A stretch of 63,485 nucleotides of DNA, the filler included, from Kipferlia bialata (lineage: Eukaryota): NCBI GenBank assembly GCA_003568945.1. It is 7 parts of 7 records of this genome, joined end to end, with 100 filler letters (N's around TTAATTAATTAA, not from the genome) between each part and the next. Parts side by side here need not be neighbours in the genome. Positions count along the whole stretch, not along the records: positions 44,999 to 57,488 come from BDIP01001078.1; 6 more parts are not named here. One strand, 5' to 3'. The translations under genes and the position numbers were made by a program. Under the pieces are notes generated by a model. The model ran no database searches and was not told where the DNA came from. It saw only the letters and a list, made by a program, of their open reading frames with translations. Below, piece after piece: positions 1 through 63,485 of the stretch (within the stretch, counting starts at the first letter, position 1; every line of letters begins with the position of its first letter).

Positions 1-51
<51 letters not shown>

Positions 52-55
52 CTAC

Positions 56-991
56 CTTAGGCACATCCTCGCCCTGCTCAGGAGGGTACTCGTCCGGCAT
101 CTCCGAGGGTGGGCCCTGCCCTGGTGGGTACTCTGACATCTGGGAGATATCACCCATCTGCTTGCTCCTCTGGAACCCTGCCCTGTTCACAGCTATGGGG
201 GGAGAGGAGACACCAGGGGGGTACTCCGACATCTGAGAGATATCGTTGGCGGCCTTGGGCTTGTCAAACCCAGAGGCTGCGGCACGCTTGGGCTTGCGAG
301 CACCACCGAGCTTAGGCTTGGGGGCCAGAGGCTTAGAGGCCTCGGGGGGTGGACCCTCACCAGGAGGGTACTCAGACATCTGGGATATATCGTTAGATGG
401 CTTGGTGGCAGATCTGAACCCTGCCCGGGGGTCCTTAGGAATGGATGCCTCGGGAGGGGGGCCCTGGCCAGGTGGGTACTCAGACATCTGGGATATGTCG
501 TTGGAGGGCTTAGTACCTGACCTGAATCCAGCACGGGGGTCCTTGGGCACATCGACCTCTGCGGGTGGGCCACCACCTGGTGGGTACTCAGACATCTGAG
601 AGATGTCGTTTGCCGGCTTCTTGGCAGACCTGAATCCAGCCCTGGGGGAGGGAGGCTGGGAGGAGGCCTGGGCAGCGGATACAGGTGGTGGGGAGACCTG
701 GTGAGCGGGGAGGGCTGCACTCTCGACGCCAGCCTCGGGGCTCTCTCTCTGGACATGTGTGGGCATGGGAGTAGCAGCCACAGGCATTGATACCTCGGGT
801 GGTGGGCCCTGGCCAGGTGGGTATGCGGACATCTGGGATATGTCGTTGGGGTCCTTGGCCTTGGCAAATCCGGACCTGACTGGGAGAGGGACGTCCTCAG
901 GGGGACCCTGACCCGGGGGATACTCGGACATCATGGATATGTCATTGGCCGCCTTGGGGCCGCCACGAATGGGCCGGTCATCACCGTCCAT
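56..991 (-). CDS. First exon of a hypothetical protein with tandem DISQMSEYPPG repeats (3' partial; absent from the ORF track)
   Basis: ATG at 991 reads MDGDDRPIRGGPKAANDISMMSEYPPGQGPP... The repeats stay in frame, and the exon ends at a phase-0 donor AAG|GTAGC at 56/55 (936 nt) before the terminal G tract. Confidence 0.8.
80..945 (-). repeat. Coding repeat array: seven copies of (N)DISQMSEYPPG(Q/E/G)G plus one degenerate copy (SEMPDEYPPEQG)
   Basis: Plus-strand motif gggtactcagacatctgggatat recurs near 125, 218, 365, 473, 580, 817 and 915, with a degenerate copy near 85. Confidence 0.9.
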
Positions 992-1293
992 CACACGAAG
1001 GCCTTGCGGTAAAGAATGGGGGCAGGTAAGTCGCTGCTTCTTGTGCCTCTGTCACTCTCTTCCCTTTGAGTGTGGAGACACAATGGGAATCTTGGCCCTG
1101 CTGGTGTTTTGCGGCTAAACCCTTTGGTGGCAAGGTTTGTGAATTAAGGGTGTATCGATTGGTATCAAATCCAGCTCCTGGCTTGCGGTATCGGTGTGCT
1201 CTTTACTAGGCCTAGACATACGACGAAGGACTACGATCTCTGGAGTGGAGTATCCTTGGACACTGCCTATTATTGGGGATTTCTCAGCCCAAT

Positions 1294-1963
1294 ATGTCAA
1301 CCGGCTATTCCGTGGTCACCTTCCTCACTACTGAGACTGCGTTGCTGTCCATATACCAATTCATCATCACTCTCTACTGCACTGTTCGGTATGGCTTGAA
1401 GGACAGAGAGAACCGGAGGAGTCATAGAGACGCCCAGCGGAGGGCCACGCGTACAGGTGAGTGTTGAACCAGCCACCTGACTCTGTGACATTGCCATATG
1501 CTACCTCCATCTACTAACATCGTCTCTCTCTCCCTACTTACTGGGTAGGCTCCCTCTTTGGCCGCCTCTTCCCCAAGATCGTGTGGGCATACTATGTCGT
1601 GGCTCTGCTCAGTCCTGTTCTCAAGCTGGGTGAGTGTTATTGCATCATGTTGGAAGTAGCATTTGTATTGACTTGTTTCTTTTGTTGAGTCTTACCCCAG
1701 CCCTACCTCTGCAGAGCATACTGTCTGGCGCAGACAGCTATATGGAGGCACTTATGGTGGCAGAGGTATCTCTCCTTCAGTGTTTGACTTCATCATAGCC
1801 ATATAATATACACTCTATCCATATCCATATCCCATATACTTATGCTTACAAGCCAGTACATTGTGCAGATACTGTACTCCATCCATGAGTCTCTGGCCCT
1901 TATAGCCGTGTCTGTCACATTTGGCAGTGCCCTGCTTCGACCCTCAGCCATGAGGTGGGTACT

Positions 1964-1997
<34 letters not shown>

Positions 1998-2147
1998 GGA
2001 TGCACCGCCTCACCCTCAGTAAAGTGTTCAGAGCTGAACTCTCCCTAGCACTGTTCCTGGTGGCATTCAGCACCCCAGTCTGCATCATCCTTATCCACGA
2101 TGCCTCGTGCTACTATGCTGGGGTACGGGCCGTGTATATACATACAT

Positions 2148-2188
<41 letters not shown>

Positions 2189-2947
2189 GGCTGTTAACGT
2201 GACCTGACCCCCAGGAGGAGTGCTGGCCGGATGGGGCATGGTTCAGTCCGGCAACAGACACAGTGCTACAGGTGAGTCTGCTATATATATATATCACAAT
2301 GTATACCCCCCCCCCCCCCCTTCTTGTCCTCATATGTATAATAGTGATATGTACTAATACCAGTCCCTAGTTGTTGAGTACAGGTCCATAGTGCAGACTG
2401 GGTTGCTACTATTAGCCGTGGTATGGTTCCAGATGAAGTATCAGTATCAGTATCGGTTAATTGATTATCAGATAATAATCTATTGCTCCTCCTGGATCAG
2501 ATAATAATGCTGTATAATCTATTATCAGTTAGAGAAGTTAGACAGTATTGGTCAGTATTTACTTAATACTGATGGCAAGGTATGGTTCCAGATGAAGGCT
2601 AGACGCCTTGCCAGGAGGGTGGCAGTCAAGGGGAAACGCAACAGAAAGATCACCTGGGTCATTGTGATGCTGGCCATATCCACTGGGCTGTTCTGGTGAG
2701 TCTCTCTCTCTCTCTAAGTATATATTACTATGTATACTCTGTCCAGTTCTGTTGCTATAGGTATTCTTGCCCTCTCTGACCCAGGTATGTCCAGCACTAC
2801 GTCAACTCCTCAACCACCCTCGCGGCATCTGCCGTCCACCTCCTCTTCGGTGCCCTTGATGCCACCCTATGGGCCATACTACTGGCACCTGTTAGGACAA
2901 TCAAGAGGCCTAAACCTAGCCTCGAGGGGCCTCTTGCAACGGTGTGA
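1294..2947 (+). CDS. Multi-exon, multi-pass membrane protein (hypothetical)
   Basis: Spliced frame MSTGYSVVTFLTTETALLSIYQFIITLYC... / GSLFGRLFPKIVWAYYVVALLSPVLKL / YIVQILYSIHESLALIAVSVTFG / ...KITWVIVMLAISTGLFW / YVQHYV...HLLFGALDATLWAILLAP...ATV-TGA(2945-2947). Several hydrophobic helices; one internal exon phase is unresolved. Confidence 0.65.
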
Positions 2948-3428
2948 TGCAGTGAGGAAGAGTTTTGTATCATATCGTTGTTTGTGCGCCTCTTGGTCGA
3001 TAGGTGTGGTTGTTTTCAGCGTGGCTCTCCTTTTGCCACCAAGTATTGCACCTGTCAATATATAGCCGTGTTCCTGATGGTATCGAGTAGATCTAGAGAT
3101 CAAGACAATTGTTTGCTGTTGAGTATACTTGGCTTCCCACCATTCAACAGCTAGAGGATGACAACTAACATTGCAATGCGACTTGATTGGAATGCGAGGC
3201 GGGTTAATCACGTCCTGGGAGATAGATCTTTGTCTAGGAGACCAAGACTAGGACCCAGCGTAGTATATGTATAAACCCTTAGAATCCACTTGCAAAAATC
3301 GAGTTCAGAAACACTGCTTGCCTTCTGGAAACCGCTCCCAGCTCTCCTGAAACTGCCATGGACGGAGAGCATCACAGCTATTTTTATACCTTGTGCTAGG
3401 ACTGCTGTTGGGTAGGGTAGGCCACGAC

Positions 3429-5598
3429 ATGGCAAAGGCTCTAAGTGTCGCCCGGCAGTACACCCTTGGCCTGTGGCTGACTAACCACTTGGCTGACCCA
3501 TGTACGTGTGTGTATGTAGAATTAGATATATTCAGTGCTGCTTCAGTCACCTGCTACGTATTGAGAATAGTTATACAATGGTATATAGGTTGACGTATCC
3601 GTCAACGCAGAGATGTATGTCTGAACTACACCGATACCGATATGTGCATGACCGTAAATGTGCCCAACACTCACACTGGCGCACTTGGTACTGACTCCCA
3701 GATCTAGACGATAAGGATATCAAGGAGCTAGTAGAGAGCACCGGCCTGGCCAAGTCTCAGGTGCATAGCCATATGTGGCACACACATACACATTCATTCT
3801 CTCTCTCCACTGTCACTCACAAGTCAGATCCGCACCTGGCTGCGGAACCACAGAAACAGGCTGAACATCAAGTAAGTGCCCATGCCCACTTCTCTCTTCA
3901 CAAGTATCTCAACTCTCCTCGTCCCCCATGCGTTCTGCCTCCCCTCTCTCCCCTCTCTCCTCTCTATCCTCTCTATCCTCTCTCTCTCTGTCTCTCTCCC
4001 CCCCCCCCTTATCCCAGGATAGATGACCAAGTCCAGGACATCAGGCGCAGTGTGCTGGCCTCCTCCTCCCCCTCCCAGTCTGCATCCCCCAAGACTGTCT
4101 CTGGTCCAGAGTGCAGGTCACCCTCTGCCTCTACCTCAGGGTCCAGGACTTCTACTGCCGGGGAGTCACCTGTCCCATCTGCCGCACAGTACCACCCCCT
4201 CCTATTAGAGTGGCTGTCCCTCCTGGGTGGTGTCATACAGGCCAGGTGGAAGCACACGGGGGAGCCGGCATACATCACGTGAGTGGCAGCATATATTTTA
4301 TAGGCTCTATCCTCTCTCTCTCTCTCCCTTTCTCGCTCTCGCTCTCTCTCTCTCTCGCGCTCTCTCTCTTCCTCCCCCTTTCTATCCTTCTTGACCCCAG
4401 TATGGCCAATGGCGCCAGGCGGGCTGTATCCAGACACAAGGTGCCGGTGGTACCTGTCCAGATATTCAAGGTAATAGTATATGTATCTAGTAACGTCACT
4501 ATGCTGACCCTGATATTCCAGGATGATGCAGAGAGAGAGCGCCACACTGCCCCCCTTTCACAGTTAGATGAGGAGGAGTGGGTGAGACAGAGGGCAGACC
4601 AGGTGGAGAGGCAGCGCAAGAAGGCCGCTGAGGTCAGGAACAAGGTCACATCTGCAGTGAGGGCCAGGAACGACAGGGTTAGCAGGGGTGTCGTGGCACA
4701 ACCTGTGGACATACATGCTGTACGCTCTGCTAGAGGGACTAGAGGGACTAGGGGTAGTAGGGGTTCCAAGGCTGGCAACACTAGTGCCACCGCCGGCCCT
4801 CGCAGTGTCGCTGACATCCTGGGCCAGCCCGACCTATCCACCCTGACCATGGACTCTAGTGTGTGGGGGGGCGCACTCTCACTGTGGCAGAACGCCCCCC
4901 TGCCAGGGCCCCTCCCTCCCCCACCCACCCCTGGGAGAAAGGGTGCAGAGGGAGAGAGAGAGGGAGAGAGGACCATCCAGTGCCACACCCCTACTCCTGT
5001 GCCTACACCTGTGGCAATGAGCCCTGCCGTGTCTACACGCAGTATGCCCTTCCCCTTCAGGGACCCGGCCTCCTTCTCTGCGTCTCTCTCTCTCTCCCGG
5101 TCGCAGGCCCCCGACATCTACTCCCTCCCTCCCCCTCCCTCCCCGCCATGTCTTCCTGCAGACTATAGGATGTCCATATCACCTGTGGGAGGGAAGCCCC
5201 TCTTAGATCATACCGCCCAGCCCAGCCATCTACCCATGGTCGACATGTCTGAGCCACCCCTCCCTGGGCCTAGTGTGTATGCCCAGCCTCTACTGTCTAC
5301 TAGGGTGTGTGCACAGGCACCTGTCCCACCCAGACCAGGGCGTCGATACATACACGTGCCAAGCGTCGTATCTGAGAGTGCCCAGCCTGTGGTGCCCTCC
5401 TCTCTCCTCTCATCTGGACCCCCTAAGCAGAGAGTCAAGGCCGTGCCAGAGCAGGACACCCCACCGGATAAGGTCAGGGAGGGGGTATCAGTGTCCATGG
5501 TCACACCGTTAGACACTGGCCCCTACCTCTCCCTCCCTGACATCAATGCCCCCACCAAGCCCACACCCCCTCTGGCAAAGAGAGCAGCACAGTGGTAG
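3429..5598 (+). CDS. TALE-class homeodomain transcription factor with a long Ser/Pro-rich C-terminus
   Basis: Exons 3429-3501, 3702-3760, 3828-3871 and 4018 onward splice in frame to MAKALSVARQYTLGLWLTNHLADPYLDDKDIKELVESTGLAKSQIRTWLRNHRNRLNIK. This matches the TALE pattern W..H..(H/D)PY...L...TGL...QI..W..N.R.R. The gene continues into the 4111-5598 ORF. Confidence 0.85.
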
Positions 5599-5981
5599 GG
5601 ACTGAGAGAGTGAGAGACGATGTTCTTGTTGGTCGATGTTGCGCCTTCAATGTGTTTGTGTTTGTGTGTGATTGCCATTCTTGGCTGTTCTGAGTGGGTA
5701 TGTGTGTATGCGTGTGTATGTGATGCTTTGTATTGTTTCTGTTTGCGTGGTCTTTGTGTCAAGGAGATACAGCCTGTATTAACTGTATGGCCTCTCCTTG
5801 TGTATGCCTCCCTTTGGACATGTGTCCAGAGTGAATAGATGTCTTGCTTCTAGTTGTCTTATTGTGGGATCTCTCTATACACAGTCCTGGCACCTACGTC
5901 TATATCATGTATATCATAGCCTCTAGAGCATAGACACTGTCTATCTACTGTCTATTATTGCCCCAATAGCACAGACAGTAC

Positions 5982-6298
5982 CTATATGCTGTCTCCCACC
6001 ACCGTCTGTCTCTGTCTGACAGTGGTGGTCCCCTCCACCTCTCCCACCGTGATGCCCAGGTGTGTAGATACACCACTGTGCATGAGGGTGCTGGCAGGGT
6101 CCACATACCTAGGGGTGAGGGATATAGACATTAGTATATGGCATGTATACACTACACCCACCTTGCCAGCACTGCGAGTCCGTCTCTGTCGTCCACCAGT
6201 GGCCTGTCTGTGTCTAGAGAGACCAGGGCAAAGCCTGCCTGTCTGTAGAATGACATGACACTGGCAGGCAGCATGGAGGCTAGAGGCACACCTTGGGG

Positions 6299-6339
<41 letters not shown>

Positions 6340-6929
6340 CTTGAGCAAGTGAGTAGGCATATATATATATATACATATACAGGTGTATACGTACCCACTG
6401 CATCACTCATGCCGGACAGTCTGTCCAGGAGGGCATGGCCCAGACCCTGGCCTGACATCAGGGAGAGAGAGAGAGTCATTGCACTGCAGACTCCCACTAT
6501 CTACTAACCTCTCCTACTTCAATACCATATAGCATCACATAGATATAGATCCTAACCTCTCGCCCCACTGGCCACACACACACAGCACATGTACACGTAC
6601 TGGGAGCTCTTGATGTACTCGTTCCCATACACAATGTCCATCAGTCTAGACACCCCCTTGGCTGGGCTACCCAGTGCCTGAAGGGAGGCACGGAGGGTGC
6701 GCTCCAGAGATGTGAGGAGCCAGGGGGCACAGTAGAGAGCAGCTGCCACGGGGGGTGCCCTAGGGTGAACATAAGATTACATATATACAGTGACACGATA
6801 TGGATGAGTGAGCTGACTACCTCTTACTGCTGCCGTCTCTGATGACCAGGACGCCCCCGTATGCCGCAAAGGAGGATACAAGGGCAGTGGCTAGGGAGAA
6901 GGCCACTGACCTGGGGACAGGGGCCTGGG

Positions 6930-6968
<39 letters not shown>

Positions 6969-8298
6969 TATCTCCATATAGAGGGTAACTCCCCCTCTAC
7001 CTGTGGAGTGGTCTGACTAGGCTTGTGCTTGGACCCTCCCCTCTTGGAGGTGAGGGCAGAGAGAAGGGGGCCGGACAGGAAGAGAGAGCCTGCAGGGTGA
7101 GAGGGCCTCATGGGACCATATACACACTCTAATACACCAATATACCTAGTATGCTTGACACGACTGCTATGTCTGCGCTGGTGTATGGGTGGCAGTGCGT
7201 GGATGTCTGAATGCGAATGGGCTGGGGTGCGGCCATGATGCTCTGGTACACAGCCTGCACATCAACAAGACCCCCTACATGGGACACACACAGAGAGTCC
7301 CCGCCACCTGCCGCAAAGAGAGACTCGCCCAGCGTCTCACTCTCACTCTCACCCTGCTGCTGGCGTTGGGCATCTGCCTCCAGCTGACGCTCTCTCTCCA
7401 TCTCCCTCTCCCTTGCTGCCGGTGTGAATGCCGCCTGCTGCACCTGGCTGTCAGTACCAGTATCTATATACTATATCTATATATTGTATCTATTTACTAT
7501 CAACTGGTACTGCTACTTCTGTACCTTCCTATCCACCACCCGCTGCTCCCTCTCCCTGAGGGTATCCATGTCCGGCAAGGTCTGAGCAGAGAGCCTCTCC
7601 TTCTCTCTCCGCTGCACCCTCATCCGCTGCCTCTCCCTCTCCTCCTCTCCCTCCCAGAGAGATGCAGAGAGAGACTGCGTGGAAGAGACAGTCTCCTTGG
7701 CCTGGCGTCAGATAATGAATAGTGCCACTGTACTATATACAATATATAACAGATATGATTGTGCAGGCGGTACCTTTGTGAGGTATGGGGACTCGTATAT
7801 GGGCGATATGAAGTGGTTGGTGCTGTCCGTCTGGGGCACCCGTCTACCCTGCACACACTCTGTGTCTGCATCTATAGGGTCAGGACTGAAATGGTCGGGG
7901 GAGGCCACGCCCTCTGGTGAGCATGCCATGGCCCCCTCTGCCACACCACCTTGCTCAGTAGTGGCACCCCCCTGTCTATCCGCCTTGGTGTATGATGGGA
8001 ACCACACCAGCAGGGCCAGGCTCTGTGAGGACGGGTCCACCCCAGCGGCCTGCCCCACCTCCACACCCTCCCTCATACACACACCCTGAGTAGGTGGGTG
8101 GTTAGCACCCTCTGGGAGCATAGGCGGGGTTGCCAGACACACACTGAGGGGTCTGAACCCCATACCATATACGCAGTCACTCATGGCACCCACGGCATGG
8201 CAGACAACACCCTCGTGGTGGCCCAGCCTGCCCATGTGCCGCAAAACAGGGGTCAGCAGGGCAGACACAACACCCTGGGGGTAGACAATGTGGGTGGG

Positions 8299-8346
<48 letters not shown>

Positions 8347-9047
8347 CTGGTATGGGTCACATAGCAGCATGGGAATGGTGAGTGGCAGTGACAGGTTGGT
8401 ACTGACAGGGGTGTCGGCAAGGGCTAGGTATCTGAGGTAAAAGGGAGTTAAGACAATCAAGAATGAACAGGACTAGGTCTCCGGGAGTTAGAGAGTGGAT
8501 TGATACAGCCAGGAAGACACTCATACCTTCCCAGAATACTGGCTAGTGAGGGGTGTCTGAGTGAGGAGAGGGTGATGGCAGGCTCGGCCCTAGGTCTGGC
8601 GGCAACAAGGCCCATCACATCATTGTCCTGATGTTGGTATATATATTATGATGTCACTGATACTCATACTGCCACCATTGTCCTGATTGAATGAGAGGAG
8701 ATTAGACCTCCCTGGGAAGATTATGACATATCTGTGAAGGGGGGGGGGGAGAGGGAGAGAGAGATAGTGTATACCTTGTTCAGGGCCACATACACCAGCC
8801 CACTCCCAGGCCTCTCCATCAGCACCTGTACACAGTGTTCCCCCATCCACGCGGCACCGTCAGCAGACAGCGAGGGGGAGAGGGAGCTCATGGAGGAGCA
8901 TAGCGGGAGGCGCCTGGCAATGAAGCCTACAATGGAGGCCCTGGGCAGAAACGATGCCGGGATGACCCTGATCGACCCAGAGTAGTCAGTGGGCACACCT
9001 GAAGGGATATCGGCACCCAGGCTCCCGGGTGGAGCTCCACCGGTCAT
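5982..9047 (-). CDS. Multi-exon hypothetical protein
   Basis: ATG 9047 (MTGGAPPGSLGAD...VYVALNK|) joins canonically to GGLISSHSIRTMVA| and DNDVMGLVAARPRAEPAITLSSLRHPSLASILG|. Further GT-AG-bounded exons run to ...RQTVVGDSI-stop at 5982. No family recognised. Confidence 0.6.
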
Positions 9048-9219
9048 GCTAGGAGGCCCTGTTGATGCGGCCGGGGCTGGATCACGGTACTAAACGGAAC
9101 CGGACCCTGTACTGTAGATATATATCATAGACAGACGCTGAGGTCATCTCTCGGGTCTCTACTGCTGAAGCTGGTGGCCCATATCACAGAGACAAGCAAG
9201 TCACTTCGGCCTCCAGAGT

Positions 9220-12200
9220 ATGGAGGGGGTCTATTGCTTGGCAGTACCCATCATCATGCTGTTAGAGAAGCAGCAGAGAGACACTGTGTCTGCAGAACAT
9301 TTTGATTCCGATTCGGAATCAAAATGGTTGATGAGCATCATGTTTGATATTCTCAGATGCTCACCCACCTCTCTTCAAGCCTTCCTCTGGGCTGTATGTA
9401 TAGTTCACTACTTGGCGCTCACAGAGAATACATCTAGAGACACGAAGTATTCACAGAGCCTGTTCGTGTCCGGGTTGTTGCAGGTGAGTATATTATTATA
9501 CTACAACTGAGATATGTGTTGTTGATCATTCTGCCCTGACAGTATTTAGTGTCACTCAGGCTTCTCACTTTTATGACTCAAGCAGGTAGTGTGTTTCTGC
9601 TTACCTCTCTTGACTCCATTAACGCTCTCTAAGGGATGTGGAGTCCCTTCCCAATTGATACACTTATTGGTCCATACACATACACTGTTTGGTGCATATA
9701 ACTCTCTATTGCTTGTGTGTTGCTTCAAGTCATATATGTTGCCATTGTTCTAATATCAGGTGAAACCAGGGTAGCTCTGACATGGCTCCTGATGCAGATG
9801 TGCTTCCAGTGCTTGGATCCGATACAAGTAGTCAACAGGTTTGTGTTGCTGTGCCAATATAGAGTGGTGTATGTTGTGGAGTCACATATATATGTGCATT
9901 TGGATGTGTATATGTGTTAGTTGTGCTTGTGAGTAGCAGTACATGAATTCTTACTATTCTTACTATTCTTACCCCAGAAAGACTCTGCTATTGGCCACTT
10001 GACGATATGCCGGGAGAGACCTGACCTCCGTGACCCCCTAATCCGCTACATGGGCTCAGAGATCGCTAGGCTATGCACTGAGGTGGAGAGAGTGACCCTT
10101 CTTGACAGTGGCAAGTTCCAGGTTGTCCATGGAGATGTGCTTCCCCTACTGCCTGCTTCTACTGATACTTCTCCTTGCTGTGTGCCCTTCGTCCTCAGTG
10201 ATGTGGGACCATTCTCAGATGCCAAGCTGGTACTGGGTGATAGTCAGCTCAGGGCCCTCTTTGCACGCAGTGTGCGTGGGCTATATACCTTGCACAGGTC
10301 TGGTATTGTGCACAATGACATCCACCGCGGCAATATCATTGTGGTGCCCGATGAGACGGGATCTGCCTTCTTCCCAGTCTTCCTCGACTTTGAGGCCGCC
10401 TACATTGTACCCGGTCACTCCCTTTTAGAGGGGGCCAAACATGCCCTGCTGAGGGATATGTGTATAGATATGGAGTGTGAGGGTGACCCATTCAGCTGCG
10501 GTACCCTGCCTGAGCTGAGTGAGGCAACCTCTCAGTTCTATGGGGTGCTCACATACGCATCCCGAGACACTCACGCTGGGGTCAGAGACAGCATCCTCAA
10601 GGACCTGGAGGCTCTTGTCTACTCATTTGCCGTTGCAGCTGGGGCCAGGCTCCCTTGGGTTAAGGAGTGTGACTGTTCTGACCCAGACTACATGAGTGTA
10701 TACCAGATGAAGCTCTCTCTTGCTGCAGACGTTGTGAGGGGTATCGCCCCCGAGGGTTGGCCAGAGTGGCTGGTGGCTACCTACAGTGCCATGCTTTACT
10801 GCTCTGTGCCACTCGAGGGTACATTCCCTCTTGTAGACGGTGCTGAAATGACCCCTGAGGCCAAGATTGGGCACCTAGCCGATATGCAGTACGAGATTAT
10901 ATTGGAGTCTCTTGTGGAGGCAGATGGTGACGCAGTTGTCGTACCGCGTCTCTGCCCTCTGGTTTCTGGACCCAGCATAGAGACGGAGAGGTTGAAGCAG
11001 CCCCATCTGAGTATTGAACCTAGGTCTGTCACTGGTGAAGAAGAGGTCGTGGTTACTCTTGCCAGTAGTACTAGGGTGAGGGATGGAGATATGTCCGGCG
11101 TACCAGTGACGCGCCCTGCCACCACACCCACCTCTCTTGAGAGGCTCACGTCAATGATATGTGCCCAGTGCTTCAGCAGAGAGGAGGATCGTGCTTCAAG
11201 CGTTGCCTGCTCTAGACTGTCGGGGCATTCCCCTCTGTCCTACTTCCCCGGCCAGAGTCTCACCCTGTCCAACTGGTTTGTTCCTCACCAGACTAACACT
11301 GATGGCTGGATAGCTTCCGATACGGTGGCATTCAGGCCATGGGTGACAGTGCCCAATGCTAGTATCGCTGCAGCGGTATCCTTGGAGGCTCTTGGGGAGG
11401 ACGGTGATTATAGGGCCATGTCGCCCTACATAGAGCTTCCCAGTGTGACATACGATATGGATTCCATAGCAGTGGCGTGTCATGCAGACTCTATGGGGAG
11501 ACACACCTCCCTTTCTCAGCATCTTCTCATCGAGACAGTTGCTGTGCCATGCAATGATCGCCGACAAGTGCGTGCCCACCTGCGTTCTGTCGAGCAAAGA
11601 CTCTCTCTATCCAGAGAGAGGTACTGTTTCCGCATGGGAGAGGTGGAGAGGGTATCCGAGCCTGGGATGCAGATACTGAAGTATCTTCCGCTGAGTGCTG
11701 TCCTAAAGACAACGGCTGTGGTGGTGCTGGTAGGGTCTAGAACAGCAGTGGAAGCAGCCCGTAGACACTTGAGTGACGACCTCCACAACATATCTCAGCC
11801 TGGTCTGACAGAGTTAGCCTATCTTGGCCGTCTCTATGTGATGCACCTCGATATGAGCTCTCAGTGCATCGAGGAGACACCAGCATGCACACTGACCCTT
11901 ATGACAGAGTGTCTGGTACAGTCTCTGAGGTACATGCACGACACCCACCCACACTGCCGACTCCTGGGGTCTAATGAGTGGTACATCCAACAGAGTGAGG
12001 ATGGGACTGAGGAGGTGCTCCACATTACCCCAGGGTACATCACACTTGATGCTGAAGTGATGGACATCACTCTCAACACCATCAGTGACTGGGTCACCGC
12101 TCTTTCCCGGAGATTCGGTAGGGAGTCTATCCCCGTAAACGCACATGTGCGCCGTCTTAGGTGTGACTGGGATCTGATGAGGGATTATGGACCCTTTGGA

Positions 12201-12296
12201 CCCTCAGTGCCCCGTGCAGAGAGGGAGCAGAACCTTGACAAGGCCATGGCACTGCTACAGAGAGCCATCGATGGTTTGACTCAAGCTATACTCTAA
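9220..12296 (+). CDS. Atypical Ser/Thr protein kinase, CK1-like C-lobe, with a long unknown C-terminal region; final exon 9978-12296
   Basis: LYTLHRSGIVHNDIHRGNII (catalytic loop), FLDFEAA (DFG equivalent), GVLTYASRDTHAG...KDLEALVYSF...LPW (CK1-type GT.RYAS...DDLESLGY...LPW). Acceptor cttaccccag at 9977. The 5' exons from 9220 are uncertain. Confidence 0.75.
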
Positions 12297-12522
12297 GTTC
12301 TGAAGTAGAGAGGCTGGAGACGATGTGATATATCATTCCTTGGTTTGGGCATAACTGGAGAGTCCTTAAATATACGTTTGACACAAGCTCTCTTTCCTTA
12401 CGTCGTAACCGATGTATTCATTCTATGAGCCCTGTTTTGTATAATAGGACAACAGTAGTAATAAAAGTGCAGCTGAGATTTATTGGAAAAGAAGGGTCCA
12501 AAAACGCTGGATCCCAACACCC

Positions 12523-12622
12523 NNNNNNNNNNNNNNNNNNNNNNNNNNNNNNNNNNNNNNNNNNNNTTAATTAATTAANNNNNNNNNNNNNNNNNNNNNN
12601 NNNNNNNNNNNNNNNNNNNNNN
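12523..12622. other. Artificial contig spacer
   Basis: 44 N + TTAATTAATTAA (stops in all six frames) + 44 N. Confidence 0.99.
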
Positions 12623-12673
<51 letters not shown>

Positions 12674-12715
12674 CTAACCCCTCTCTCTCTCTATACATAT
12701 ACTCCTAACCTCTAG

Positions 12716-15700
12716 GTCCTGATGATGGCTGGCCTTGAGAACAAGCCCGTTGTGTTCCTGTTCAGCGACACCCAGCTGGTGATGCCCTCCATGCTTGAGG
12801 ACATATCAACCATTCTGAACACAGGTCAGTTATATATATATACACATGGATATATATATGGATGGATCACATATATGTGATTCAGCTGGTCATGCCATCG
12901 ATGCTCGAGGACATATCAACCATTTTGAACACCGGTTAGTTAGTAGAGCTAGGCATCTCTGTCTCTCTATGTTTCTTCTCTCTCTTTCTCCCTCCCTCCC
13001 TCTGTCTCTCTCTCTCTCTACACCCTTAATCACAGGTGATATCCCCAACCTCTATGCCTCTGAGGAGCTTGACCAGATTTACACTGCCATGAGAGGTGTC
13101 TGTCAGGAGAAGGGTCTAGCAACAAACAAGATGGTCAGGTATAACGGTCTTTGTGCTAAGTGTTCTATTGCATTGACATGTTAAGGTTAATCTAACCACG
13201 TAGGTTCCAGCAGTACCTGCTCCGTATCTCCCAGAACCTGCACGTGGTGCTGGCCATGTCCCCCATGGGAGGTAGGATTGTATATTAATGAGATATATAT
13301 ATATATATACTCCCATCTGAGACATGTATGTAGTCATTCCGTTTTCTATATATGTGTGTGTGAGTTTATGTGTCTTGCCCTCACCCTCAGGTGCCTTCAG
13401 GGAGAGACTGAGGCTGTTCCCCTCCCTTGTCAACTGCTGCACACTCATCTGGTTCACAGCTTGGTCCAGGTATATATATGTATATATATATATATATATA
13501 TCATGTGAAAATACCCGGCACCTATAGAAGGCCCTCTTCTCTCTACCCCCCACCCCCCACCTTCTCTCTATATATATGTATGTATACCCTCACCCCCCAG
13601 GGAGGCTCTCTTCACCGTTGCCATGGAGGCCCTCCTTGACACCGATCTGCCCAATGTCAAGAAGGACAGCCCAGAGCACAGGGCCATCTGCGAGCAGGTA
13701 ATTACATGTGTATATACAGTGTATTAATATATACTATACAATGTATGTGTATATGTCAAGAAGGACAGTCCAGAGCACAGGGCCATCTGTGAGTTGGTAC
13801 TCTTGATTGCACTCATACGACTCTCGTATGCACTGTTCTCACCCCCAGGTTGCCGAGATGTGCGTGTACCTCCACCAGTCCGTGGAGAAGATGAGCGAGA
13901 AGTTCCAGGTACAAGGGTCTTATCCCTCTCTCTCTCTCTCTGTCTGTTTCTCTTGCTAGCCCCTTTAACAACAGGATGAGCTGCAGCGCTCCAACCACGT
14001 CACCCCCACCTCCTACCTCGAGCTCATCAATGCCTTCAAGAAGCTGCTGGTGAGTATCAGATAGATGCTACACTAAAACTAAGTGTTCATGTACTCTCTT
14101 CTCCTCTGTTCTTCACCTTCTTTTCATCCCTGCTACCCCCTTATTCTAGGCCAAGCAGCAGCTGAGCGTAGTTACCAACAAGAGGAGGTTCCAAGTGGGT
14201 CTCGAGAAGCTGGTGTCAACAGCTGTCATGGTACGCAAGTATCTCTCTCTCTCTCCCTCTACCCCCCTTTTCTCACCCTAGGTCGAGGAGATGGGCGTGG
14301 CTCTGGTCGAGCTGAAGCCTCACCTGATCGAGACATCCAAGCAGGTGGGTGGCAACTATATATACAATTTCATATGTTCAATTTCACTAGGATTATATTC
14401 TCTTACATCCCTCTTCCTACACCCTTTACTCACCCCCAGGTTGAGGAGTCCATGGTGCAGATTGCAGCAGACACCAAGGTGAGTGTAGATAGAGTCAGAA
14501 TCGAGATGGAGTGTTGTATGTCATTCATACACATATCTTCTATGTTTACAAATACCTAGGACGCCGATGCCACCCGTGCCATAGTTCTCTCTCTCTCTTT
14601 CTCTCGATATTATATTTGTATACACACATATAAAGTAGACTGATACCTAGGACGCCGATGCCACCCGTGCCATCGTTGAGGTCGAGGAGGCAGCAGCATC
14701 AACCAAGGCACAGGAGTGCCAGGCAATTGCAGGTATCGACATCAACTATACATATATGTATATGTCGGTAAATTCATAACGCTACTATGGTTAAAGTGTC
14801 AACCAAGGCCCAGGAGTGCCAGGCAATTGCAGGTACAGTGATAAATACACATATATAATAATAGTAGTGTATTGTATTTTGTTCTCACCCTCCAGAGGAT
14901 GCCGAGCGTGACCTTGCCGAGGCCCTCCCCGCCCTTGCCTCAGCTGTGGCATCACTCAAGCAGCTCAATGTGACAGATCTGACTGAGATGGCTAGGTAAT
15001 TGTTGTATTCATATACACACATCTATGTCAATATAGAGGGAGAGAGAGTAGCTCAATGTGACAGCTCTGACTGAGATGGCTAGGTATATATTGATGTGCA
15101 TATATATATAGAGTGAGAGAGAGACCTCACAGAGATGGCTACTTCTGTGGTGCATGACTTACCCGCAGGTACATCTCCCCTCCCCTTGCTGTCAAGCAGG
15201 TCCTGGAGGCTGTGTGCGTCATGTTCCAGGTATGGGATAAGTATATATCCAAGTACCTATTAGACTGAAGCTATATATATACATTCTCTTCAACTAGTAT
15301 CTCACTATCATTGTTTGTCTCATGTTCCAGGTATGGGAAAAGTGTTGGAGATAATGTAGTTATATGTATCTTAGTGTACATGTATACATACAACCCCTCT
15401 TACCTGTAGATCAAGGCCAAGCGTGTCGAGGATAAGGACAGGCCTGGCAAGCACGTCGAGGACTACTGGGAGCCAGCCAGGAAGATGCTCGGTACGTTAT
15501 TGCTCTCTCTCTCTATAAATACATATATATGTGTATGTATATATATATGCATACCTTACCCCAGGCGACCCCCGTGGTCTCCTTAACAACCTGTTCAAGT
15601 ATGACAAGGACCACATCAAGGAGTCAATCATCACAAAGGTACGAGGCCCCACTGTATATCTAAATATCTATGCATTTATACTGATCCAATAGCAATACTT

Positions 15701-15860
15701 CTAACTCCCCAGATCCAGAAGTACATCAACGACCCCGAGTTCAAGCCCGAGATCATTGCCAAGAAGAGTGTGGCTGCCACCTCACTCTGTATGTGGGTAC
15801 GTGCATGTGTATCTCTATTTTCATTTGAATATATATGTACCTTTGAACCAAAGTCAGTGT

Positions 15861-15909
<49 letters not shown>

Positions 15910-18900
15910 GCCAGGTCCGTGCCATGAACCTCTACCACCACGTGGCCAAGAACGTGGAGCCTAAGAGACAGAAGTACGTAGTTTTACTATAATCTCCATC
16001 TCCCTATTTCTCTTATAGTTGTATGTGTAGATATATGTATATATACAATACTCAACCCAGGCTTGCTGCTGCCCAGGCCGAGCTTGCTGAGACCAAGGCA
16101 TCTCTCGATGAGAGCCAGGCACGTTACACTCCTCTCTCTTTCTCTCTCTCTCTCTCTTATGTTCCACCCTTATCTTGACTTACACCAGGCCCAGCTTAAG
16201 GAGGTCGAGGACAAGATTGCCACCCTGCAGGCTGGGTTTGAGGAGCAGACCCAGAAGAAGCAGGATCTGGCCACCCAGGTATGTGTACATACTCACATTA
16301 GATATTGATACACCCAGATTATCAGATTATATATACGTACTGACGTTTAGATTAATATTGATAAACACATCATTATGTCTGCGTCTCTCTTTCATCACTC
16401 ACCATCCAGGTTGCAGATACCGAGACCAGGCTGGACAGGGCCAACAGGTAATATACATTTCGTATTTATGTGCACATTCATTATATATAGAGTATATATA
16501 TAGAGTACTATAGTATTTGTATCCGTACCTTCTAGTGTGTAATAAATATATAATAATATACATCTAACCCCCTAGGCTGATGGGCGCCCTTGGCTCTGAG
16601 CGCACCAGGTGGGAGGAGTCTGTGGCCAGGCTGATAGAGGAGGAGAAGAACCTGGTCGGAGACATTGTCTTTGCAACAGGTGAGAATATAGGAGTCTGAT
16701 TGGATAGATTGCTTCTCCTCCTTATATGTGTCTCTCTCTCTTTCTCCTTCTACACCCTTTTACCCCAGGTGCCATTGCCTACCAGGGTGCCTTCACCGCC
16801 GACTACCGCACTGCCCTGAACACCATGTGGCAGGAGAAGCTTGGGGAGATTGGCCTGCCCCACTCCATCTACGAGGGGGGACTCAGTGTCAACAAGTGAG
16901 TGGATATAGTGTGGTATATATGATATATATACATGTGTATATACTCATCTCAGGATCCTTGCCGACCCTGTGCAGGAGAGAGAGTGGATCCTGAACGGTC
17001 TGCCCTCTGACAACCACTCTATTGAGAACGGAGTGTTCCTCCAGAACTCATCAAGATGGCCACTCATGATTGATCCTCAGGTACTTTTGATAGTATTGTT
17101 ACTGATGTTGCGCTCACATAGCGCTGCATGTATCCACATATAGCGCTATGTCTCTCTCACCCCAGGGCCAGGCCAACAAGTGGGTCAAGCACACGGAGAG
17201 AGAGAACAACCTCGATGTGGTCAAGCTGACTGATGATGACTTCCTCAGGACACTCGAGAACGATATCAGGTATAGCTATATATATATATGTGTATAAGTA
17301 TTACATAGCATGTGTATTATACATCCATTGTATTCTATTGACACTAGGTTCGGTAAGCCCGTCCTGATTGAGAATGTGCAGACCGAGCTGGACCCTGCCC
17401 TGGAGCCCATCCTGCTCAAGCAGACATTCAAGCAGGTGCTCTCTCTCTCTCTCTCTCTCTCTCCCCCTCTACACCCTTTATTCACTGCAGGGTGCCTCTG
17501 TTGTCATCAGACTCGGAGACCAGGTCATCCCCTACAACTCCAGCTTCAGGCTGTACCTCACCACCAAGCTGCCCAACCCGTCCTACAGCCCAGAGACTGC
17601 AGTCAAGGTATTCTATGGTGTACTCTCATACACTCTATCTTGATCCCCTTGTCCCTTCTCACTGTCAGGTGCAGCTTCTGAACTTTGCCATCACCCCTGG
17701 TGGACTGGAGGACCAGCTGCTGGGTATGTATACTATAAGTGTCCGATACTAACTAAATCTCACAATCTCTTTTGTATGTAGTCTATATCCCACCCCCAGG
17801 CATTGTTGTGCAGAAGGAGAGGCCTGATCTGGAGGCCCAGAAGAACGAGATTGTGCAGAACAACGCTAGGATGAAGGTGTGTATATCACAACTCTCTCTC
17901 TCTCTCTCTCTCTCGTACTCTAGTCCCTTATTGTCAGGCCGAGCTGAAGGCTGTTGAGGACAAGATCCTGCAGCTGCTGTCCGAGTCTGAGGGAGACATC
18001 CTGGCCGATGAGACCCTCATCGACACACTCTCACAGTCCAAGACAACCAGTACAGACATTACAGCAGAGGGTATGTGTATATATATATATATACCGCCCC
18101 ATTACTTGCCTTCACTCTTTCTCCCTAACTATATGCAGATATATATATAAACGCATTTATGGCTCGCTCACCCCCAGTGGCCAAGGCCGAGGAGACTGAG
18201 AAGATGATCGATGTCACCAGATCAGGGTACAAGCCAGGTACGACTTTCTCTCTCTCTCTCTTCCTATCCACACAATATTGATTGTTGCCTTGTCCATGTC
18301 TCCTGTGGCAGTCTCTCCCTCCCCTCGATCTCCCCCTCTATCCCTCTTATCCCCAGTTGCCGTCCGTGCCTCATGTCTGTTCTTTGTTCTCAACGACATG
18401 CAGCTTGTGGACCCAATGTACCAGTACTCCCTGCAGTGGTTCATATCACTCTTCGGCCAGGTATCTTGCAGTATCTATTGTTTAGTTACACTTTCTTGTG
18501 ATGTCTTACTTATCCCAGTCCATATCCGATGCGCCAGAGTCCACCAAGCTGTCCGAGAGACTATACAACCTCAACGACTTCTTCACATACAACCTCTACA
18601 CCACCGTGTGCAGGTATGTAAAACATACATATATATATATTGTAAAGGAATTTTTGATCGACCTTGTTGATTTGTGTCTGTTCTGATGTCCAGGTCTCTG
18701 TTTGAGCAGCACAAGCTCCTCTTTGCTCTGCTCCTGGCACTCAGGATCAGACAGAGGGCAGGTATGACATATGTTGATGTCAATGTATATATGTATTTAT
18801 ATTAATTTATGTTCTTGTACTCTACTTACCCTCCCTTACCTCTCCAGGCAACCTCGACGCTGCTCTGTACAGGTTCCTCCTGGTGGGATCCACATCCTCG

Positions 18901-20652
18901 TCGCCCAGGTACATATACTGCATGTACTTAGTTCACTATACATCTTTCATAGTTATTGGCATGTGGTTATGTGTCATTGTAAATACAATTCTATGTGTTG
19001 CCGTCTCACTCCAGACTTCCCAAGCCAGCCACCGCCGCTGGATGGCTGTCTGACAAGATGTGGCTCGACATCAACGACCTGGACCAGCTAGGTATCTTTC
19101 TCTATGCTCACTCTCTCTCTCTCTCCCTCTCTATAACCCCAGGTGCCTTCAGAGGCATAGCCGCTTCCTTTGACTCTGTGGAGGGACTCACCATCTGGAG
19201 GTCATACTTTGACAGCAACGACCCGCACCTGCACGCTCTGCCAGAGGTATGTATTCTCTCTCTCTCTATGAATACATGTTCTTACAATGACCCATATGTA
19301 CTCTGTATATCCCTATATGTGCTCCGTATGTGTCTATATCTCACCCCCAGCCCTTCGAGTCCAGCCTCGACTCCTTCCAGAGGCTGCTGCCACTCAGGTG
19401 AGGAGATAGCATGTATCTCTCTCGTTCTCTCTCTCTATTTATGTATGTATATGTGCGTGTGTGTGTGTACACATATACTCCTCACCCCCAGGTGCCTCAG
19501 ACCAGACAAGGTTGAGGACTACGTCATAGTTCTCTCTCTCTATGTCTTTCTCTCTATATATATATAGATGTGTGTGTGTGTACTTATGGATATTGTTCAC
19601 CCCAGGTGTCTGAGGCCCGACAAGGTCGAGGACTACGTCATTGAGTTTGTCACCAAGGACCTCGACGCACGTTTCGTTGAGCCACCCACATTCGATATGG
19701 CACTCTCCTACCGGTACGGTCTATCTCTCTCTATATTTCAATATCTCAATTTCCCCCAGTGACTCTAACTTTCTCTGTTAGTTATAGTTTGCATATCTGA
19801 CTTCCAGCGACTCTAACAACGTCACCCCTCTTGTGTTCGTCCTTAGCTCCGGTGCCGATCCAGCATCTGCCCTTGTGAAGTTCGCCCAGGTACATACTGC
19901 ATACATATTCTTTCGTGTAGAATCGTTATCGCGAAACTTAACCTTCAGGACAGCAGAATGGGCTCCAAGCTGTTCTCCATCTCTCTTGGACAGGGACAGG
20001 GAGGCCCTGCCACCAAGATGATCCAGGTACTGCCGCCTGTCTCTCTCTCTCTCTTCAATGACGCGTACTGGACTGCATACATTTCATGTATATGCAAATA
20101 TTACTATTATTATTATTATGTATATCTTACCCCTTAGGACGGTGCTGAGCACGGACACTGGGTGCTGCTCCAGAACTGTCACCTGGCTCTGTCCTGGATG
20201 TCAGGTACAGTCTCTCCCTCCCCCCACCCCTTCGACCCCTCACTATCCCATGCTACAACCCTATTTACACATTATGCCATTATATATTCATACTCACCCC
20301 TAGAGTTGGAGCGCCTGGTTGAGAACCTCCAGGGTGACCCATCCTCGGTGCACAGGGACTTCAGGTACTGTAGTATATATATGTATATTAGTACATATTC
20401 ACAAGCACTTCAGATACTATTACTCTCGCTTTCCTCTCTCCACTTGTGTACATATTGTTCCCACCCCCCAGGCTGTGGCTCACCTCGATGCCCTCCCCCA
20501 AGTTCCCAGTCTCAGTCCTCCAGGTACTATCTCTCTCTATCTCTCTATATCTGTATGTATATTAGTAGTTCTTGCGGTCCTATACATACCCATCCTAACC
20601 CCCTAGAACAGTGTCAAGATGACCAACCCTCTCTCTCTCTCTCTCTCTCTCT

Positions 20653-20692
<40 letters not shown>

Positions 20693-22678
20693 TCTAACCC
20701 CCTAGAACAGTGTCAAGATGACCAACGAGCCCCCCCGTGGACTCAGGGCCAACCTCATCAGAAGCTACAAGGTACAGCGATGTATATGTGTGTGTATATG
20801 TGTGGCTATATGATCTATTCTCTCTCTGCTATGCTCATCAGGAGCTACAAGGTATAGTGTCTCTATGACATACTATCCTCACTCCCTCTCTCTCTCTCCT
20901 GTTCTCACCCCTAGGGTTACGATGACCGGTTCCTCGACGAGACATGTGTCAAGCAGGTGGGATTTGTGTATACGATTGTATTGTGTGTCCTATATTCATA
21001 TATTACCAGCATTCTTTTTATTTCTCTCTTTATCTCTTCCCCTTCCCCCCTTCTCACTGTCAGACGGAGTACAAGAAGATCCTCTACGGTCTGTCTGTGT
21101 TCCATGCCATTGTGGTCGAGAGAAAGAGATACGGTGCACTGGGTACGGTGTAATGTTACTTCTCTGTCTTATTATGTCTGGTAATACTTCTTCTAATCTC
21201 TAACCTCAGGTTTCAACATCCCCTACGAGTTCACCACCGGTGACCTTGACGTTTGCATCAGGTATATATATATACACATTTGTTAATATTGTCTTTGGGA
21301 GGGTAGTGTCGCATAGATCAATGGTTTCATCAGCCTCTCATTAACCTCTCATTTTCTCTGCTCTTTTGTCATTAACGTCTCCTTAACCCCCCAGACAGCT
21401 CACCCTCCTGTTGGAGAAGTACGAGGAGATTCCATTCTCCGTCATCAGGTTCCTCGTAGGTAGGGGGAAAGGGTCCAGTAATTCAAAAGAGAATGGTGTA
21501 CTATTCTCTGTTGACATAGCATCGTGTGAATAGTATCTTTGATTATTCCAATGCCAGGCCAGATCAACTACTAATCTTATGATTCATCTATTCTGATATA
21601 AATGTATATATATATATATATGTAAATCACCATTCTAACGATCCAGGCCAGATCAACTACGGAGGCAGGGTGACCGATGACCACGACAGAGTGACCCTGC
21701 TCACCATCATCGATGACTATGTCAACGATGGGTGTCTGGAGGAGGGGTACTCCTTCACACCGGACAAGAGCATCCAGCAGCTGCCTGCCAACGACCAGAG
21801 GTATATACATCTATATCAATTGTTTACTATACATCTAACCCCCCCAGGTCCTACCTTGAGACCATCAAGCAGATGCCCATAAATATACTAGTTGTGTATG
21901 TATAATAATTAATACATATTTACATTTAATAGTCTAACCCCAGGTCCTACCTGGAGACCATCAAGCAGATGCCCATAAATATACTAGTTGTATATTATAT
22001 ATATATATATATACATCTAATAGTCTAACCGTCCAGGTCCTACCTTGAGACCATCAAGCAGATGCCCATGACACCCTCCCCAGAGGCATTTGGGTTCCAC
22101 CCCAACGCTGCCATTTCATCCAGGTATAGTGTATATATATACATACTTGAGTGTGCATATAGAGTATGTATACTCTGACTCCTAGGAATGCCGAGACCAC
22201 CCATGGTGTATATAGTATAGTGTATGTATACATCATACACATATTCAATATTGTATATAGTGTATATATACATCCTCTGACTCCTAGGAATGCCGAGACC
22301 ACCCAGCTCTCTCTCTCTCTCTCTCTCTCTCTCCCCCCCCCAGTAGTACAGTATGTATAGTACACATATTCATTGTCTATATACTCTAACCCCTAGGAAT
22401 GCAGAGACCACCCAGCTCTTCTCCATCCTGCTGTCCCTCCAGCCCAGACAGAGCTCTGGCGGTGGTATCTCAAGGTTAGTATGTCGGGCTCCTCTCTTTC
22501 TCTCTCTCTCTCCATATATAGGTATTGCCTTACCTTAGGGAGGACACCATCATGCAGACTGCCGAGTCTCTACTGGAGTCCCTACCTGAGCAGTACGACA
22601 TCCAGACAATCGAGGGGCAGTACCCCACAAAGTGAGTGGTACTATTGTTCTCTCTATTTCCCTCTCTATATATACATA

Positions 22679-22726
<48 letters not shown>

Positions 22727-24266
22727 TTAGCTACAAGGAGTCCATGAACACTGTGCTTGTGCAGGAGTGCATCAGATACAACAAGCTCCTCTCCGTCATC
22801 AGGGCCTCCTTGATCAACATCATCAAGGCCGTCAAGGGTATCGTCATCATGAGTGCTGAGCTCGAGCAGGTATGATAAGCATGTGTACTAATAGTCTATT
22901 ATTATGAATGCGTATATATACAGTGTTGAGGTGCAGTGATGTAGATTTTGGGCAGAAATTGTGGAGACTGTTTCTTGTACCCCACCCTTCCAACCCCTAG
23001 GTGTCTGACGCTCTGTTCAACAACACTGTGCCTGGTCTGTGGGCCAAGAGTGCATACCCATCCCTCAAGAGCCTGTCTACATGGTACGGCTAGTATATAC
23101 ATTCACCACTATTGTATATATATGTTTGCAACTATAGTATATACTCTAACCCTAGGTTCGTTGACCTCCGTGCCCGTTGTGACTTCATCACCCAGTGGGT
23201 CAGGGACGGACCCCCCAAGGTCTTCTGGATCAGCGGACTCTTCTTCCCACAGGTACATAGTCTCTCTCTCTCTACACTGTGTATTATGCCCCTTCCCTAC
23301 TCTCTCTCTCCCTTACTAACACCAGGCCTTCCTCACCGGTACCCTCCAGAACTTCGCCAGACGCCATGTCGTGCCCATCGACACAGTCTCCTTCTCCTTC
23401 CATGTATGTGGTTATGATGCTTATGATTCTTATGTTTCTATGTATGTGGTTTCTATAGCTCTCTAGATTCTTCAGTTCCAAGTTTTTAACTAAATTTACT
23501 TCAGGTCCTTGATGAGCAGTGTCTAGGTCCTAGTATAACTTCATTTATTACTATTGAGTTTCATAATATATTGACTTCAGGTCCTTGACGAGCATGGTCT
23601 AGAGGGAGAGCCAGATGCGGCACCTGTCGATGGATGCTATGTCAGGGGACTGTACATCGAGGGGTGCAGATGGGACTGGGACCACCACGTGCTGGCAGAC
23701 AGTAGACCTAAGGTATGTATACTATCGTATCTCTTCTGGTTTAACAACTCCTTGTGGACTACTTTAGTGTGTGTAATTGTATTACTGGTCATCCACACTA
23801 TATTCTCTCACTCTCTCTTTCTACGAATTCAATCCCTAACCATCAGGAGCTCTACACGGCCATGCCCATCATCCACCTGCTGCCAGAGGCCAACCACAAG
23901 CCACAGGTACCATTCTACACAAACAGTAAATTACTATATACATTACATGAATTATATAGGAATCCCTCTCCAGTGTGTTTGCATACTCTTACTCACCTCT
24001 CAGCCTGGCACCTACAGTTGCCCTGTGTACAGAACCCTGACCAGAGCCGGTACCCTATCCACAACAGGTTAGTGCATATGTATACATACAAAGATACTGC
24101 AAGTAACAGTCGCAACCTCATGAGTTTACGGTAGAATTATGATTTCTGCTCCCTCTCACCTCCAGGTCACTCCACCAACTTCATGCTCATGATCGACATT
24201 CCCTCCAGCCGCAAGCAGGCTGTGTGGGTCAAGTCGGGTGTGGCCATGTTCGCAGCACTCTCCTAA
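12716..24266 (+). CDS. DNAH1: Axonemal inner-arm dynein heavy chain, DNAH1-like: AAA4, stalk/MTBD, AAA5, AAA6 and C-terminus (5' partial, about 60 exons)
   Basis: Spliced peptides [134 protein letters not shown] and [24 protein letters not shown]...[11 protein letters not shown](24264-24266). The dynein call is secure; the DNAH1 subtype is from recalled similarity. Confidence 0.95.
21835..22425 (+). repeat. Two triplicated acceptor + exon-start units inside dynein introns
   Basis: cag|gtcctacct(t/g)gagaccatcaagcagatgccc occurs three times (about 21846, 21942, 22036). ctag|gaatgc(c/a)gagaccaccca occurs three times (about 22183, 22285, 22393). Confidence 0.95.
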
Positions 24267-24786
24267 GGCGTCTGAAACGTTCTAGACGGTGAAACGTCGG
24301 ACATTGAGTTAGTTCCCCTTCCTTCATTCCCTTCCCCTCTCTCTCTTTCCCTTCATTGGTATATTTGTGTGCATCTTTTAGCTGGGTCGGCTGGCTAATT
24401 GCACTACATTCCTCCATGTTGTGAGAGTAGAGATATGGGGCTGTGAATAGATTTGTATTTCATGTTCTTGCCTCGTTGCTCAATCATTCTGCTATTATGT
24501 GCTGGCTGGTGTACACAGCAGCCCATACTTAGTAGTTTATCTTTTATGTAAAGACTATGAACCTCCATAGCATGAATTGAATCACATATTACATAATACC
24601 ACACAGAGACTAAATAGACAATATATAGATCTACTAGGCCTAAGCTTAGTAGACAATGAGTGAGGCACAGAAACAATTCAGGTCATCTTCAGAATTTCGA
24701 AATTGAATCACACGAAATTGGAAATGTGACTAACTCTCTATATGCTGCACTGGTTTCTTCAACCGCTTTCGTACACCATCTGATTG

Positions 24787-25048
24787 ATGAGTGACGAAAC
24801 AAGCGACGTCATCGTGGAGAGTCAACAGAGAGAACGAGAGACGAAGGGTGAGGCCGAGGTGTCCCCTGCTGGTTGTGAGACTGATGGCATTGATGGCATT
24901 GACATAGCCGTTGAGACCAGTGGAGACGGAGGCACTAAGGAGGATACTGGGGGAGAGAAGAAGGAGAAGGAGAAGCACGACGTGAGGGAGCTCCTGAAGG
25001 TGCCGTCGTTCGTGCCCTTCCTGCTGGGAGACCTCATCAACAAGACAG
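24787..25048 (+). CDS. First exon of a probable MFS-type transporter (3' partial)
   Basis: Acidic disordered N-tail, then VRELLKVPSFVPFLLGDLINKTG|GTAAAT, resembling TM1 of DHA3/H+-antiporter-like MFS proteins. The contig ends in poly-C. Confidence 0.45.
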
Positions 25049-25079
25049 GTAAATCTCAGCCCCTAATCATTATAATCAC

Positions 25080-25131
<52 letters not shown>

Positions 25132-25231
25132 NNNNNNNNNNNNNNNNNNNNNNNNNNNNNNNNNNNNNNNNNNNNTTAATTAATTAANNNNNNNNNNNNN
25201 NNNNNNNNNNNNNNNNNNNNNNNNNNNNNNN
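25132..25231. other. Artificial contig spacer
   Basis: N run + TTAATTAATTAA + N run. Confidence 0.99.
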
Positions 25232-25295
25232 CCACAGGTAGCATGGACCTACCCCTTCCCCCATCCCCCCCCCCCCCCCCCCCCTCTCACCCCAG

Positions 25296-25430
25296 GGTAC
25301 CATCATTGAGGTGGATGTGTCTGACCTAGGCCTGGTGACCCAGTCCGGCAAGGTGGTGTGGGGCAAGTACGCCCAGGTGACCAACCACCCCGACAGGGAT
25401 GGGTGCATCAACGCCATCATGCTGGTGTAG
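25296..25430 (+). CDS. NSA2: Ribosome biogenesis protein NSA2, last exon (5' partial)
   Basis: After ctcaccccag: [47 protein letters not shown], the conserved NSA2 C-terminus. Confidence 0.95.
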
Positions 25431-25932
25431 ACAGGGGGCGGTGCATGCTCCCTCCACCCATGGGGTGTGCAGGGGTGTAGGCCGTACTGTCCTGCCTTGT
25501 CCGTATGGCATCCCCTGCTCTTTGTCAGGCCGTGGTACACCCCCCGGCACTGCCCATGTCATCTATCTTTATTTAGCCGATCTTGCGTCGCGTGTGGGTG
25601 TATATACATATAGTTCTTGTGTGCCTGCCTCCCACCTGATACTGCGTTATACGGGTGGCAGGCCAGTGTAGTTTGTGTCTGTTGGGTATCCTCCCCCAGG
25701 CTGTACCCCTATCGATTAGGGCGCCGGGGTTTCAGGGCCTTGTGATGTGATAAATTTCCGTTGTTGTTGTTGTCTTCTGGAGGAGTGAATGGGTGTCTTG
25801 AAGTGTTAGAGTCGGCTCTGAGTCAGAGGCTCCGAGTCGCTCAACCACTCGAGGCTCTACACCCTTTTCTTCTGTGTTTGCGACTGTTTGTGGATCTAGA
25901 TATGCCTCTATCTAGGGCACCGGAGAGAGAGT

Positions 25933-26649
25933 ATGGACAGTGCTGGTGATGATGCCCCCCTCTTCGGAGGGCAGGGTGCTACTGGCGGGTATGACTCCGC
26001 TGTGACGTCCCTTGACGACCTGATGGCTGCTGTGGGAGGCGTTGTGAGTGAGGATGTGGCCAGACAGTCAGACAAGGTGGCAGAGACCATCCAGGCACCT
26101 AGGCCGGTGGTGTCCGGACCAGCAGCTCGCAGGGCACGCCAGGCAGCCACCAGGGAGAAGGCCGACCGTGATGTGTCCCGGTGGGCAGGATACGTGCACA
26201 CCAATGATATGAAGGTAGATTGGGTTACTATACGCACCATCTCAGTGGAGTGGTTGTCTCATACCGGTAGTTGCACGATTTGGGTCTGTGGTATGGTATA
26301 TTAGCGTATAGCACGGTATATCTCTGTTACGTCTGGTGTTGCAGTATCACTTATGTATCCATACCTCATACGCCCACCCTCAGAAGAACCACGTCTATGG
26401 AGACTCCACCGCCAAAGCAGGACACAGCCTTGCATTCGCTACACAGATGAGGTGGGTATGACGTGCGCGCGTGGATATATATATACATAGACGTTGTGTG
26501 ACTCAGGTGCTGTCTATCGTATCTCTCCATCCTGACTCTGTCTGACCCCTAGGACAGAGACATCCCTGCAGTCTGAGATCGCAGCTGTGCTGGCAGGGGC
26601 TGGCCTTGTCCAGAACGGGAGGCCCCAGCTCACAGAGGAGGAGTCCAAG
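25933..26649 (+). CDS. UTP14: U3 snoRNA-associated protein 14 (UTP14)-like, first three exons (3' truncated)
   Basis: TIQAPRPVVSGPAARRARQAATREKADRDVSRWAGYVHTN / ...TSLQSEIAAVLAGAGLVQNGRPQLTEEESK| resembles the UTP14 N-terminal block. I could not find the expected downstream KIKSK exon. Confidence 0.65.
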
Positions 26650-26992
26650 GTGGGTGTCACTGGGTTGGTTGTTGTTATAAGCAGTGTCATCACATTGTTA
26701 TTCGATCCGGTCTCTCTCTCTGCCACATCTTTATATATATGACATTGGCCCATGTACCCCCCCCCCCCCCCCCCCCCACCCCCCCAACTCTCACTCGGTA
26801 AACAATATACACATACTAGTGGATCCACATATATATTGAGTGGACCAGCCTTGGTAATACAGATTTACCCCAACGTGTATAATATCAGACAACGATAAAT
26901 GTGCATACGTACTCACATACACTTATATACACAGGGGGAGATGGAAAGAGTACAGAAAATACCCAAATACAAGAGAGATACAAGTGACCCAC

Positions 26993-27507
26993 CTTTCTAG
27001 AAGTGTCATTCACATTAGGTTGGGCATTCTCACTGGGGTCAGGAATGAGCAAGGGTATGGGAGGGTGGAAGATGGTATATATCAGACCCACCAGAGACCG
27101 TGACACACTCAAATACAGTAGAACACATGTATACGTATGGATCCATGCTCATCTGCACACCATACCACACATACGACACAGACTGAAGATCGTGTATCAC
27201 TCCACACACTTGTTCTGACTACGTATACATATAGCACTCCATACATGAAGGGGTTAGAACACACCTGGGTCTCTTTGAATTGGTCTTATGCTTCATCTGG
27301 TTCTTGTTACTGAATGTCAGACACAGAGCGACGATATGTAATATAAACACCACATACTAACACTGATATACTCTGCTCTCAGCAATACACGACCCGTATA
27401 TAATGGTACTCATGTATGTATACACTGCCAGAGTGACCATACCGAATACCGGCACGGTTTCCCGCACGCTTGCTGAGGTGTCTTGATGTCTTGTTCATTG
27501 TAGGCAT
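26993..27507 (-). CDS. First exons of a basic hypothetical protein (3' truncated)
   Basis: MPTMNKTSRHLSKRAGNRAGIR|NKNQMKHKTNSKRP|SENAQPNVNDTSRK| joined by in-phase GT-AG introns. Confidence 0.5.
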
Positions 27508-28296
27508 TGGAAGAGAGACTGCACGAGCCACACATGGACAGCCAGAGTGGTTCAACCCTTTAACGCGAAACACAAACACACTTCACTCAGTGACACAATG
27601 AGGCGAGGTCAGGCTAGGGGCACATCACCCCGATACTTGCGTATCTGGCAAGAATATCAGCCGGCCGGAGCATCACCGTCATTAGGGCACTTGCGGGAGA
27701 ATCCGGAACAGAGAGGAGCCGCGGATCCCATTTCTGCTTCAATTTCGGCCAACGAAGCCACAAGCAAAGGGCGGCCGCAATTCTCTCAGAATGTGTACTA
27801 CAAGGTTGTCCAAGTATGCGGGGGTTATCGTTCACTTCAAATGTCCCCCTTAAAGGCCTTCTTGCATTCCTTGCTCTTGATGGTCCTTAAGAGAGAGGAG
27901 GAAACGATTTTGAAGATGTGACCCTCACTTCACCAACCTTTCTGCCAAATAGACAACAATTTGTGTGACTAACAATCACTGTCACACAATACAGTCACAC
28001 AATCGTCACTCAAATGCGTTTGTCTGGGACACCGGAGAGAGCAGAGGCTTTGTGTATATGGTGGATCTCGCCTTTGAATCCAAGATAAGAAGAAAGAGCG
28101 AAAATTCAAGTCATGATGAATCTGACTTATTAATAGAAAGATCAACAGATGACTTGTTTTTCACTCAGAAAGTAGTGTCTATTTGTCCCTCAATGCGTTG
28201 GTTTCTGATGATATGTATGGTATGAACAGACAAATCTCCATCCATCAACGATATCTCAACAGTATTTATAGTAATTAACAATGGTGTCCCGTCACT

Positions 28297-28793
28297 CTAC
28301 CCCCCGATGTGCCTTGTGCATTTGCGTATGTGCTGGCACAGCATGGCCACAGACTCTGCATCCAGGGGGGTGTACCTATGGTGAGTGTACAGCAGACAGT
28401 ATGCAAGATTATATATATATATATAGAGAGAGAGAGAGACATAGACATAGTTATGTAGCATACCTGCATGCATCTGAGAACTGGTCCCAGTAACTGCCGC
28501 ACACACATCTGACATAGGGCAGAAGGGCCACCCTCAGATGCACACCCTCACAGACAGAGGAGGGGGGGAGGGTCCAGCCACCTGAGGAGTTAGTAGATAG
28601 TTCAATGCATAGGCAGCGCATACATGTATAGTATATATATGTGTGTGTAACACCCTCACACACATGGGAGGGGGGGAGGGTCCAACCACCTGAGGAGTTG
28701 GTATACATGCATACATGCATACCTTGTCTCCATATCTGCATTTACCAAGAGACCTTGGCCTCACTCCTTGTCAATATATACGTATATGCTATA

Positions 28794-28829
<36 letters not shown>

Positions 28830-29857
28830 GTATGTATACTATCTCCATATACTGGCACAGTCCTAGTCCCCGTCACTCGTCATCCCAATACATATGTACA
28901 CACTATACACGATATGTATCATACATATACATACATACCTAGTCCCCCCTTAGGTACATCACTTGTCATGCCCAGTGCCCTGGCACAGTATATATCGATA
29001 TATATATATATATATACCATCATATGTATACACTATACATGCAACGGTATATACCTAGTCCCTTCCCATCACATGTCATACCCAGTGCCCTGGCACAGTA
29101 TGTCTGGACCTGCTCGTGGAAGGACAGCAGCTCGGTCTGATAGTAAGCATCACACATCTATGTATATAACACATGTATAAACTAGTAAACTGTAATACAC
29201 GAGTCTGAAGGACAGCAGCTCGGTCTGGGGTCGAGAACACTCTCTGTCTCTATACTAATCTATCTATATATATATACACTATTTTACATTATATCATTAT
29301 ACTCCTTTGCCATGTGTATATATGCACTCATACATACATTCATGTATATCAGTAGGTATACATGATACACGTACCCTCGTCTCCTGTGCCATGTGTATGT
29401 ATGCACTCTGGGGGTTCTTGTCCAGAACACACCGGTACAGCACACTGAGGTGAGGGGAGAGGGGGGGGGGGGGTCCGTTGGGGTAGATGAACTACTGTAA
29501 TACATATAGATACATTGATACAAAATACGTGATACACTGGTTAAGTAATGACTCGATTATCCACCTAGCCACATTTGACAACCCTGTCAATGCCCCCCTG
29601 AGTGCCCATGGGTGTACTCTGCCTGTCCTGACACACACACTGGACAGGGTGGACACTAGGGTGGAGATCCTGGGGTTGGTATATATATATATATATATTG
29701 AGAGAGAGAGAGAGAGAGATAGAGAGAGAGACTGGACAGGGTGGACACTAGGGTCGAGATCCTAAGGTTGGTACCTATATATATATTGAGAGAGAGAGAG
29801 AGAGAGAGACAGACTGGACAGGGTGGACACTAGGGTGGAGATTCTAGGATAAGTATG

Positions 29858-29889
<32 letters not shown>

Positions 29890-32199
29890 TAGAAGTGACA
29901 CACAGGCTGGACAGAGTGCATACTCTGGTGGATTTCCTATTGTTAGTATATGTGTAGATACAGTGTCCAGCTTTGAATCAGTAAGGAATGGAGACGGTCA
30001 ATGCGACCACTACACCAACAGTTGGTAATTGCATAAAGGTGCCTCGAAGTATCCACCCGGACACCTAAAAGAATGCATAGCTATACACTACCCTATGTAC
30101 CTGAGTCCAAATGGCCCCTGTGCCACTGACCCCGACATAGAGGGGGCCTGGGGGTGAGGAAGACGACGTATATATACACATACATAGTAGCCACCATATG
30201 CATCTTCAATTCAATACTACGGATATTGAACACACATCCCCACCTGCCCCAGTGGACTGAGTGCCTTAGGCCATTTACTACCACATAAGTATATATATAT
30301 ATATATTTGTATATATACACCCATACCTGCCCCAGTGGACTGAGTGCCTTGGCCTGGAGGGCGGACAGGTGCTGCAGGGTCTGGGGTGGATGTTACACAG
30401 ATATACAGTAAAGAATACACACACACAAGTATATGCATATAGACACTATATACATATATATATCCATACCTCTGCACTCTCTGTGTGGAACAGGTATGCC
30501 AGTATCTCTCCACAAGTAGTACAGGCAGTGCACAGGATCTGAGGAGGGTGAGTGTTTGTGGTGCTATTGACACTATGTACACTGTACATTGCGAATACCA
30601 ATACATACCTCTGGGTCCTCGACTGCATCCACTGTCTCGACCAGTACATATACATATCTGATACACAAACATACATATCACTATATATATATATAGTACA
30701 GTACTCATATACCTCAGGGTCCTCGACTGCATCCACAGTCTGGGCCAGTATACGCACAACTGGAGGTGAGGCATGGGAGGGGGGTTGCACACAGATAGAG
30801 AAAACCCGTTCCCACATTGATATATGAACGCAGTATCAGTATCAGTAGTGTACCCTTTCTATACTCTCTGAAGATATGGAGGTCTATCTACAGCAGTATA
30901 TCACTCCACTCTATTATGAATAGTACTATACTCACACTCCCATACCTGCATCAATGAGAGCCGGGGCACTCCACTTCTCTGTGTCCTCATCCCCATGGAG
31001 GGACAGGGCCAGTCTACAGTGAGAGGGCAAATACATAGAGACTCTATGTGATAGAGAAGTAGTATATATAGTATAGAATAGTATATATACTGATACTGAG
31101 TCCTCATCCCCATGCAGAGACAGGGCTAGCCTGGGGTTAGCGGTATTTTCACTTCTATATATGTGTATGAATAGTATGTACAGGACCAAACCCGGCAGTC
31201 ACCACGCAGATACAGGGCCAGTCTACAGCGAGTCAGAGGGGAAGGTATACATACATAGGAGTGTACAGACATCAGTCACCAGCAAGAAGGCACAACTCAA
31301 GGCTATGACAGTATATCGCCAGTGGTTACACTACACTATATCCCCATACCTCTTTCTGAGCTGTATGTGTGACACCAGTGACCTAAGGACACATACACTG
31401 GGGGTAGGAGGAGAAGGGGGGGGGGTAGGAGGGTTGATACAGAGGACTGGCTACATTCCCAAACATGGTCAATGTACTCTCTTGAGACTCCTACACGTAC
31501 AAATCCGAGTGGTCCACCGACCCTTGCTGGTCAGTCCAGTGCGACCTGGGGGTGAGGTACGTACACGGGTGTGTATGTATATGTGTGTGTGTTTGGATGT
31601 ATATGAGATATATGAGATACTCCCTGGGTCTGTCCAGTGCGACCTGGGGGTGAAAAGAGAACATACAGATGTATGTATGTATGCATATGAGATACTCAAC
31701 AGTCTGTCGACTGTGCATAACGTCTAGATGTACCTCAGCGTTGTATCCCGCAACGGCAGGTATAAGTGAATTTATATGTATAATGATATGTATTATATGA
31801 TATGTATCAAACATTGTATGAGTGTATAGTGTGTCATCGATACCTGAGCACTGCGTCCTGCAATACATCAATATATAGATATAAAAATACATAATACACA
31901 CACATATATATACATATATATATATATATAATACATACACACCTCAGCACTGCGTCCTGCAATGCATCACACGAGACAAGCAGGGCATTGGCCTTGCCTG
32001 GCAGTTAGTGAATGTATACTCAGAATACATACTATGACTGTCATTAAAAGGATGGTGGGTGATAGGACAACAGGAGTGCGTTGCCTGTGGCAAGATGTGT
32101 GTGTATGTATATACTGGATACCCACTCACCAAACCGCACTGCCTGCTCTGTGGGCACTAGGTTGGAGGAGGGGGACTCAACAGGGGACAGGGCACGGGC
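28297..32199 (-). CDS. Multi-exon helical protein, weakly Exo70/CATCHR-like C-terminus (5' partial)
   Basis: Spliced ...ISTLVSTLSSVCVRTGRVHPWALRGALTGLSNVASVLYRCVLDK...TELLSFHEQVQTYCAR...GGWTLPPSSVCEGVHLRVALLPYVRCVCGSYWDQFSDACRYTPLDAESVAMLCQHIRKCTRHIGG-TAG. The gene is well supported; the Exo70 resemblance is a by-eye guess. Confidence 0.6.
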
Positions 32200-32237
32200 C
32201 TGGAATAGGATAGGAGGGAGTTCATATATATAAATAA

Positions 32238-32281
<44 letters not shown>

Positions 32282-32304
32282 TGAGAAAGGGTGACTCAAC
32301 AGGA

Positions 32305-32404
32305 NNNNNNNNNNNNNNNNNNNNNNNNNNNNNNNNNNNNNNNNNNNNTTAATTAATTAANNNNNNNNNNNNNNNNNNNNNNNNNNNNNNNNNNNNNNNN
32401 NNNN
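32305..32404. other. Artificial contig spacer
   Basis: N run + TTAATTAATTAA + N run. Confidence 0.99.
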
Positions 32405-32651
32405 CTCTCTCTCTATGATCTCTCTATATATATGATATGTATGATATATATATACCTATGTATCCAAGAAGGTACAGTGCTATGCATCACCTCTCTCTCA
32501 CACACTTCCTCTCTCACCCCCTCTTCCTCTTACCCCTAGGTCCAGAAGGCCATCTGGGTATCTCTCTCTCTCTCTCTATGTCTCTCTCTCTCTCTATACA
32601 CATATATAGATATCACCGGATATTACATCTGACCCCCCCCCTCACCCCTAG

Positions 32652-35600
32652 GTCCAGAAGGCCATCTGGGCACTGGACGATGACCAGATGTACGAGGTGT
32701 GTATATAGTATACATAGTAATTGCTTCACTATATATATAGGGAGAGAGAGAGAGGTGCCAGATGTACGAGGTAGGAGATATAGTCATATTGTAGTTTATG
32801 TAGTAGTAGTATCATTATGTATATATAGAAGTGATAGTTGTATGGGTACTGGACGATGACCACATGTATATGGTAGATAGGTGTATATGTATGCATAGAT
32901 ATAGTAGCAAGTTAAGGGTGATACACGGACACACTGGCATATGCACTGGATGCGTCCTCCAAAACCCAACCATATTCTTCCGTTTGCGGCCTCTGGGTTC
33001 TCTATCTGGTTTCCCTTACTCCTTTTCTGTCCTATGATCGCAGAGGCTTCACACTAGTACTGTGTGAATACTCTCTATTAGCCACTCTTATCCTTAGGGC
33101 AAGAAGACTCTGTCTCGGGATTACATCCCCGGAATCTATTGTTCTCCTTAATTAATCATTATCATCTCTTACAACCTTAGCCTTAGGGCATCCTATGTCA
33201 TCCTATCATTCTTTATCATCTAGTTGTAGCGACCTTAAGATAAGGCTTAACCTTAGGGCAAGAAGACCCTGCGTGGCATTGTGGCCAGCCAGGCCATTGC
33301 AAGACATGAGGTGGGACTGTATAGATAACATATATCCCAATATGTATGTTTACTGTCAGGTAAACCAAAGGCATTATTCGTGATGTATTCTATTTCTGGT
33401 GCACTCTCTGTGTACTTCAACCCGAGTGTTCGTCTGATGTGATGGAGTATCCATGACCTGGCGAATACATCTGACCCCAGGGCCTGTGTCTGTACACCCA
33501 CCTCCCCTACCTCACCCACTCCTGTGTACCAGCAGTTAAGGTAAAGGCTATACAGACACATACGTATATATACATATATGTTATATATATATATATACTC
33601 ACATCCCATACCTCACCCACTCCTGTGTACCAGCAATTATGGTATGGGCATATACATTCACATGTATATACCTATATACACACAGACATATATATATAGG
33701 GTATGGACACATAGACTCGCATGCCTCTCTGCATATACTCTTCTACTCCCCGCAGTCAAGGTATGGGTCCTGTTTATGTACTGTGTTGTGGAACAGGCAT
33801 CTCTCTGTCTCTCTCTGTGTATCTTTCTTTATATAATGACCTACTTACTAACTCCAGTCACTCTGGAACATTGGTGAAGGCCTACCCAGTGAGAGGAGGA
33901 GTGGCAAGAACGCACCGACATCCAGAGTGACAGCTGCCAGAGACGTCAAGGTATGTATATATATACATATATATACGTATATGTATATATACACACGTGC
34001 AAAGATGTATGTAGTGTATTTGTTGGTAGGATCACTGTCTATCTTTGTGTATATACATGCAGAGTGGCAGCTGCCAGAGACGTCAAGGTATACATATATA
34101 TATATACATAAATATGTATGTGTATATACCTTAGTACACGAGTGTTGTTCACACCCAGGCCGGTGAGCCCCTGACCAGGACATACCTGATAGGGGCACCC
34201 TCCATGACAAGGGCAGAGAGGTATATATATATATATATATAGTATAGACAGAGCATAGGTATATAGTTCTATAGATATATAGTTATTGTGGAGATTGGTA
34301 TGTCTTGTCTATATACCTGATAGGGGCACCCTCCATGACAAGGGCAGAGAGGTATATGGTTTACATACCCTTAACACATCGACACACATATGTGTATACT
34401 CTGCGCATATATATATCAATATATATCTATATATATCCATATATATATATCTGACCCCATAGTACCGAGTACCTGTACCGACCCATATTTATATATATAT
34501 ATATTTATATCTATCTGTCTATCTGTATGTATCTAACCCTATAGGACCGAGTACCTGTGGGAACACTACGAGTTCAAGTGCAACTGTGAGGTATGTGTAC
34601 GGCAATTATACATATATATATACATATATATATGTATACCCTATTCCAGTGCAACTGGGAGGTGTGGTCAGCATTTAGTATTAGCCTCTTACAGGCGCTC
34701 TCAAATACATGTTACATTATTTGTTACATTATATGTAATGTGTAATCTTATGTGATGATTAATATGCTACTGTTGGTATGGTGTTACCCTAAATGATACA
34801 AATTGTCACTGTGTAACCGTAGGTGTGCTCCCTAGAGGGTGATGCCCTGGTCCAGAGTGACATGAACAGGATGAGGCTCAGGGTGCTGAGGGAGGAGCTG
34901 AGGGTGAGACGATATACCATATTTGTACACTATGTATTCTTATACAGTGTATAATATACTGCTGAGGGAGGAGCTGAGGGTGAGATGATACACTATATCA
35001 TTATACATCATTCATAGATAGACCATGCGAGTGAGGAACTGAGGGTGAGATGATACACTCTATATATACACTCTGTATTCACACTCAATTTACCCGTGTA
35101 CCCTGTCAGAGACTAGCTACGGGTGAGATTGTATACTATTACTATTCTACCTGTTATGCCGTATACTCACGCTATCAGGACATAGCCTCAGAGAGGATAC
35201 TATATTATATTAGTCTCTGTCACACCATATATACATATATATATACTAAATATATATCACTCACTATGTACTATATATATATATACATATATATATACAC
35301 TCACTGTCAGGACATAGCCTCAGAGAGGCCAGGGCCTCCAGAGTGCCTATCACTGGCACTGGAGGTATGACTATTGGATCTTATACACTTATTATCAGTG
35401 CCTCGTATGTATCTTCAGATATGTGTATATCTATCTATCTGTCTATATCTATCTATACATATACTGACCTCAGGCCATTGGCATCTGTGTCACAGAGTAC
35501 AGGGCAGACCCAGCATACATGATCAGGTGGATAGAAGCGATGAATACATATATGTGTAAATGCATCAGTTGCTACACTACTGTCGTGGATGGGACTCATT

Positions 35601-37744
35601 GTATCCCATCTTCTTTCTATTATGTGTGCAATATATACTGGCCAACCCCAGAGCCTTTTGCATGTGTATGTGACTATGCATGGACACAACTCTTATTCCC
35701 ATCCATATCTCCCATATTGTCTCTCTGTGTACGAATACCAACCCCAGGGCCTTTTCCTCTGATGCTTCTCTCCCTCTGCCTATATATTTGTATGTAGATC
35801 AAAAGTGTGTTGACACGTACTAGCAAAGTGTAGTCTAGTATGTTAACACCAGAGCCTTCTCGTCTGGCTTCGAGGCTGCCTGCGTGGTTGGGGACGGGGA
35901 GTTGGCCAGAAAGATGATGTACAACATACTGGCCTCGCAGGTACATATCACTAGAGTCATATATATATTATAGGATAGTTTTTAGTGGCATAATATATGT
36001 GGTATGTACAGGAAGATGATGTACAACATACTGGCGTCACAGGTACCCAGCAACACAGTTATGTAACATTGTATTACAAATGAAATGTATTCAGAATGAT
36101 ACTGTACAACTATATGTATCCACACTATAACAATGGTAGTTGACCAGGAAAGTGATGTACAATATGCTGACATCACAGGTTTATATACACTGTATCCAGT
36201 TATAAGATACCATAATCTACATGTTTTTGTATGGAAGTCTATAGTCTCCTGACCCCTAGATGCACACCGAGGGAGGTGGACTGCCACAGCACAAGACGAT
36301 GAAGGACTGGTGCATAAACCCAAGGTAATGTCGCAGTATAATTAGATAACTATATATATACTAATATATATACGAATTCATATATATACATCAATACTTC
36401 GATATATATGCGAGGCCCATGGACTCCCTGGTTTTTGAACGCAAGGTCAGTGTGGTGACTATATAGCGACAAATACCAAGGTAGTGTCTTTTGGTCTATG
36501 CCTTGTCTCACCCCAGCATCCACCCATCCACCCATGTTGCATCCTGTCCCATGAATATGTATGTATATATATATACTATACGTATATATATGTTCAGTTC
36601 CCTGCCTCACCCCCAGCATCCACCCTGTGGCCAGGGCGTTCGGAGTGGTGGTGGAGGCCAAGGTACTATATAATATATGCTATATATACTATATGCTATA
36701 TACTATATAATATATACTATACTGTATCTACTGCACTGTATTTCTGTGGTGGTGGAGGCCAAGGTACACAGTATATATTATATATTATACAATATACAAT
36801 ATGCTATATACAATATACGATATAATATATACTATACTGTATGTACTGCACTGTATGTCTGTGGTGGTGGAGGCCAAGGTACTATATACAATAGACTATA
36901 TACTATGTAGTATATAGTATATAGTATATAGTATATATAGTATATATAGTGTATACATAATATATAATTGGTGGAGGCCAAGGTGCAGTGTATTAGCTCT
37001 CCAAGAACTAATCTTCTATTTGATACTGGCAGACTGCCATTTCTTCTCGGTACTGCTTGCCATGTCCATAGAATCACTTTCATCCTTGTACTTATCCCCA
37101 TCCCCTGCTGCCTGTTATGGCCATCAGTGCGTGATAGTAATAATATGGAGATACTCTGTACATATATACCACTGTCTATATATCAAGTTCTCGTACCTCT
37201 GATAACCCCTAGCCCCTGCTGCCCGTCATGGCCTCTGTGCGTGATGGTGAGTGGGCATCGGTGGCCGAGGAGGTGGGACTTCCCATCATTTGGGGGGACA
37301 GGTACGAAGTAGATACTTATATAGAGCTAGAGTTAGAGCTATATTGCACACAATGGATTGTCTCGAAGAGGTACAGATCACTTAGAGTATTCCTTTAACT
37401 AGGTTTTTTACGTCTTTGTTGGGAATCTACGCTATATTTTTATACTGATCCGCAGGAGTGTTCTCAAGGAGCACGAGAGGGACAGGAGGGAGAGAGTGAG
37501 GCTGGAGGAAGAGGCCAGGAAGGCAGAGGCAGCAGCCAAGAACAAGGTGCCATAGTCACATTACATTCAATACTTTTATCGTATAAGTACTATGTATGTA
37601 TATAGCGTATACCTTAGTGGAAGATGGAACGTATGTAGAGGCTATTGTATTTCATTTACACCCTAGGAGAAGATGCTGGAAAAGAGGCGGAGGAAGCTGC
37701 AGAAGAGGAAGAACAACGCCAAGAGGAGGACAGCCAAGCAGTGA
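32652..37744 (+). CDS. SET-domain protein, SMYD/SET5-like, with post-SET cysteines and a basic coiled C-terminus (5' partial)
   Basis: GLCLYTHLPYLTHSCVPAVK / RVTAARDVK|AGEPLTRTYLIGAPSMTRAER|TEYLWEHYEFKCNCE|VCSLEGDALVQSDMNRMRL matches NHSC.PN, A.RDI..GEELT.SY and F.C.C..C. Ends KRRTAKQ-TGA at 37742-37744. Confidence 0.85.
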
Positions 37745-38246
37745 CGGTTTTGCTGCTACTTGTCTAAGTCTTCAGGATGAATACTACTAGGCCTAGTCCT
37801 AGTATGCTTCTGTGTGCTAAAGTCCGTATTTGTAAATATCGCGTGTTTCACCTGCATCTGTCGTTTCCAGCATACATTGTCGTGAAACACAATCATACGA
37901 CTTTGCAGCACTTTCGAGAACACAGAGGTAGTCCCATTGATGTGGTATTGGAATCTATTGCTTCGAGGAGCACCCACACTGTTTAGATTTAGATACTGTC
38001 TGGCATAATAGCGGCTTCACTGCTTGTCACACATACTCTCACTTGTCACACAAACTCTGACACGGACTGTGTCCTCTGAATAACCTTGATCTCTCCCTCC
38101 ACGACGGGACTGTTAAGACCCTATTGTAAGAATGTGGAGAAAGAGAAACACTGCATGCTCACACGGCACCAATGGGTCTTACATAGAAGTAAAGACACAT
38201 CCATACCTAGAATCCGACTCTCCCTAAAATGCAACTGGTTACAGAG

Positions 38247-41200
38247 TTATAGAGAGGAGAGTATCCATGACACTACCTTATAGGCCGTGTGCATTGCATA
38301 TGCACCCAGGCACCCATAGCCTAGGTCGCTGAACATGACTCCCAGCCACACACCTGGGGTAAGTACATTGGTGTGTGGTCATAGACACCCAGTACGACAT
38401 ACCCACTCAGTGAACTCGTCATGGTAATGAATATGTATCAGTATCTGTGATATATAATTTAGAATGTGTACAATGTGTGTCGGAATGCACTCACCTGTCC
38501 AGTTGCCTGTCATTCCTATTAGTATCAGTGCTATCCGTAGTACACAACCTATCAGAGACAGGAAGGCACCTCGCTGGCCAACACCGGCCTGACATAAGTA
38601 TAACAATATACATATGGTAAAGAGATAGAGAATCGCACATGCTGGTGACCAAATGACAAACGAGATAGGAAACCAGATGTGGTAATACGGCAACGTACCG
38701 ATGCCAGCAGCTGTGTGCCGAAGCTCAACAGGACATACCCGGGTCTGGTGGGTGAGACAAGAACCCACATTGTGTATAAGATACTCGCGCATATATTGAC
38801 GTGACAGGTGATGTAGGTATGTTGCATTGTGGTCCTACCCACCTCATTGCATTGCCCACCCTGACTGCCGTGTTGATGTTGTCCAGGATGACGGAGTCGG
38901 AGCTGAAGAGGGAGACTGGGGGTTAGAGACACTGCAAAGCAAGACTTAGCTGCAAAATATATGGGTTGTCAGAGCTGTATAGGGACACATGGGGTGAGTA
39001 TCGGCGATATATAGATATATCTCGTATCAAAGAGATTCCTAATGCATACTTGGCATACGTATTTATTGTATATATGTACCGAATGTGTAAGGTACTGCCT
39101 CCACTAGAGGCACTAAGACATATACATCGATGTATACGTCATGGCATAGTAGGTGATTAGTGTATATAGAGCAGCAGCACATACCGAATGTGTATGGGAC
39201 TGCCTCCACCAGAGACCACAGGGGCACAAAGACAGCCAGAGCACCCAGGATGACATACTTGCCAGCCTGCTTGACTCTGTAGGTCAGATAAATAGTATAT
39301 ACACACCCATATATATGGTATGTAGAACTGCTTGAACTGTTTGAAAGTGACGACATAGAGGGACTGACATTGATGCACGACACATATTTTAGAGTCAACG
39401 CAGAAAGTCTACACAACTCACCTCTCGCTGTTGTTGGCATGGAAGGCTGCACCCAGAATAGGGACAGCAGCAGTGATGACACCTGGGGTCATGTGCCTAG
39501 ATAGAGAGAACATATAAGAATGAGATAGAGTATGTGAGAAATAGAGAGAGAGAGGTGTGATGACACCTGGGGGTTAGCCTGGTTAGAGAACGTTCCATTG
39601 ACAACACATATCGGAAGAGGAGAGAATAGGTGTATATACTGCTGTGATGACACCTGAGTGTGAGGACATGTCCCCTAGACAGAGAGAACATCAAAAGGAG
39701 ATAGAGAATGTACAAGAGTCCCCGATTAGAGATAAAGATATAGAGAACGAAAGAGAGAGATATAGAGCCGACCTGTGGACGGCAGCACCAGCATGGATGC
39801 CACCCTGTTGACCACCACTGCTATGGCTATGTGGGTGTCAGAGTCGACAGGGCCGTCCACATTGCCAATCACAACTGGGGTGAGGATGGATCAGTGCACC
39901 ACACACACTACGGGAGTATCTCTATCAGGTATTCGGTACCTATCAGCACCAGCATAGTGATCACCGTGGCCATGTTCATGACGTACAGACATACTATATT
40001 CATATTATAGACATATTGTATACATAGAAAATACCAGAAAATATATCAACGTTTTACCTATCAGCACCAGCATTGTGATCACCGTGGCCATTCCCATCAG
40101 GAGGGCAGGGCTGCCAGCCTTGGCTACGGCCTGGTGTCACAGGGGAGGGATATAAATATATATACGAATATATATGAACTTATACATGGTATTGGTCCAA
40201 TAGAGAGGGAAAGAAATTCACCTTGATCTGAGAGAACGACTGTCTGTTTGGCAGTCTCTTGGGTCTAGTGACCTGGATATCAGAGGGCTGACAGAGAGTC
40301 CTGACACAGAGAATACGTTGTAAACGCACAGACACAGCTGGCCACTTGAAATCATTGGGGTATGGTATTTACCAAGTACCTTGACGATGGGTATGACGCC
40401 TATGATTGATGCCAGAAGGAAGGTGAGACCGTAGGAGAGGGGAGGGCCCATAATGCCTGGGATGATAAGGGGATTGAGTGCAGAATATACATATATATTC
40501 ACATGTACATACATATATATAAACATTGATGGATATATATCATAGGAGAGGGCCCATGATGCCTGGGGGGGTAAGGGGATTGAGGGCAGTATATGCACAC
40601 ACATATATATATATATATATAGATACTGATAGATATACATCATAAGAGAGGGGAGGGCCCATGATGCCTGGGGTAAGGTGGAAGAGTAATTGGAAGGTAT
40701 AGTCACAGTGGGTCCGTAGTATATATGTATATCTCCATAGTTTACTTTGCTCCTATGAGATAGAGATTTTGAGTAACTATCTATACAGATACTTTCTCAG
40801 ACAAACCAGTAACAGAATCGATCCCAACCAGTAAGACTAACTCGTAGTGTACACACATAGACATATAGAGTGTACATACCCATGTCCAAGACAGGCCCTG
40901 CCACCCAGCAGAGTACTACCATCAGCATGGCAGAGACCACAGACACTAGTAGAGACAGGGCCTAACGTGAGTGTATATGTATCCACACTTTCAAAGAGAG
41001 TAGCAGATAGTTTGCTGAGTTGGATCTACCTGGTACCCCATCGATCTCAGCAGTGACGTGACCAGCGTGTAGCTGCCAAACCCTATGGGGCCAGCCAGAC
41101 AGAGGGTCATGGCATATGGGCGCATATCAGTACCACTTGATGTGAGAGAGTGATAACTAAGACCAACTGTTCAAATGCTAAGGGACCTGAATCATGTGGT

Positions 41201-44200
41201 CTAGGCAAACGCATAGAAAGAAGTGAACAGCACTTACCCCTCTGTAAATATGAGGCTCCCTGCTGTCCCGATGAGTGTCAGGGCAGCTACAGTTATAAGT
41301 GCAGTCGCTATGCTGATGGTCAGTATACTAAGTAACGTAAAACGAAGACACTACCCAGTAGAATATTCTACGCGGCCACCTGCTCCACAGTCCCTGTCTT
41401 ACTCTCTTCTAAAAGGAAACTACACGATATATATTACTACGCGGTTACCTGCTCCAGAGTGCCTGTCTGACTCTGTTCTGTGTCCCAGCTGTGATGGCCT
41501 GGCCCATGATGGTGCCACTGCCCCTGGAATAAGGGGGAGAGAGAGAGAGAGAGACAGACAGATAGAGAGAGAGAGAGTCACCTGCTAGGCAGCTGTGACA
41601 CTGCCATTATCAATGACCCCAGTGGAGATAGGGTACCCGCCACAGTGAGGGAGTTGCCACCTAGGAGACCTGGGGGTGAGGGTACAACAACTAAGCCCAA
41701 CTAGTTCAAGAGGATTGAATACTGAATCTCCAAGAAGTAGACTCCTGGAAAACTCATTTAGCAATCAGAACGCGGAAGTATACCTACTACAATGATACGT
41801 ATAATGAGGAGTGAACTATTGTATTTGTATTGTGAGACACCCACCTAGGAAGTAGAGCTCTATCAAGGGTATCACTGACACACACAGGAGTGCAATGCAG
41901 TTGGGGGCTGCGTATCTGACAAAGAGGCTGAACAGGGGGGCAGAGCCATAGGCATCGTGCTGGATGGAGACCTAGAGTGTTAGAGGCACTAGGCTAGTAC
42001 CACAAACTATTAGAATTATGAGATGTACATACTTGAATATTTGTAAGAGTAGATATAGAGTACATACCTTGCTGTGAGGTGGACTCTTGTCCGAGGCAGG
42101 TGACACAGCATCCAGCCTGTCCTCCTCCTCGATGGTCTCCATGCACTCCCTCTCTCTCTCTCTCTCCATGATCTGTCGCACGGTCTTGAGATCGGCAGAC
42201 GCAGGGTAGCTGAGCGGTGAGAGGGTGTAATGCAACGAACTAACTCTACAACAATTATGTACATGATGGCAGCACGGAAGTGTGTATGGGGTGCGGCGAA
42301 CATATACATCAATATCTATAGTATGGCGATACATACCTGTACATTGATGACTCTAGGGGAATAGAGAATACATATACTAATATTGTGTAGCTACCTGTAC
42401 ATAGATGACTCTGACCCCTCTCCACTGCTACCACTGGTCTGTCTCTCATCTACCAGCATGGCAGCGAGGTCGGGGGGGACTGGTGTCAATTTATACACCA
42501 CACGATATATGTATATATAAATACATATGTACAAATTTAATACAGATTAAGAAAGTGTGTATATATCATGGCAGCTAGGTCAGGAGGGACTGCGGTAAGG
42601 TGTCTAAGTTACACGTGAGTAGCCCCATATGTAAGTGTTATGCGGGGTACTGTACATAGATATCATAGTCATTCATGCTCACTGTAAGCATGGTTGCTGA
42701 GGAGATTGTGATACAAGGACGCCAGATCTCTCCACCCACCTCTGTACTTGAATGGGTCATCCCCCCTGAGGTGTGTGGAGGTGGGCAGGGTGGACTCCTC
42801 GCCCTCGCCTGGGGTCAGAGTAGACGTCAGAATACATCCTTATATGATACAGAGTGAGAGATAGTATATGAGGAGAGGACAGAACGAGTACCTGGCTCGT
42901 ATATGGATGCCGACTCGAGCACAGACTCAGGCGCCACAGACTTCTGGGGGTGAGAGGGAGAGAGAGAGAGAAGTGTAGATAGTATTATTCAGTTAGTGTA
43001 ACACTCACCCTCCCGCCACCAGGTGGTGTGGGTCCACATGGTCCCCCAGGAGATATGCACTGGGGAAGGGTGTCGGTGCAGGCAGGTTGCTAGGGTCAGA
43101 GAGAGTAAAGCAGGGGTATGAAATACACAGTAGGTAGAGGTATGGAAGGTATTCTAGTATCATGATGAGGGCGTAGCAAAATGAACAGAGAGAGAGAGAC
43201 AGGCTCCTATGCTAAAGCCATATTGTGTTGTTGTGAACGTGGATAAGAAAGGCGTCTGCATATATATATATATATACATATATGGAGAGACAGAGAAAAG
43301 GAGACAGAGAGAGATATAGTAGTAGTAGTATAGATAGTGTCACCCACCCTGACCCCTGTTGGCACTCCCACCGGTGACTTGGCAGAGACAGACCCAGACC
43401 AGTCAGGTCGCTGAGGGTAAGGAGTAATGAGATATGTGTATATGATATGAGTACATATATATATAGACAGGTACACATATGACTGTGCCATGTGAAGAGT
43501 CGGTTCGCTGGGGGTAAGGTGTGTGTGTATAATGTATATATGATATATATGTAGATAGGTATTTACATGGTTATATATATACAATTATCAATCAGGTCGC
43601 TGGGGGGTGAGATGAATGCGCATGATGTATATATATATATATATATATACATATAGAAAGACTAAGACAGATACATACACACATGCACTCACCCGTTGTG
43701 GTCCACCTGGTACATAGCTATGATATATACTATATACACTATACACAGTGAGGTATGTGAATATATGAACACACTATGTCACTCACTCGTTGTATATACA
43801 CTATACACAGTGAGGAATAGAGGAACACACATGCACTTACCCGTTGTGGTCCACCTGGTGACGCATATACTATATGGCATAATAAGTATAAGCCATATAG
43901 ACATGTATACAGAAGATGTACTTAGTGTATCATCCAATCGTAGGCATATATACATGTGATGCACTCACCCGCTGTGGTCCACCCGGTGACACACTCTGGG
44001 GGACACTGGTAGGGTAAGAGAGAAGAAAGAGAGAAAGTATAGACAAATCAAAGACTCAGGGGGACAGTCCTGTGAGTAATAAGGGATTGTGGGCATACAT
44101 GATTATCATATTAAGAAGTACATATGGGAGATGGATACAACATACCCCAGGTTGTATGGATTCTCTGGTATCCTGACTCTCTCTCTCTCCCTCCCTTCTC

Positions 44201-44820
44201 TCTCTCTCCTCCTTCCGACATCAGTGTGAGACAAGACACGGATGGCAAGAGGGATAGAGGTACTGAGGGTAAGGGAATATATACACATGAATAAATGTGT
44301 TTATATATATGTCACGCAGGAATACCACATATATAGTAGTATATATAACAATAGTGACTACATCAGTGTGAGACAAGACACGGATGGCCAGGGGGATAGA
44401 GGTGCTGAGGGTAAGACAATGTATACACATGAATATATTATAAGAATACATTATACCAATGTGTAGTATACGGATGGTAAGGCGAACAACAATCATAGGA
44501 GAGAGGGGCTGAAATATGTATATGTTTGTAACTATACACCCATTCCCGTCATCCTCTGCTACAGGAATTAATTATTAATTAATGATCTGTATATATACAC
44601 ATGCGTATTACTATGTATCAGTTATGTACTGATGGCTATAGTACTATAGATACATTATACTGCTACACATACCCGTCATCCTCGTATGTCCCCTCCTCGG
44701 TGTAGGTCAGTTCCCTGGGGTGAGTGGACAGTATATACACTATATACATATATACACATAATGGTAACATACTATACCATATATACTATATACTATCCTC
44801 CTCGGTGTAGGTCAGTTCCC
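38247..44820 (-). CDS. MATE-family efflux transporter with a long disordered N-terminal extension (5' partial)
   Basis: LFSLFVRYAAPNCIALLCVSVIPLIELYFLG, GSGTIMGQAITAG..RVRQAL, SLLRSMG, GVITAAVPILGAAFHANNSER|VKQA and GVWLGVMFSDL...ILSSL-TAA. The core is 38247-41970; linkage of the hydrophilic exons at 42067-44820 is inferred. Confidence 0.8.
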
Positions 44821-44842
44821 TGGGGTGAGGACATATTGCACG

Positions 44843-44885
<43 letters not shown>

Positions 44886-44898
44886 TATATACATATAT

Positions 44899-44998
44899 NN
44901 NNNNNNNNNNNNNNNNNNNNNNNNNNNNNNNNNNNNNNNNNNTTAATTAATTAANNNNNNNNNNNNNNNNNNNNNNNNNNNNNNNNNNNNNNNNNNNN
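44899..44998. other. Artificial contig spacer
   Basis: N run + TTAATTAATTAA + N run. Confidence 0.99.
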
Positions 44999-45004
44999 GG
45001 GGGG

Positions 45005-45053
<49 letters not shown>

Positions 45054-45092
45054 ACCAGTATAAACACTGATCACACTATGTGTGATACATAC

Positions 45093-45604
45093 CTGTGTGG
45101 CATTTCTGACTCTGACACTGGGCAAGGGGTCAGGCCTAGAATCAGTATCATCAGACTATACCAGATCATACATATATATATGAATACATGTACCTAGGTG
45201 CTGGCAGGGGGTGTAAGGTGACAACACACTCACTGTCATCAAAGGCATTGGCGTAAGAGTGACTCTCTCTCTCCCTCTCAGCCTTGACAGTGCTAGAGGC
45301 CCTACTCCCTCCCTTCCCCTTGGTCTTCCTGGGTCTCTTGGTGCTAGTGTACACCACCACTGGTTCCTCAGCCTCCTCGCTGCTCTCACACACAGACACC
45401 TCGTCCTCAGACGCCTCTAGGTCACTGATCTGAATATCAATGATTATATGTATGTATACACTATGCTATATATATGTGTGTGTCACTGACCTGGAAGGAT
45501 GCCTCATCTCCCTCTCTCTCCCTCTCCCTCTCCTCAGACGACTCCTCTGCCGCGTTGAGGGCAAGCTTGGGCTGTCTGCACCTACGCTTGGCACGTGGGG
45601 CCAT
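45093..45604 (-). CDS. First exons of an acidic/basic low-complexity hypothetical protein (3' partial)
   Basis: MAPRAKRRCRQPKLALNAAEESSEERERE...SFQ|ISDLEASEDEVSVCESSEE...KRPRKTKGK...|SDDTDSRPDPLPSVRVRNATQ| with canonical introns. Confidence 0.6.
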
Positions 45605-45723
45605 ATTGTGCTAGACCCACACACTTGAAAGAGGGTATGGATTATCGAAGCATATCAGTGTGGTTAAAGGGGTTGGCATTAGATTAAGCTTTGTGTCTCC
45701 CTGCGTTTGAGTGTCCAACCAAG

Positions 45724-48700
45724 TCACCCCCCAACCACCCAATATCCAAGCGTGAAGACAACTACCCATCCCACCCTTCTGAGGTATGAATTATAACTGT
45801 AAGACTGTAGGAATGTGTACACATATAGATTCCTAAACCTAATCCCAACAAGCAATTGCAACTCTCCTATGTCTATTAGACCCTGCTCCTCACTTGAATA
45901 CAATACCCACGATAAAAAACCAACAATACATTGGTGGGTAGGTGAAGAGTCCGGATCAAGGAAGAGATAAAGGTCGCTAGTTAGAACCCTGTTCTGACCA
46001 GTGTAAACTGGTCTTGGGAGGAATGGACTACGGAACATGACACTGGAGGTTAGTACTGGAGTCGCTATCTAAAAAGAAATACTCCATGCATACTTATATG
46101 TGCACAACATAGTCAACATACACACCTATCGAACAGCACTGTGACACAGCACCGAGAAAGTCCCTCCTATGCTCCTCTCTCTCTCTCTTTAGTGTCGGCA
46201 CGTCACCAGCAGTGGGGAAAGGGACATTCCTCCTACTCCTTTGCAGCTCTGCCTCCTCAGATAGCGACATGTCACAGACATTTGTCACACAGCCTCGGGG
46301 CAGCTGGTTCAGTATGCATAGAGAGCCAGTGCACTGTCTAAGGGAGAGGTGGGATATGGAGGCAAGTCTTGATGCCGCAACCTGGGAGAGGGGGCCTGGG
46401 GTGAGGATAGTCAGGTCATACTCTATTTACATAATTTCATATGATAGTATACCTAGTGTGGATCTGTCTAGACTGAGTATCGATAGGATTAACTGATACA
46501 TTATATATATATATCATACCTAAAGTTGACCCGTCTAGACTGAGCAGGTTCAGGCTAAGAGGTGGTAGTCCTAGGTTGGGTGTGGGTGGGACTGGCAGAG
46601 AGGTGTTGCCCTTCTTCCTCAGTGCCACCCCATGTAGGACCAGCTCTGACAGGGAGGGGGGGATACCCGCTAAGAGGCTGGGGTTAGGGGGTGTATATAG
46701 TGTTTACAATGCACTATAAGATCAGCATCAGAAGCCGCTGAGAGGCTGGGGTTTGGGGTCTATACCTATAGCCGTATATGTATAAACAGTGTCCTACCTG
46801 CAGACATCCCCCATGTCGAGTTGACAGTCAAACATAGAGATATAGGCATATATAGATATATAGAGAGTGGTATAAGTATAAAAATGCACACCTGCTGACA
46901 TCCCCCATGTCGAGTTGGCAGTCTGACACCTCCAGTCTCTGAAGACAGTCAGGCAGTACACAGGGACTAGGGGGGTTAGAGAGTTGGAGGGGGGAGTATA
47001 TGAAATCAAGATAATGAGTAACTATGGTATCAGTAGAGAGTATACCTCACTGATATGCCGCATCTAGACACCTCCAGACTACCCACATTGTCTGACTGCA
47101 CCCTTTGCCAGAAGACACTGTCTAGCCTGAGAGATCAGAACACACACACATATAGATATATAGAACAGAGAGAGAGAGAGGCACATAGAGGGAGTATATT
47201 TAGTGTCTGACTGCACCCTCTGCCAGAAGGTGTTCATCCTGAGAGTAAGGGTCAGTGTATATAAATATGTGTGTGGGTGTGTGTGTCTGCATATATATAG
47301 AGAGAGAACCTCTACATACCTTATGGTCCTGCCTGACAGGAACATATGGACAGTGGGCACAGAGTATATACATATATATGTACAAAAATATACATATAGG
47401 AAGAGAGAGAGAGTATTCATTTATTCAGAATGCATATAAACAGTATCTATCTAGCACCTTATGGCCCTGCCTGTCAGGCACAGGTGAACAGTGGGCACGG
47501 ACCGGCTCTTGACTGCCCTTGGGCTCTGGCCCAGGGGATGCACACCCACTCTGCTACCACTGCGGCCTGATGGTTAATGTATGTATATATACATATGTGT
47601 ATCTATATAGGTTAATGACAGTAGAGGGATACCTGTCACGTATGGAGATCTCTCTGCCAGCCGTGTGTATGGGTTCCCCCCCGTCTTATTGTAACACCCA
47701 GGGATAGGGGGTACCGCCAATGCCCCACGTCCAGGGGAGCCATAACACGAGGCAGACCTCTTGACAGGTTTGGTCTTGCCAGAAGTAGTAGAGGTAGTAG
47801 TAGTAGTAGGACCCCCTGTCCTAACAGTAGTAGTCTGGGGGGTCTGTACGGGTTGGACACTGCTAGCTGGTACACCAGTACCAACAGCATTAGCACCAGT
47901 AGCAACACCAGTAATAGTACTGGGATTGGCAATGCCACTAGGACCACCATACACCCTTCCCGGTGTACCCTGCATAGCCGCCCTCCTAGTCCTCGGTGAC
48001 CGTATCTGTGGCTCCCTCATCCCATTCTCGTGGGATATGGCAGCTATCACCTCCTGGGCAGTCATGCTCCCAAAGTCAGGCTGACCCTCTCTCTCCCCCT
48101 CACTAATGGGGTCATGCACTGCAGGTCCAGCCCCGTGTCTCTCCACTCTATCCAGATAGTCATCACCATGGGTCAGTCTGGGGGGAAGTACCCGAGGGGG
48201 GGAGCCCTTCCTCACAGGCTGTGCAACCACGTCAGTGACCCCATACAGACCATGTCCCGGGGTGGTGGGTACATAGGGGGTGTACACGTTGGGGGTGGGT
48301 TGCTGCTGGGGTACCGGCTGGGGCTGGGCATAGCTAGTAGGCTGGGGTACTAGCTCTGTGGGGTGTGGCATCAGGGTGGAGGGATCGTACTGTTGCTGCT
48401 GATGCATGTATATAGGGGGTGTGCCCTGGGGCATAGGTGGCATCTGCTGATGCTGCATTGGGGGTATATGCTGCTGGTGCTGCTGTTCCACTGGGGGCAT
48501 ATGCTGCTGGTGCTGCTGGTGTTGTTGCTGTTCCATTGGAGGTATCTGCTGCTGCAGTTGCATTGAGGGTAGATGCTGGTGCTGGTGCTGGTGTGTCTGC
48601 ATAGATGCTACAGGTGCCTGTCCCATATCCATGTGCGTGGGGGAATGCACTGGTACTGACTGATGGTGGTACAGACCCTGGGGGTGACCAGGGTACTCAG

Positions 48701-51700
48701 GTGGGGACATTGCCATGGGCTGTTGTTGGGGCTAGAGTCAGTACATGTGGAGATGGGAATAGTAAACAATACATATATATACAATACACAACTATATATA
48801 TATATATACTATATACCTCTTGTTGCATGTGTGACTCATTGACATGTGACTGATTGACAGCAGGTGGCTGGGGTTGAGGCTGTGCATAAGGAGGGTGCAC
48901 CTGCTGACCGTACTGCTGCTGCTGACAAAACTGCTGCTGTTGTTGTTGCTGATGGTGTGGATGTTGTGGCTGCTGCTGCCCATAGATACAAGGAGCACCG
49001 AACTGCCCCGCATGCTGTTGGACATACCCCATATCATGTCCCACAGCCTGACCCATACCCTGCCCCTGCACAGGTTCTCTCTGTGTCTCTGGCAGTGTCT
49101 GTGTCTGCCACATACGCTGATACTGGTCAGGCCCCTCAACAGAGGACACTGATGGATAGTCGCCAAACTGCACACTGTCTGCAGAATTGCGGATAGGAGA
49201 GGCCGATACAACCATGTCCATATCACCACCACCAGCCATGGGTGACTGATTGAGTGGCAGTGCCCTGTCTCCACTACCACTGCCAAATAGCCCAGAGGTG
49301 TCGGTACCAGCTGCATGAGGGTATAGATGGGTGGTGGAGACTGCCTTGCGAGGGTCAGTAAGGACAGGAAGGGATCCCCCAAACATACCCCTCTTGGCAG
49401 GTGGAGAATGGACACCAGACAGCGTGTGCTCTAACCCTACAGGGCCCTGGTTCTGAGGCACAGTCTCTCTCTCTCTCACTCCTACTCCCACTCCCTCACC
49501 CTGCCCCTCTGTCCCCACCCCCTCATAGTCTGAGTCTACCATCTCGTACACACCCTCTCCCTCTCCCTCTCTCTCTCCCTGTGTAGTGAACCCTCCACTT
49601 GGCTCGGGATCACTGAGGACACAGTTGACATGTCCCTCTGACACTTCCTCACTCACTCTGATAGGTATGGTAGACTCGGTGCCTCTCTGTCTAGCCTCTT
49701 GGTCATATATAGATCTAGGGATATCCCTCCTAGGTGGGGACTGGAACACAGGAATCACACCCTGGAAGTTGGGCAATGCACATGCCCTTCTTGAAGGGCT
49801 ACCCTGGTGTCTGGGGGTACCATCTACATGGGTCACCTTAGAGACTGATTCTCCTTCCCCACTCCCTCTACCACTGGGTCCCTCATCCCTGGCACTGTCC
49901 CTCTGAGGTGACTGTACAGGTGATGCCACTGACATGGACATTGACATTGACACTGCGGATCCCTGGATCTTTCTAAGAGCTCTCGCCTCTCTCCTCTTGC
50001 GACGCTGACTGCGTCTCTCCTCCTTGAGTGCTCTCTTCGCAGCTCTCTCTCTCTTCCGCCTCTGCTTGTCGGTCTCTGGAGAGTCTCCACTGCTAACCTT
50101 GCGCTTACGGATAGATGGAGAGGCAGAGGCAGGCACATGAGTGGCACTAGCATCCCCCTCGGCCAGTGGAGACGCCATACCTGAGGGGAGGGAGGAGGTG
50201 ACCTTCTTGGCGGGTCCCTCTCCCTCTCTCTCTCTCTCTTGTGCTCTCTCCATGAACCATGAGTCAGGGGCAGTGTCAGCCTTACCGACAGCAGTACCAC
50301 CGTCAACTGCAATGGGACCTGCATCTGTTCTTCCAGTGGCAGTGGGAGTATCAACCGGGGTATCCTCCTCCCCAACAGACCTGCCCTCTGTCGCATCCAC
50401 ACTCGCCACTCCACCAAGACGCTCCAGCCTACTAGCCCTGTTGAGCCACGGGTGTGGCATGGGGTAGCACCTATAAGCAGATGCCTGTGACTGCTGCGTG
50501 AGGGATGCCATGGAAGAGGGGGAGGGGGAGACAGACCGGGAGTGGACAGATTCTGTAGGGCTAGTTGACTGCTCTACATCACATATAGATACAGTCTCCA
50601 TCCCTGCGGGAGTAGTGACAGGTGAGGGAATGGCAGGCACCACCCTCCGTACAGTGATAGTGGGTGTGGCATCTAGACTCGACTGTCTAGAGGATACAGT
50701 GGATGAGAGAACACCTACTCTCACCCCACCAGACTCAGTGAGGTGATTGACAGGTTCAGTAGCGGCAGTAGGGGTGTGGAGGGGTGTCACACTAGGTGTG
50801 GCTACAGGAGTGATTGCTGACTGCAATAGTGGGGTCTGCTCACTCTCAGAGGGCTCTGTCTGAAAGGGTATGGCAGGAGTGGAACACTCTGTGGCAGCAT
50901 CTACATCCCTCTCGACAAGGGGTGTAGGACAGGTCTGGACCTGGCCCATGTCTACATCTTGGGTAGACTCGGCCTCTACCTCTGCCTCTCTCTCTCTTGA
51001 TGTCTCCCTCTCATCTCCATCCACCCCTATATCACCCCACAGCTCCTGGGTGGTCTGTGGGATTGGCTGAGTAGTCTCCCTCTCCCCCTCTCCCTCTGCC
51101 TCTGTCTCTTCCTCCTCACTTGACTGGGTTTCTATCACCCTAGACGCCTTCAGACCAGGACTTGGACTTGGGCTAGGGCTAGGGCTAGGACAAGGTTCAG
51201 TATCCATACCCATATCCATATCCATGGGAATGTCTGGAATCTCCTCAGTATTAGCAACATTAACACCCGCAGTCCCCACCCTTGCATCCGCCTGAGGTCT
51301 TGGGACTTTGGGTGTCTCAGACCCTCTCACACTCACTCTCTTCTCTGGCAGAGCCATAGTGCCATTACCCATACACACAGGAGGTGATGAGGGGGTGGGT
51401 GAGGTTGCAGAAGCTGGCAACTCAATCCGTGGCACCCTGTGATTGGTCCTCTCCTTCCTCACTGTCACCCCAGTCTGTCTGATGTCTATCAGGGTGTAAC
51501 GGAACCCAAAGGAGAGCTTGGGGAGATCCTTTCTGAACATGAGGCGGAGTATATATTTGCACAGTGTGCAATGCACACACATATACATATATAAATATAT
51601 ATATATATGGCCTGCTAGCAATATCTCTCCCATACTATCCATACCTGTTGACCCTGATCTCGTAGACCCTCATATATATCTATATCTATATGTATATATC

Positions 51701-54700
51701 CTGACAATGAGATGGGTATTCAAATTAATCCATACATGGCCGATGAACATATACTACACAACCCACCTGTTGACTCTGATCTCATAGACCCTGCCCACCA
51801 GATACTCGGGTGACATGTTGGATAGGGTACAGACAGGAGCAGCCAAGCTAAGGAGGGCCCCCATTGGTTGGAGGTGGTTCAGTCTAATTGTGAGAGGTAT
51901 ATCACATATTCATATACGTTACAGAGACACAAAATTGATATTAGCGAGTGGTTATTGTAGGAATTTGTATTCCTTTACCTCCTCAGAATCTGCTGACCCT
52001 CCCTCCACCTCTCAGGATGTGACTGACTCAGAAGAGTAAGCCACCCCTCCTGACTAGACTGACTGATAGATGCATCTGCACCAGGTGCTGACAGACAGCA
52101 TGCATGCTCAACATCTGATCTGATGCACCTGGCTGTGAGTGATGATAATACGATATGATACACAAGGCGAGGAAACAGCCTGATGTATAAACAATATCTC
52201 ACTGATGTGTCTACCTGAGAGCATGGTACCACCAGTTGGTATCTGCGTCCACATCCACCTCCTCTCCCCCTCTCTGCATCAACAGACTCCTCAGTGATGG
52301 GACAATGTCATCAGCCTCACTCACTGTGTGCAGTCGCTCCAGCTGGGACAGGGAGTCTGAGTATACACTGGAGGTGAGGCTCAGAGTGCGGTCATCTAGA
52401 AGCTAGATTCCCTACATACTCTGTTAGAAAGGGACATATAGGATCATTGCATTCACTAGTACAAACTGTAACCATTCATACCTGAAGACATCTCTGTACT
52501 CCACCTTTAGGAGTCCTATCCCCTGCCCATTGCTGTCTAATGGGGTTACACCATCAGTGTGTGATACCCTACTGTACAGAGGCACCCCAGCATCAGCATC
52601 TTCACACATGCTTGTCAGGTACTGTCTGGCCAGCATCGAGTGTCTGACTGCCAGAAGCGCATTGTCTAGAGAGCCCTCCTGGGGTGGGTACACGGGTATA
52701 CAGAGAAGGGGTATGTGATGATATTTAGCGTCAGAACTGTGGCATACCATCTTTCTGTGGTTTGCATCGAGCTTTGTGATGAAGTGCTCTACTGCGAGTG
52801 TCCCCCTATCCACCGCCAGATTAAGCAGTGCCTTACAGTACACACTCTCATCCGCTAGGGCCTTTCCAAAGCGACCCGGTCTAAAGGGGCTAGCGGGGGT
52901 TATAAGGCCACACATGGTGTCAAGCTGATGGTAAGACGGAATAAGAGAGGATTCTATGACATAAAAGAACTATCCCATTTGTCTTGCTCTGAGATACATC
53001 TCCAGATTATAGTATTTGAATCACATCCATATCCCACCTTCTTGACTGTGTCTGGTCCAAGTCTGTCTCTATCTGCCCCAATGTGCCTTACGGTCAGAGT
53101 ATACAGTTTAGAGAGTTAAGAAGGTAGATATGCAAGCATCAGAGACGCAAGATCTTCATGTAGTGTCGTACCTGAGCATGACGCCCAGCTCTGCTATCCA
53201 GGCACACACACCGACTAGCCTCAGGGACAGAGAGTAGGCTGTGTCTATGTGGTCCTTGTCTAGCTGATGGTTACTAGAAGAATAGTATATAGTATATAGT
53301 ATAGCATGTATGGAGAGAGAGTGAAAGCGAGACACCTATATGTGTACTTACGGACAAAGTGAATATATGTTACGTTACTATGTGGAAACCCACCTCCGTG
53401 TCTGATACCACAACCATCCCAGGTCCTAGCACCCTGTCCAGTATAGGTATGGCCCTGGTCACTACAGTGTCTAGGTGGAACAGGACCTGGTTGTGAGATC
53501 ATGAGTGGTGTGTTAGTGAGTATTATGAATACGTTGTATGTACAGAACAGAAGGGAGCAACAGAGAGAATATGAGGGAGAGAGAGACATTGTGCGGCACC
53601 TTCAAGGTCTCCGGGTACCCTCCCTCCAGGTGCCCCAGATCCATATCATCCAGCTGGTTAAATGCTGCCTCGACAGCATCCAGGGAGAGAGAGAGAGACA
53701 TGGTGGAGTCTGGGGTGGGGACACGGGCAGTCATCCTCTGACACTTCCTGGGGGGGTAAGGGGGAGATGAGTTGAGAAGATATATATCTATCTACACCTA
53801 TATACATATATACCAAACTCACCTCGACGTCTCCTCCAGAGTATCCACTGTCTCCTCAGACTCTGTCCCTATACTGGTACCACCCCCAGTCCAGGACAGG
53901 GCAGAGCACTCTCTAAGGGTGCGTCTGGCAGTGGAGTAGCTAGGGTTAGGATGTAGATCTACAAATAGATGATACTGATGAGTGATATACATATAGATAT
54001 GTATATATCTCATATACTCAAGTAGGAGGGTGCGTCTGGCAGTGGAGTAGCTGGGGTAAGGATACATAAGATATACAATGTATACACACATATATATACA
54101 TACCTCCCCATCTGTAACTGACACCTCGCACACGCTAATAGAGAGTGGCCCCTCTCCTCAGTGGGGGTGGACTGGGGGTGAGATGCATGCTAATACAATA
54201 CTGTATACACAACGCATATATATATGTGTGTGTGGTATGTATATAGTAACACACATATATATGACTCGGTGGGGGTGGACTGGGGGTGAGAAAAATGCAC
54301 TCCTATGTATATACATATGAATATACATACACATGGCACCCTACCTCCCAGGATGCCATCTGCCTATAGCGCTTGGCAGCCCTCGCATAGCACCCTGCCT
54401 CTCTGAGTGACACGGCATAGAGGGTGGTCAGCTCTAGACGGTAGTCTGGGGGTCAGGACAGAATGAGTTAATACCTAAGGTATCATTTCCCTCCATCATA
54501 CTCTAAAAACCAGAATCTAAATACAAATGCATTATAATGGTGTGTAAACAAGAATATTCTCACCCTCCATCATCCTCTTCCTCTCCTTGGCATGTGCTCT
54601 GTCTCTCTCCCTCAGACCTGTGTCAGAAGTGGTAGAGACTGATACTGATAGTGATGCTGCTACTTTAACAGATACATAAACTCATACAGATACTAATACT

Positions 54701-57220
54701 GACACTGACCTGGCATGGCATGTGTATGGTTGACCATAGCGTCACTGAGGGTGGTCAGATAGGAGTCTGGGGTTAGACACTACATATGCACTAACATGAT
54801 AACACCTGTCCCTATTGGTAGTAGGACAGAAGTCAAGGGGTCACACAGCACATTCATACATACTATGATCCAAGATATATCCAACATTACCTAGTTCCCC
54901 CCATGCCTGTGTCTCGTGTCCCATTAGTAGTCTCAACTTGACCCCAGCCACACGGAGGTCAGGGCGGGAGACCTAGGCGTCACAAATATGAAACAGTATA
55001 TCTGAAAGGAAACATTGATGATAAATTCACAAGTTATTCAATAAGATGTATCCAGTAATCGACCATTACCCATCCGTACCTTTGGTGACTTGAGCCCCAT
55101 GGACTCGGACACCCTGGGGTGAGGGGACATTATGAAGTCATAATATACTATGCACTATATATACACATATATAGTGAAGTGATGCACTCGGACACCCTGG
55201 GGTGAGAACACTAGATACAGGCAGAATAATACAATACGACACACTGGACACTTGCTTTGTCAGTATGTCTATATTACTACACTAATCCCACCTAGTATGT
55301 CCTATCTGCAATAGGTATGGGGCAGGGAACGGTACAGACCCAGGGGCCCTCTCAGTGTATGACTCATAGAGAGAAGAGACCAGTCTAACAGTGCCCCTGC
55401 TGTACTGGCCCTGGGAGGCATGGGGTGAGTTAGAGATGTATAGGTATATGAAGTATACATCTAGATAGAAAATGGATACTGTATACACATTAATAAACAT
55501 ATGTACATATACCCCTGCTGTACTGGCCCTGAGAGGCATGGGGTTAGATGGAGATAGTATATGGATACCAATAAGGTATGTATGATCGTATGGCCAATCC
55601 TTGGATGGAAAGATTACTCTTATTGATACTGGCAACCAATCAGCACATCACAACATACCTTTGGTATCCCAGAGTACACACCGCCTGACAGCACAGTCAC
55701 ATGCAGCAGTCTGAAGCACTCCTGGGGGTGAGCGTTAATGATATAAGTATGAATATATATATATATATTTGCTGATGAGTATATAGCTTGTATATATCCA
55801 TTCACCTGATAGAGGTACATGGCACACTCCGCATTGCCTATCTGCATCGGTCTATAACTATATAGATATAGTATAGGTATATCTATATACATATACACCT
55901 ACCTGATAGAGGTACATGGCACACTCTGCACTAGCTATATACATGGGCGTATAACCATATAGTATAGATAGGTATATATATATATATATACCCCCACCTG
56001 ATACAAGTACATGGCACACTCTGCATTGCCAATCTGCATGAAGGTGTCTGCACAGTTGATGAGGGCAGTCATGGTGCCTGGGAGTTAGAATTGGTAGTTA
56101 GATATCGTTGTTCAGATAATGAACAGATGTAGAGGGGATATATGTACAGACAGAGTATCCGCACAGTTGATGAGGGCAGTCATGGTGCTTTGAGTTAGAC
56201 AGATTAGACAGATAGAGTAGAAATGGGAGAAACAAGGGGTGGGGGGGAGAGAGTCATTCATAGTTGCCAGGTGTGGTCCAGGCCCCATATCTATATCGAG
56301 GATATCACATACCTTTCCTTGTGTAGGACGTGGTCTCTGCCGTATTGGAACACCTGTGGGTGAGACAAATAAATAGGTGAAAGTCTGAAAGTATAACAGA
56401 GTATACAATACACATGAATTCAACAATCTAGTGGAGCAAAATTTACTGAGATATCCTGTGTTGTATAGAGCATACGCATACTGATACTGACCACTCCCGC
56501 TATTTATATATACACATATATCGTTGTATAGAGCATACCCACATCTGGTATATATATAACTCCAATCCTGAAGTCCTTGGGTGATGGATATAATACCAAG
56601 ATACTATATTAAGTATACCTCTGCTATACATGAATATTTGAGTACTCATATACATATAATGTCACTATACCTCAGGTCCATTGAGTACACTCATATACAT
56701 ATTCATATATAAATATATACCTCAGGTCCATCGAGTGGAAGTCCAGGGCCTGACCCAATACATACCTCATATTCCATGTATATACATGCAATATTCCATA
56801 TAGTATATATATATCACCATACCTCAGGTCCATCGAGTGGAAGTCCAGGGCCTGACTCAATACATACCTCATATTCCATGTATATATATGCAGTATTCCA
56901 TATAGTATATATACATCACTATACCTCAGGTCCATCGAGTGGAAGTCTAGGGCTCTAACAGCGTTGTCTCTATCCTGCCACAGCCTAGGTGAGTGGGGTG
57001 CACATTCGCATATATGTATACAATAGTGTATATATAGGTCCTGATACCGCATGACATTGCGAAAGTCTGGTACACTGAGTAGCATTAGTCATGCCTAAAC
57101 AAGTTCATATATACTCCTATACACATCCACAGGGTTTATACCAATATACCACACCTTGCAATGGCATTGAGACAGTCTGCAGCATTGTCGTATCGGTGCT
57201 GATCTAGAAACCCAACGACC
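45724..57220 (-). CDS. Very large hypothetical protein: many-exon helical N-terminal part, two long disordered S/T/P/Q-rich exons (about 48816-51531 and 47632-48732), and a short possibly LRR-like C-terminus
   Basis: In-frame joins ...GQQILR|RLNHLQPMGALLSLAAPVC...YEIRVNR|KDLPKLSFG... link the small upstream exons to the 981-aa ORF, and ...MQQE|PQQQPMAMSPPE links to the 380-aa ORF. C-terminal LSELVLHGV and ISHLSLRQC are LRR-like. The 5' end is uncertain. Confidence 0.6.
56669..56955 (-). repeat. Tandem 102-bp units, each an exon end + donor + intron piece
   Basis: acctcaggtccatcgagtggaagtc at 56719, 56821 and 56923 (period 102), plus a decayed copy at 56669. Confidence 0.95.
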
Positions 57221-57488
57221 TGATGGTGAGAGAGTCGACTAGATATCAAATACTCCAGGACTGCTAGATATGGGATGCTTGCAGGTACTTCAAGTAAGGA
57301 CTCTTTGGGTGAAAAGGAATTTTGTGGAGTGAGTGGAGTGAATGACAAAGAGAGAGGAGAGAGGAAGCTGTCAGAGCCTAGAAGGGTAGAAGAGCATTTG
57401 AAACTGCATAATTGTATTTACAGATATAATTACACACAGGGGGGGGGGGGGGAGAGTATATAGAGAGAGGGGGAGAAGAAGAGCCAGA

Positions 57489-57588
57489 NNNNNNNNNNNN
57501 NNNNNNNNNNNNNNNNNNNNNNNNNNNNNNNNTTAATTAATTAANNNNNNNNNNNNNNNNNNNNNNNNNNNNNNNNNNNNNNNNNNNN
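57489..57588. other. Artificial contig spacer
   Basis: N run + TTAATTAATTAA + N run. Confidence 0.99.
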
Positions 57589-57897
57589 CCGAATTCTCTG
57601 ACCGTGACCCTCATCACGAAGTGAGGGTTTGGTATCACCGGGTATTCTTCCTGTTCGGTATGTCCGGGTATGTTCTGGACCACTTGGGGGATTCTTATGC
57701 GAGTATAATTTTACGAGAGTATCTACCGAGATATGGAAGCAGTTAGAGTCCTTCATAGCCTGATAGAACAATTAGAGGTGTTTGATTATCACTCTGATAG
57801 ATGATTCGAATCGCAAATTGAATCAATGACGCGAAACTGACTCGAACAGCCAAGAAGTCTTTCTCCCTCTTTCACCAAGTGGGCGGAAGGTGCCTCA

Positions 57898-59398
57898 ATG
57901 TACATGCTACGGCAGGAACCCGACTTGGTTCCATACACCTTGGTGGAACTGGGTAGAGTGGCTGGTGTCGCTACTAACCTAGGCAGGCCAGGAGAGACTG
58001 TCATCTACAGAGAGAGGGAGGGGGACCCAACAGCAGATGAGGAGGAGAGGGAGAGAGAGAGAGAGGAGGAGAGAGAGCGTGTCAGGGACTATAACCACTG
58101 CATCACAGTCAGTGATGAGCCTTGCCCCAGGTTTGTACATATGTAATGACAGTCTCTCTCACACGCACTCGCTCTCTTTGTCTAATATCCCTCTGAGTCA
58201 CGTACCTGTCTGTGCTGTAACCCCCCCCCCCCCACACACACACACCTTTGTGAATGGATACCTAGACCTGGCCTGTATCAACACTCTGTCTCTCTCTCCC
58301 TCTACTTCTGCCTGTGTGGGTGTCCAGTTTGTATATAGGATCAGTTTACTATTCCAGCTGCAGTTTACCCTGAGATTCACCCTTCTCTTACCCTCTCCCT
58401 CTCCCCCCCCTCTCCCCTACAGCTATTCATTCACCCCACTCCATCTCTCTCTGTAAACCTTCGGCCTATACATCTTTCTGTTCAACCAGAGAATCCCCCC
58501 CCCCCCTCTCTATATATATGTATACAACATGAAACACTAACCATTCCCTTACTCTTAGACCAGCTTTAGTAGACATGGAGGTCTGTCTCTTCCCCCCCCC
58601 CCCCCCTCTCCTCTGTATATATTGTGTGTACTAGAGCTGGAGCTTTTACAATTAACGTTGACACCCAACATTTCACTTTCTTCAATTCTCTGTCTCTCTC
58701 AATATATGTTACATAAAACACTATTGTCTCACTCCTAGACCAGCTACTGTTGATCTTGACATCCGTCTCTTTACTCACACTCCCTCAGACGGAGAGGGAG
58801 AGAGAGAGGAAGAGAGAGTGCTAGTGCCTATTGAGTTCAAAGCAGGTACTATTATATATGTATTACAAAAGAGTCAATAAGGCAGCTGTCTCTTCCACAC
58901 TACCTCTCTCTCTCTGTTAGTCTCTCACCCTCTAGACAGGGACACCCTCTCCCTGGATGGCATCAGTGTGACACAGACATACACTCTCTATACTTCACAT
59001 ATACCCTCTCTCTCTTTCATAGTCTTATCCATAGACAGGAACACCCTCTCCCTGGATGGCATCAGTGTCACACATATACACTCTCTTCTTCACATATACC
59101 CCCCTCTCTNNNNNNNNNNNNNNNNNNNNNNNNNNNNNNNNNNNNNNCATATACCCCCCTCTCTTTCATAGTCTTATCCCTAGACAGGGACACCCTCTCC
59201 CTGGATGGCATCAGTGTGTGTATGTACATCCACTCTCTTATTCACTCATACCCTCTCTCTCTTTCATAGTCTTATCCCTAGACAGGGACACCCTCTCCCT
59301 CGATGGCATCAGACTCAACCACGGGATGGCACTGCCTATCCTGGACGCAGGTAGATATGCACATACACATACTATTATATATGCATAGGAATTATGTT

Positions 59399-59429
<31 letters not shown>

Positions 59430-60200
59430 CATAATTACGGGATGGCGCTGCCTATATTGGTCGCAGGTAGATATACAAATTCACACACAAATACATGTAC
59501 TCATATCTGCTTGGCGGAGATCTACCTCCTCTCTTTACTCCCAAAGGATATGTATGCATTCACATTCTGATTCTTCTTATCCCAGGTCTCCCCGGTCTTA
59601 TGGAGGGAGAGAGGTGTCTCCTATACGGTGGCATGGAGAGTGTGCTGCCCAAGGCTGGTACGGTTCCAGCATTAAGGTAGATAGATAGATCTATGGGTAC
59701 ATTTGTATAGTGTATAGTGTATACATATATATGGGTGTGTATCTCCTGTATGGTGGCATGGAGAGTATTCTACCCAAGGCCGGTACAGTTCCTGCTCTGA
59801 GGTTGATATATACATATTCATGTAGGGTTCATACAGATATATTCTATTCATATTTTTATACTCTCCATTTCTCTTATCCTTATGACTATACGTGTATTGG
59901 CACAGAACACACCTATATGACACCAGATACCTCTTTACCCCTCACACCCTGCTCGCCCCCAAGGACAGACCCCCCCTCTCTCTTCCCATGTCTAACCCTT
60001 TAGGCACCTGTACCCTCTCCTTCACACCCTCTTGTCTGCCAAGGACAGACTCTGTACATTCATAGTACTGGATGTTACACTCTACAGGTATGTATCGCAG
60101 AGTTCCTACTGTTGCCTATCCCTTCACCTCTCCTACGATGCGTCATTGCACCCTTTAACCACCAGATGGACCCACATTGAGCACGACTACCCAAGCACAG
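57898..60200 (+). CDS. Multi-exon hypothetical protein, possibly kelch/beta-propeller-like (3' partial; 38-N gap at 59110-59147)
   Basis: MYMLRQEPDL... / DRDTLSLDGIRLNHGMALPILDA / GLPGLMEGERCLLYGGMESVLPK... / TFIVLDVTLYR|WTHIE has the kelch-like pattern H...LLYGG...LD....W. Confidence 0.5.
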
Positions 60201-60333
60201 GTATCTGCATTCCTCTCTCTCGCTCTCTCTATATATGTATACATATAACTACGTACACACATATACACATACATACACATATGTAGATGACGACTACCCA
60301 AGCACAGGTATCTGGAATTTTTCATCCCACTAT

Positions 60334-60380
<47 letters not shown>

Positions 60381-60596
60381 TATATCGATTGTCTTTCAAT
60401 TTGTTAACCTCTTGCCACTCTAAGCACACGTATTTCCTTCTCTCTCTCTCTCCACGCCTCCCTCCCTATCTACGTATTTTTGAATTGGTTATATTCTCTC
60501 TATAGCCTCTATCTCCCGTCATCCCTCTCCCAGGCCATAGTGAGTTGACATTTGTTTGCCCCCCCCCCCCCCCCCCCCCCCCCTTTTTCTTCCTTT

Positions 60597-60696
60597 NNNN
60601 NNNNNNNNNNNNNNNNNNNNNNNNNNNNNNNNNNNNNNNNTTAATTAATTAANNNNNNNNNNNNNNNNNNNNNNNNNNNNNNNNNNNNNNNNNNNN
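60597..60696. other. Artificial contig spacer
   Basis: N run + TTAATTAATTAA + N run. Confidence 0.99.
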
Positions 60697-60710
60697 GAGA
60701 GAGGGAGGGA

Positions 60711-62844
60711 GAGAGAGCAGTGTCCATGTCCTCAGAGACCTGGGGGTGAGGTATGGAATAGACTTATATAGAGAGAAAATACAAAATAGCAATATACTAC
60801 AGACCTCGGCCACAACAACCTCCTCCTGATCCTCCTCCCTCTCTCTCTCTCTCTTTCTCTATACACATATATATATGTGTATATACGTATACCTGACTTC
60901 ATACCTTCTCCTCCTGAGCAATATGCTCCTGCTGCCTCTCTCTTTCTCTCTCTCTGTATACACAAAATAGTATATATATGCATACCTCCTCCTCCTGAGC
61001 ATTCTGCTCCTCCTGCTGCCTCAGAAGCTCCACCTCCTAACAGTGAGAACAATGAGAACAATAGACTTCCATTGACTGAAATTTAGATTCAAATACTATT
61101 GCTATATTGATATTGACCCAAATATCTATATACATTCATATGAAGAATGAAATAATTAGTACATGTATATGTGCTCTGTACCTCAGGTGGGATTGTGTCA
61201 GGGGCAGTCTCATCCTGGGGTGAAATATATATATATACGAACCATAATTTATATCTATATATATACATACATATAAATGATGAATATTATAAGTGTCTGG
61301 GGCAGTCTCATCCTGGTGTGAAAGGGTGTAGGGAGGGACATAATATACACCTGAGATAGTCCCATGACAATACAGGAAACAATATTGAATAATAATTGGT
61401 GGTTCTATCGCAATTTGAACATATGTGTAATGCATTAGTAAAACGGTAATTGTGTACATAATAGTACCTCAGTCTCGATTGGCAGTGCCTCTCCCTCCTC
61501 CTCCTTGGGGACATCAGCAGCCTCCCTAGAGTGAGTGTGGCATGCCACACACAATTCAGAGTGTATGCCAAAGCCATGTCACGCACAATTGAGAGAGTAT
61601 TTGTATGGATGTGTACCTGGGGTAGTGCATGAGCAGGTTGGTCACGATGGCAGAGGAGAGTCCGAAGAGCTCGGAGAGGACAGACACGGAGAGAGAGCCG
61701 TTGGGGCCGCCGCCTACAGTAAGACATGACAAATACAGGGAGGGGAGACAGAGAGAGAGAGAGAGAGAGTACCTAGCATGGGGTGGTCTGGGTCGAACTC
61801 CTCGGCCTCTCTCTCCTTGTCTCCCTCTCCCTCTGCTGCGGCTAGGGCATCCTGGGAGCGGCGGTGCTTGCTGGGATGAGCCATACTACAATACACATAC
61901 ATATACATATACACAAGACAGATACAATATCCTCTCGTCCTGGGAGCGGCGGTGCTTGCTGGAATAAGCAAGGGATACCCACACAGGGAAATAATATATA
62001 CACACACATATACATACCCTTAGTTATGCGAACCCACAATATCCAAAGAGTAATACTACAATCATCAAGAATATTTGTATACCTCAGCACCAGCCCCCTG
62101 GCCATCCTGAACAGTTGGGCACTAATATGTAACCATATAATAATATATATGTAGGTATAATTGTATATCTATATTAGTATACAATTGTATACCTGAGCAC
62201 CAGCCCCCTGCCCATCCTGAAGAGGTGTGCACTAATATATATATACATACACATATACATATACAGATATCTATCTATATATACATATATATATATATAT
62301 ATATACCTTAGGACTAATCCCCTGGCCATCCTGAAGAGCTGTGCACTAATATACATAACCATATATATACAGATGTCTATCAATATATACATATATATAT
62401 ATATATATACCTTAGAACTAATCCCCTGGCCATCCTGAACAGCTGGGCACTACAATCTATAACCATATATATACACACACATATATTAATATATATATTC
62501 ATATATTTACAGAATTACACACCTGAGCACCAGCCCCCTGGCCATCCTGAACAGCTGTGCACTGCAGGCCTGGCCACTCCTGGAGATGGGGTAGTCGCGC
62601 TGGGGTGAGATAGAGAGTATATATATGTAACTACAATATGTACTATACATATAGAAGCGGGCATAGTGGCAGGGAGCCGAGTTTACGCAAGCACATGTAC
62701 TTGTATATACCTTGTGTAGGTTGAGGAATGGTGACACTGGGCACAGGGCACACATATAGATATAATAATACTATAAAACTACTAATACATATATATCATA
62801 TGTATACACTATATATATATATATATATATACACCTTGTGTAGC

Positions 62845-62890
<46 letters not shown>

Positions 62891-63450
62891 GTGTAGGTCC
62901 AGGAATGGTGACACTGGGCACAGGGCACACAGGTGGGCACGCTCAAAGGCTCCAATGGGGTCATCACCTGCACAGGTTAGAAGACGAATACACACATATA
63001 TACATACACTAATATACATGTATATATATATACACTAATATACATGTATATATATATACATGATATCAGCAAGGCTCCAATGGGGTCATCACCTGCACAC
63101 ATTAGAAGACGAATGCATACATATATAAATATATACTAATATACATGTATATATACTAGGAAGGCCCCAATGAGGTCATCACCTGCACAGGTTAGAATAT
63201 GTGTGGCTGTTACGATATATATACATACATATACTCGAACACACACATTCTCTCACATTCTCTCTCTTTCTCTTTCTCTGTCTCTTTACATATCACCACC
63301 GATCCTACATATGTGCACCACCTCTGGGTACTGAGCCACCCTCCCCCCCCCCTCTCTCTCTATATATAAATACACTTTGAATCATATAGGCATATATATA
63401 TACCACCAATCCTACATATGTGCACCACCTCTGGGTACTGAGCCACCCTC
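60711..63450 (-). CDS. Internal exons of a hypothetical protein (both ends partial)
   Basis: GDDPIGAFERAHLCALCPVSPFLDLHK|RDYPISRSGQACSAQLFRMARGLVLR| and further GT-AG-bounded exons. Confidence 0.55.
62081..62563 (-). repeat. Five tandem copies (period about 110 bp) of the SAQLFRMARGLVLR exon end plus GT donor
   Basis: Donors on the minus strand at 62081, 62191, 62305, 62409 and 62521. Confidence 0.95.
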
Positions 63451-63485
63451 CCCCCCCCCCCCCCCCCCCCCTCTCTTATAACATT

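Follow-up and report, generated by a model that had tools for sequence, protein, structure and literature searches.

Intronic copies of exon edges in Kipferlia bialata that differ from their exons mainly at synonymous sites

Tandem copies of 5' or 3' exon-intron boundaries that lie inside an intron, keep their splice signals and leave splicing undisturbed have been described in amphioxus as 'mirages', in the excerpted accounts for Adh3, the globins BflGb6 and BflGb9, troponin C and PGBD5 (PMC3087553, PMC3902484). Their units measure 60–160 bp and are found both as single duplicates and as arrays, and the excerpts of the two papers report no synonymous analysis of them (PMC3087553, PMC3902484). 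We analysed a window of 63,485 nucleotides from the genome of Kipferlia bialata (assembly GCA_003568945.1), a free-living protist, in which introns hold what we term echoes, namely 13–60 nt copies of an exon edge including its splice site, about 100 nt away from it (median offset 102 nt). Like a mirage, an echo is a direct tandem copy over one exon-intron boundary and lies in the adjoining intron; the earlier note on this DNA had held the pattern to be undescribed, but its structure is that of the mirage in the excerpted text of PMC3087553. The boundary-duplicate structure is thus already known, and what appears to be new is the synonymous excess of the copies, of which we found no description in the literature listings searched.

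Echoes in the dynein gene and in other genes of the window

The K. bialata NCBI protein P0001, named dynein heavy chain, corresponds letter for letter to 12716-24266 with 58 introns, and addition of one missed exon (16061-16118) yields a model of 60 exons, 59 introns and 1655 codons with one stop.

12716..24266, + strand: axonemal-type dynein heavy chain, 3' part, copy A; 60 exons, 59 GT/GC-AG introns

A scan of dynein exons against introns at a score of at least 12 gave 15 matches among 119 adjacent pairs, as against 3 among 3481 non-adjacent pairs. The following echoes were delineated in this gene:

12883..12934, + strand: donor echo of exon end 12773-12824, with all 6 differences synonymous
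13753..13796, + strand: donor echo of 13654-13697; AGC/AGT, TGC/TGT, and CAG/TTG at the edge
14560..14586, + strand: acceptor echo of 14651-14677; ATC/ATA
14799..14832, + strand: donor echo of 14699-14732; GCA/GCC
15047..15083, + strand: donor echo of 14959-14995; two replacements, one a stop; decayed type
15122..15141, + strand: second echo of exon end 14959-14995, without donor; 3 synonymous
15312..15330, + strand: donor echo of 15211-15229
19492..19527, + strand: acceptor echo of 19606-19641, with all 5 differences synonymous; in the spliced contig the letters are those of the outer exon
20607..20627, + strand: acceptor echo of 20706-20726; no differences
20834..20851, + strand: donor echo of 20754-20771; AGA/AGG
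21558..21571, + strand: acceptor echo of 21647-21660; no differences
21848..21976, + strand: two tandem acceptor echoes of 22037-22069 with one common junction; 21848-21880 is identical to the exon, 21944-21976 has CTT/CTG
22186..22310, + strand: two acceptor echoes (22186-22203, 22288-22310) of exon start 22397; both GCA/GCC
23505..23526, + strand: acceptor echo of 23581-23602; 1 synonymous, 2 replacement

Echoes are thus borne by 13 of the 59 dynein introns, where the earlier note had counted at least a dozen. Its hand tally of about 23 synonymous against 4–6 replacement codons is reproduced by an automated count over 15 dynein echoes (23 synonymous, 6 replacement; codon positions 5/2/22), which becomes 26 to 6 with the echo at 15122-15141, which scored 13 in the dynein scan and was put back by hand into the final tally. 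Every codon pair that it listed is present, and the six exclusively synonymous differences of 12883-12934 were recovered; for the echo at 19492, claimed as six of six synonymous, five of five stand in the alignment, and the sixth (ATT/ATA) falls at the junction and is uncounted.

The recurrence claimed for other multi-exon genes was also borne out, with 72 echoes beyond dynein in contigs 3-7, and window-wide 63 of 344 modelled exon edges (about 18%) carry echoes. These include several arrays:

29731..29936, - strand: three acceptor echoes of exon 29565-29669; divergence is greatest in the farthest
31096..31222, - strand: two acceptor echoes of exon 30946-31013
36009..36178, + strand: two donor echoes of exon 35853-35940, of which the nearer has 3 synonymous differences only and the farther is decayed
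36746..36982, + strand: three identical donor echoes of exon 36617-36662
39080..40667, - strand: four echoes in a gene predicted to encode a membrane protein; 7 synonymous, 1 replacement
55806..56851, - strand: six echoes around exons 55998-56077 and 56925-56984
58936..59214, + strand: three acceptor echoes of exon 59282-59350, each with CTG where the exon has CTC; an assembly gap (59110-59147) falls within the array
59739..59801, + strand: long donor echo of exon 59586-59676; many silent changes, one V/I in the core
62083..62454, - strand: four donor echoes of exon 62523-62599; single common inner junction, four recodings (synonymous 3, 1, 6, 7; replacement 0, 2, 0, 0)

Reading frames outside dynein were those predicted by a gene finder run with the echoes masked; echoes are an annotation hazard, as the gene finder took them for exons until masking. 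Hand edits outside dynein comprised eight exons set from frame continuity and two corrected boundaries, and exon 43969-44005 was left in the gene-finder frame, although an alternative frame would turn two of its differences silent. Six of 93 rows (32288, 36092, 48445, 48576, 54490, 57051) were removed as coding repeats or doubtful matches, and the pair 63295/63402 was excluded on account of an ambiguous live exon. As had been stated for donor-type echoes downstream and acceptor-type echoes upstream of their exons, 84 of 93 raw matches extend to the edge of the exon that faces the echo; copies of the opposite edge were sought and four matches obtained, of which two are nearly complete copies of small exons and two are coding repeats of low complexity.

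The echoes retain intact splice dinucleotides (GT in 44 of 44, AG in 37 of 39) and have one splice site each, no AG being found before donor echoes and no GT after acceptor echoes at 13 dynein junctions. Echo-bearing introns are about doubled in length (median 180 versus 88 nt), and the spacer between echo and exon has a minimum of 38 nt, a floor close to minimal intron length. Exonic halves are 91% identical to the exon, whereas among 82 intronic flanks only 17 lie above the 95th percentile set by unrelated introns and the rest resemble these, with a group shift nonetheless seen for donor (p 0.0097) and acceptor (p 3e-6) flanks; this implies that the introns are not slow to change.

We also considered contigs of a spliced run (X2), which comes from the same sample as the DNA run X1, is taken by guess to be RNA, and skips GT..AG introns. 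Its contigs bridge or skip 7 of the 16 dynein echoes, or show exon letters beside them: their offset to the echo-free coding sequence is constant across introns 1, 10, 11, 12 and 13, and after exon 36 the contig carries the letters of the exon and not those of the echo. The echo at 13753 has no bridge among the listed pieces, and the bins 12912-13017, 14502-14607, 15032-15137 and 15244-15349, where X2 cover is absent, were not counted as evidence. Recursive splicing (AG|GT) was considered and set aside, as 3 of 7 dynein acceptor edges start with GT (by eye), about the share in ordinary exons; so was templating from cDNA, as echoes run on into intron-like sequence rather than into the next exon.

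The synonymous excess

We computed dN/dS of echo versus exon with one echo per edge, a kappa of 2 and a bootstrap over echoes. The estimates were 0.068 (0.011–0.238, n=13) for dynein, 0.207 (0.124–0.328, n=54) for the other genes and 0.171 (0.102–0.266, n=67) for all echoes, which is below the value of 0.5 predicted for a dead cis copy. Modelled cis conversion within arrays gives 0.5 for 2 units, going down to 0.35 for 5 units, and cis conversion as a repair-template system, a candidate that we rejected, yields 0.29–0.5 for 2–8 units. The synonymous share is 0.79 in dynein and 0.64 window-wide, as against 0.35–0.45 expected under a dead-copy null that lets the live exon accumulate silent changes too, in agreement with the initial suspicion that the copies are too synonymous for dead duplicates. 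Against this null the binomial p is 1e-6 to 1e-10 window-wide with one echo per edge, and 6e-3 to 7e-4 for dynein minus its two strongest echoes. When simulated decay was passed through the same detection step, one dynein run of 1800 attained the share observed, and none of 1800 window-wide.

The signal is frame-specific, given that 130 synonymous and 77 replacement differences in frame turn into 33/171 and 29/181 in the two shifted frames. Nine of the 33 echoes with at least three differences are purely synonymous, where 1.0 is expected, and in 15 multi-echo families the ratio of synonymous to replacement variants is 17 to 2 for shared and 24 to 22 for private ones. From exon to echo, GC-to-AT changes prevail among both synonymous (49:29) and replacement differences (23:10; Fisher p 0.52), the two classes being indistinguishable in this mutation-direction test. 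A decaying dead copy does not account for the silent excess.

Sources of the copies

A candidate donor is seen for one echo. A second version of the dynein gene, copy B, occurs as a contig in the DNA run (depth 428) and in the spliced run (depth 80.8), and shows amino-acid changes in other exons relative to copy A. The echo 12883-12934 agrees with copy B at all three visible sites where B differs from the exon: the B letters (12787 A, 12790 G, 12796 C) are the sole exon-echo differences in that 10-nt stretch, for which the product of codon frequencies, computed after the fact, is 0.004. At 12781 the deduced letter of copy B is G, as in the exon, where the echo has C, making the match 3 of 4 overall in a comparison that excludes 12815 and 12823; the B piece stops 3 nt into the intron, and the intronic flank of the echo looks like that of copy A. 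The sites at which the echo matches copy B adjoin the following tract:

12746..12786, + strand: 41-nt stretch apparently identical in copies A and B, judged from unitig ends; likely conversion tract

This sole visible donor is likelier to be a paralogue than an allele. Copy B is not among the proteins returned by length-limited protein searches, which is no evidence of absence, and no B piece was found on exons 34-36 at 80%, the stretch 19411-19600 with echo 19492 being skipped as a repeat, a result neutral either way. Among the rows listed for 12700-15860 and 18915-19410 in one sample there is no half-depth second allele; an allelic version therefore requires past heterozygosity or a silent-site diversity in the population of about 0.2, the echo-versus-exon pS being 0.20–0.25. 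In the published BUSCO figure for the species 6 of 75 complete genes are duplicated, so most genes would be without a resident paralogue as donor; on the same count we rejected whole-genome duplication, or two separately assembled haplotypes, as the general source.

We consider it probable that diverged functional templates (alleles, sometimes paralogues) gave rise to the echoes or overwrote them through homology-directed repair. A broken end would pair, by way of the exon as the stretch still similar between versions, with a homologous template, and would be rejoined with a shift of about one intron length. Survival would be confined to products that have one duplicated splice site and a spacer of at least roughly 40–50 nt, because in these the spliceosome would pick the outer sites (the shortest exon, in a manner resembling exon definition). 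Unequal exchange would multiply the units and overwrite their exonic halves from working exons, so that the silent differences of an echo would represent divergence built between functional lineages, and its few replacement changes would have arisen while it was dead; we predict that the echo itself is untranslated, selection having acted on the templates. The array at 62083-62454, in which two silent markers occur in all four combinations despite the single inner junction, needs either exchange after birth or repeat mutation. According to the excerpted PMC8516963, fornicates are without NHEJ and Rad51A and have two Dmc1 paralogues, and mismatched triplets are stabilised by Dmc1 (PMC6719624, excerpt); an origin in homology-directed repair plausibly suits such a lineage. 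Against this reading, a donor is identified for one echo only, the GC-to-AT skew of 49:29 is larger than exchange between equal alleles would suggest, and repair itself does not yield the spacer floor. The earlier note's proposal that diverged alleles were captured at microsatellites survives in favouring a diverged homologue, which for one echo matches copy B; the donor is likelier a paralogue, however, and the junction enrichment expected of microsatellite-mediated unequal exchange is absent (21 of 63 junctions at dinucleotide runs, baseline 0.316, p 0.43).

An unlikely alternative is that echoes are plain cis duplicates preserving older states, the silent sites of the live exon evolving several times faster through mutation asymmetry or shifting codon selection. 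The variants common to all echoes of a family (11 synonymous, 2 replacement) and the agreement of copy B, as outgroup, with the echo at three sites would fit this, but an exon-to-echo rate ratio of about 5–15 is required, the neighbouring intronic flanks are mostly unrecognisable, the variants of the 62083-62454 array are non-nested, and exon codons are not consistently preferred, the echo having the GC base at 29 of 78 strong/weak differences. It is quite improbable that echoes are instead sometimes expressed in place of the exon edge, by minor non-canonical splicing or a stage-specific DNA pop-out between the direct repeats, and selected in place at the protein level. The low dN/dS, the 81 of 83 intact splice dinucleotides and the intron-like spacers of at least 38 nt are compatible with such use, as are the contig data with a minor form of it, because contigs drop rare forms. 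Against it stand the constant offset across introns 1 and 10-13 and the exon letters after exon 36, the missing second splice site (no AG/GT) at 13 dynein junctions, stops or replacements in several echoes (15047, 36135), and the dN/dS of 0.35–0.5 at which cis pop-out or conversion would leave the surviving echoes. The non-canonical joining raised in the earlier note thus gains no support, spliced contigs joining across seven echoes with the exon letters read.

Ordinary mirage decay, with silent excess expected from a dead copy next to a constrained exon, matches the structure and some plainly decayed echoes (15047, 32843, 36135), yet is very unlikely, being rejected by the counts, the bootstrap and simulation with a transition bias up to 3–4. 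False tandem joining of two haplotypes or paralogues, the note's remaining option, is extremely unlikely: the contigs are fragmented and microsatellite-rich, with a gap (59110-59147) inside one array, and X1, whose support consists of short-read unitigs only, is possibly the assembly's own source, but single unitigs span an exon, its spacer and its echo without a single differing letter (12757-12971, 13512-14020, 14644-15860) at depths of 405, 396 and 440, similar to their neighbours, and the long repeat needed for a false join is missing at the junctions except at echo 14560, where unitigs end in a repeated stretch and the loop is covered by a piece of 120 nt (depth 440).

Beyond the repair reading that we prefer, we raise more tentatively the possibility that the introns of this fornicate are a genome-wide archive of former alleles, in which repair that relies on Dmc1 alone and tolerates mismatches, acting between homologues of high divergence (about 0.2 silent differences per site), leaves and continually renews the copies. 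A now largely homozygous genome would then record a hyperdiverse, recombining or hybrid past, and the spliceosome would have to define exons so as to ignore thousands of intact decoy sites in introns of 50–270 nt.

Comparison with known systems

If echoes were copied from other functional versions, a single genome would provide estimates of past allelic diversity and of recombination between homologues or paralogues in a lineage whose sex is difficult to witness and which has lost NHEJ and Rad51A. With echoes at about 18% of modelled exon edges, the number of such records genome-wide would run into thousands. They also constitute a natural splicing experiment, intact inner GT/AG being bypassed within short introns and no spacer measuring less than about 40 nt. 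This makes exon definition testable in a protist whose spliceosome is reduced (87 of 174 proteins in the excerpt of PMC6679479).

Among other systems, tandem exon duplication with mutually exclusive exons and trypanosome VSG silent-cassette conversion likewise involve a further coding-like version that lies next to the expressed one or in reserve behind it. Unlike a mutually exclusive exon, an echo has one splice site and is skipped in spliced contigs where bridged; this, together with its mostly silent differences, means that echoes offer no new protein. Intron gain reportedly proceeds by tandem genomic or internal gene duplication (the Rogers model; Gao and Lynch 2009), and echoes are similarly small intragenic duplications including splice signals, but they create no new intron and roughly double an existing one. 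Most human minisatellites mutate through interallelic processes, their tandem units being reshuffled, as those of echoes would be, by transfer from the homologous chromosome (PMC2599865, excerpt). Unlike in minisatellites, half of each echo unit is a coding copy, so that a transfer would bring in silent variants that selection had filtered at another place.

The closest parallel is the amphioxus mirage, with which echoes share retained AG/GT and splicing undisturbed at 7 of 16 dynein echoes. In contrast to mirages, the Kipferlia echoes occur in a metamonad and at 63 of 344 exon edges; their intronic halves are mostly unrecognisable, whereas BflGb6 units are 81–100% identical in the excerpted account; their spacer floor is near minimal intron length; and their exonic halves have a dN/dS of 0.07–0.2, one of them matching a second gene copy.

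Echoes in the dynein gene and across the window

The seven contigs and their spacers make up the window, and contig 2 holds a partial dynein heavy-chain gene (its 3' part); a Pfam search recovered six dynein domains in the product, and protein P0001 (NCBI name: Kipferlia bialata) matches it letter for letter. This gene (copy A, 12716..24266, +) has 60 exons and 59 introns, counting one missed exon that was restored. Exon 16061-16118 is absent from the NCBI dynein protein, and a GC-AG intron (16119-16188) comes next. The genome paper of K. bialata describes a short-read draft assembly with 124,912 introns and k-mers hinting at diploidy, and the string 'duplicat' does not occur in its main text (PMC5874029).

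Other features of the window are as follows:
2-1051 (-), open frame of ~108-nt coding repeats, no Pfam match
4027-5598 (+), long intron-free open frame on contig 1, no Pfam match
9933-12296 (+), long intron-free open frame on contig 1, weak kinase match below the Pfam cut-off
47874-51532 (-), stretch with few introns on an otherwise intron-dense contig, holding long frames of low complexity and repeats rich in Gln/His
32652-37744 (+), predicted gene that we take, from the look of its translation, to resemble a SET-domain protein
38046-41286 (-), predicted gene whose translation presumably, by its look, resembles a multi-pass membrane transporter

An earlier note had claimed that dynein introns hold echoes, that is, short copies of a neighbouring exon edge including its donor or acceptor splice site. 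The dynein exon-versus-intron scan bore this out, with 15 matches among 119 adjacent pairs versus 3 among 3481 non-adjacent ones; the 13 echo-bearing introns are about double the typical size (median length 180 versus 88 nt). The claimed recurrence outside dynein was likewise recovered: self-comparison of the window, combined with gene models in which echoes were masked, gave 88 echoes at 67 exon edges, dynein included (93 rows, minus 6, plus one restored echo, with two boundaries corrected), and edge-anchored echoes occur at 63 of 344 modelled exon edges. Donor copies lie downstream of the exon and acceptor copies upstream, as had been stated, at a median distance of 102 nt from exon to nearest echo (quartiles 90-113), and the splice dinucleotides are kept (GT 44/44, AG 37/39). 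At 63 exon edges of contigs 2-7, the spacer that separates the echo from the live splice site measures 38 nt or more in 63/63 cases and 50 nt or more in 60; uniform breakpoints would place 58% of spacers below 45 nt. This minimum could reflect either splicing selection or a near-whole-intron unit as the source. The 38 nt come near the length of the shortest intron in dynein (51 nt).

Echoes at 30609-30646 and 60290-60307 copy nearly whole small exons without the acceptor. At 33750-33765 a 5-nt piece resembling the upstream exon's end is flanked by acceptor-like and donor-like signals, and is possibly a minimal echo or a micro-exon. Exon end 29055-29108 is echoed twice at 28861-28998, with indels near the donor and much divergence in the farther echo. 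At a contig end (63295-63449), two near-identical 48-nt copies each carry a donor, and the live exon is ambiguous.

Synonymous divergence and the source of the echoes

Our null, in which the live exon also accumulates silent changes, predicts a dN/dS of 0.5, with 0.35-0.45 of the differences being synonymous. Taking one echo per edge, synonymous to replacement counts were 22:6 in dynein, 71:46 in the other genes and 93:52 window-wide, and echo-versus-exon dN/dS was 0.068 (0.011-0.238), 0.207 (0.124-0.328) and 0.171 (0.102-0.266), respectively. The silent bias beyond dead-copy decay claimed in the earlier note is thus upheld in dynein and in the window as a whole. Decay simulations with the same detection step attained the observed share in 1/3600 runs, and the signal was lost when the reading frame was shifted. 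Conversion among copies on one chromosome does not account for the low values: in a small model, two units give 0.5 and five give 0.35, above those observed. Therefore, the bulk of the divergence accumulated with both lineages still coding. Certain echoes, such as 15047 (with a stop) and 36135, do show the decay that was expected, so dead time contributes a small replacement load of 0.02-0.045 per site.

The four donor echoes at 62083-62454 (exon 62523-62599, -) share a single inner junction and carry four recodings; the two copies closest to the exon carry five silent changes as a block, CTG/TTA among them, and two markers occur in all four combinations. The exonic halves of echoes are 91% identical, whereas 65/82 intronic flanks show no more likeness than unrelated introns do.

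A second dynein (copy B) was detected at 80% likeness in both run X1 (DNA unitigs) and run X2 (contigs taken as RNA, same sample); its amino acids differ at 12739-12745, 13232-13234 and 15743-15769. Its placed pieces are ~84% identical to A over 12703-15804, and its spliced contig of 1669 nt equals copy A's in length; length-limited protein searches did not find its protein. The copy B contig has A at 12787, G at 12790 and C at 12796, the three differences of echo 12883-12934 in that stretch (post hoc codon-frequency product 0.004). Judging from unitig ends, A and B would be identical over 12746-12786, likely a conversion tract; the echo's fourth site falls within it, where B would agree with the exon. 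Since the copy B piece stops 3 nt past the exon, the flank of the echo appears A-type, and the echo looks like A's junction duplicated with B-type letters in its exonic half.

This match, the recodings at 62083-62454 and the diverged flanks beside 91% exonic identity favour functional templates, and we think it rather probable that echoes were born from these or repeatedly overwritten by them. Against this, a donor is seen for one echo only, no second allele appears among the matches listed at the dynein locus, silent differences lean GC-to-AT, as decay would, and the genome paper gives few duplicated BUSCO genes (PMC5874029). The capture of diverged alleles proposed earlier is retained in part: one echo partially matches copy B, and the microsatellites invoked show no enrichment at echo junctions.

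Structure, skipping, low dN/dS and one partial donor match are seen directly; for their origin, strand invasion at exon homology during repair would be followed by rejoining out of register, products with one junction would survive, and unequal exchange and conversion would act later. Fornicates lack NHEJ and Rad51A and retain two Dmc1 genes (PMC8516963), and Dmc1 tolerates mismatched triplets (PMC6719624), which makes such a repair route plausible.

Tandem structure and splicing

Use of echoes through RNA/DNA joining had also been proposed. X2 contigs skip GT..AG introns, stay at a fixed offset from the echo-free CDS over introns 1, 10, 11, 12 and 13, and after exon 36 carry the letters of the outer exon instead of those of the echo. 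Therefore 7/16 dynein echoes are skipped in the main transcript, as seen in contigs that would not reveal rare splice forms. This skipping argues against such use. The outer splice sites are used at both sides, which would fit shortest-exon choice. A haplotype mis-join is disfavoured by X1 unitigs, short-read contigs from what may be the source of the window's DNA, which cover exon, spacer and echo with zero differing letters (12757-12971, 13512-14020, 14644-15860) at depths resembling those of neighbouring unitigs.

Comparison with amphioxus mirages

Our literature search, its scope ending short of the original mirage description, found no earlier report of such echo density in a metamonad, of dN/dS far below decay in boundary duplicates, of a paralogue match of an echo, or of a spacer minimum. 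The echo structure itself is already known: amphioxus mirages, like echoes, duplicate exon-intron boundaries together with the splice signals, without harm to splicing (PMC3087553, PMC3902484).

Follow-up and report, generated by a model that had tools for sequence, protein, structure and literature searches.

Why should an intron hold copies of the exon beside it that differ from that exon as one coding sequence differs from another, and do such copies lie in order of age? These questions are raised by a gene of Kipferlia bialata whose introns contain imperfect copies of exon edges, here called echoes, and they were pursued through a stretch of 63,485 nucleotides, filler included, joined from seven parts of the assembly GCA_003568945.1 (the window). 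This is intron-rich eukaryotic DNA; 124,912 GT-AG introns are reported for K. bialata, a free-living fornicate (PMC5874029). All counts refer to the window and to 11 hand-curated partial gene models with 173 exons and 162 introns, one of them GC-AG and the others GT-AG. The models came from a small gene finder followed by hand curation, and all are stop-free once one exon at the window edge is corrected. Two genes carry most of the argument:

12716..24247, + strand: dynein heavy chain gene (partial); echoes in 13 of 59 introns; the subset in which the frame is certain
32652..37546, + strand: SET-domain-like gene; 14 modelled exons forming a stop-free GT-AG chain; echoes in 8 of 13 introns

One dynein exon is a 100% match to 'dynein heavy chain, partial [Kipferlia bialata]' in the NCBI protein database, and the 60-exon model yields 1630 residues identical to the public K. 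bialata dynein protein. The second gene we take to be SET-domain-like, of SMYD type, from its motifs; a Pfam search with four of its exons, each submitted singly, gave no match. Frames beyond these two genes rest on our own models. The part of the SET gene in which the echoes were first seen is arranged as follows:

34823..34903, + strand: exon ending CTG AGG, with donor GT at 34904
34960..34981, + strand: donor echo 1 of exon 34823..34903; 20 exon nt identical
35029..35046, + strand: donor echo 2 of exon 34823..34903; 1 synonymous and 1 replacement difference
35108..35124, + strand: donor echo 3 of exon 34823..34903; 10/15 nt match, in-frame stop; found by the anchored search only
35167..35196, + strand: acceptor echo of exon 35311..35364, 132 nt upstream of the real acceptor
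35311..35364, + strand: exon; modelled, and matched by the loose end of an RNA-like contig
35474..35526, + strand: exon; model and RNA-like contig
35640-35660, + strand: weaker acceptor echo of the exon at 35853, below threshold
35737..35762, + strand: acceptor echo of the exon at 35853; 11/15 nt by eye, AG intact; skipped by the RNA-like contig
35853..35940, + strand: exon ending RKMMYNILASQ; model and RNA-like contig; own donor in use
36009..36044, + strand: donor echo 1 of exon 35853..35940; 3 synonymous and 0 replacement differences, GT intact
36135..36180, + strand: donor echo 2 of exon 35853..35940; 10 differences in 44 nt, stop at its 5' edge
36260..36324, + strand: exon after the echo pair; model and RNA-like contig

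The sequence-only reading had quoted two series from this region as protein-like and increasingly diverged away from the exon. Its coordinates and peptides are correct for exon 35907-35940 and for the echoes at 36009-36042 (three synonymous changes) and 36146-36178 (RKVMYNMLTSQ), all followed by GT, and it places the donor GT (34904) and the GTs of the echoes (34980, 35045, 35123) exactly. The frame of the peptides follows from the stop-free 14-exon model, two introns of which are backed by the RNA-like contig. Both series are monotonic, with 0, 2 and 5 mismatches in the last 15 exon nt of the one and 2 and 4 of the other. The replacements are less gentle than had been described. The distal peptide is as read, but that echo extends to 36135 and includes GAG>TAG, a stop, and GCC>ACC; the GAG>GAA change near 35045 is accompanied by AGG>AGT (Arg>Ser), which had been left out; and CTA CGG before 35123 does encode Leu-Arg, but within AGA GAC TAG CTA CGG, with a stop directly before the dipeptide. 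Mildness of replacement is weak in general, 58% of replacements having a BLOSUM score of at least 0 versus 46% (P = 0.03, without transition weighting). The echo at 36135..36180 is longer than that at 36009..36044, and both share AGG and TCA against the exon. Another echo in the gene, 37102-37138, has a dead acceptor and a 1-nt insertion, yet carries three silent changes.

The RNA-like contig, from a run guessed to be RNA, runs from 35526 straight to 35853, and from 35940 straight to 36260, without a difference. The echoes in these two introns are absent from it, and only exon-proximal sites are used; the read-level check spans 873 nt of the window. The public dynein protein, with its 1630 identical residues, also follows exon-proximal sites. 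Decoy sites, if used, would leave introns of 47-564 nt, and the shortest intron observed is 45 nt. The echoes amount to a natural experiment in splice choice, intact decoy donors and acceptors being ignored despite permissible intron lengths, in an organism whose reported spliceosome comprises 87 of 174 proteins, with no snRNAs recognised (PMC6679479). Gene finders are misled by them: our first-pass model called echoes exons.

Echoes are not special to the SET gene. Each exon end was aligned to the introns on either side of it, with alignment to all other introns as the null, and 70 of 324 exon edges score at least 24 against their own intron where 2.6 are expected from the others. A fixed filter (score of at least 24, at most 6 nt from the splice edge) kept 87 of 102 hits; two or three of the 15 dropped are probably real echoes, and about four of those kept may be chance. 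A second, anchored search was added to the alignment search. The 87 echoes fall into 65 arrays, 35 donor-side and 30 acceptor-side, most of them single-copy, with donor copies downstream of the exon and acceptor copies upstream. First copies are spaced 58-177 nt from their source (median 99), none below about 58 nt. By both searches combined, 59 of 162 introns, about a third, hold an echo: 54 of the 62 introns of at least 150 nt, and 1 of the 77 shorter than 110 nt. Echoes account for most long introns in the window, and the 21 introns of three gene models have none by the alignment search. GT or AG is intact in 79/87 and indels occur in 6/87. No breakpoint motif shared across echoes was found. 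Tandem duplication of whole exons, as in mutually exclusive exons, was rejected as a description: the median echo holds 27 nt of exon, and at least 90% of the exon is covered in only 2/87, of which one is truncated where the window ends. Short local repeats number 13.2 per 10 kb in the window and 0.56 in 80 metagenome loci, which are unannotated and not a matched control.

The claim that divergence stays protein-like holds strongly, and more generally than had been stated. Echo and exon differ at 71/1564 0-fold sites (4.5%) and at 96/407 4-fold sites (23.6%), a ratio of 0.19, and this is true in all four bases; by codon position the differences number 42, 40 and 146. The corresponding dN/dS is 0.23 (array bootstrap 0.16-0.33), and 0.21 in dynein and the SET gene alone. 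The ratio is 0.20 in the 49 single-echo arrays, stays at 0.17-0.22 when any one gene is dropped, and the signal is gone when the frame is shifted. Transition bias was rejected as its source, dN/dS remaining at 0.20-0.29 for kappa 1-8, as was a fast exon beside a frozen echo, since only 12 changes are private to the exon and those private to the echo lean towards silent sites as well. The 0-fold rate in dynein, 2.7% versus 5.0%, is lower by a non-significant margin (P = 0.09).

Such an excess lies below what dead copies can reach. A copy dead at birth should show a ratio of at least 0.5 against its parent exon because selection filters the exon branch only, and dead copies simulated through the same detector gave 0.54-0.59; an 80% 'allelic' share gave 0.21. 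The observed 0.19 rejects a neutral dead duplicate. The silent excess is also independent of decay. There are no changes at 857 0-fold sites in 51 of the 87 echoes, yet 49 of their 220 4-fold sites differ (22%), and 0-fold and 4-fold rates are uncorrelated across echoes (rho 0.09, n = 72). Divergence at 0-fold sites is overdispersed and at 4-fold sites it is not; constant and exponential models of the latter are indistinguishable. The GT and AG bases, which lie outside detection, differ at 9/174 positions, like 0-fold sites, where about 12% would be expected of dead copies (P = 0.002). Adjacent intron bases on the donor side differ at roughly 40-50%, versus 60-73% for random pairs (ungapped). 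Stops make up 3 of 77 replacements, as expected for unselected change, and the replacements present look largely like decay.

We propose, with a probability of about 0.6, that echoes are tandem copies of about 100 nt whose silent differences date from a time when the sequence that was copied still functioned as an exon, in another allele or a close lineage. Duplications would be tolerated only if they include one splice site, the cell keeping the first donor and the last acceptor. Exon and echo would descend from different alleles, either from the birth of the echo, if homologues exchanged out of register or the template was switched from one to the other, or from a later swap of the exon by recombination. 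Both lineages would have been protein-selected for some 80% of the echo branch, which would put the 4-fold offset at about 0.2; once intronic, the echo would decay for a brief and variable period, so that two clocks run, a roughly uniform silent offset and decay. The offset computed from p4 0.236 and p0 0.045 is about 0.19-0.22. Recombination between diverged homologues would be required, in a population both highly diverse and recombining. A diversity of this size would stand at the upper end of known values; the highest silent diversity reported in the source consulted is 13-20% (PMC8270832), so a 4-fold diversity near 0.2 has precedent. The source could also be a hybrid partner or a lost subgenome rather than ordinary alleles. 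A search for a second strain or allele found a dynein protein cluster with one member only, a metagenome scan for relatives gave best matches only 41-59% identical in protein, and the RNA-like contig over three exons has no variant letters; the sampled cells thus seem to be homozygous in this region, and the alleles from which the echoes would derive are hypothetical.

The sequence-only reading had offered a different mechanism, in which the exon edge is duplicated again and again and older, dead copies of the same lineage are displaced outward in order of age. Tandem duplication stands; a polarised record is not supported, and one array bears on it directly:

62083..62599, - strand: exon and four donor echoes (the 62 kb array); divergence greatest in the two echoes closest to the exon, changes nearly all silent, mosaic

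The SET gene's multi-copy arrays are monotonic in 5 of 5 cases, donor-side arrays favour a distance trend by 7 to 1 (post hoc, with the two discovery arrays included), pairwise comparisons do so by 16 to 9, and the two echoes near 36 kb agree with each other, and not with the exon, in two states. Against this, over all arrays it is the last copy that has diverged further in 9 cases and the first in 5 (P = 0.21), in a comparison of low power (16 arrays with 2 ties by the alignment search, 19 with 5 ties by the anchored one), and the 14 arrays outside the SET gene divide 4 versus 5, with 5 ties. Nor does rank have an effect on the rates, which are 0.072 for first versus 0.075 for later echoes at 0-fold sites and 0.267 versus 0.239 at 4-fold sites. 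The 62 kb array, already remarked on as not monotonic, is inverted and mosaic: its nearest two copies carry 7 and 6 silent changes and its farthest two 3 each, and 6 of 10 site pairs are incompatible by the four-gamete test (three-state). It is the only one of five arrays with at least three echoes to have informative sites. Age-ordered dead copies should also have a ratio no lower than 0.5, and their 0-fold and 4-fold divergence should rise together; both predictions fail, and the mechanism cannot yield the protein-like signal because old dead copies cannot go below about 0.5. As a full explanation it is already contradicted, and we consider it most improbable; an age-ordered record is unproven and, if present, weak. 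Monotonic order in all five SET arrays is not something that snapshots of other alleles require. Nor are the changes that a strict age order places off the exon much help to the allelic reading: they come to 13 silent versus 8 replacement, but to 6 versus 7 without the 62 kb array (P = 0.09).

The silent excess could alternatively reflect protein selection acting on the echoes now, through rare or stage-specific transcripts or programmed rearrangement into the exon. This too predicts low dN/dS and the intact GT or AG of 79/87 echoes, and the single RNA-like contig seen is a poor witness, as contigs drop rare forms. Yet that contig uses proximal sites only, echoes hold a median of 27 nt of exon with at least 90% cover in 2/87, stops appear among replacements as if unselected (3/77), indels occur in 6/87, and a GT near the exon breakpoint (20/48) or an AG near the echo start (20/48) is not general, though judged with no formal null; present function is unlikely. 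A second allele might also be dispensed with if copies traded sequence within an array by gene conversion or unequal sister exchange and selection on the exon sifted what came into it, as the mosaic 62 kb array and the instability and concerted evolution reported for amphioxus mirages (PMC3087553) would suggest. Simulated single-lineage exchange by conversion, expansion and contraction gave ratios of 0.49-0.74 in 28/28 settings (a simple fixation model with one unit length), never below 0.49, and the ratio of 0.20 in 49 single-echo arrays leaves within-array exchange quite improbable. Stitching of two haplotypes or strains in tandem by the assembler would produce silent-biased differences typical of alleles at a spacing near short-read length. 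However, 0.99 of 577 31-mers sampled from 32420-38000 are present in the contigs of a run, where some 20 false joins would by our estimate cost about a tenth, even if that run is possibly the source of this DNA. Intron-like sequence precedes the echoes, some of which contain a stop or a dead splice site. As many as five versions occur in an array, and the RNA-like contig shows one; such an artefact is barely credible.

Should the echoes prove to be allele snapshots, a single genome would preserve a record of past exchange between strongly diverged alleles, in a group in which sex has not been directly observed. Metamonads are reported to lack NHEJ, and fornicates to lack Rad51A while retaining two Dmc1 paralogues and key meiotic genes (PMC8516963). 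This dependence on homologous recombination would be a plausible candidate for the engine of the echoes. Dmc1 tolerates mismatches. More tentatively, and with rather less than even confidence, Dmc1-type repair may routinely copy patches of about 100 nt from diverged homologues into introns, leaving tens of thousands of fossil alleles per genome. Population diversity, about 0.2 at silent sites, could then be read from a single genome with no population sampling, and that genome would attest directly to sex or parasex in a metamonad; the arrays would also imply an exon-definition-like choice of splice sites in a short-intron organism with a reduced spliceosome. The same codon test can be applied to the mirages of other polymorphic species. 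Our search of open-access full-text literature, judged mostly from listings, found no account of such copies in Kipferlia or of a silent-change excess in mirages, and the density of echoes in a protist together with a silent excess below the dead-copy floor appears to be new.

CRISPR arrays grow leader-proximally, beside a fixed element, and the analogy drawn by the sequence-only reading captures one common point, tandem units adjoining a fixed element; echoes differ in lacking a consistent polarity, a constant repeat that alternates with unique spacers, and any integrase in view. Silent cassettes and pseudogene archives, such as the chicken immunoglobulin pseudo-V genes, Borrelia vls and trypanosome VSG, feed a single antigen locus by way of a conversion system devoted to it. 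Like them, echoes are untranslated copies with protein-like divergence; unlike them, echoes flank ordinary genes such as dynein and are known here as copies only, not as donors. Rogers-model intron gain by internal duplication (Gao and Lynch 2009, cited in PMC3087553) likewise involves short intragenic duplications with splice sites, but here no new intron or exon arises and existing introns are lengthened. The 37-bp VNTR of human F7 intron 7 is alike in that its first unit spans the boundary, the downstream donors are silent and the most upstream is chosen; it is a single locus with identical pseudo-donors, and the portion of that account considered here describes no acceptor arrays or silent excess (PMC1557585).

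The structure itself is of a known kind, the mirages of amphioxus, reported in Adh3, the globins BflGb6/9, troponin C and PGBD5 (PMC3087553, PMC3902484). Both are minisatellite-like copies of exon-intron boundaries at 5' or 3' ends, and the reported mirage units of 10-160 bp, often with intact splice signals and undisturbed splicing, are the same kind as those seen here: the unit spans the boundary, both 5' and 3' ends are affected, GT and AG are mostly kept, and splicing is undisturbed in two introns of one gene and in the dynein protein. The present copies differ in belonging to a metamonad protist, in occupying 59/162 introns and in being mostly single. The parts of the amphioxus accounts drawn on here contain no codon-level analysis and do not read mirages as an archive of alleles (PMC3087553, PMC3902484), which is the reading that the silent excess in K. 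bialata suggests.

Splice-site choice among echoes, the intronic tandem copies of an exon edge with its splice site, can be followed at two introns of the SET-domain-like gene. An RNA-like contig from run X2 indicates use of the last acceptor in intron 35527-35852 and of the first donor in intron 35941-36259. Intact decoy sites within both would still give workable introns. That these decoys are passed over suggests that splice sites are chosen here by exon-spanning pairing, in a genome of short introns. The contig itself (3955 nt), placed at 35466-36338, continues for about 3 kb beyond 36324, a portion far exceeding the remainder of the SET gene. The contig may extend into the convergent neighbour via overlapping 3' ends.

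Window-wide, first-copy echo spacings cluster tightly around 100 nt (range 58-177), and short units are absent. The alignment method recovered zero echoes in three gene models (1549-2271, 6000-8940, and 25296-26649; 21 introns), while echo-bearing introns make up 22-75% in the remaining genes. By eye, several echoes appear to carry in-frame indels of 3 or 6 nt relative to the exon (28935-28998, 31621-31643, and 47204-47238 on the minus strand), which would fit an origin from working alleles.

The partial dynein heavy chain gene contains this exon:
16061-16118 (+), exon whose downstream intron is GC-AG, frame kept in the gene model
Compared with this model, the public partial protein P0001 lacks the exon, leaving a 17-residue gap. 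Short local repeats are dense (45 per 10 kb) in L062, a metagenome dynein locus of 1318 nt.

The window joins several unrelated contigs, whose breaks fall mostly at microsatellites or poly-C/G. Further features are:
12523-12622, 25132-25231, 32305-32404, 44899-44998, 57489-57588, 60597-60696, 100-nt N linkers with a stop-in-all-frames word at the centre
79-860 (-), coding-like repeat of 108-nt period with diverged copies and no intron signature
9933-12296 (+), stop-free, intronless frame of 787 codons
The last is unusual for such an intron-dense genome and carries a kinase-like motif, HNDIH..N..DF. Judged by eye from their motifs, three modelled minus-strand genes appear to encode proteins of multi-pass membrane (38200-43400), LRR-like (45900-47600), and TPR-like (52200-57200) type.

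Follow-up and report, generated by a model that had tools for sequence, protein, structure and literature searches.

Skipped half-exon copies in Kipferlia bialata introns carry a signature of protein-level selection

Spliced-out intronic DNA should lack protein-level purifying selection, yet in a window of Kipferlia bialata DNA (the whole stretch analysed here, 63,485 nucleotides, consisting of seven contigs joined by N spacers) more than one in four of the introns studied shows such selection. Twelve gene models contain 75 half-exon echoes, located in 48 of 169 modelled introns, which differ from their exons by 107 silent and 53 amino-acid-changing mismatches (67% silent), or 94:52 when shared events are counted once. 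The silent bias, taken with uniform silent divergence and the apparently mosaic spellings of one array, indicates that the echoes were protein-coding until recently. We consider it probable, and by no means certain, that the echoes are tandem duplicates joining silently diverged alleles through unequal inter-homolog recombination or repair, the half-exons being ignored.

Echoes were detected by codon-blind alignment of each exon to both flanking introns, with a score threshold of 26 that was passed by 4 of 1394 unrelated exon-intron pairs. This gave 78 matches, from which three lying 47-99 nt from any exon end were dropped. Model support is uneven: the host gene of the focal exon rests on RNA joints and the dynein heavy chain gene on Pfam and P0001, while the other ten are ab initio models with hand-curated open frames. 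A gene at 44999-47800 was excluded as unreliable, and one boundary of the gene at 32199 is misplaced, touching no echo. Ab initio gene finding is misled by echoes. Nearly every echo keeps one splice site, and both orientations, upstream and downstream, are present: of the ungapped echoes, 39 of 42 downstream copies have kept GT and 27 of 30 upstream copies AG. No complete duplicate with both splice sites occurs among the 78 matches or the 75 echoes. Echo density is patchy, with none in the 24 introns of the first contig (1-12522) compared with 48 in 145 elsewhere (P=0.0003), and introns with echoes have a median length of 238 nt versus 97 nt.

Table 1. Coordinates of the focal locus and of selected echoed genes and arrays.
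Feature	Coordinates	Strand	Evidence or remark
Host gene, part inside the window (21 exons, 670 codons, open frame)	51975-57219	-	RNA joints, open frame
Functional exon, 80 nt, AG..GT (G-TMTALINCADTFMQIGNAECAMYLYQ)	56077-55998	-	RNA contig X2, open frame
Far downstream echo, final 42 exon nt + GT donor	55847-55806	-	skipped in RNA contig
Middle downstream echo, 28 donor-side nt intact + GT	55944-55903 (intact part 55930-55903)	-	alignment
Two head-to-tail units, 95 + 97 nt	55806-55997	-	each ~54 nt intron start + 42 nt exon end
Upstream echo, initial 35 exon nt, 3 silent changes	56188-56154	-	skipped in RNA contig
Intron-like spacer, upstream echo to true acceptor	56078-56153	-	
Three downstream echoes of exon 56984-56925 (CTA/CTG twice, TCG/TCA)	56671-56851	-	host gene, skipped
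Dynein heavy chain gene, 15 echoes in 12/59 introns	12716-24266	+	Pfam; 1636/1638 residues identical to P0001
Dynein echo examples	12883-12934; 19492-19527	+	alignment
Four-echo array of exon 62599-62523, apparently mosaic silent spellings	62083-62454	-	gene model ab initio

Several models have features of their own. In the dynein gene, 16119-16188 is likely a GC-AG intron within the interval 16061-16188 (+), and P0001 lacks 17 residues of the modelled exon 16061-16118. The model at 32652-37744 (+) contains 15 echoes and two short exons without a Pfam match; its THSC and CNCE motifs presumably recall SMYD-type SET methyltransferases. The model at 38046-41971 (-) is a multi-pass membrane protein, transporter-like by eye, whose echoes are strongly silent-biased (16:4). 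We take 25296-25430 (+) to be the final exon of a gene with likeness to that for ribosome biogenesis protein NSA2. An intron-free frame of 787 codons at 9933-12296 (+) has an HNDIH motif at its start that we assume to be kinase-like, and 61-1008 is a coding tandem repeat of ~30 codons with the NDISQMSEYPPG motif on the minus strand. Some additional echoes, short or outside the models, were seen by eye and left uncounted at 63092-63183 (-), 54270-54290 and 55188-55196 (-); the latter two lie in the host gene and are also skipped by the RNA contig.

Third codon positions hold 112 of the 160 mismatches. A duplicate made on the same chromosome is dead from birth and is thus expected to decay neutrally, in which case the silent bias would have to be a detection effect. 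Such an origin would account for the head-to-tail anatomy, which is that of known internal duplications (PMC4974935), and local alignment does conceal decayed parts such as 55944-55930. However, the neutral expectation is 24-31% silent, and neutral simulations passed through the same codon-blind detector gave silent fractions of 0.24-0.27 with a maximum of 0.38. A conservative recount that adds all ungapped tails and the decayed head is still 57% silent (125:96, P about 4e-15). The tally is 30:5 for the two genes with external support and 64:47 for the remaining genes, a contrast that sorts genes by model support and not by constraint; between dynein and the other genes (21:5 vs 73:47, unique events) the difference in constraint is not significant (P=0.07). 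Unless most frames are wrong, neutral decay is refuted at window level, and we regard it as a highly improbable explanation. The proposal in a preliminary description of this DNA that silent respelling at one exon is unlikely to be neutral decay is borne out window-wide (107:53, P about 1e-20 or less).

Silent divergence (pS) is ~0.21 and amino-acid divergence (pN) ~0.03, so that silent sites have changed at ~7 times the amino-acid rate (pN/pS 0.15-0.22). In the 12 units of 56 that align best, a selection that biases the value low, the duplicated intron halves are 0.17 apart, which is close to pS. pS is homogeneous across echoes: its dispersion of 1.08-1.18 compares with 0.70-1.40 under a constant model, borders the low end of the range given by exponential ages (1.20-2.64) and is far from a half-identical model (2.15-3.38). 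pS per echo is uncorrelated with amino-acid changes (rho 0.01), and retained splice dinucleotides are changed in 6 of 72 cases, about the pN rate. Both stops found are at echo edges. Once edge mismatches are set aside, amino-acid changes show no gradient with distance from the splice site (P=0.58), and they are not clearly conservative (BLOSUM -0.17 vs -0.53, n=29). Codon preference is symmetric, with 38 changes to commoner and 54 to rarer codons, which implies change on both branches and does not separate the models. These rates are what the copy of another working allele would give, since silent and intron sites would have diverged between alleles and amino acids would have changed only after retirement.

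The preliminary description had singled out one exon, echoed on both sides, for a two-step leucine recoding. All of the sequence it described at 55804..56190 is present, and the echoes are well above chance (scores 46-64). The far downstream echo differs from the exon by four silent changes (ATT/ATA, GCA/GCG and the two steps of TTG/CTC) and by no amino-acid change. The upstream echo is respelled GCA/GCG, GAC/GAT and ACC/ACT, and its acceptor is broken in register (..CTCAAA/G vs ..CTCCCAG/G in the exon, the slash marking the boundary). Together these two echoes give seven silent and no amino-acid changes (P about 1e-4). What had been called a second shorter echo near 55902 exists but is not simply shorter, as its 95-nt unit and the 97-nt unit of the far echo can be aligned over their whole length, the intron half showing 8 mismatches and 2 gaps; the middle echo is a full-length copy. 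Its donor-side 28 nt have TTG/CTC as their sole change, making it CTC like the far echo and GCA like the exon, whereas its distal 15 coding nt hold five amino-acid-changing differences where the far sister copy has none; with this head added, the tally for the exon becomes 7:5 (P=0.014). The downstream unit scores z=7.0 against other introns, and the spacer behind the upstream echo resembles the stretch preceding that echo only at background level (z=0.2). The TTG/CTC change is common to both downstream echoes and thus counts as one event. Neutral decay does not account for it, as had been argued, but nothing special is needed either: two silent steps in copies that still coded suffice. Leucine codons have also changed by two steps at 59939 (where the hit is poorly anchored), in the tail at 59739 and within the 62599 array, and the focal exon is little special among the echoed exons of the window.

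The earlier suggestion that the flanking echoes are one split alternative exon finds no support: two-sided exons are at chance level and the RNA contig skips all three echoes. Seven of 135 internal exons are echoed on both sides, where chance within genes predicts 7.1. That the two halves come within 4 nt of each other in at least one of the seven is itself at chance level (P=0.66). The halves do not overlap in any of the seven cases (P=0.06), a weak hint.

The host gene contains eight echoes, all in its 5' two thirds, and its 3' third has none. No match was obtained for one exon compared with a protein collection, five with Pfam, two with PDB and one with the Atlas; the gene may have a likeness to TRAPPC8. 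A contig from run X2, taken as spliced RNA from its CT..AC joints (the kind of run is itself guessed), joins 55658-55724, 56001-56076, 56312-56351 and 56923-56983 as adjacent pieces with no differences. It covers the focal exon at 56001-56076, contiguous with the flanking exons, and skips both downstream echoes as well as the upstream echo, which the 56076-56312 joint leaves out. A further joint removes 571 nt containing the three echoes of exon 56984-56925. The echoes of this gene are therefore removed within old introns, and the contig shows no new intron between copies. With respect to duplicate-exon transcripts, this single RNA contig shows the central exon only, and such contigs drop rare forms. 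Elsewhere in the gene, 55420-55658 (-) is an RNA-supported GT..AT intron with its acceptor CAT directly behind a branch-point-like motif; an in-frame CAG 9 nt further on is unused, and an upstream echo at 55537 retains the CAT. At 47500-51979 (-), a 4272-nt RNA contig has 2095 extra letters past its last matching piece in the host gene, possibly running into the next gene.

The species is reported to be diploid by k-mer peaks (PMC5874029), and differences that are silent only look allele-like, so an assembly in which two haplotypes or a paralog had been stitched in tandem could yield such a pattern. Misassembly at 55804..56190 is contradicted at the k-mer level by a 7193-nt DNA contig from run X1, which matches 54110-56746 without a difference and at a depth like that of its neighbours; the junction words should therefore be in the reads, although X1 is possibly the source sample and hence not an independent individual. 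The closest dynein paralog found is 72% identical, far from the echoes, and arrays of three to four echoes with differing spelling cannot stem from two haplotypes. An artefact is accordingly very unlikely. The preliminary description was right to suspect another haplotype behind the echo spellings, but the search gave neither an alternative exon nor a second allele. At 80% likeness, the DNA and RNA contigs passing the record filter, which in one comparison discarded the main DNA contig, hold no other copy over the host gene, and two metagenome scans gave no other K. bialata strain. The allelic origin is therefore inferred, and the alleles would have to be gone from the culture or hidden.

The duplicated unit consists of an intron portion and an exon end, arranged head to tail around one splice site, and measures 58-177 nt (median 101). 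Matches terminate within 4 nt of the exon boundary in 69 of 78 cases. Descent from mutually exclusive duplicate exons, once complete, that diverged at silent sites while in use and recently lost one splice site would explain the silent divergence without alleles, and the spacers do approximate short whole introns in length (median near 67 nt, with 51 nt for the shortest clean intron). However, none of the 75 echoes has both splice sites, and given that pS is ~7 times pN, complete copies should outnumber broken ones. Spacers moreover match the intron on their own side in 20 of 56 cases (z>2) but the one on the opposite side in only 6 of 52, and all but one of 71 distal breakpoints are sharp. 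Remnants of complete exons are thus an improbable source. Only 1 of 56 spacers is below 38 nt, where 43% would be expected.

The broken ends carry no donor or acceptor signal, and of 37 echo ends none scores as high as the 5th percentile of real acceptors. AG ends at echo boundaries (27/31 vs 133/169, P=0.24) and GT starts (5/25 vs 42/169, P=0.62) are not enriched. Recursive splicing by an AG/GT ratchet was considered and rejected, as echo boundaries are neither enriched for the AG/GT junction nor acceptor-like. Echo donors score slightly below real donors (P=0.006), whereas echo acceptors do not (P=0.36), which points to exon definition or the AT-rich spacer as the probable reason why echoes are skipped.

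The five copies of the 62599 array show six four-gamete site pairs among five informative sites, to which recurrent mutation could contribute. Informative sites exist in one of five arrays with four or more rows, and the other four have none. This array also contains three-state silent sites, which require more than two alleles or later mutation. A live coding reserve, in which recombination, single-strand annealing or another splicing route returns echoes to frame while selection persists, would be equally expected to produce silent bias and mosaics. Echo-versus-echo differences are likewise silent-biased (23:15), gaps occur in only 3 of 75 echoes while the adjacent intron halves are heavily changed, and the lineage is without Ku-type end joining. 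On the other hand, frequent exchange should erase silent differences unless alleles supply them, which leads back to an allelic origin; the RNA contig shows no echo use, the broken ends lack splice signals, and 53 amino-acid changes, two edge stops and six broken splice sites indicate decay. We therefore judge a live reserve to be unlikely. The related idea that introns store half-exons of other alleles genome-wide, recombined into frame often enough for protein-level selection, we regard as doubtful.

In the allelic explanation that we prefer, homologous chromosomes would have borne alleles ~20% apart at silent and intron sites. A misaligned crossover, or a one-ended strand invasion closed by polymerase-theta end joining, would fuse the intron part of one allele to the mid-exon of the other. 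Copies with both splice sites or with less than ~40 nt of intron-like spacer would be purged as splicing-disruptive, half-exons being ignored; the spacer floor would thus be explained by an argument from selection. Later misaligned exchanges could re-expand and remix arrays, and each echo would afterwards decay neutrally, by ~3% per site to date. TTG/CTC would then be two ordinary silent steps between alleles while both versions coded, and the decayed head of the middle focal echo would call for a later exchange or replacement. This explanation fits the reported diploidy of K. bialata and its gene list in PMC8516963, which has PolQ, Spo11 and four copies of Dmc1 but lacks Ku70.

If the allelic explanation is true, silent diversity and past recombination become readable from a single assembly. 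If alleles are archived and cycled back, one genome would be a readable archive of the alleles of a species, and exchange, through sex or hybridisation, would have taken place in a free-living fornicate between lineages whose silent sites differ by ~20%. Sex is an open question in this group, as discussed for Giardia (PMC12669663). Per 60 kb, the echoes also provide dozens of natural experiments in which a splice site is duplicated. The spliceosome, reported as reduced (87 of 174 proteins, PMC6679479), passes over acceptors upstream and donors downstream that are equally strong, so that exon definition can be tested against intron definition in a metamonad.

In full-text searches of openly accessible literature, we found no description of this density, of the two orientations or of a selection signature in skipped copies. 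The main text of the genome paper makes no mention of duplication, heterozygosity or alternative splicing. Gao and Lynch are said to have described internal tandem duplication across the exon-intron boundary in 2009. In potato RdRp, such a duplication provided a cryptic donor in the copy and created a new intron (PMC4974935, Ma et al. 2016). The echoes resemble internal tandem duplications in being direct head-to-tail repeats that span a single splice site and a portion of an exon, and in copying the intron half as well, to judge from the spacers that match the same-side intron. Unlike in potato RdRp, the Kipferlia copy remains inside the old intron and no new intron is spliced; echoes are moreover spread over 48 of 169 introns in two orientations and bear a purifying-selection signature despite being skipped. 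In contrast to a plain unused duplicate, they are not neutrally decayed (pN/pS 0.15-0.22). Tandem exon duplication can also give rise to mutually exclusive exons (for example PMC7969005 and 10.1101/2025.08.16.670673). Kipferlia shares with these the neighbouring copies, the conserved peptide and the silent differences, but no copy has both splice sites and none is in the RNA contig.

Tandem duplications and templated insertions made by polymerase theta usually take sister or nearby DNA as template, which leaves identical copies. The echoes are likewise short tandem duplicates with sharp non-homologous junctions, in a species for which PolQ is listed and Ku70 is absent, but their copies differ as alleles would. 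Neisseria pilS and Borrelia vls are silent partial cassettes for gene conversion that diversify one surface protein. As in those systems, untranslated partial copies sit beside a working copy and apparently form mosaic variants; unlike them, the Kipferlia echoes preserve the peptide and sit in housekeeping genes such as dynein. The anatomy, internal tandem duplication across a splice site, is thus already known, whereas the literature searched gave no precedent for its frequency here, its occurrence on either side of the exon or the mark of selection on skipped copies.

Follow-up and report, generated by a model that had tools for sequence, protein, structure and literature searches.

Allele-like partial copies of exon ends recur in the introns of Kipferlia bialata

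Results

A working exon of KIPB_004849 is followed by a partial copy of itself

The window, a 63,485-nt stretch of Kipferlia bialata DNA made up of pieces joined by N-linkers, includes in its piece 57589-60596 the locus of interest, a part of the gene KIPB_004849. The first exon matches the NCBI entry at 100%, the exon chain agrees with the gene model, and the NCBI protein carries the peptide LLYGGMESVLPKAGTVPAL, encoded by the first of the two copies described here. At the focal exon, the NCBI protein and the spliced contig both confirm the reading frame, which is open across six exons. The C-terminal part of the protein, encoded outside piece 57589-60596, is cyclophilin-like (PDB E 5e-10; Pfam E 0.007, under the cut-off). 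An FKBP-like look of the focal exon peptide is unsupported, as Pfam and PDB match only the cyclophilin-like C-terminus.

Most of the focal exon (59 of the 91 nt of 59586-59676) recurs as an "echo" in the intron that follows (Table 1). Direct comparison of the exon end, 59618-59676, with the echo, 59743-59801, reveals 11 mismatches and no indels over 59 nt, with a GT directly 3' of both copies and 66 nt between exon end and echo. Specifically, eight codons differ synonymously (exon/echo: CTA/CTG, TAC/TAT, CTG/CTA, GCT/GCC, ACG/ACA, CCA/CCT, GCA/GCT, and TTA/CTG), and a single codon, GTG/ATT, exchanges valine for isoleucine; in terms of bases, there are 10 silent changes and 1 replacement change over ~17 silent and ~40 replacement sites. 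The coordinates, length, lack of indels, retained donor, and spacing reported in an earlier note on this DNA are exact, and its tally of eight synonymous codons and one V/I change corresponds to the base changes counted here. Inspection of the sequence just upstream of the echo at 59743 finds no AG and no branch motif. Splicing from the donor of the echo would insert 125 nt with an immediate stop. There is no in-register GT..AG pair around the echo; a GC..AG pair in register could splice in its last 23 nt.

Table 1. Coordinates of the exons, introns, and echoes discussed in the text (positions in the window)
Feature	Position	Strand	Evidence
16 echoes in dynein heavy chain gene	12883..23526	+	scan; Pfam confirms dynein
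Acceptor-side echo of exon 58739, strongly diverged, with conservative changes (PATVDLDIRLF vs PALVDMEVCLF)	58559..58595	+	scan
Three acceptor-side echoes of exon 59282 (starts 58936, 59035, 59184)	58936..59214	+	scan
Donor-side echo of exon 59282-59350 (4 silent + 2 replacement)	59433..59468	+	scan
Working exon of KIPB_004849, 91 nt	59586..59676	+	X2 joins to both neighbours; peptide in NCBI protein
Used donor GT and 66-nt AT-rich spacer, without branch site or AG	59677..59742	+	sequence
Whole spliced intron, 327 nt	59677..60003	+	X2 joint, shifted by shared AG; GT-AG check
Echo: 59-nt exon-end copy plus unused GT	59743..59803	+	sequence; same unitig as exon
Second, more diverged, gapped echo, of next exon's start (LLHTLLSAKDR vs ..PHTLLAPKDR)	59927..59970	+	scan; same intron as focal echo
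Next working exon	60004..60087	+	X2, frame, NCBI protein
Four donor-side echoes of exon 62599-62523, another gene	62083..62566	-	scan

The focal echo is present in the DNA and is spliced out

Two runs of one sample cover the locus: X1 (DNA) and X2 (spliced contigs, RNA). A single X1 unitig (record 7, 950 nt) covers 59439-60250 with no other letters and no gaps, and its depth is full (473.5, as compared with 489.4 for its unique neighbour); X1 is possibly the source data of the assembly and is not an independent sample. Because this unitig crosses both copies and their junctions, an assembler mis-join is excluded. Record 12 of X2 joins 59280-59347, 59583-59674, 60002-60084, and 60163-60202, using the first copy and skipping the echo. 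X2 depth is zero in the bin that contains the echo, 59710-59810; the contigs drop rare forms and zero cover alone is no proof, and the evidence that the echo is unused lies in the X2 joint across it. Together, the full-depth unitig over both copies and the X2 joint indicate that the echo is real and intronic. The DNA data place it in the chromosome and, it appears, in both homologues; the form represented by the contigs has it spliced out.

No alternative letters are present over either copy in X1 or X2, and X1 has only one substitution row in 3008 nt, at a collapsed repeat, indicating that the strain is nearly homozygous here. One-base length variants occur in X1 contigs at 58402-58403 and 58917-58918, in low-complexity tracts, one of them at about half depth; these are possibly heterozygous. 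Two metagenome scans revealed no second Kipferlia strain: with patterns from the focal protein, 88 stretches matched and none was confirmed, and with dynein, the top segment among 80 retained of 220 relatives was 59% identical and none was Kipferlia-like. The ATT-CTA version of the exon, raised by the earlier note as a possible mRNA form, does not appear in the X2 contigs, which drop rare forms and show only the first copy, and a haplotype carrying it as the exon was found neither in X1 nor in the two metagenome scans. The view that the echo is not a mutually exclusive exon holds: it has no acceptor and is spliced out in X2.

At this locus an intact competing donor is ignored: the donor at 59677 is used, although the donor of the echo, at 59802, is nearer the acceptor. 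This hints that splice sites are defined across the exon or by AT-rich spacers, which may guide site choice here as they do in plants.

Echoes occur in about a third of the introns analysed

Every count given here refers to this window, across which a search for close direct repeats yielded 155 pairs. Gene models were built with a self-trained script and then curated by hand to open frames, with RNA support for KIPB_004849 only; echoes mislead gene finders, and the script took several of them into gene models. The main set comprises seven echo-bearing genes, chosen for having repeats, with 156 exons and 149 introns. To detect echoes, exon ends were aligned ungapped to the neighbouring intron at a score of at least 14; rows with a score below 14, overlapping duplicates, and rows with fewer than 9 coding nt were dropped, and the trimmed count keeps 89 of 91 echoes.

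Scores of at least 14 were obtained for 69 of 298 true pairs of exon end and neighbouring intron and for 9 of 2384 controls pairing an exon with a foreign intron (best control score, 17), so the echoes are not chance matches. The seven genes contain 91 echoes (49 donor-side, 42 acceptor-side), spread over 56 of their 149 introns, and median intron length is 242 nt with an echo versus 97 nt without. Four further genes (1200-9100, 25900-26650) have two matches in 25 introns, giving 58 of 174 introns with echoes overall, about a third, with a density that is patchy across genes. Fifteen of the 91 echoes show no difference from their exon. The focal echo is one clear example of this window-wide pattern.

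The window also contains a coding repeat of ~38 codons with at least eight diverged copies (60-960, minus strand) and, within an intron-rich genome, an intronless open frame of 771 codons (9981-12293, plus strand), which may be kinase-like.

The copied units are partial and carry one splice site

Among the 87 echoes that reach an exon boundary, 82 keep the GT or AG, a proportion inflated by inclusion of the flank in detection. The unit from exon to nearest echo measures 58-180 nt, with a mode near 100 nt and none shorter (n = 69); the 58-nt floor and ~100-nt mode may reflect either the length of a synthesis tract or selection on the spacing of competing sites. Spacers measure 33-173 nt, approaching the length of whole introns. 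Nearest echoes cover at most 0.81 of their exon by the strict measure, with a median of ~0.3-0.4 (n = 69). On the donor side, identity in the intronic portion of the unit is only 0.5-0.6 over nt 3-10 and falls to ~0.3-0.45 beyond, as compared with ~0.3 for unrelated donors. An in-register GT..AG pair is present for only 5 of the 91 echoes, and one of these pairs covers most of its echo; an in-register GC..AG pair is present for 14 of the 91. Unit lengths have no frame preference (35/25/31 over the three frames). Microhomology at the junctions was not significant (distal 4-mer intron-likeness -0.62 versus -0.76, p 0.11, n = 82).

Several introns hold more than one echo, and in several arrays the echoes agree with each other and the exon is the odd one. 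In particular, all three echoes of exon 59282 (58936/59035/59184) have CTG where the exon has CTC. A 38-N assembly gap, 59110-59147, lies inside this array, and X1 has doubled depth and a joint there, making the copy number of the array uncertain. In the array at 62083-62566, silent variants form a mosaic: 6 of 10 informative site pairs show all four gametes, and three sites have three states. The four-gamete pattern, seen in this one array only, could come from conversion among copies. Older-looking echoes, with conservative changes and codon-sized gaps, are present at 47238-47204 (versus exon 47126, minus strand), 59927-59970, and 58559-58595; an example of such a peptide pair is RLDSVFWQRVQSD versus RMNTFWQRVQSD.

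The dynein heavy chain gene extends over 12623-24266 on the plus strand, where 60 exons encode the C-terminal 1655 aa; one of its introns starts with GC (16119). Its echoes include 12883-12934, with 6 silent and 0 replacement changes, and 19492-19527, with 5 silent and 0 replacement changes, and have a pN/pS of 0.15 untrimmed, and of 0.06 and 0.03 trimmed.

Silent changes between exon and echo exceed a neutral expectation

As the null, we took a dead copy beside a constrained exon. Here, pN/pS is 0.5 and the silent share is near 0.42, because silent sites change on both sides and replacement sites change in the echo only. Untrimmed, the comparison of exons with echoes yields 164.5 silent and 116.5 replacement differences (share 0.585, pN/pS 0.25, p 1e-8); with the overshoot at the far end trimmed, it yields 110.7 and 53.3 (share 0.675, pN/pS 0.17, p 2e-11). 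The half of the match adjoining the splice site has 82.2 silent and 36.8 replacement differences, and differences at codon positions 1, 2, and 3 number 63, 43, and 175. The bias persists when each exon end contributes a single echo (p 8e-7 untrimmed, 2e-9 trimmed), on both donor and acceptor sides, and with the focal echo left out (p 1e-7). It is strongest in dynein (19 silent, 4 replacement), and two of the seven genes are near the null (untrimmed ratios 0.47 and 0.42). Null data sets simulated through the same detection (kappa 2-4, AT bias 1-3) gave shares of 0.38-0.49, and 0 of 240 reached the observed silent share. Reaching the observed shares under this model would require the silent sites of the exon to change ~3-6 times faster than the echo does.

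The bias also appears between echoes, where both copies are unused. After trimming, echo pairs differ by 18 silent and 11 replacement changes (p 1e-4 against a neutral null of 0.27; p 0.03 against a lenient serial-copy null of 0.43); untrimmed, they differ by 33 and 29 (p 0.06, lenient null). Echoes have drifted slightly toward A/T (59:40 at silent and 24:12 at replacement sites, p 0.07 each), which indicates that part of the difference between exon and echo is decay.

The mean silent difference over all echoes is 0.23, and replacement sites differ by ~4%. The focal echo, taken alone against the exon-only null, gives P = 0.002-0.005, a silent bias that selection on the exon would not produce by itself and that supports the earlier note's reading; the set of 91 gives a far stronger result. 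The same note's description of the copy as "orthologue-level" was overstated: the focal echo had been picked as the cleanest, and its 10 of 17 silent sites lie in the upper tail of the set (P ~0.002-0.008 per echo, 55 echoes of at least 25 nt). The focal echo alone would fail correction for the number of echoes, and the evidence is the set. A raw fit of the distribution of divergences is uniform-looking. A single fixed distance to the donor is disfavoured, as 60 of 60 calibrated simulations were more uniform than the observed data; exponential ages are rejected only in the untrimmed data (0 of 60 simulations), the trimmed data giving 12-14 of 60.

Discussion

Origin of the echoes

The echo is unlikely to be spliced in and complete duplicate exons were not seen, so the simplest source of the silent differences is a diverged working copy from another lineage. 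We think it reasonably likely that exon and echo represent two diverged alleles, or homeologues, joined in tandem by aborted recombinational repair. In a cell with two diverged homologues, strand invasion would be possible only in exons, which alone would be alike enough. A broken end would invade the homologue within an exon, synthesis would proceed for ~100 nt, across the splice site and into the non-matching intron, and the released end, failing to re-anneal, would be end-joined, leaving exon end and splice site present twice. Duplicates with both splice sites, or contained entirely within an exon, would harm the mRNA and disappear; duplicates carrying one splice site would survive. The silent changes would have accumulated during a period in which each version served as a working exon in its own lineage, the echo would have decayed little since, and the locus would later have become homozygous. 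Either the exon or the echo could be the imported version, and sex would leave the same picture as a homeologue since lost or as DNA taken up from related cells. In a variant that these data do not separate from this route, an identical duplicate would form first, and the exon or the echo would then be overwritten by conversion from a diverged allele; by either route, the silent differences would stem from a diverged working copy. The proposal of an old allele in the earlier note stands in part: an allele-like origin is the best explanation, inferred rather than observed, because neither X1 nor the metagenome scans yielded the donor allele.

Two further processes were considered and rejected. 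The first, rejected by argument, is that the echo comes under selection through gene conversion with its exon: a silent divergence of 0.23 calls for conversion at a rate near the mutation rate, at which selection could not act on the echo, and such conversion would make pN and pS equal. The second, frequent loss of the DNA between the two repeats, would erase echoes long before they diverged, and no deletion joint of this kind is present among the 15 of 29 X1 joints listed.

Low pN would be explained directly if echoes replaced the exon end in minority transcripts, through unusual splicing or in another life stage, with purifying selection on both copies. The retained GT or AG of 82 of 87 echoes (a figure inflated by the detection flank) and the GC..AG pairs (14 of 91), one of which could include the last 23 nt of the focal echo, are compatible with such hidden use, as are contigs that drop rare forms and an RNA comparison made for KIPB_004849 only. 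However, in-register GT..AG pairs accompany only 5 of 91 echoes, unit lengths have no frame preference (35/25/31), and in X2 the focal echo has zero depth and the exon carries none of the echo's letters; we regard hidden use as unlikely. The simplest model is ordinary tandem duplication by slippage or between sister chromatids, with a neutral echo and constraint on the exon alone. It fits the 15 of 91 echoes identical to their exon, the two genes near the expected ratio untrimmed, and the mild A/T drift, and probably accounts for some echoes. As a general account it is very unlikely, since it predicts silent shares of 0.38-0.49 rather than 0.585 and 0.675, a level that 0 of 240 simulations reached, and cannot yield a silent bias between two echoes.

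Silent divergence could also arise without alleles if the pairs had once been complete mutually exclusive exons that diverged under selection before one member lost a splice site, and spacers of 33-173 nt, near whole-intron length, would suit this history. Complete pairs should then outnumber truncated pairs that have decayed little, but coverage reaches at most 0.81, with a median of ~0.3-0.4; curation removed repeated mini-exons, and a rare complete pair may have escaped. We accordingly give a past as paired exons a very small chance. Another explanation that dispenses with alleles is that silent sites in working exons mutate several-fold faster than the intronic echo: a 3-6-fold difference in rate reproduces the shares, and the exon is the odd one in several arrays. 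Against this, the intronic stretch of each unit has diverged strongly, indicating that intronic DNA is not protected, and changes private to echoes are likewise mostly silent, which leaves a faster exon rate highly improbable. Mis-assembly, in which two haplotypes have been placed in tandem, might be suspected from a fragmented short-read assembly and units of ~100 nt, about one read long. The separately built X1 unitig crosses both copies and their junctions at full depth with no difference, and makes this explanation exceedingly improbable.

Relation to known duplications

Tandem genomic duplication is known as a source of introns, and includes small duplications that span an exon-intron junction (PMC3443670). 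Like those junction duplications, the echoes are intragenic, head-to-tail copies of an exon part with its splice site that are spliced out; unlike intron gain by tandem duplication as presented there, they create no new intron, each lying within an intron already present and bringing a single splice site that goes unused (PMC3443670). In the spliced contig of X2, the original ends of the intron are joined rather than the donor-first/acceptor-second combination by which intron gain is recognised. Moreover, known junction duplications start identical, whereas the K. bialata copies differ like alleles, in 58 of 174 introns. Mutually exclusive duplicated exons are tandem copies with low dN/dS; the echoes differ from them in being partial, with one splice site, and the focal echo is missing from the spliced contig.

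Aborted SDSA or BIR repair finished by end joining yields tandem duplications. The echoes resemble the predicted product of such one-ended repair, in which everything between the break and the point where synthesis stops is present in two copies. Duplications of this kind have been described for sister or engineered templates, mostly with larger units; here, the units are ~100 nt and recurrent, and the putative template is a homologue ~23% diverged at silent sites. In Schizophyllum commune, silent diversity reaches 0.20 and crossovers fall mainly in exons (PMC4209137, PMC4576712). K. bialata resembles S. commune in a silent difference of ~0.2 (population diversity in S. commune, exon-echo difference in K. 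bialata) and, under the proposed route, in exchange confined to exons; it differs in that the abstracts of those studies report ordinary crossovers and not partial exon copies in introns (PMC4209137, PMC4576712). A literature search, mostly outside subscription journals, found no description of allele-like exon copies in introns, and "duplicat" is absent from the main texts of the genome paper (PMC5874029) and of a paper on fornicate introns (PMC6679479). Junction-spanning duplications and repair-made duplications are known kinds; the search turned up no case of allele-like copies in a third of introns.

Implications for Kipferlia and the fornicates

Published work is relevant to the proposed repair route. 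The K. bialata genome has 124,912 GU-AG introns, and its k-mer spectrum shows two peaks, taken to indicate diploidy (PMC5874029). Metamonads lack NHEJ, with Ku and DNA-PKcs missing; their alternative end joining is complete in some species and partial in others, and, in a statement made at group level, all examined fornicates have lost Rad51A and kept two Dmc1 paralogues (PMC8516963). DMC1 tolerates mismatches in recombination (PMC7809202, PMC11514202). The introns of Kipferlia might form a genome-wide archive of the alleles of other lineages, laid down through Dmc1-only, NHEJ-less repair in a hyperdiverse outcrossing population, an idea that we hold with somewhat more doubt than confidence. 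Extrapolated from 58 of 174 to 124,912 introns, this tentative reading would imply fossil allele fragments on the order of tens of thousands.

K. bialata serves as an intron-rich, free-living reference for the fornicates and is a relative of Giardia. Outcrossing in fornicates and related groups, both its existence and its frequency, has long been under debate. For annotation, the finding means that echoes can enter gene models wrongly; for splicing, it means that the spliceosome ignores intact competing splice sites ~100 nt away, the upstream donor winning at the focal locus. If the archive reading is true, the echoes would be a main engine of intron growth, by a route tied to repair without Ku and Rad51A, and would point to repeated outcrossing in a hyperdiverse population with a silent diversity of ~0.2 or more. 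A single genome would then suffice to read the diversity of the population, the selection acting on each exon (pN/pS), and past recombination.

Follow-up and report, generated by a model that had tools for sequence, protein, structure and literature searches.

Duplicated coding pieces that lie in an intron, diverge in a protein-preserving way, carry both splice sites and are present in mRNA characterize cassette micro-exons and tandem mutually exclusive exons. A different kind of duplicate has been described in amphioxus as 'mirages', in Adh3, the globins BflGb6 and BflGb9, troponin C and PGBD5; according to the accessible portions of these reports, mirages are tandem duplications across an exon-intron boundary, 5' or 3', with units of 10-160 bp, and splicing is normal even though splice signals are often retained (PMC3087553, PMC3902484). 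In the same portions, the BflGb6 units are given as 81-100% identical and evolving in concert. Mirages are also marked by a copy number that varies among haplotypes or cells. The mechanism is called unclear in PMC3087553, the accessible text of which also cites the Rogers model of intron gain by tandem duplication of AG/GT, and we found no silent/replacement analysis of mirages in the accessible text of PMC3087553 or PMC3902484. In mouse meiosis, the accessible part of one study reports inter-homologue break joining and tandem duplications at double cuts (10.1101/2020.06.23.168138). Within the literature we covered, which leaves most subscription papers and supplements outside, we found neither the structures described below reported for Kipferlia nor any mention of mirages with a silent excess; a word search of the accessible text of the Kipferlia genome paper (PMC5874029) returned no 'duplicat', 'heterozyg', 'ploid' or 'polymorphi', and the accessible text of PMC6679479 held nothing on half-exon echoes.

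We analyzed a window of 63,485 nucleotides from Kipferlia bialata that is made up of seven separate contigs, so that adjoining genes of the window are not genuine neighbours. The contigs are joined by six linkers (12523-12622, 25132-25231, 32305-32404, 44899-44998, 57489-57588 and 60597-60696), which are identical to one another, N-flanked and closed by stops in every frame. A single plain gap lies at 59110-59147. Eleven gene models, curated by hand from a self-trained first pass, contain 173 introns, all GT/GC-AG, and no internal stops; one of the 11, the focal gene, has RNA support, and the dynein model has Pfam support. One dynein intron, 16119-16188 (+), is GC-AG and is required for the open frame. 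The product of the focal gene is the hypothetical protein KIPB_004994 of Kipferlia bialata (P0003; 100% identity over a 41-residue reference), whose sequence equals our hand-built exon model except at the ends. No Pfam family was found for P0003, a homologue search returned the protein itself alone among 313 similar-length candidates and nothing among 3293 longer ones, and in metagenome contigs we obtained 0 matches to a degenerate motif of the focal copy and 127 pattern matches for P0003, of which 0 were confirmed and none was a relative.

To survey the window, each of the 173 introns was scanned, blind to frame, with its flanking exons, and foreign introns gave the expectation. This census returned 84 exon-edge echoes in 54 introns, where 0.2 were expected; 80 of these, lying within 13 nt of an exon edge, were kept, and four interior 12-13-mers were left out. 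Like the amphioxus mirages, the echoes lie next to exon-intron boundaries on either side (46 exon-end and 38 exon-start echoes), have units of similar size (50-177 nt, median 102, quartiles 90-114) and retain splice signals, the GT being intact in 43 of 45 end echoes and the AG in 31 of 35 start echoes. They differ from the mirages, which are known from a few loci of an animal, in occupying nearly a third of the introns modelled here in a metamonad protist. They also differ from the BflGb6 units in that identity on the exon side is about 97% for replacement sites and about 80% for silent sites, with an intron side that is mostly unalignable. The intron-like part of the unit measures at least 38 nt in end echoes and at least 54 nt in start echoes, and the clustering of units near 100 nt may reflect either repair, which would fix the size, or splicing, which would act as a filter. 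An echo is carried by 50 of the 60 introns of at least 150 nt, and TA runs occur in 40 of the 54 echo introns, which are longer, and in 31 of the 119 others. The dynein gene, the most tightly constrained of the test cases, has 14 echoes in 12 of its 59 introns, and a gene at 32652-37744 (+) has 16 echoes in 8 of 14. We observed no echo of a whole exon, the largest covering 0.81 of its exon, and both splice sites were present in just eight of the 80 (6/45 end and 2/35 start echoes). The echoes thus resemble cassette micro-exons and mutually exclusive exons in being intronic coding duplicates; unlike tandem mutually exclusive exons, they are not whole-exon duplicates with both sites.

The focal case is an array that runs from a working exon into a 652-nt intron; the original prediction had described five recoded copies of an exon end and proposed possible hidden cassette exons. 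Sequence comparison confirmed five 41-nt minus-strand copies, each starting with AG and followed by GT, which differ from one another at 3-9 positions per pair and are separated by GT..AG spacers of 65-75 nt. Copy 1 is the end of the working exon. The listed codon changes were borne out, in that copies 2, 3 and 5 differ from copy 1 by synonymous changes only (6, 6 and 3 differences) and replacements are confined to copy 4, and a frame-preserving 39-nt unit does lie between the AG and GT of copies 2-5. The predicted peptide, ending in LR, required correction: the final AG is a split codon that the C of the next exon completes to Ser, giving SAQLFRMARGLVL-S, a reading frame confirmed by a spliced RNA contig and by P0003. 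Synonymous changes make up 10 of the 12 distinct array changes relative to copy 1, where the same substitution spectrum predicts 3.8 (P=0.00045; this value and the p-values below are optimistic, as neighbouring changes, for example those in GGA TTA GTY CTA, may be one event and not independent). The focal array is not exceptional, as echoes of this kind occur across the window.

Splice matrices trained on 166 modelled introns gave the donors of copies 2-5 normal to strong scores (5.6-7.2). The usual branch motif is missing ahead of these copies, as had been noted, and their acceptors scored -0.9, -0.5, 0.5 and 1.8, values undercut by 0, 0, 1 and 2 of the 166 modelled acceptors, respectively. 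Copies 2 and 3 differ from each other at 3 silent and 0 replacement sites, and the spacers that follow them are near-identical (60 matches, 3 mismatches); the other spacers are not. Five different left halves and four different right halves occur among the copies, almost no decay is seen in copies 2, 3 and 5, and the four-gamete test is violated at 12 pairs of sites. This pattern suggests that the copies are mosaics of several versions, or that they carry repeated changes. The claim that more than two haplotypes contributed is upheld in an evolutionary sense by these 12 conflicts; as a mixture in the sequenced sample it is not, since the flanking exons are covered by one contig with no alternative letters, and hence no second allele, in the DNA and RNA contigs of the one sample examined.

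These contigs form two sets from a single sample, X1 (DNA) and X2 (RNA), which we aligned to 60700-62456; X2 was treated as RNA on the strength of its contig, from which five GT-AG introns have been spliced out. This contig (X2 record 8; 2396 nt, depth 574) leads from the downstream exon to a single 38-nt copy, in which two letters differ, and then to 30 letters identical to the window beyond 62563. Over those 38 positions copy 1 differs from copy 5 at 2 positions, and copies 2-4 at 5, 7 and 4, so the two differences in the contig fit copy 1 alone and the main mRNA contains only that copy. As the alignment stops at 62456, we infer copy 1 in the RNA from the contig letters and its loose end, and the removal of the intron from a joint at 61873 together with the match of that loose end beyond 62563. 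Within the aligned stretch the contig skips all seven census echoes, as amphioxus mirages are skipped in normal splicing and as cassette or mutually exclusive exons are not; this describes the main form, since contigs drop rare isoforms. With copy 1 alone in the spliced contig, one SAQLFRMARGLVL copy in P0003, and the acceptors of copies 2-5 among the weakest, the proposal of hidden 39-nt cassette exons is not supported: the frame-preserving length is there, and an acceptor with a branch site and inclusion in the main RNA contig are not (rare forms being dropped from contigs).

Among the DNA contigs, X1 record 3 connects the downstream exon with copy 5 and with the greater part of copy 4; it covers 62023-62229 without a difference and crosses the upstream junction of copy 5 at a depth of 413, compared with 426 in the flanking contig. 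Neither set has a contig over copies 2-3, which counts neither for nor against them. At that junction intron-like bases stand directly before mid-exon bases, an arrangement absent from any plain haplotype. X1 may be the assembly's own source, so its agreement is a check on the assembler and not a second sample.

Features of the focal gene and of the dynein gene, in window coordinates.
Feature	Position	Strand	Evidence or remarks
Dynein heavy chain gene, 3' part, 60 modelled exons	12716..24266	+	Open frame; Pfam AAA_lid_11 and Dynein_C
Exon-end echo, focal gene	60908..60935	-	Census; skipped in RNA contig (joint 60737-60984)
Exon-start echo, focal gene	61293..61312	-	Census; skipped in RNA contig (joint 61213-61467)
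Next working exon	61773..61870	-	RNA contig; P0003
652-nt intron with four exon-end echoes and one exon-start echo	61871..62522	-	Removed in RNA contig X2 record 8
Exon-start echo of next exon, with its own AG	61938..61958	-	Census; skipped in RNA contig
Five array copies	62563-62523, 62451-62411, 62347-62307, 62233-62193, 62123-62083	-	Sequence comparison
Echo copy 2	62411..62451	-	6 silent, 0 replacements; GT retained; no usable acceptor
Echo copy 3	62307..62347	-	6 silent, 0 replacements
Echo copy 4	62193..62233	-	1 silent, 2 replacements (Q>H, A>G)
Echo copy 5	62083..62123	-	3 silent, 0 replacements
Working exon (RDYPISRSGQACSAQLFRMARGLVL), with copy 1 (62563-62523) as its final 41 nt	62523..62599	-	Strong acceptor and donor; RNA contig runs into exon; in P0003
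44-nt exon-end echo, previous intron of focal gene	62711..62754	-	Census

The focal gene also holds echoes outside the census, with exon-start echoes at 63182 and 63092 (-), a 10-nt exon-end echo at 62844-62835 (-) and, at about 63305-63450 (-), a repeated upstream exon end.

The divergence of echoes from their exons is strongly silent across the window (pS 0.181, pN 0.025; pN/pS 0.13-0.14). In the 80 edge echoes 79 of 122 distinct changes are silent, compared with 33.3 +/- 4.6 (maximum 49 in 5000 draws) in a null that places changes according to the same spectrum, under which neutral decay gives about 27% silent changes. If an echo decays freely while its exon drifts at silent sites for equally long, the silent share is bounded at 43% or less at any age, and the observed count exceeds this bound (p about 1e-6). 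When 17 of the 80 echoes were extended to the splice site, 103 of 156 changes were silent (p 2e-6 against a trinucleotide-matched bound of 47%). The excess recurs in subsets of the data: 29 of 39 distinct changes in exon-start echoes, 18 of 21 in the dynein gene, 69 silent to 35 replacement at single-echo loci, and the focal array itself (p 0.015 against the 43% bound). Where a change is common to every echo of its array, it is silent in 10 cases and a replacement in 1. Outside the focal gene, 14 of 26 changes that vary among the echoes of one array are silent, little over the 43% bound, and the gene at 32652-37744 has no excess (11 silent to 16 replacement). A mirage-type structure was already known; its density in a protist and a silent excess beyond what one protected copy allows appear new, judged by the literature we covered.

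Among the 46 echoes of at least 25 nt, silent and replacement rates do not correlate (rho -0.07), which is not what ageing would give. Of the 30 intron bases adjoining each echo, about 90% are identical in 3 of 77 cases, and in 47 of 77 the match is no better than that of random introns. As the splice dinucleotide and exon piece are preserved and the intron side is not, the exon piece, unlike its intron neighbour, has been under selection at the protein level in the past; judged by the main RNA contig, it is untranslated now. The silent changes run nearly symmetrically in direction (codon preference 45:34, GC 38:23), so one-way decay towards AT does not account for them. Other comparisons within the census did not support the allelic reading set out below: the dynein gene is not significantly more silent than other genes (19:5 versus 84:48, Fisher p 0.17), replacements are no more conservative than random by BLOSUM and are not clearly shifted along the echo towards the junction (p 0.14), and intron-side identity does not follow pS.

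That copies 2-5 are silent mirages is highly probable. As to their origin, we lean, with modest confidence, towards the reading that they are half-exon duplicates which recombination out of register either copied from divergent working alleles of the gene or overwrote with the sequence of such alleles. In such a process, a break in a TA-rich intron would be repaired from the homologous chromosome; one end would copy the other allele's intron, overshoot by about 13-60 nt into the adjoining exon and rejoin without register, or, in place of the overshoot, two offset breaks on homologues would be joined. The outcome would be a duplication of about 100 nt with its two copies from different alleles, and which end invades would decide between an exon-end and an exon-start echo. 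Unequal exchange could then multiply the unit, which would explain the single junction common to copies 2-5, and parts of copies could be refreshed, and so turned into mosaics, when they mispair with the ends of working exons in other alleles. Half exons alone would persist, because a piece with one splice site would be ignored by splicing. The differences that we count would then be mostly old allelic differences already filtered by selection on the protein, plus about 3% of later decay. This process would require outcrossing, or a hybrid past, and a silent diversity of roughly 0.15-0.2, which is very high, among the highest known for eukaryotes. Weighing against this reading are that high diversity, the single contig with no donor allele over the flanking exons, the uneven excess among genes, the unsupportive comparisons listed above and the RNA support for just one of the 11 gene models.

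In a toy Wright-Fisher simulation (200 individuals, 2 runs per setting), four settings with allelic donors at theta 0.2-0.3 gave pN/pS of 0.14-0.26, against the 0.13-0.14 observed; allelic donors at theta 0.05 gave 0.32-0.49, and six clonal settings, with lethal swaps and in one case own-exon conversion, gave 0.43-0.87. According to the accessible text of PMC8516963, metamonads have no NHEJ, have kept meiotic genes and are thought to depend on homologous recombination; no sexual or parasexual process has been seen directly in Metamonada (PMC8516963). The accessible part of the mouse study offers a likeness in that tandem duplications arise when breaks on different chromatids are offset, ends of homologues can be joined, and synthesis aborted during gap repair takes up polymorphisms of the other haplotype; it differs in concerning germ cells mostly without ATM and kilobase hotspot pairs, with inter-homologue joins shown for deletions (10.1101/2020.06.23.168138), whereas in Kipferlia a unit measures about 100 nt and the process is deduced from its products only.

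The simplest model is that slippage on the same chromosome duplicates an exon edge, after which the echo decays everywhere and the working exon drifts at silent sites only. The structure agrees with amphioxus mirages, the changes common to whole arrays are silent in the proportion expected of exon-side changes, and the gene at 32652-37744 fits. We nonetheless regard this model as unlikely, because it caps the silent share at 43-47% where 65-66% is observed, with the dynein gene and the focal array well beyond the cap, because it predicts intron sides about 94% identical when 3 of 77 approach that value, and because clonal simulations never fell under a pN/pS of 0.43. Selection on the echoes themselves in a clonal lineage, acting when a deletion between copies brings an echo into the working position or when an undescribed RNA event employs one, frequently enough for replacements to be purged, could account for the retained splice dinucleotides and for the silent-only divergence of copies 2 and 3, whose following spacers differ at 3 of 63 aligned bases. 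It appears rather improbable to us: clonal simulations with lethal swaps still stayed at 0.43-0.87, the echo starts have no common splice dinucleotide able to excise the working half, and the RNA contig carries the letters of copy 1.

Instead of alleles of one population, the donors could have been diverged copies, either subgenomes or paralogues, that a hybrid or polyploid ancestor carried and that have since been lost. An equal silent excess and intron sides that fail to align would be predicted, and the sampled strain does show one haplotype. The five left and four right halves, with little decay in copies 2, 3 and 5, call for more than two donors in a short time, and no paralogous contig matched at 85% likeness, so we consider this origin quite improbable. 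An assembly artefact, in which haplotypes of a mixed culture are joined in tandem at microsatellites, would produce the allele-like, silent-only differences, and the contigs are short and end in repeats; furthermore, no X1 contig lies over copies 2-3, and the assembly may itself derive from X1. Against this, X1 record 3 crosses the copy 5 junction and most of copy 4 at even depth and X1 contains 0.91 of the sampled words of 60700-63440, which makes an artefact very unlikely. The reading that we rate lowest, as highly unlikely, is that copies 2-5 are frame-preserving 39-nt cassette micro-exons used in variable number. Their AG...GT flanks, length, strong donors and protein-preserving changes are what such exons would have, but one copy is seen in the main RNA contig and in P0003, their acceptors lie at the bottom of the 166, and both splice sites are rare among echoes in general. 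The silent excess is moreover independent of cassette potential, being the same in exon-start echoes, which are mostly donor-less, and echo lengths have no preference for multiples of three (32, 22 and 26 for remainders 0, 1 and 2).

Extending the allelic-capture reading to the genome, we put forward as a tentative possibility, somewhat short of probable, that Kipferlia introns are an archive of alleles, in which tens of thousands of half-exon echoes (an extrapolation from the 54 of 173 introns) would derive from working genes of other individuals through aborted inter-homologue recombination, would record cryptic sex and a silent diversity near 0.2, and would be the main builder of long introns. 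If the echoes are captured alleles, one assembly would hold a countable genome-wide record of recombination between divergent individuals, and population diversity could be estimated without population sampling. Mirages would gain a testable mechanism, and the echoes would be a possible footprint of hidden sex in a metamonad. The result is relevant to how introns evolve in the one fornicate that is rich in them, where most of the modelled introns of at least 150 nt carry an echo. As an ab initio gene finder mistakes echoes for exons, which we saw in first-pass models, annotation of Kipferlia bialata needs RNA support.

Echo density may vary along the genome: in the first contig (1-12522, three modelled genes) 1 of 23 introns has an echo, compared with 53 of 150 elsewhere. 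Intron 2421-2579 (+) starts with an exact 18-nt copy (GT...) of the start of the next exon and looks as if it was born by tandem duplication, as in the Rogers model; this is one case in 173, and unlike the model, the other echoes lengthen existing introns and create none. The same contig holds a stretch of 771 codons without an intron at 9978-12293 (+), with a weak protein kinase match (E 0.0006, under the curated cut-off), and, at 339-648, a 108-nt coding repeat in about three copies within a long minus-strand frame, which is an ordinary protein repeat.
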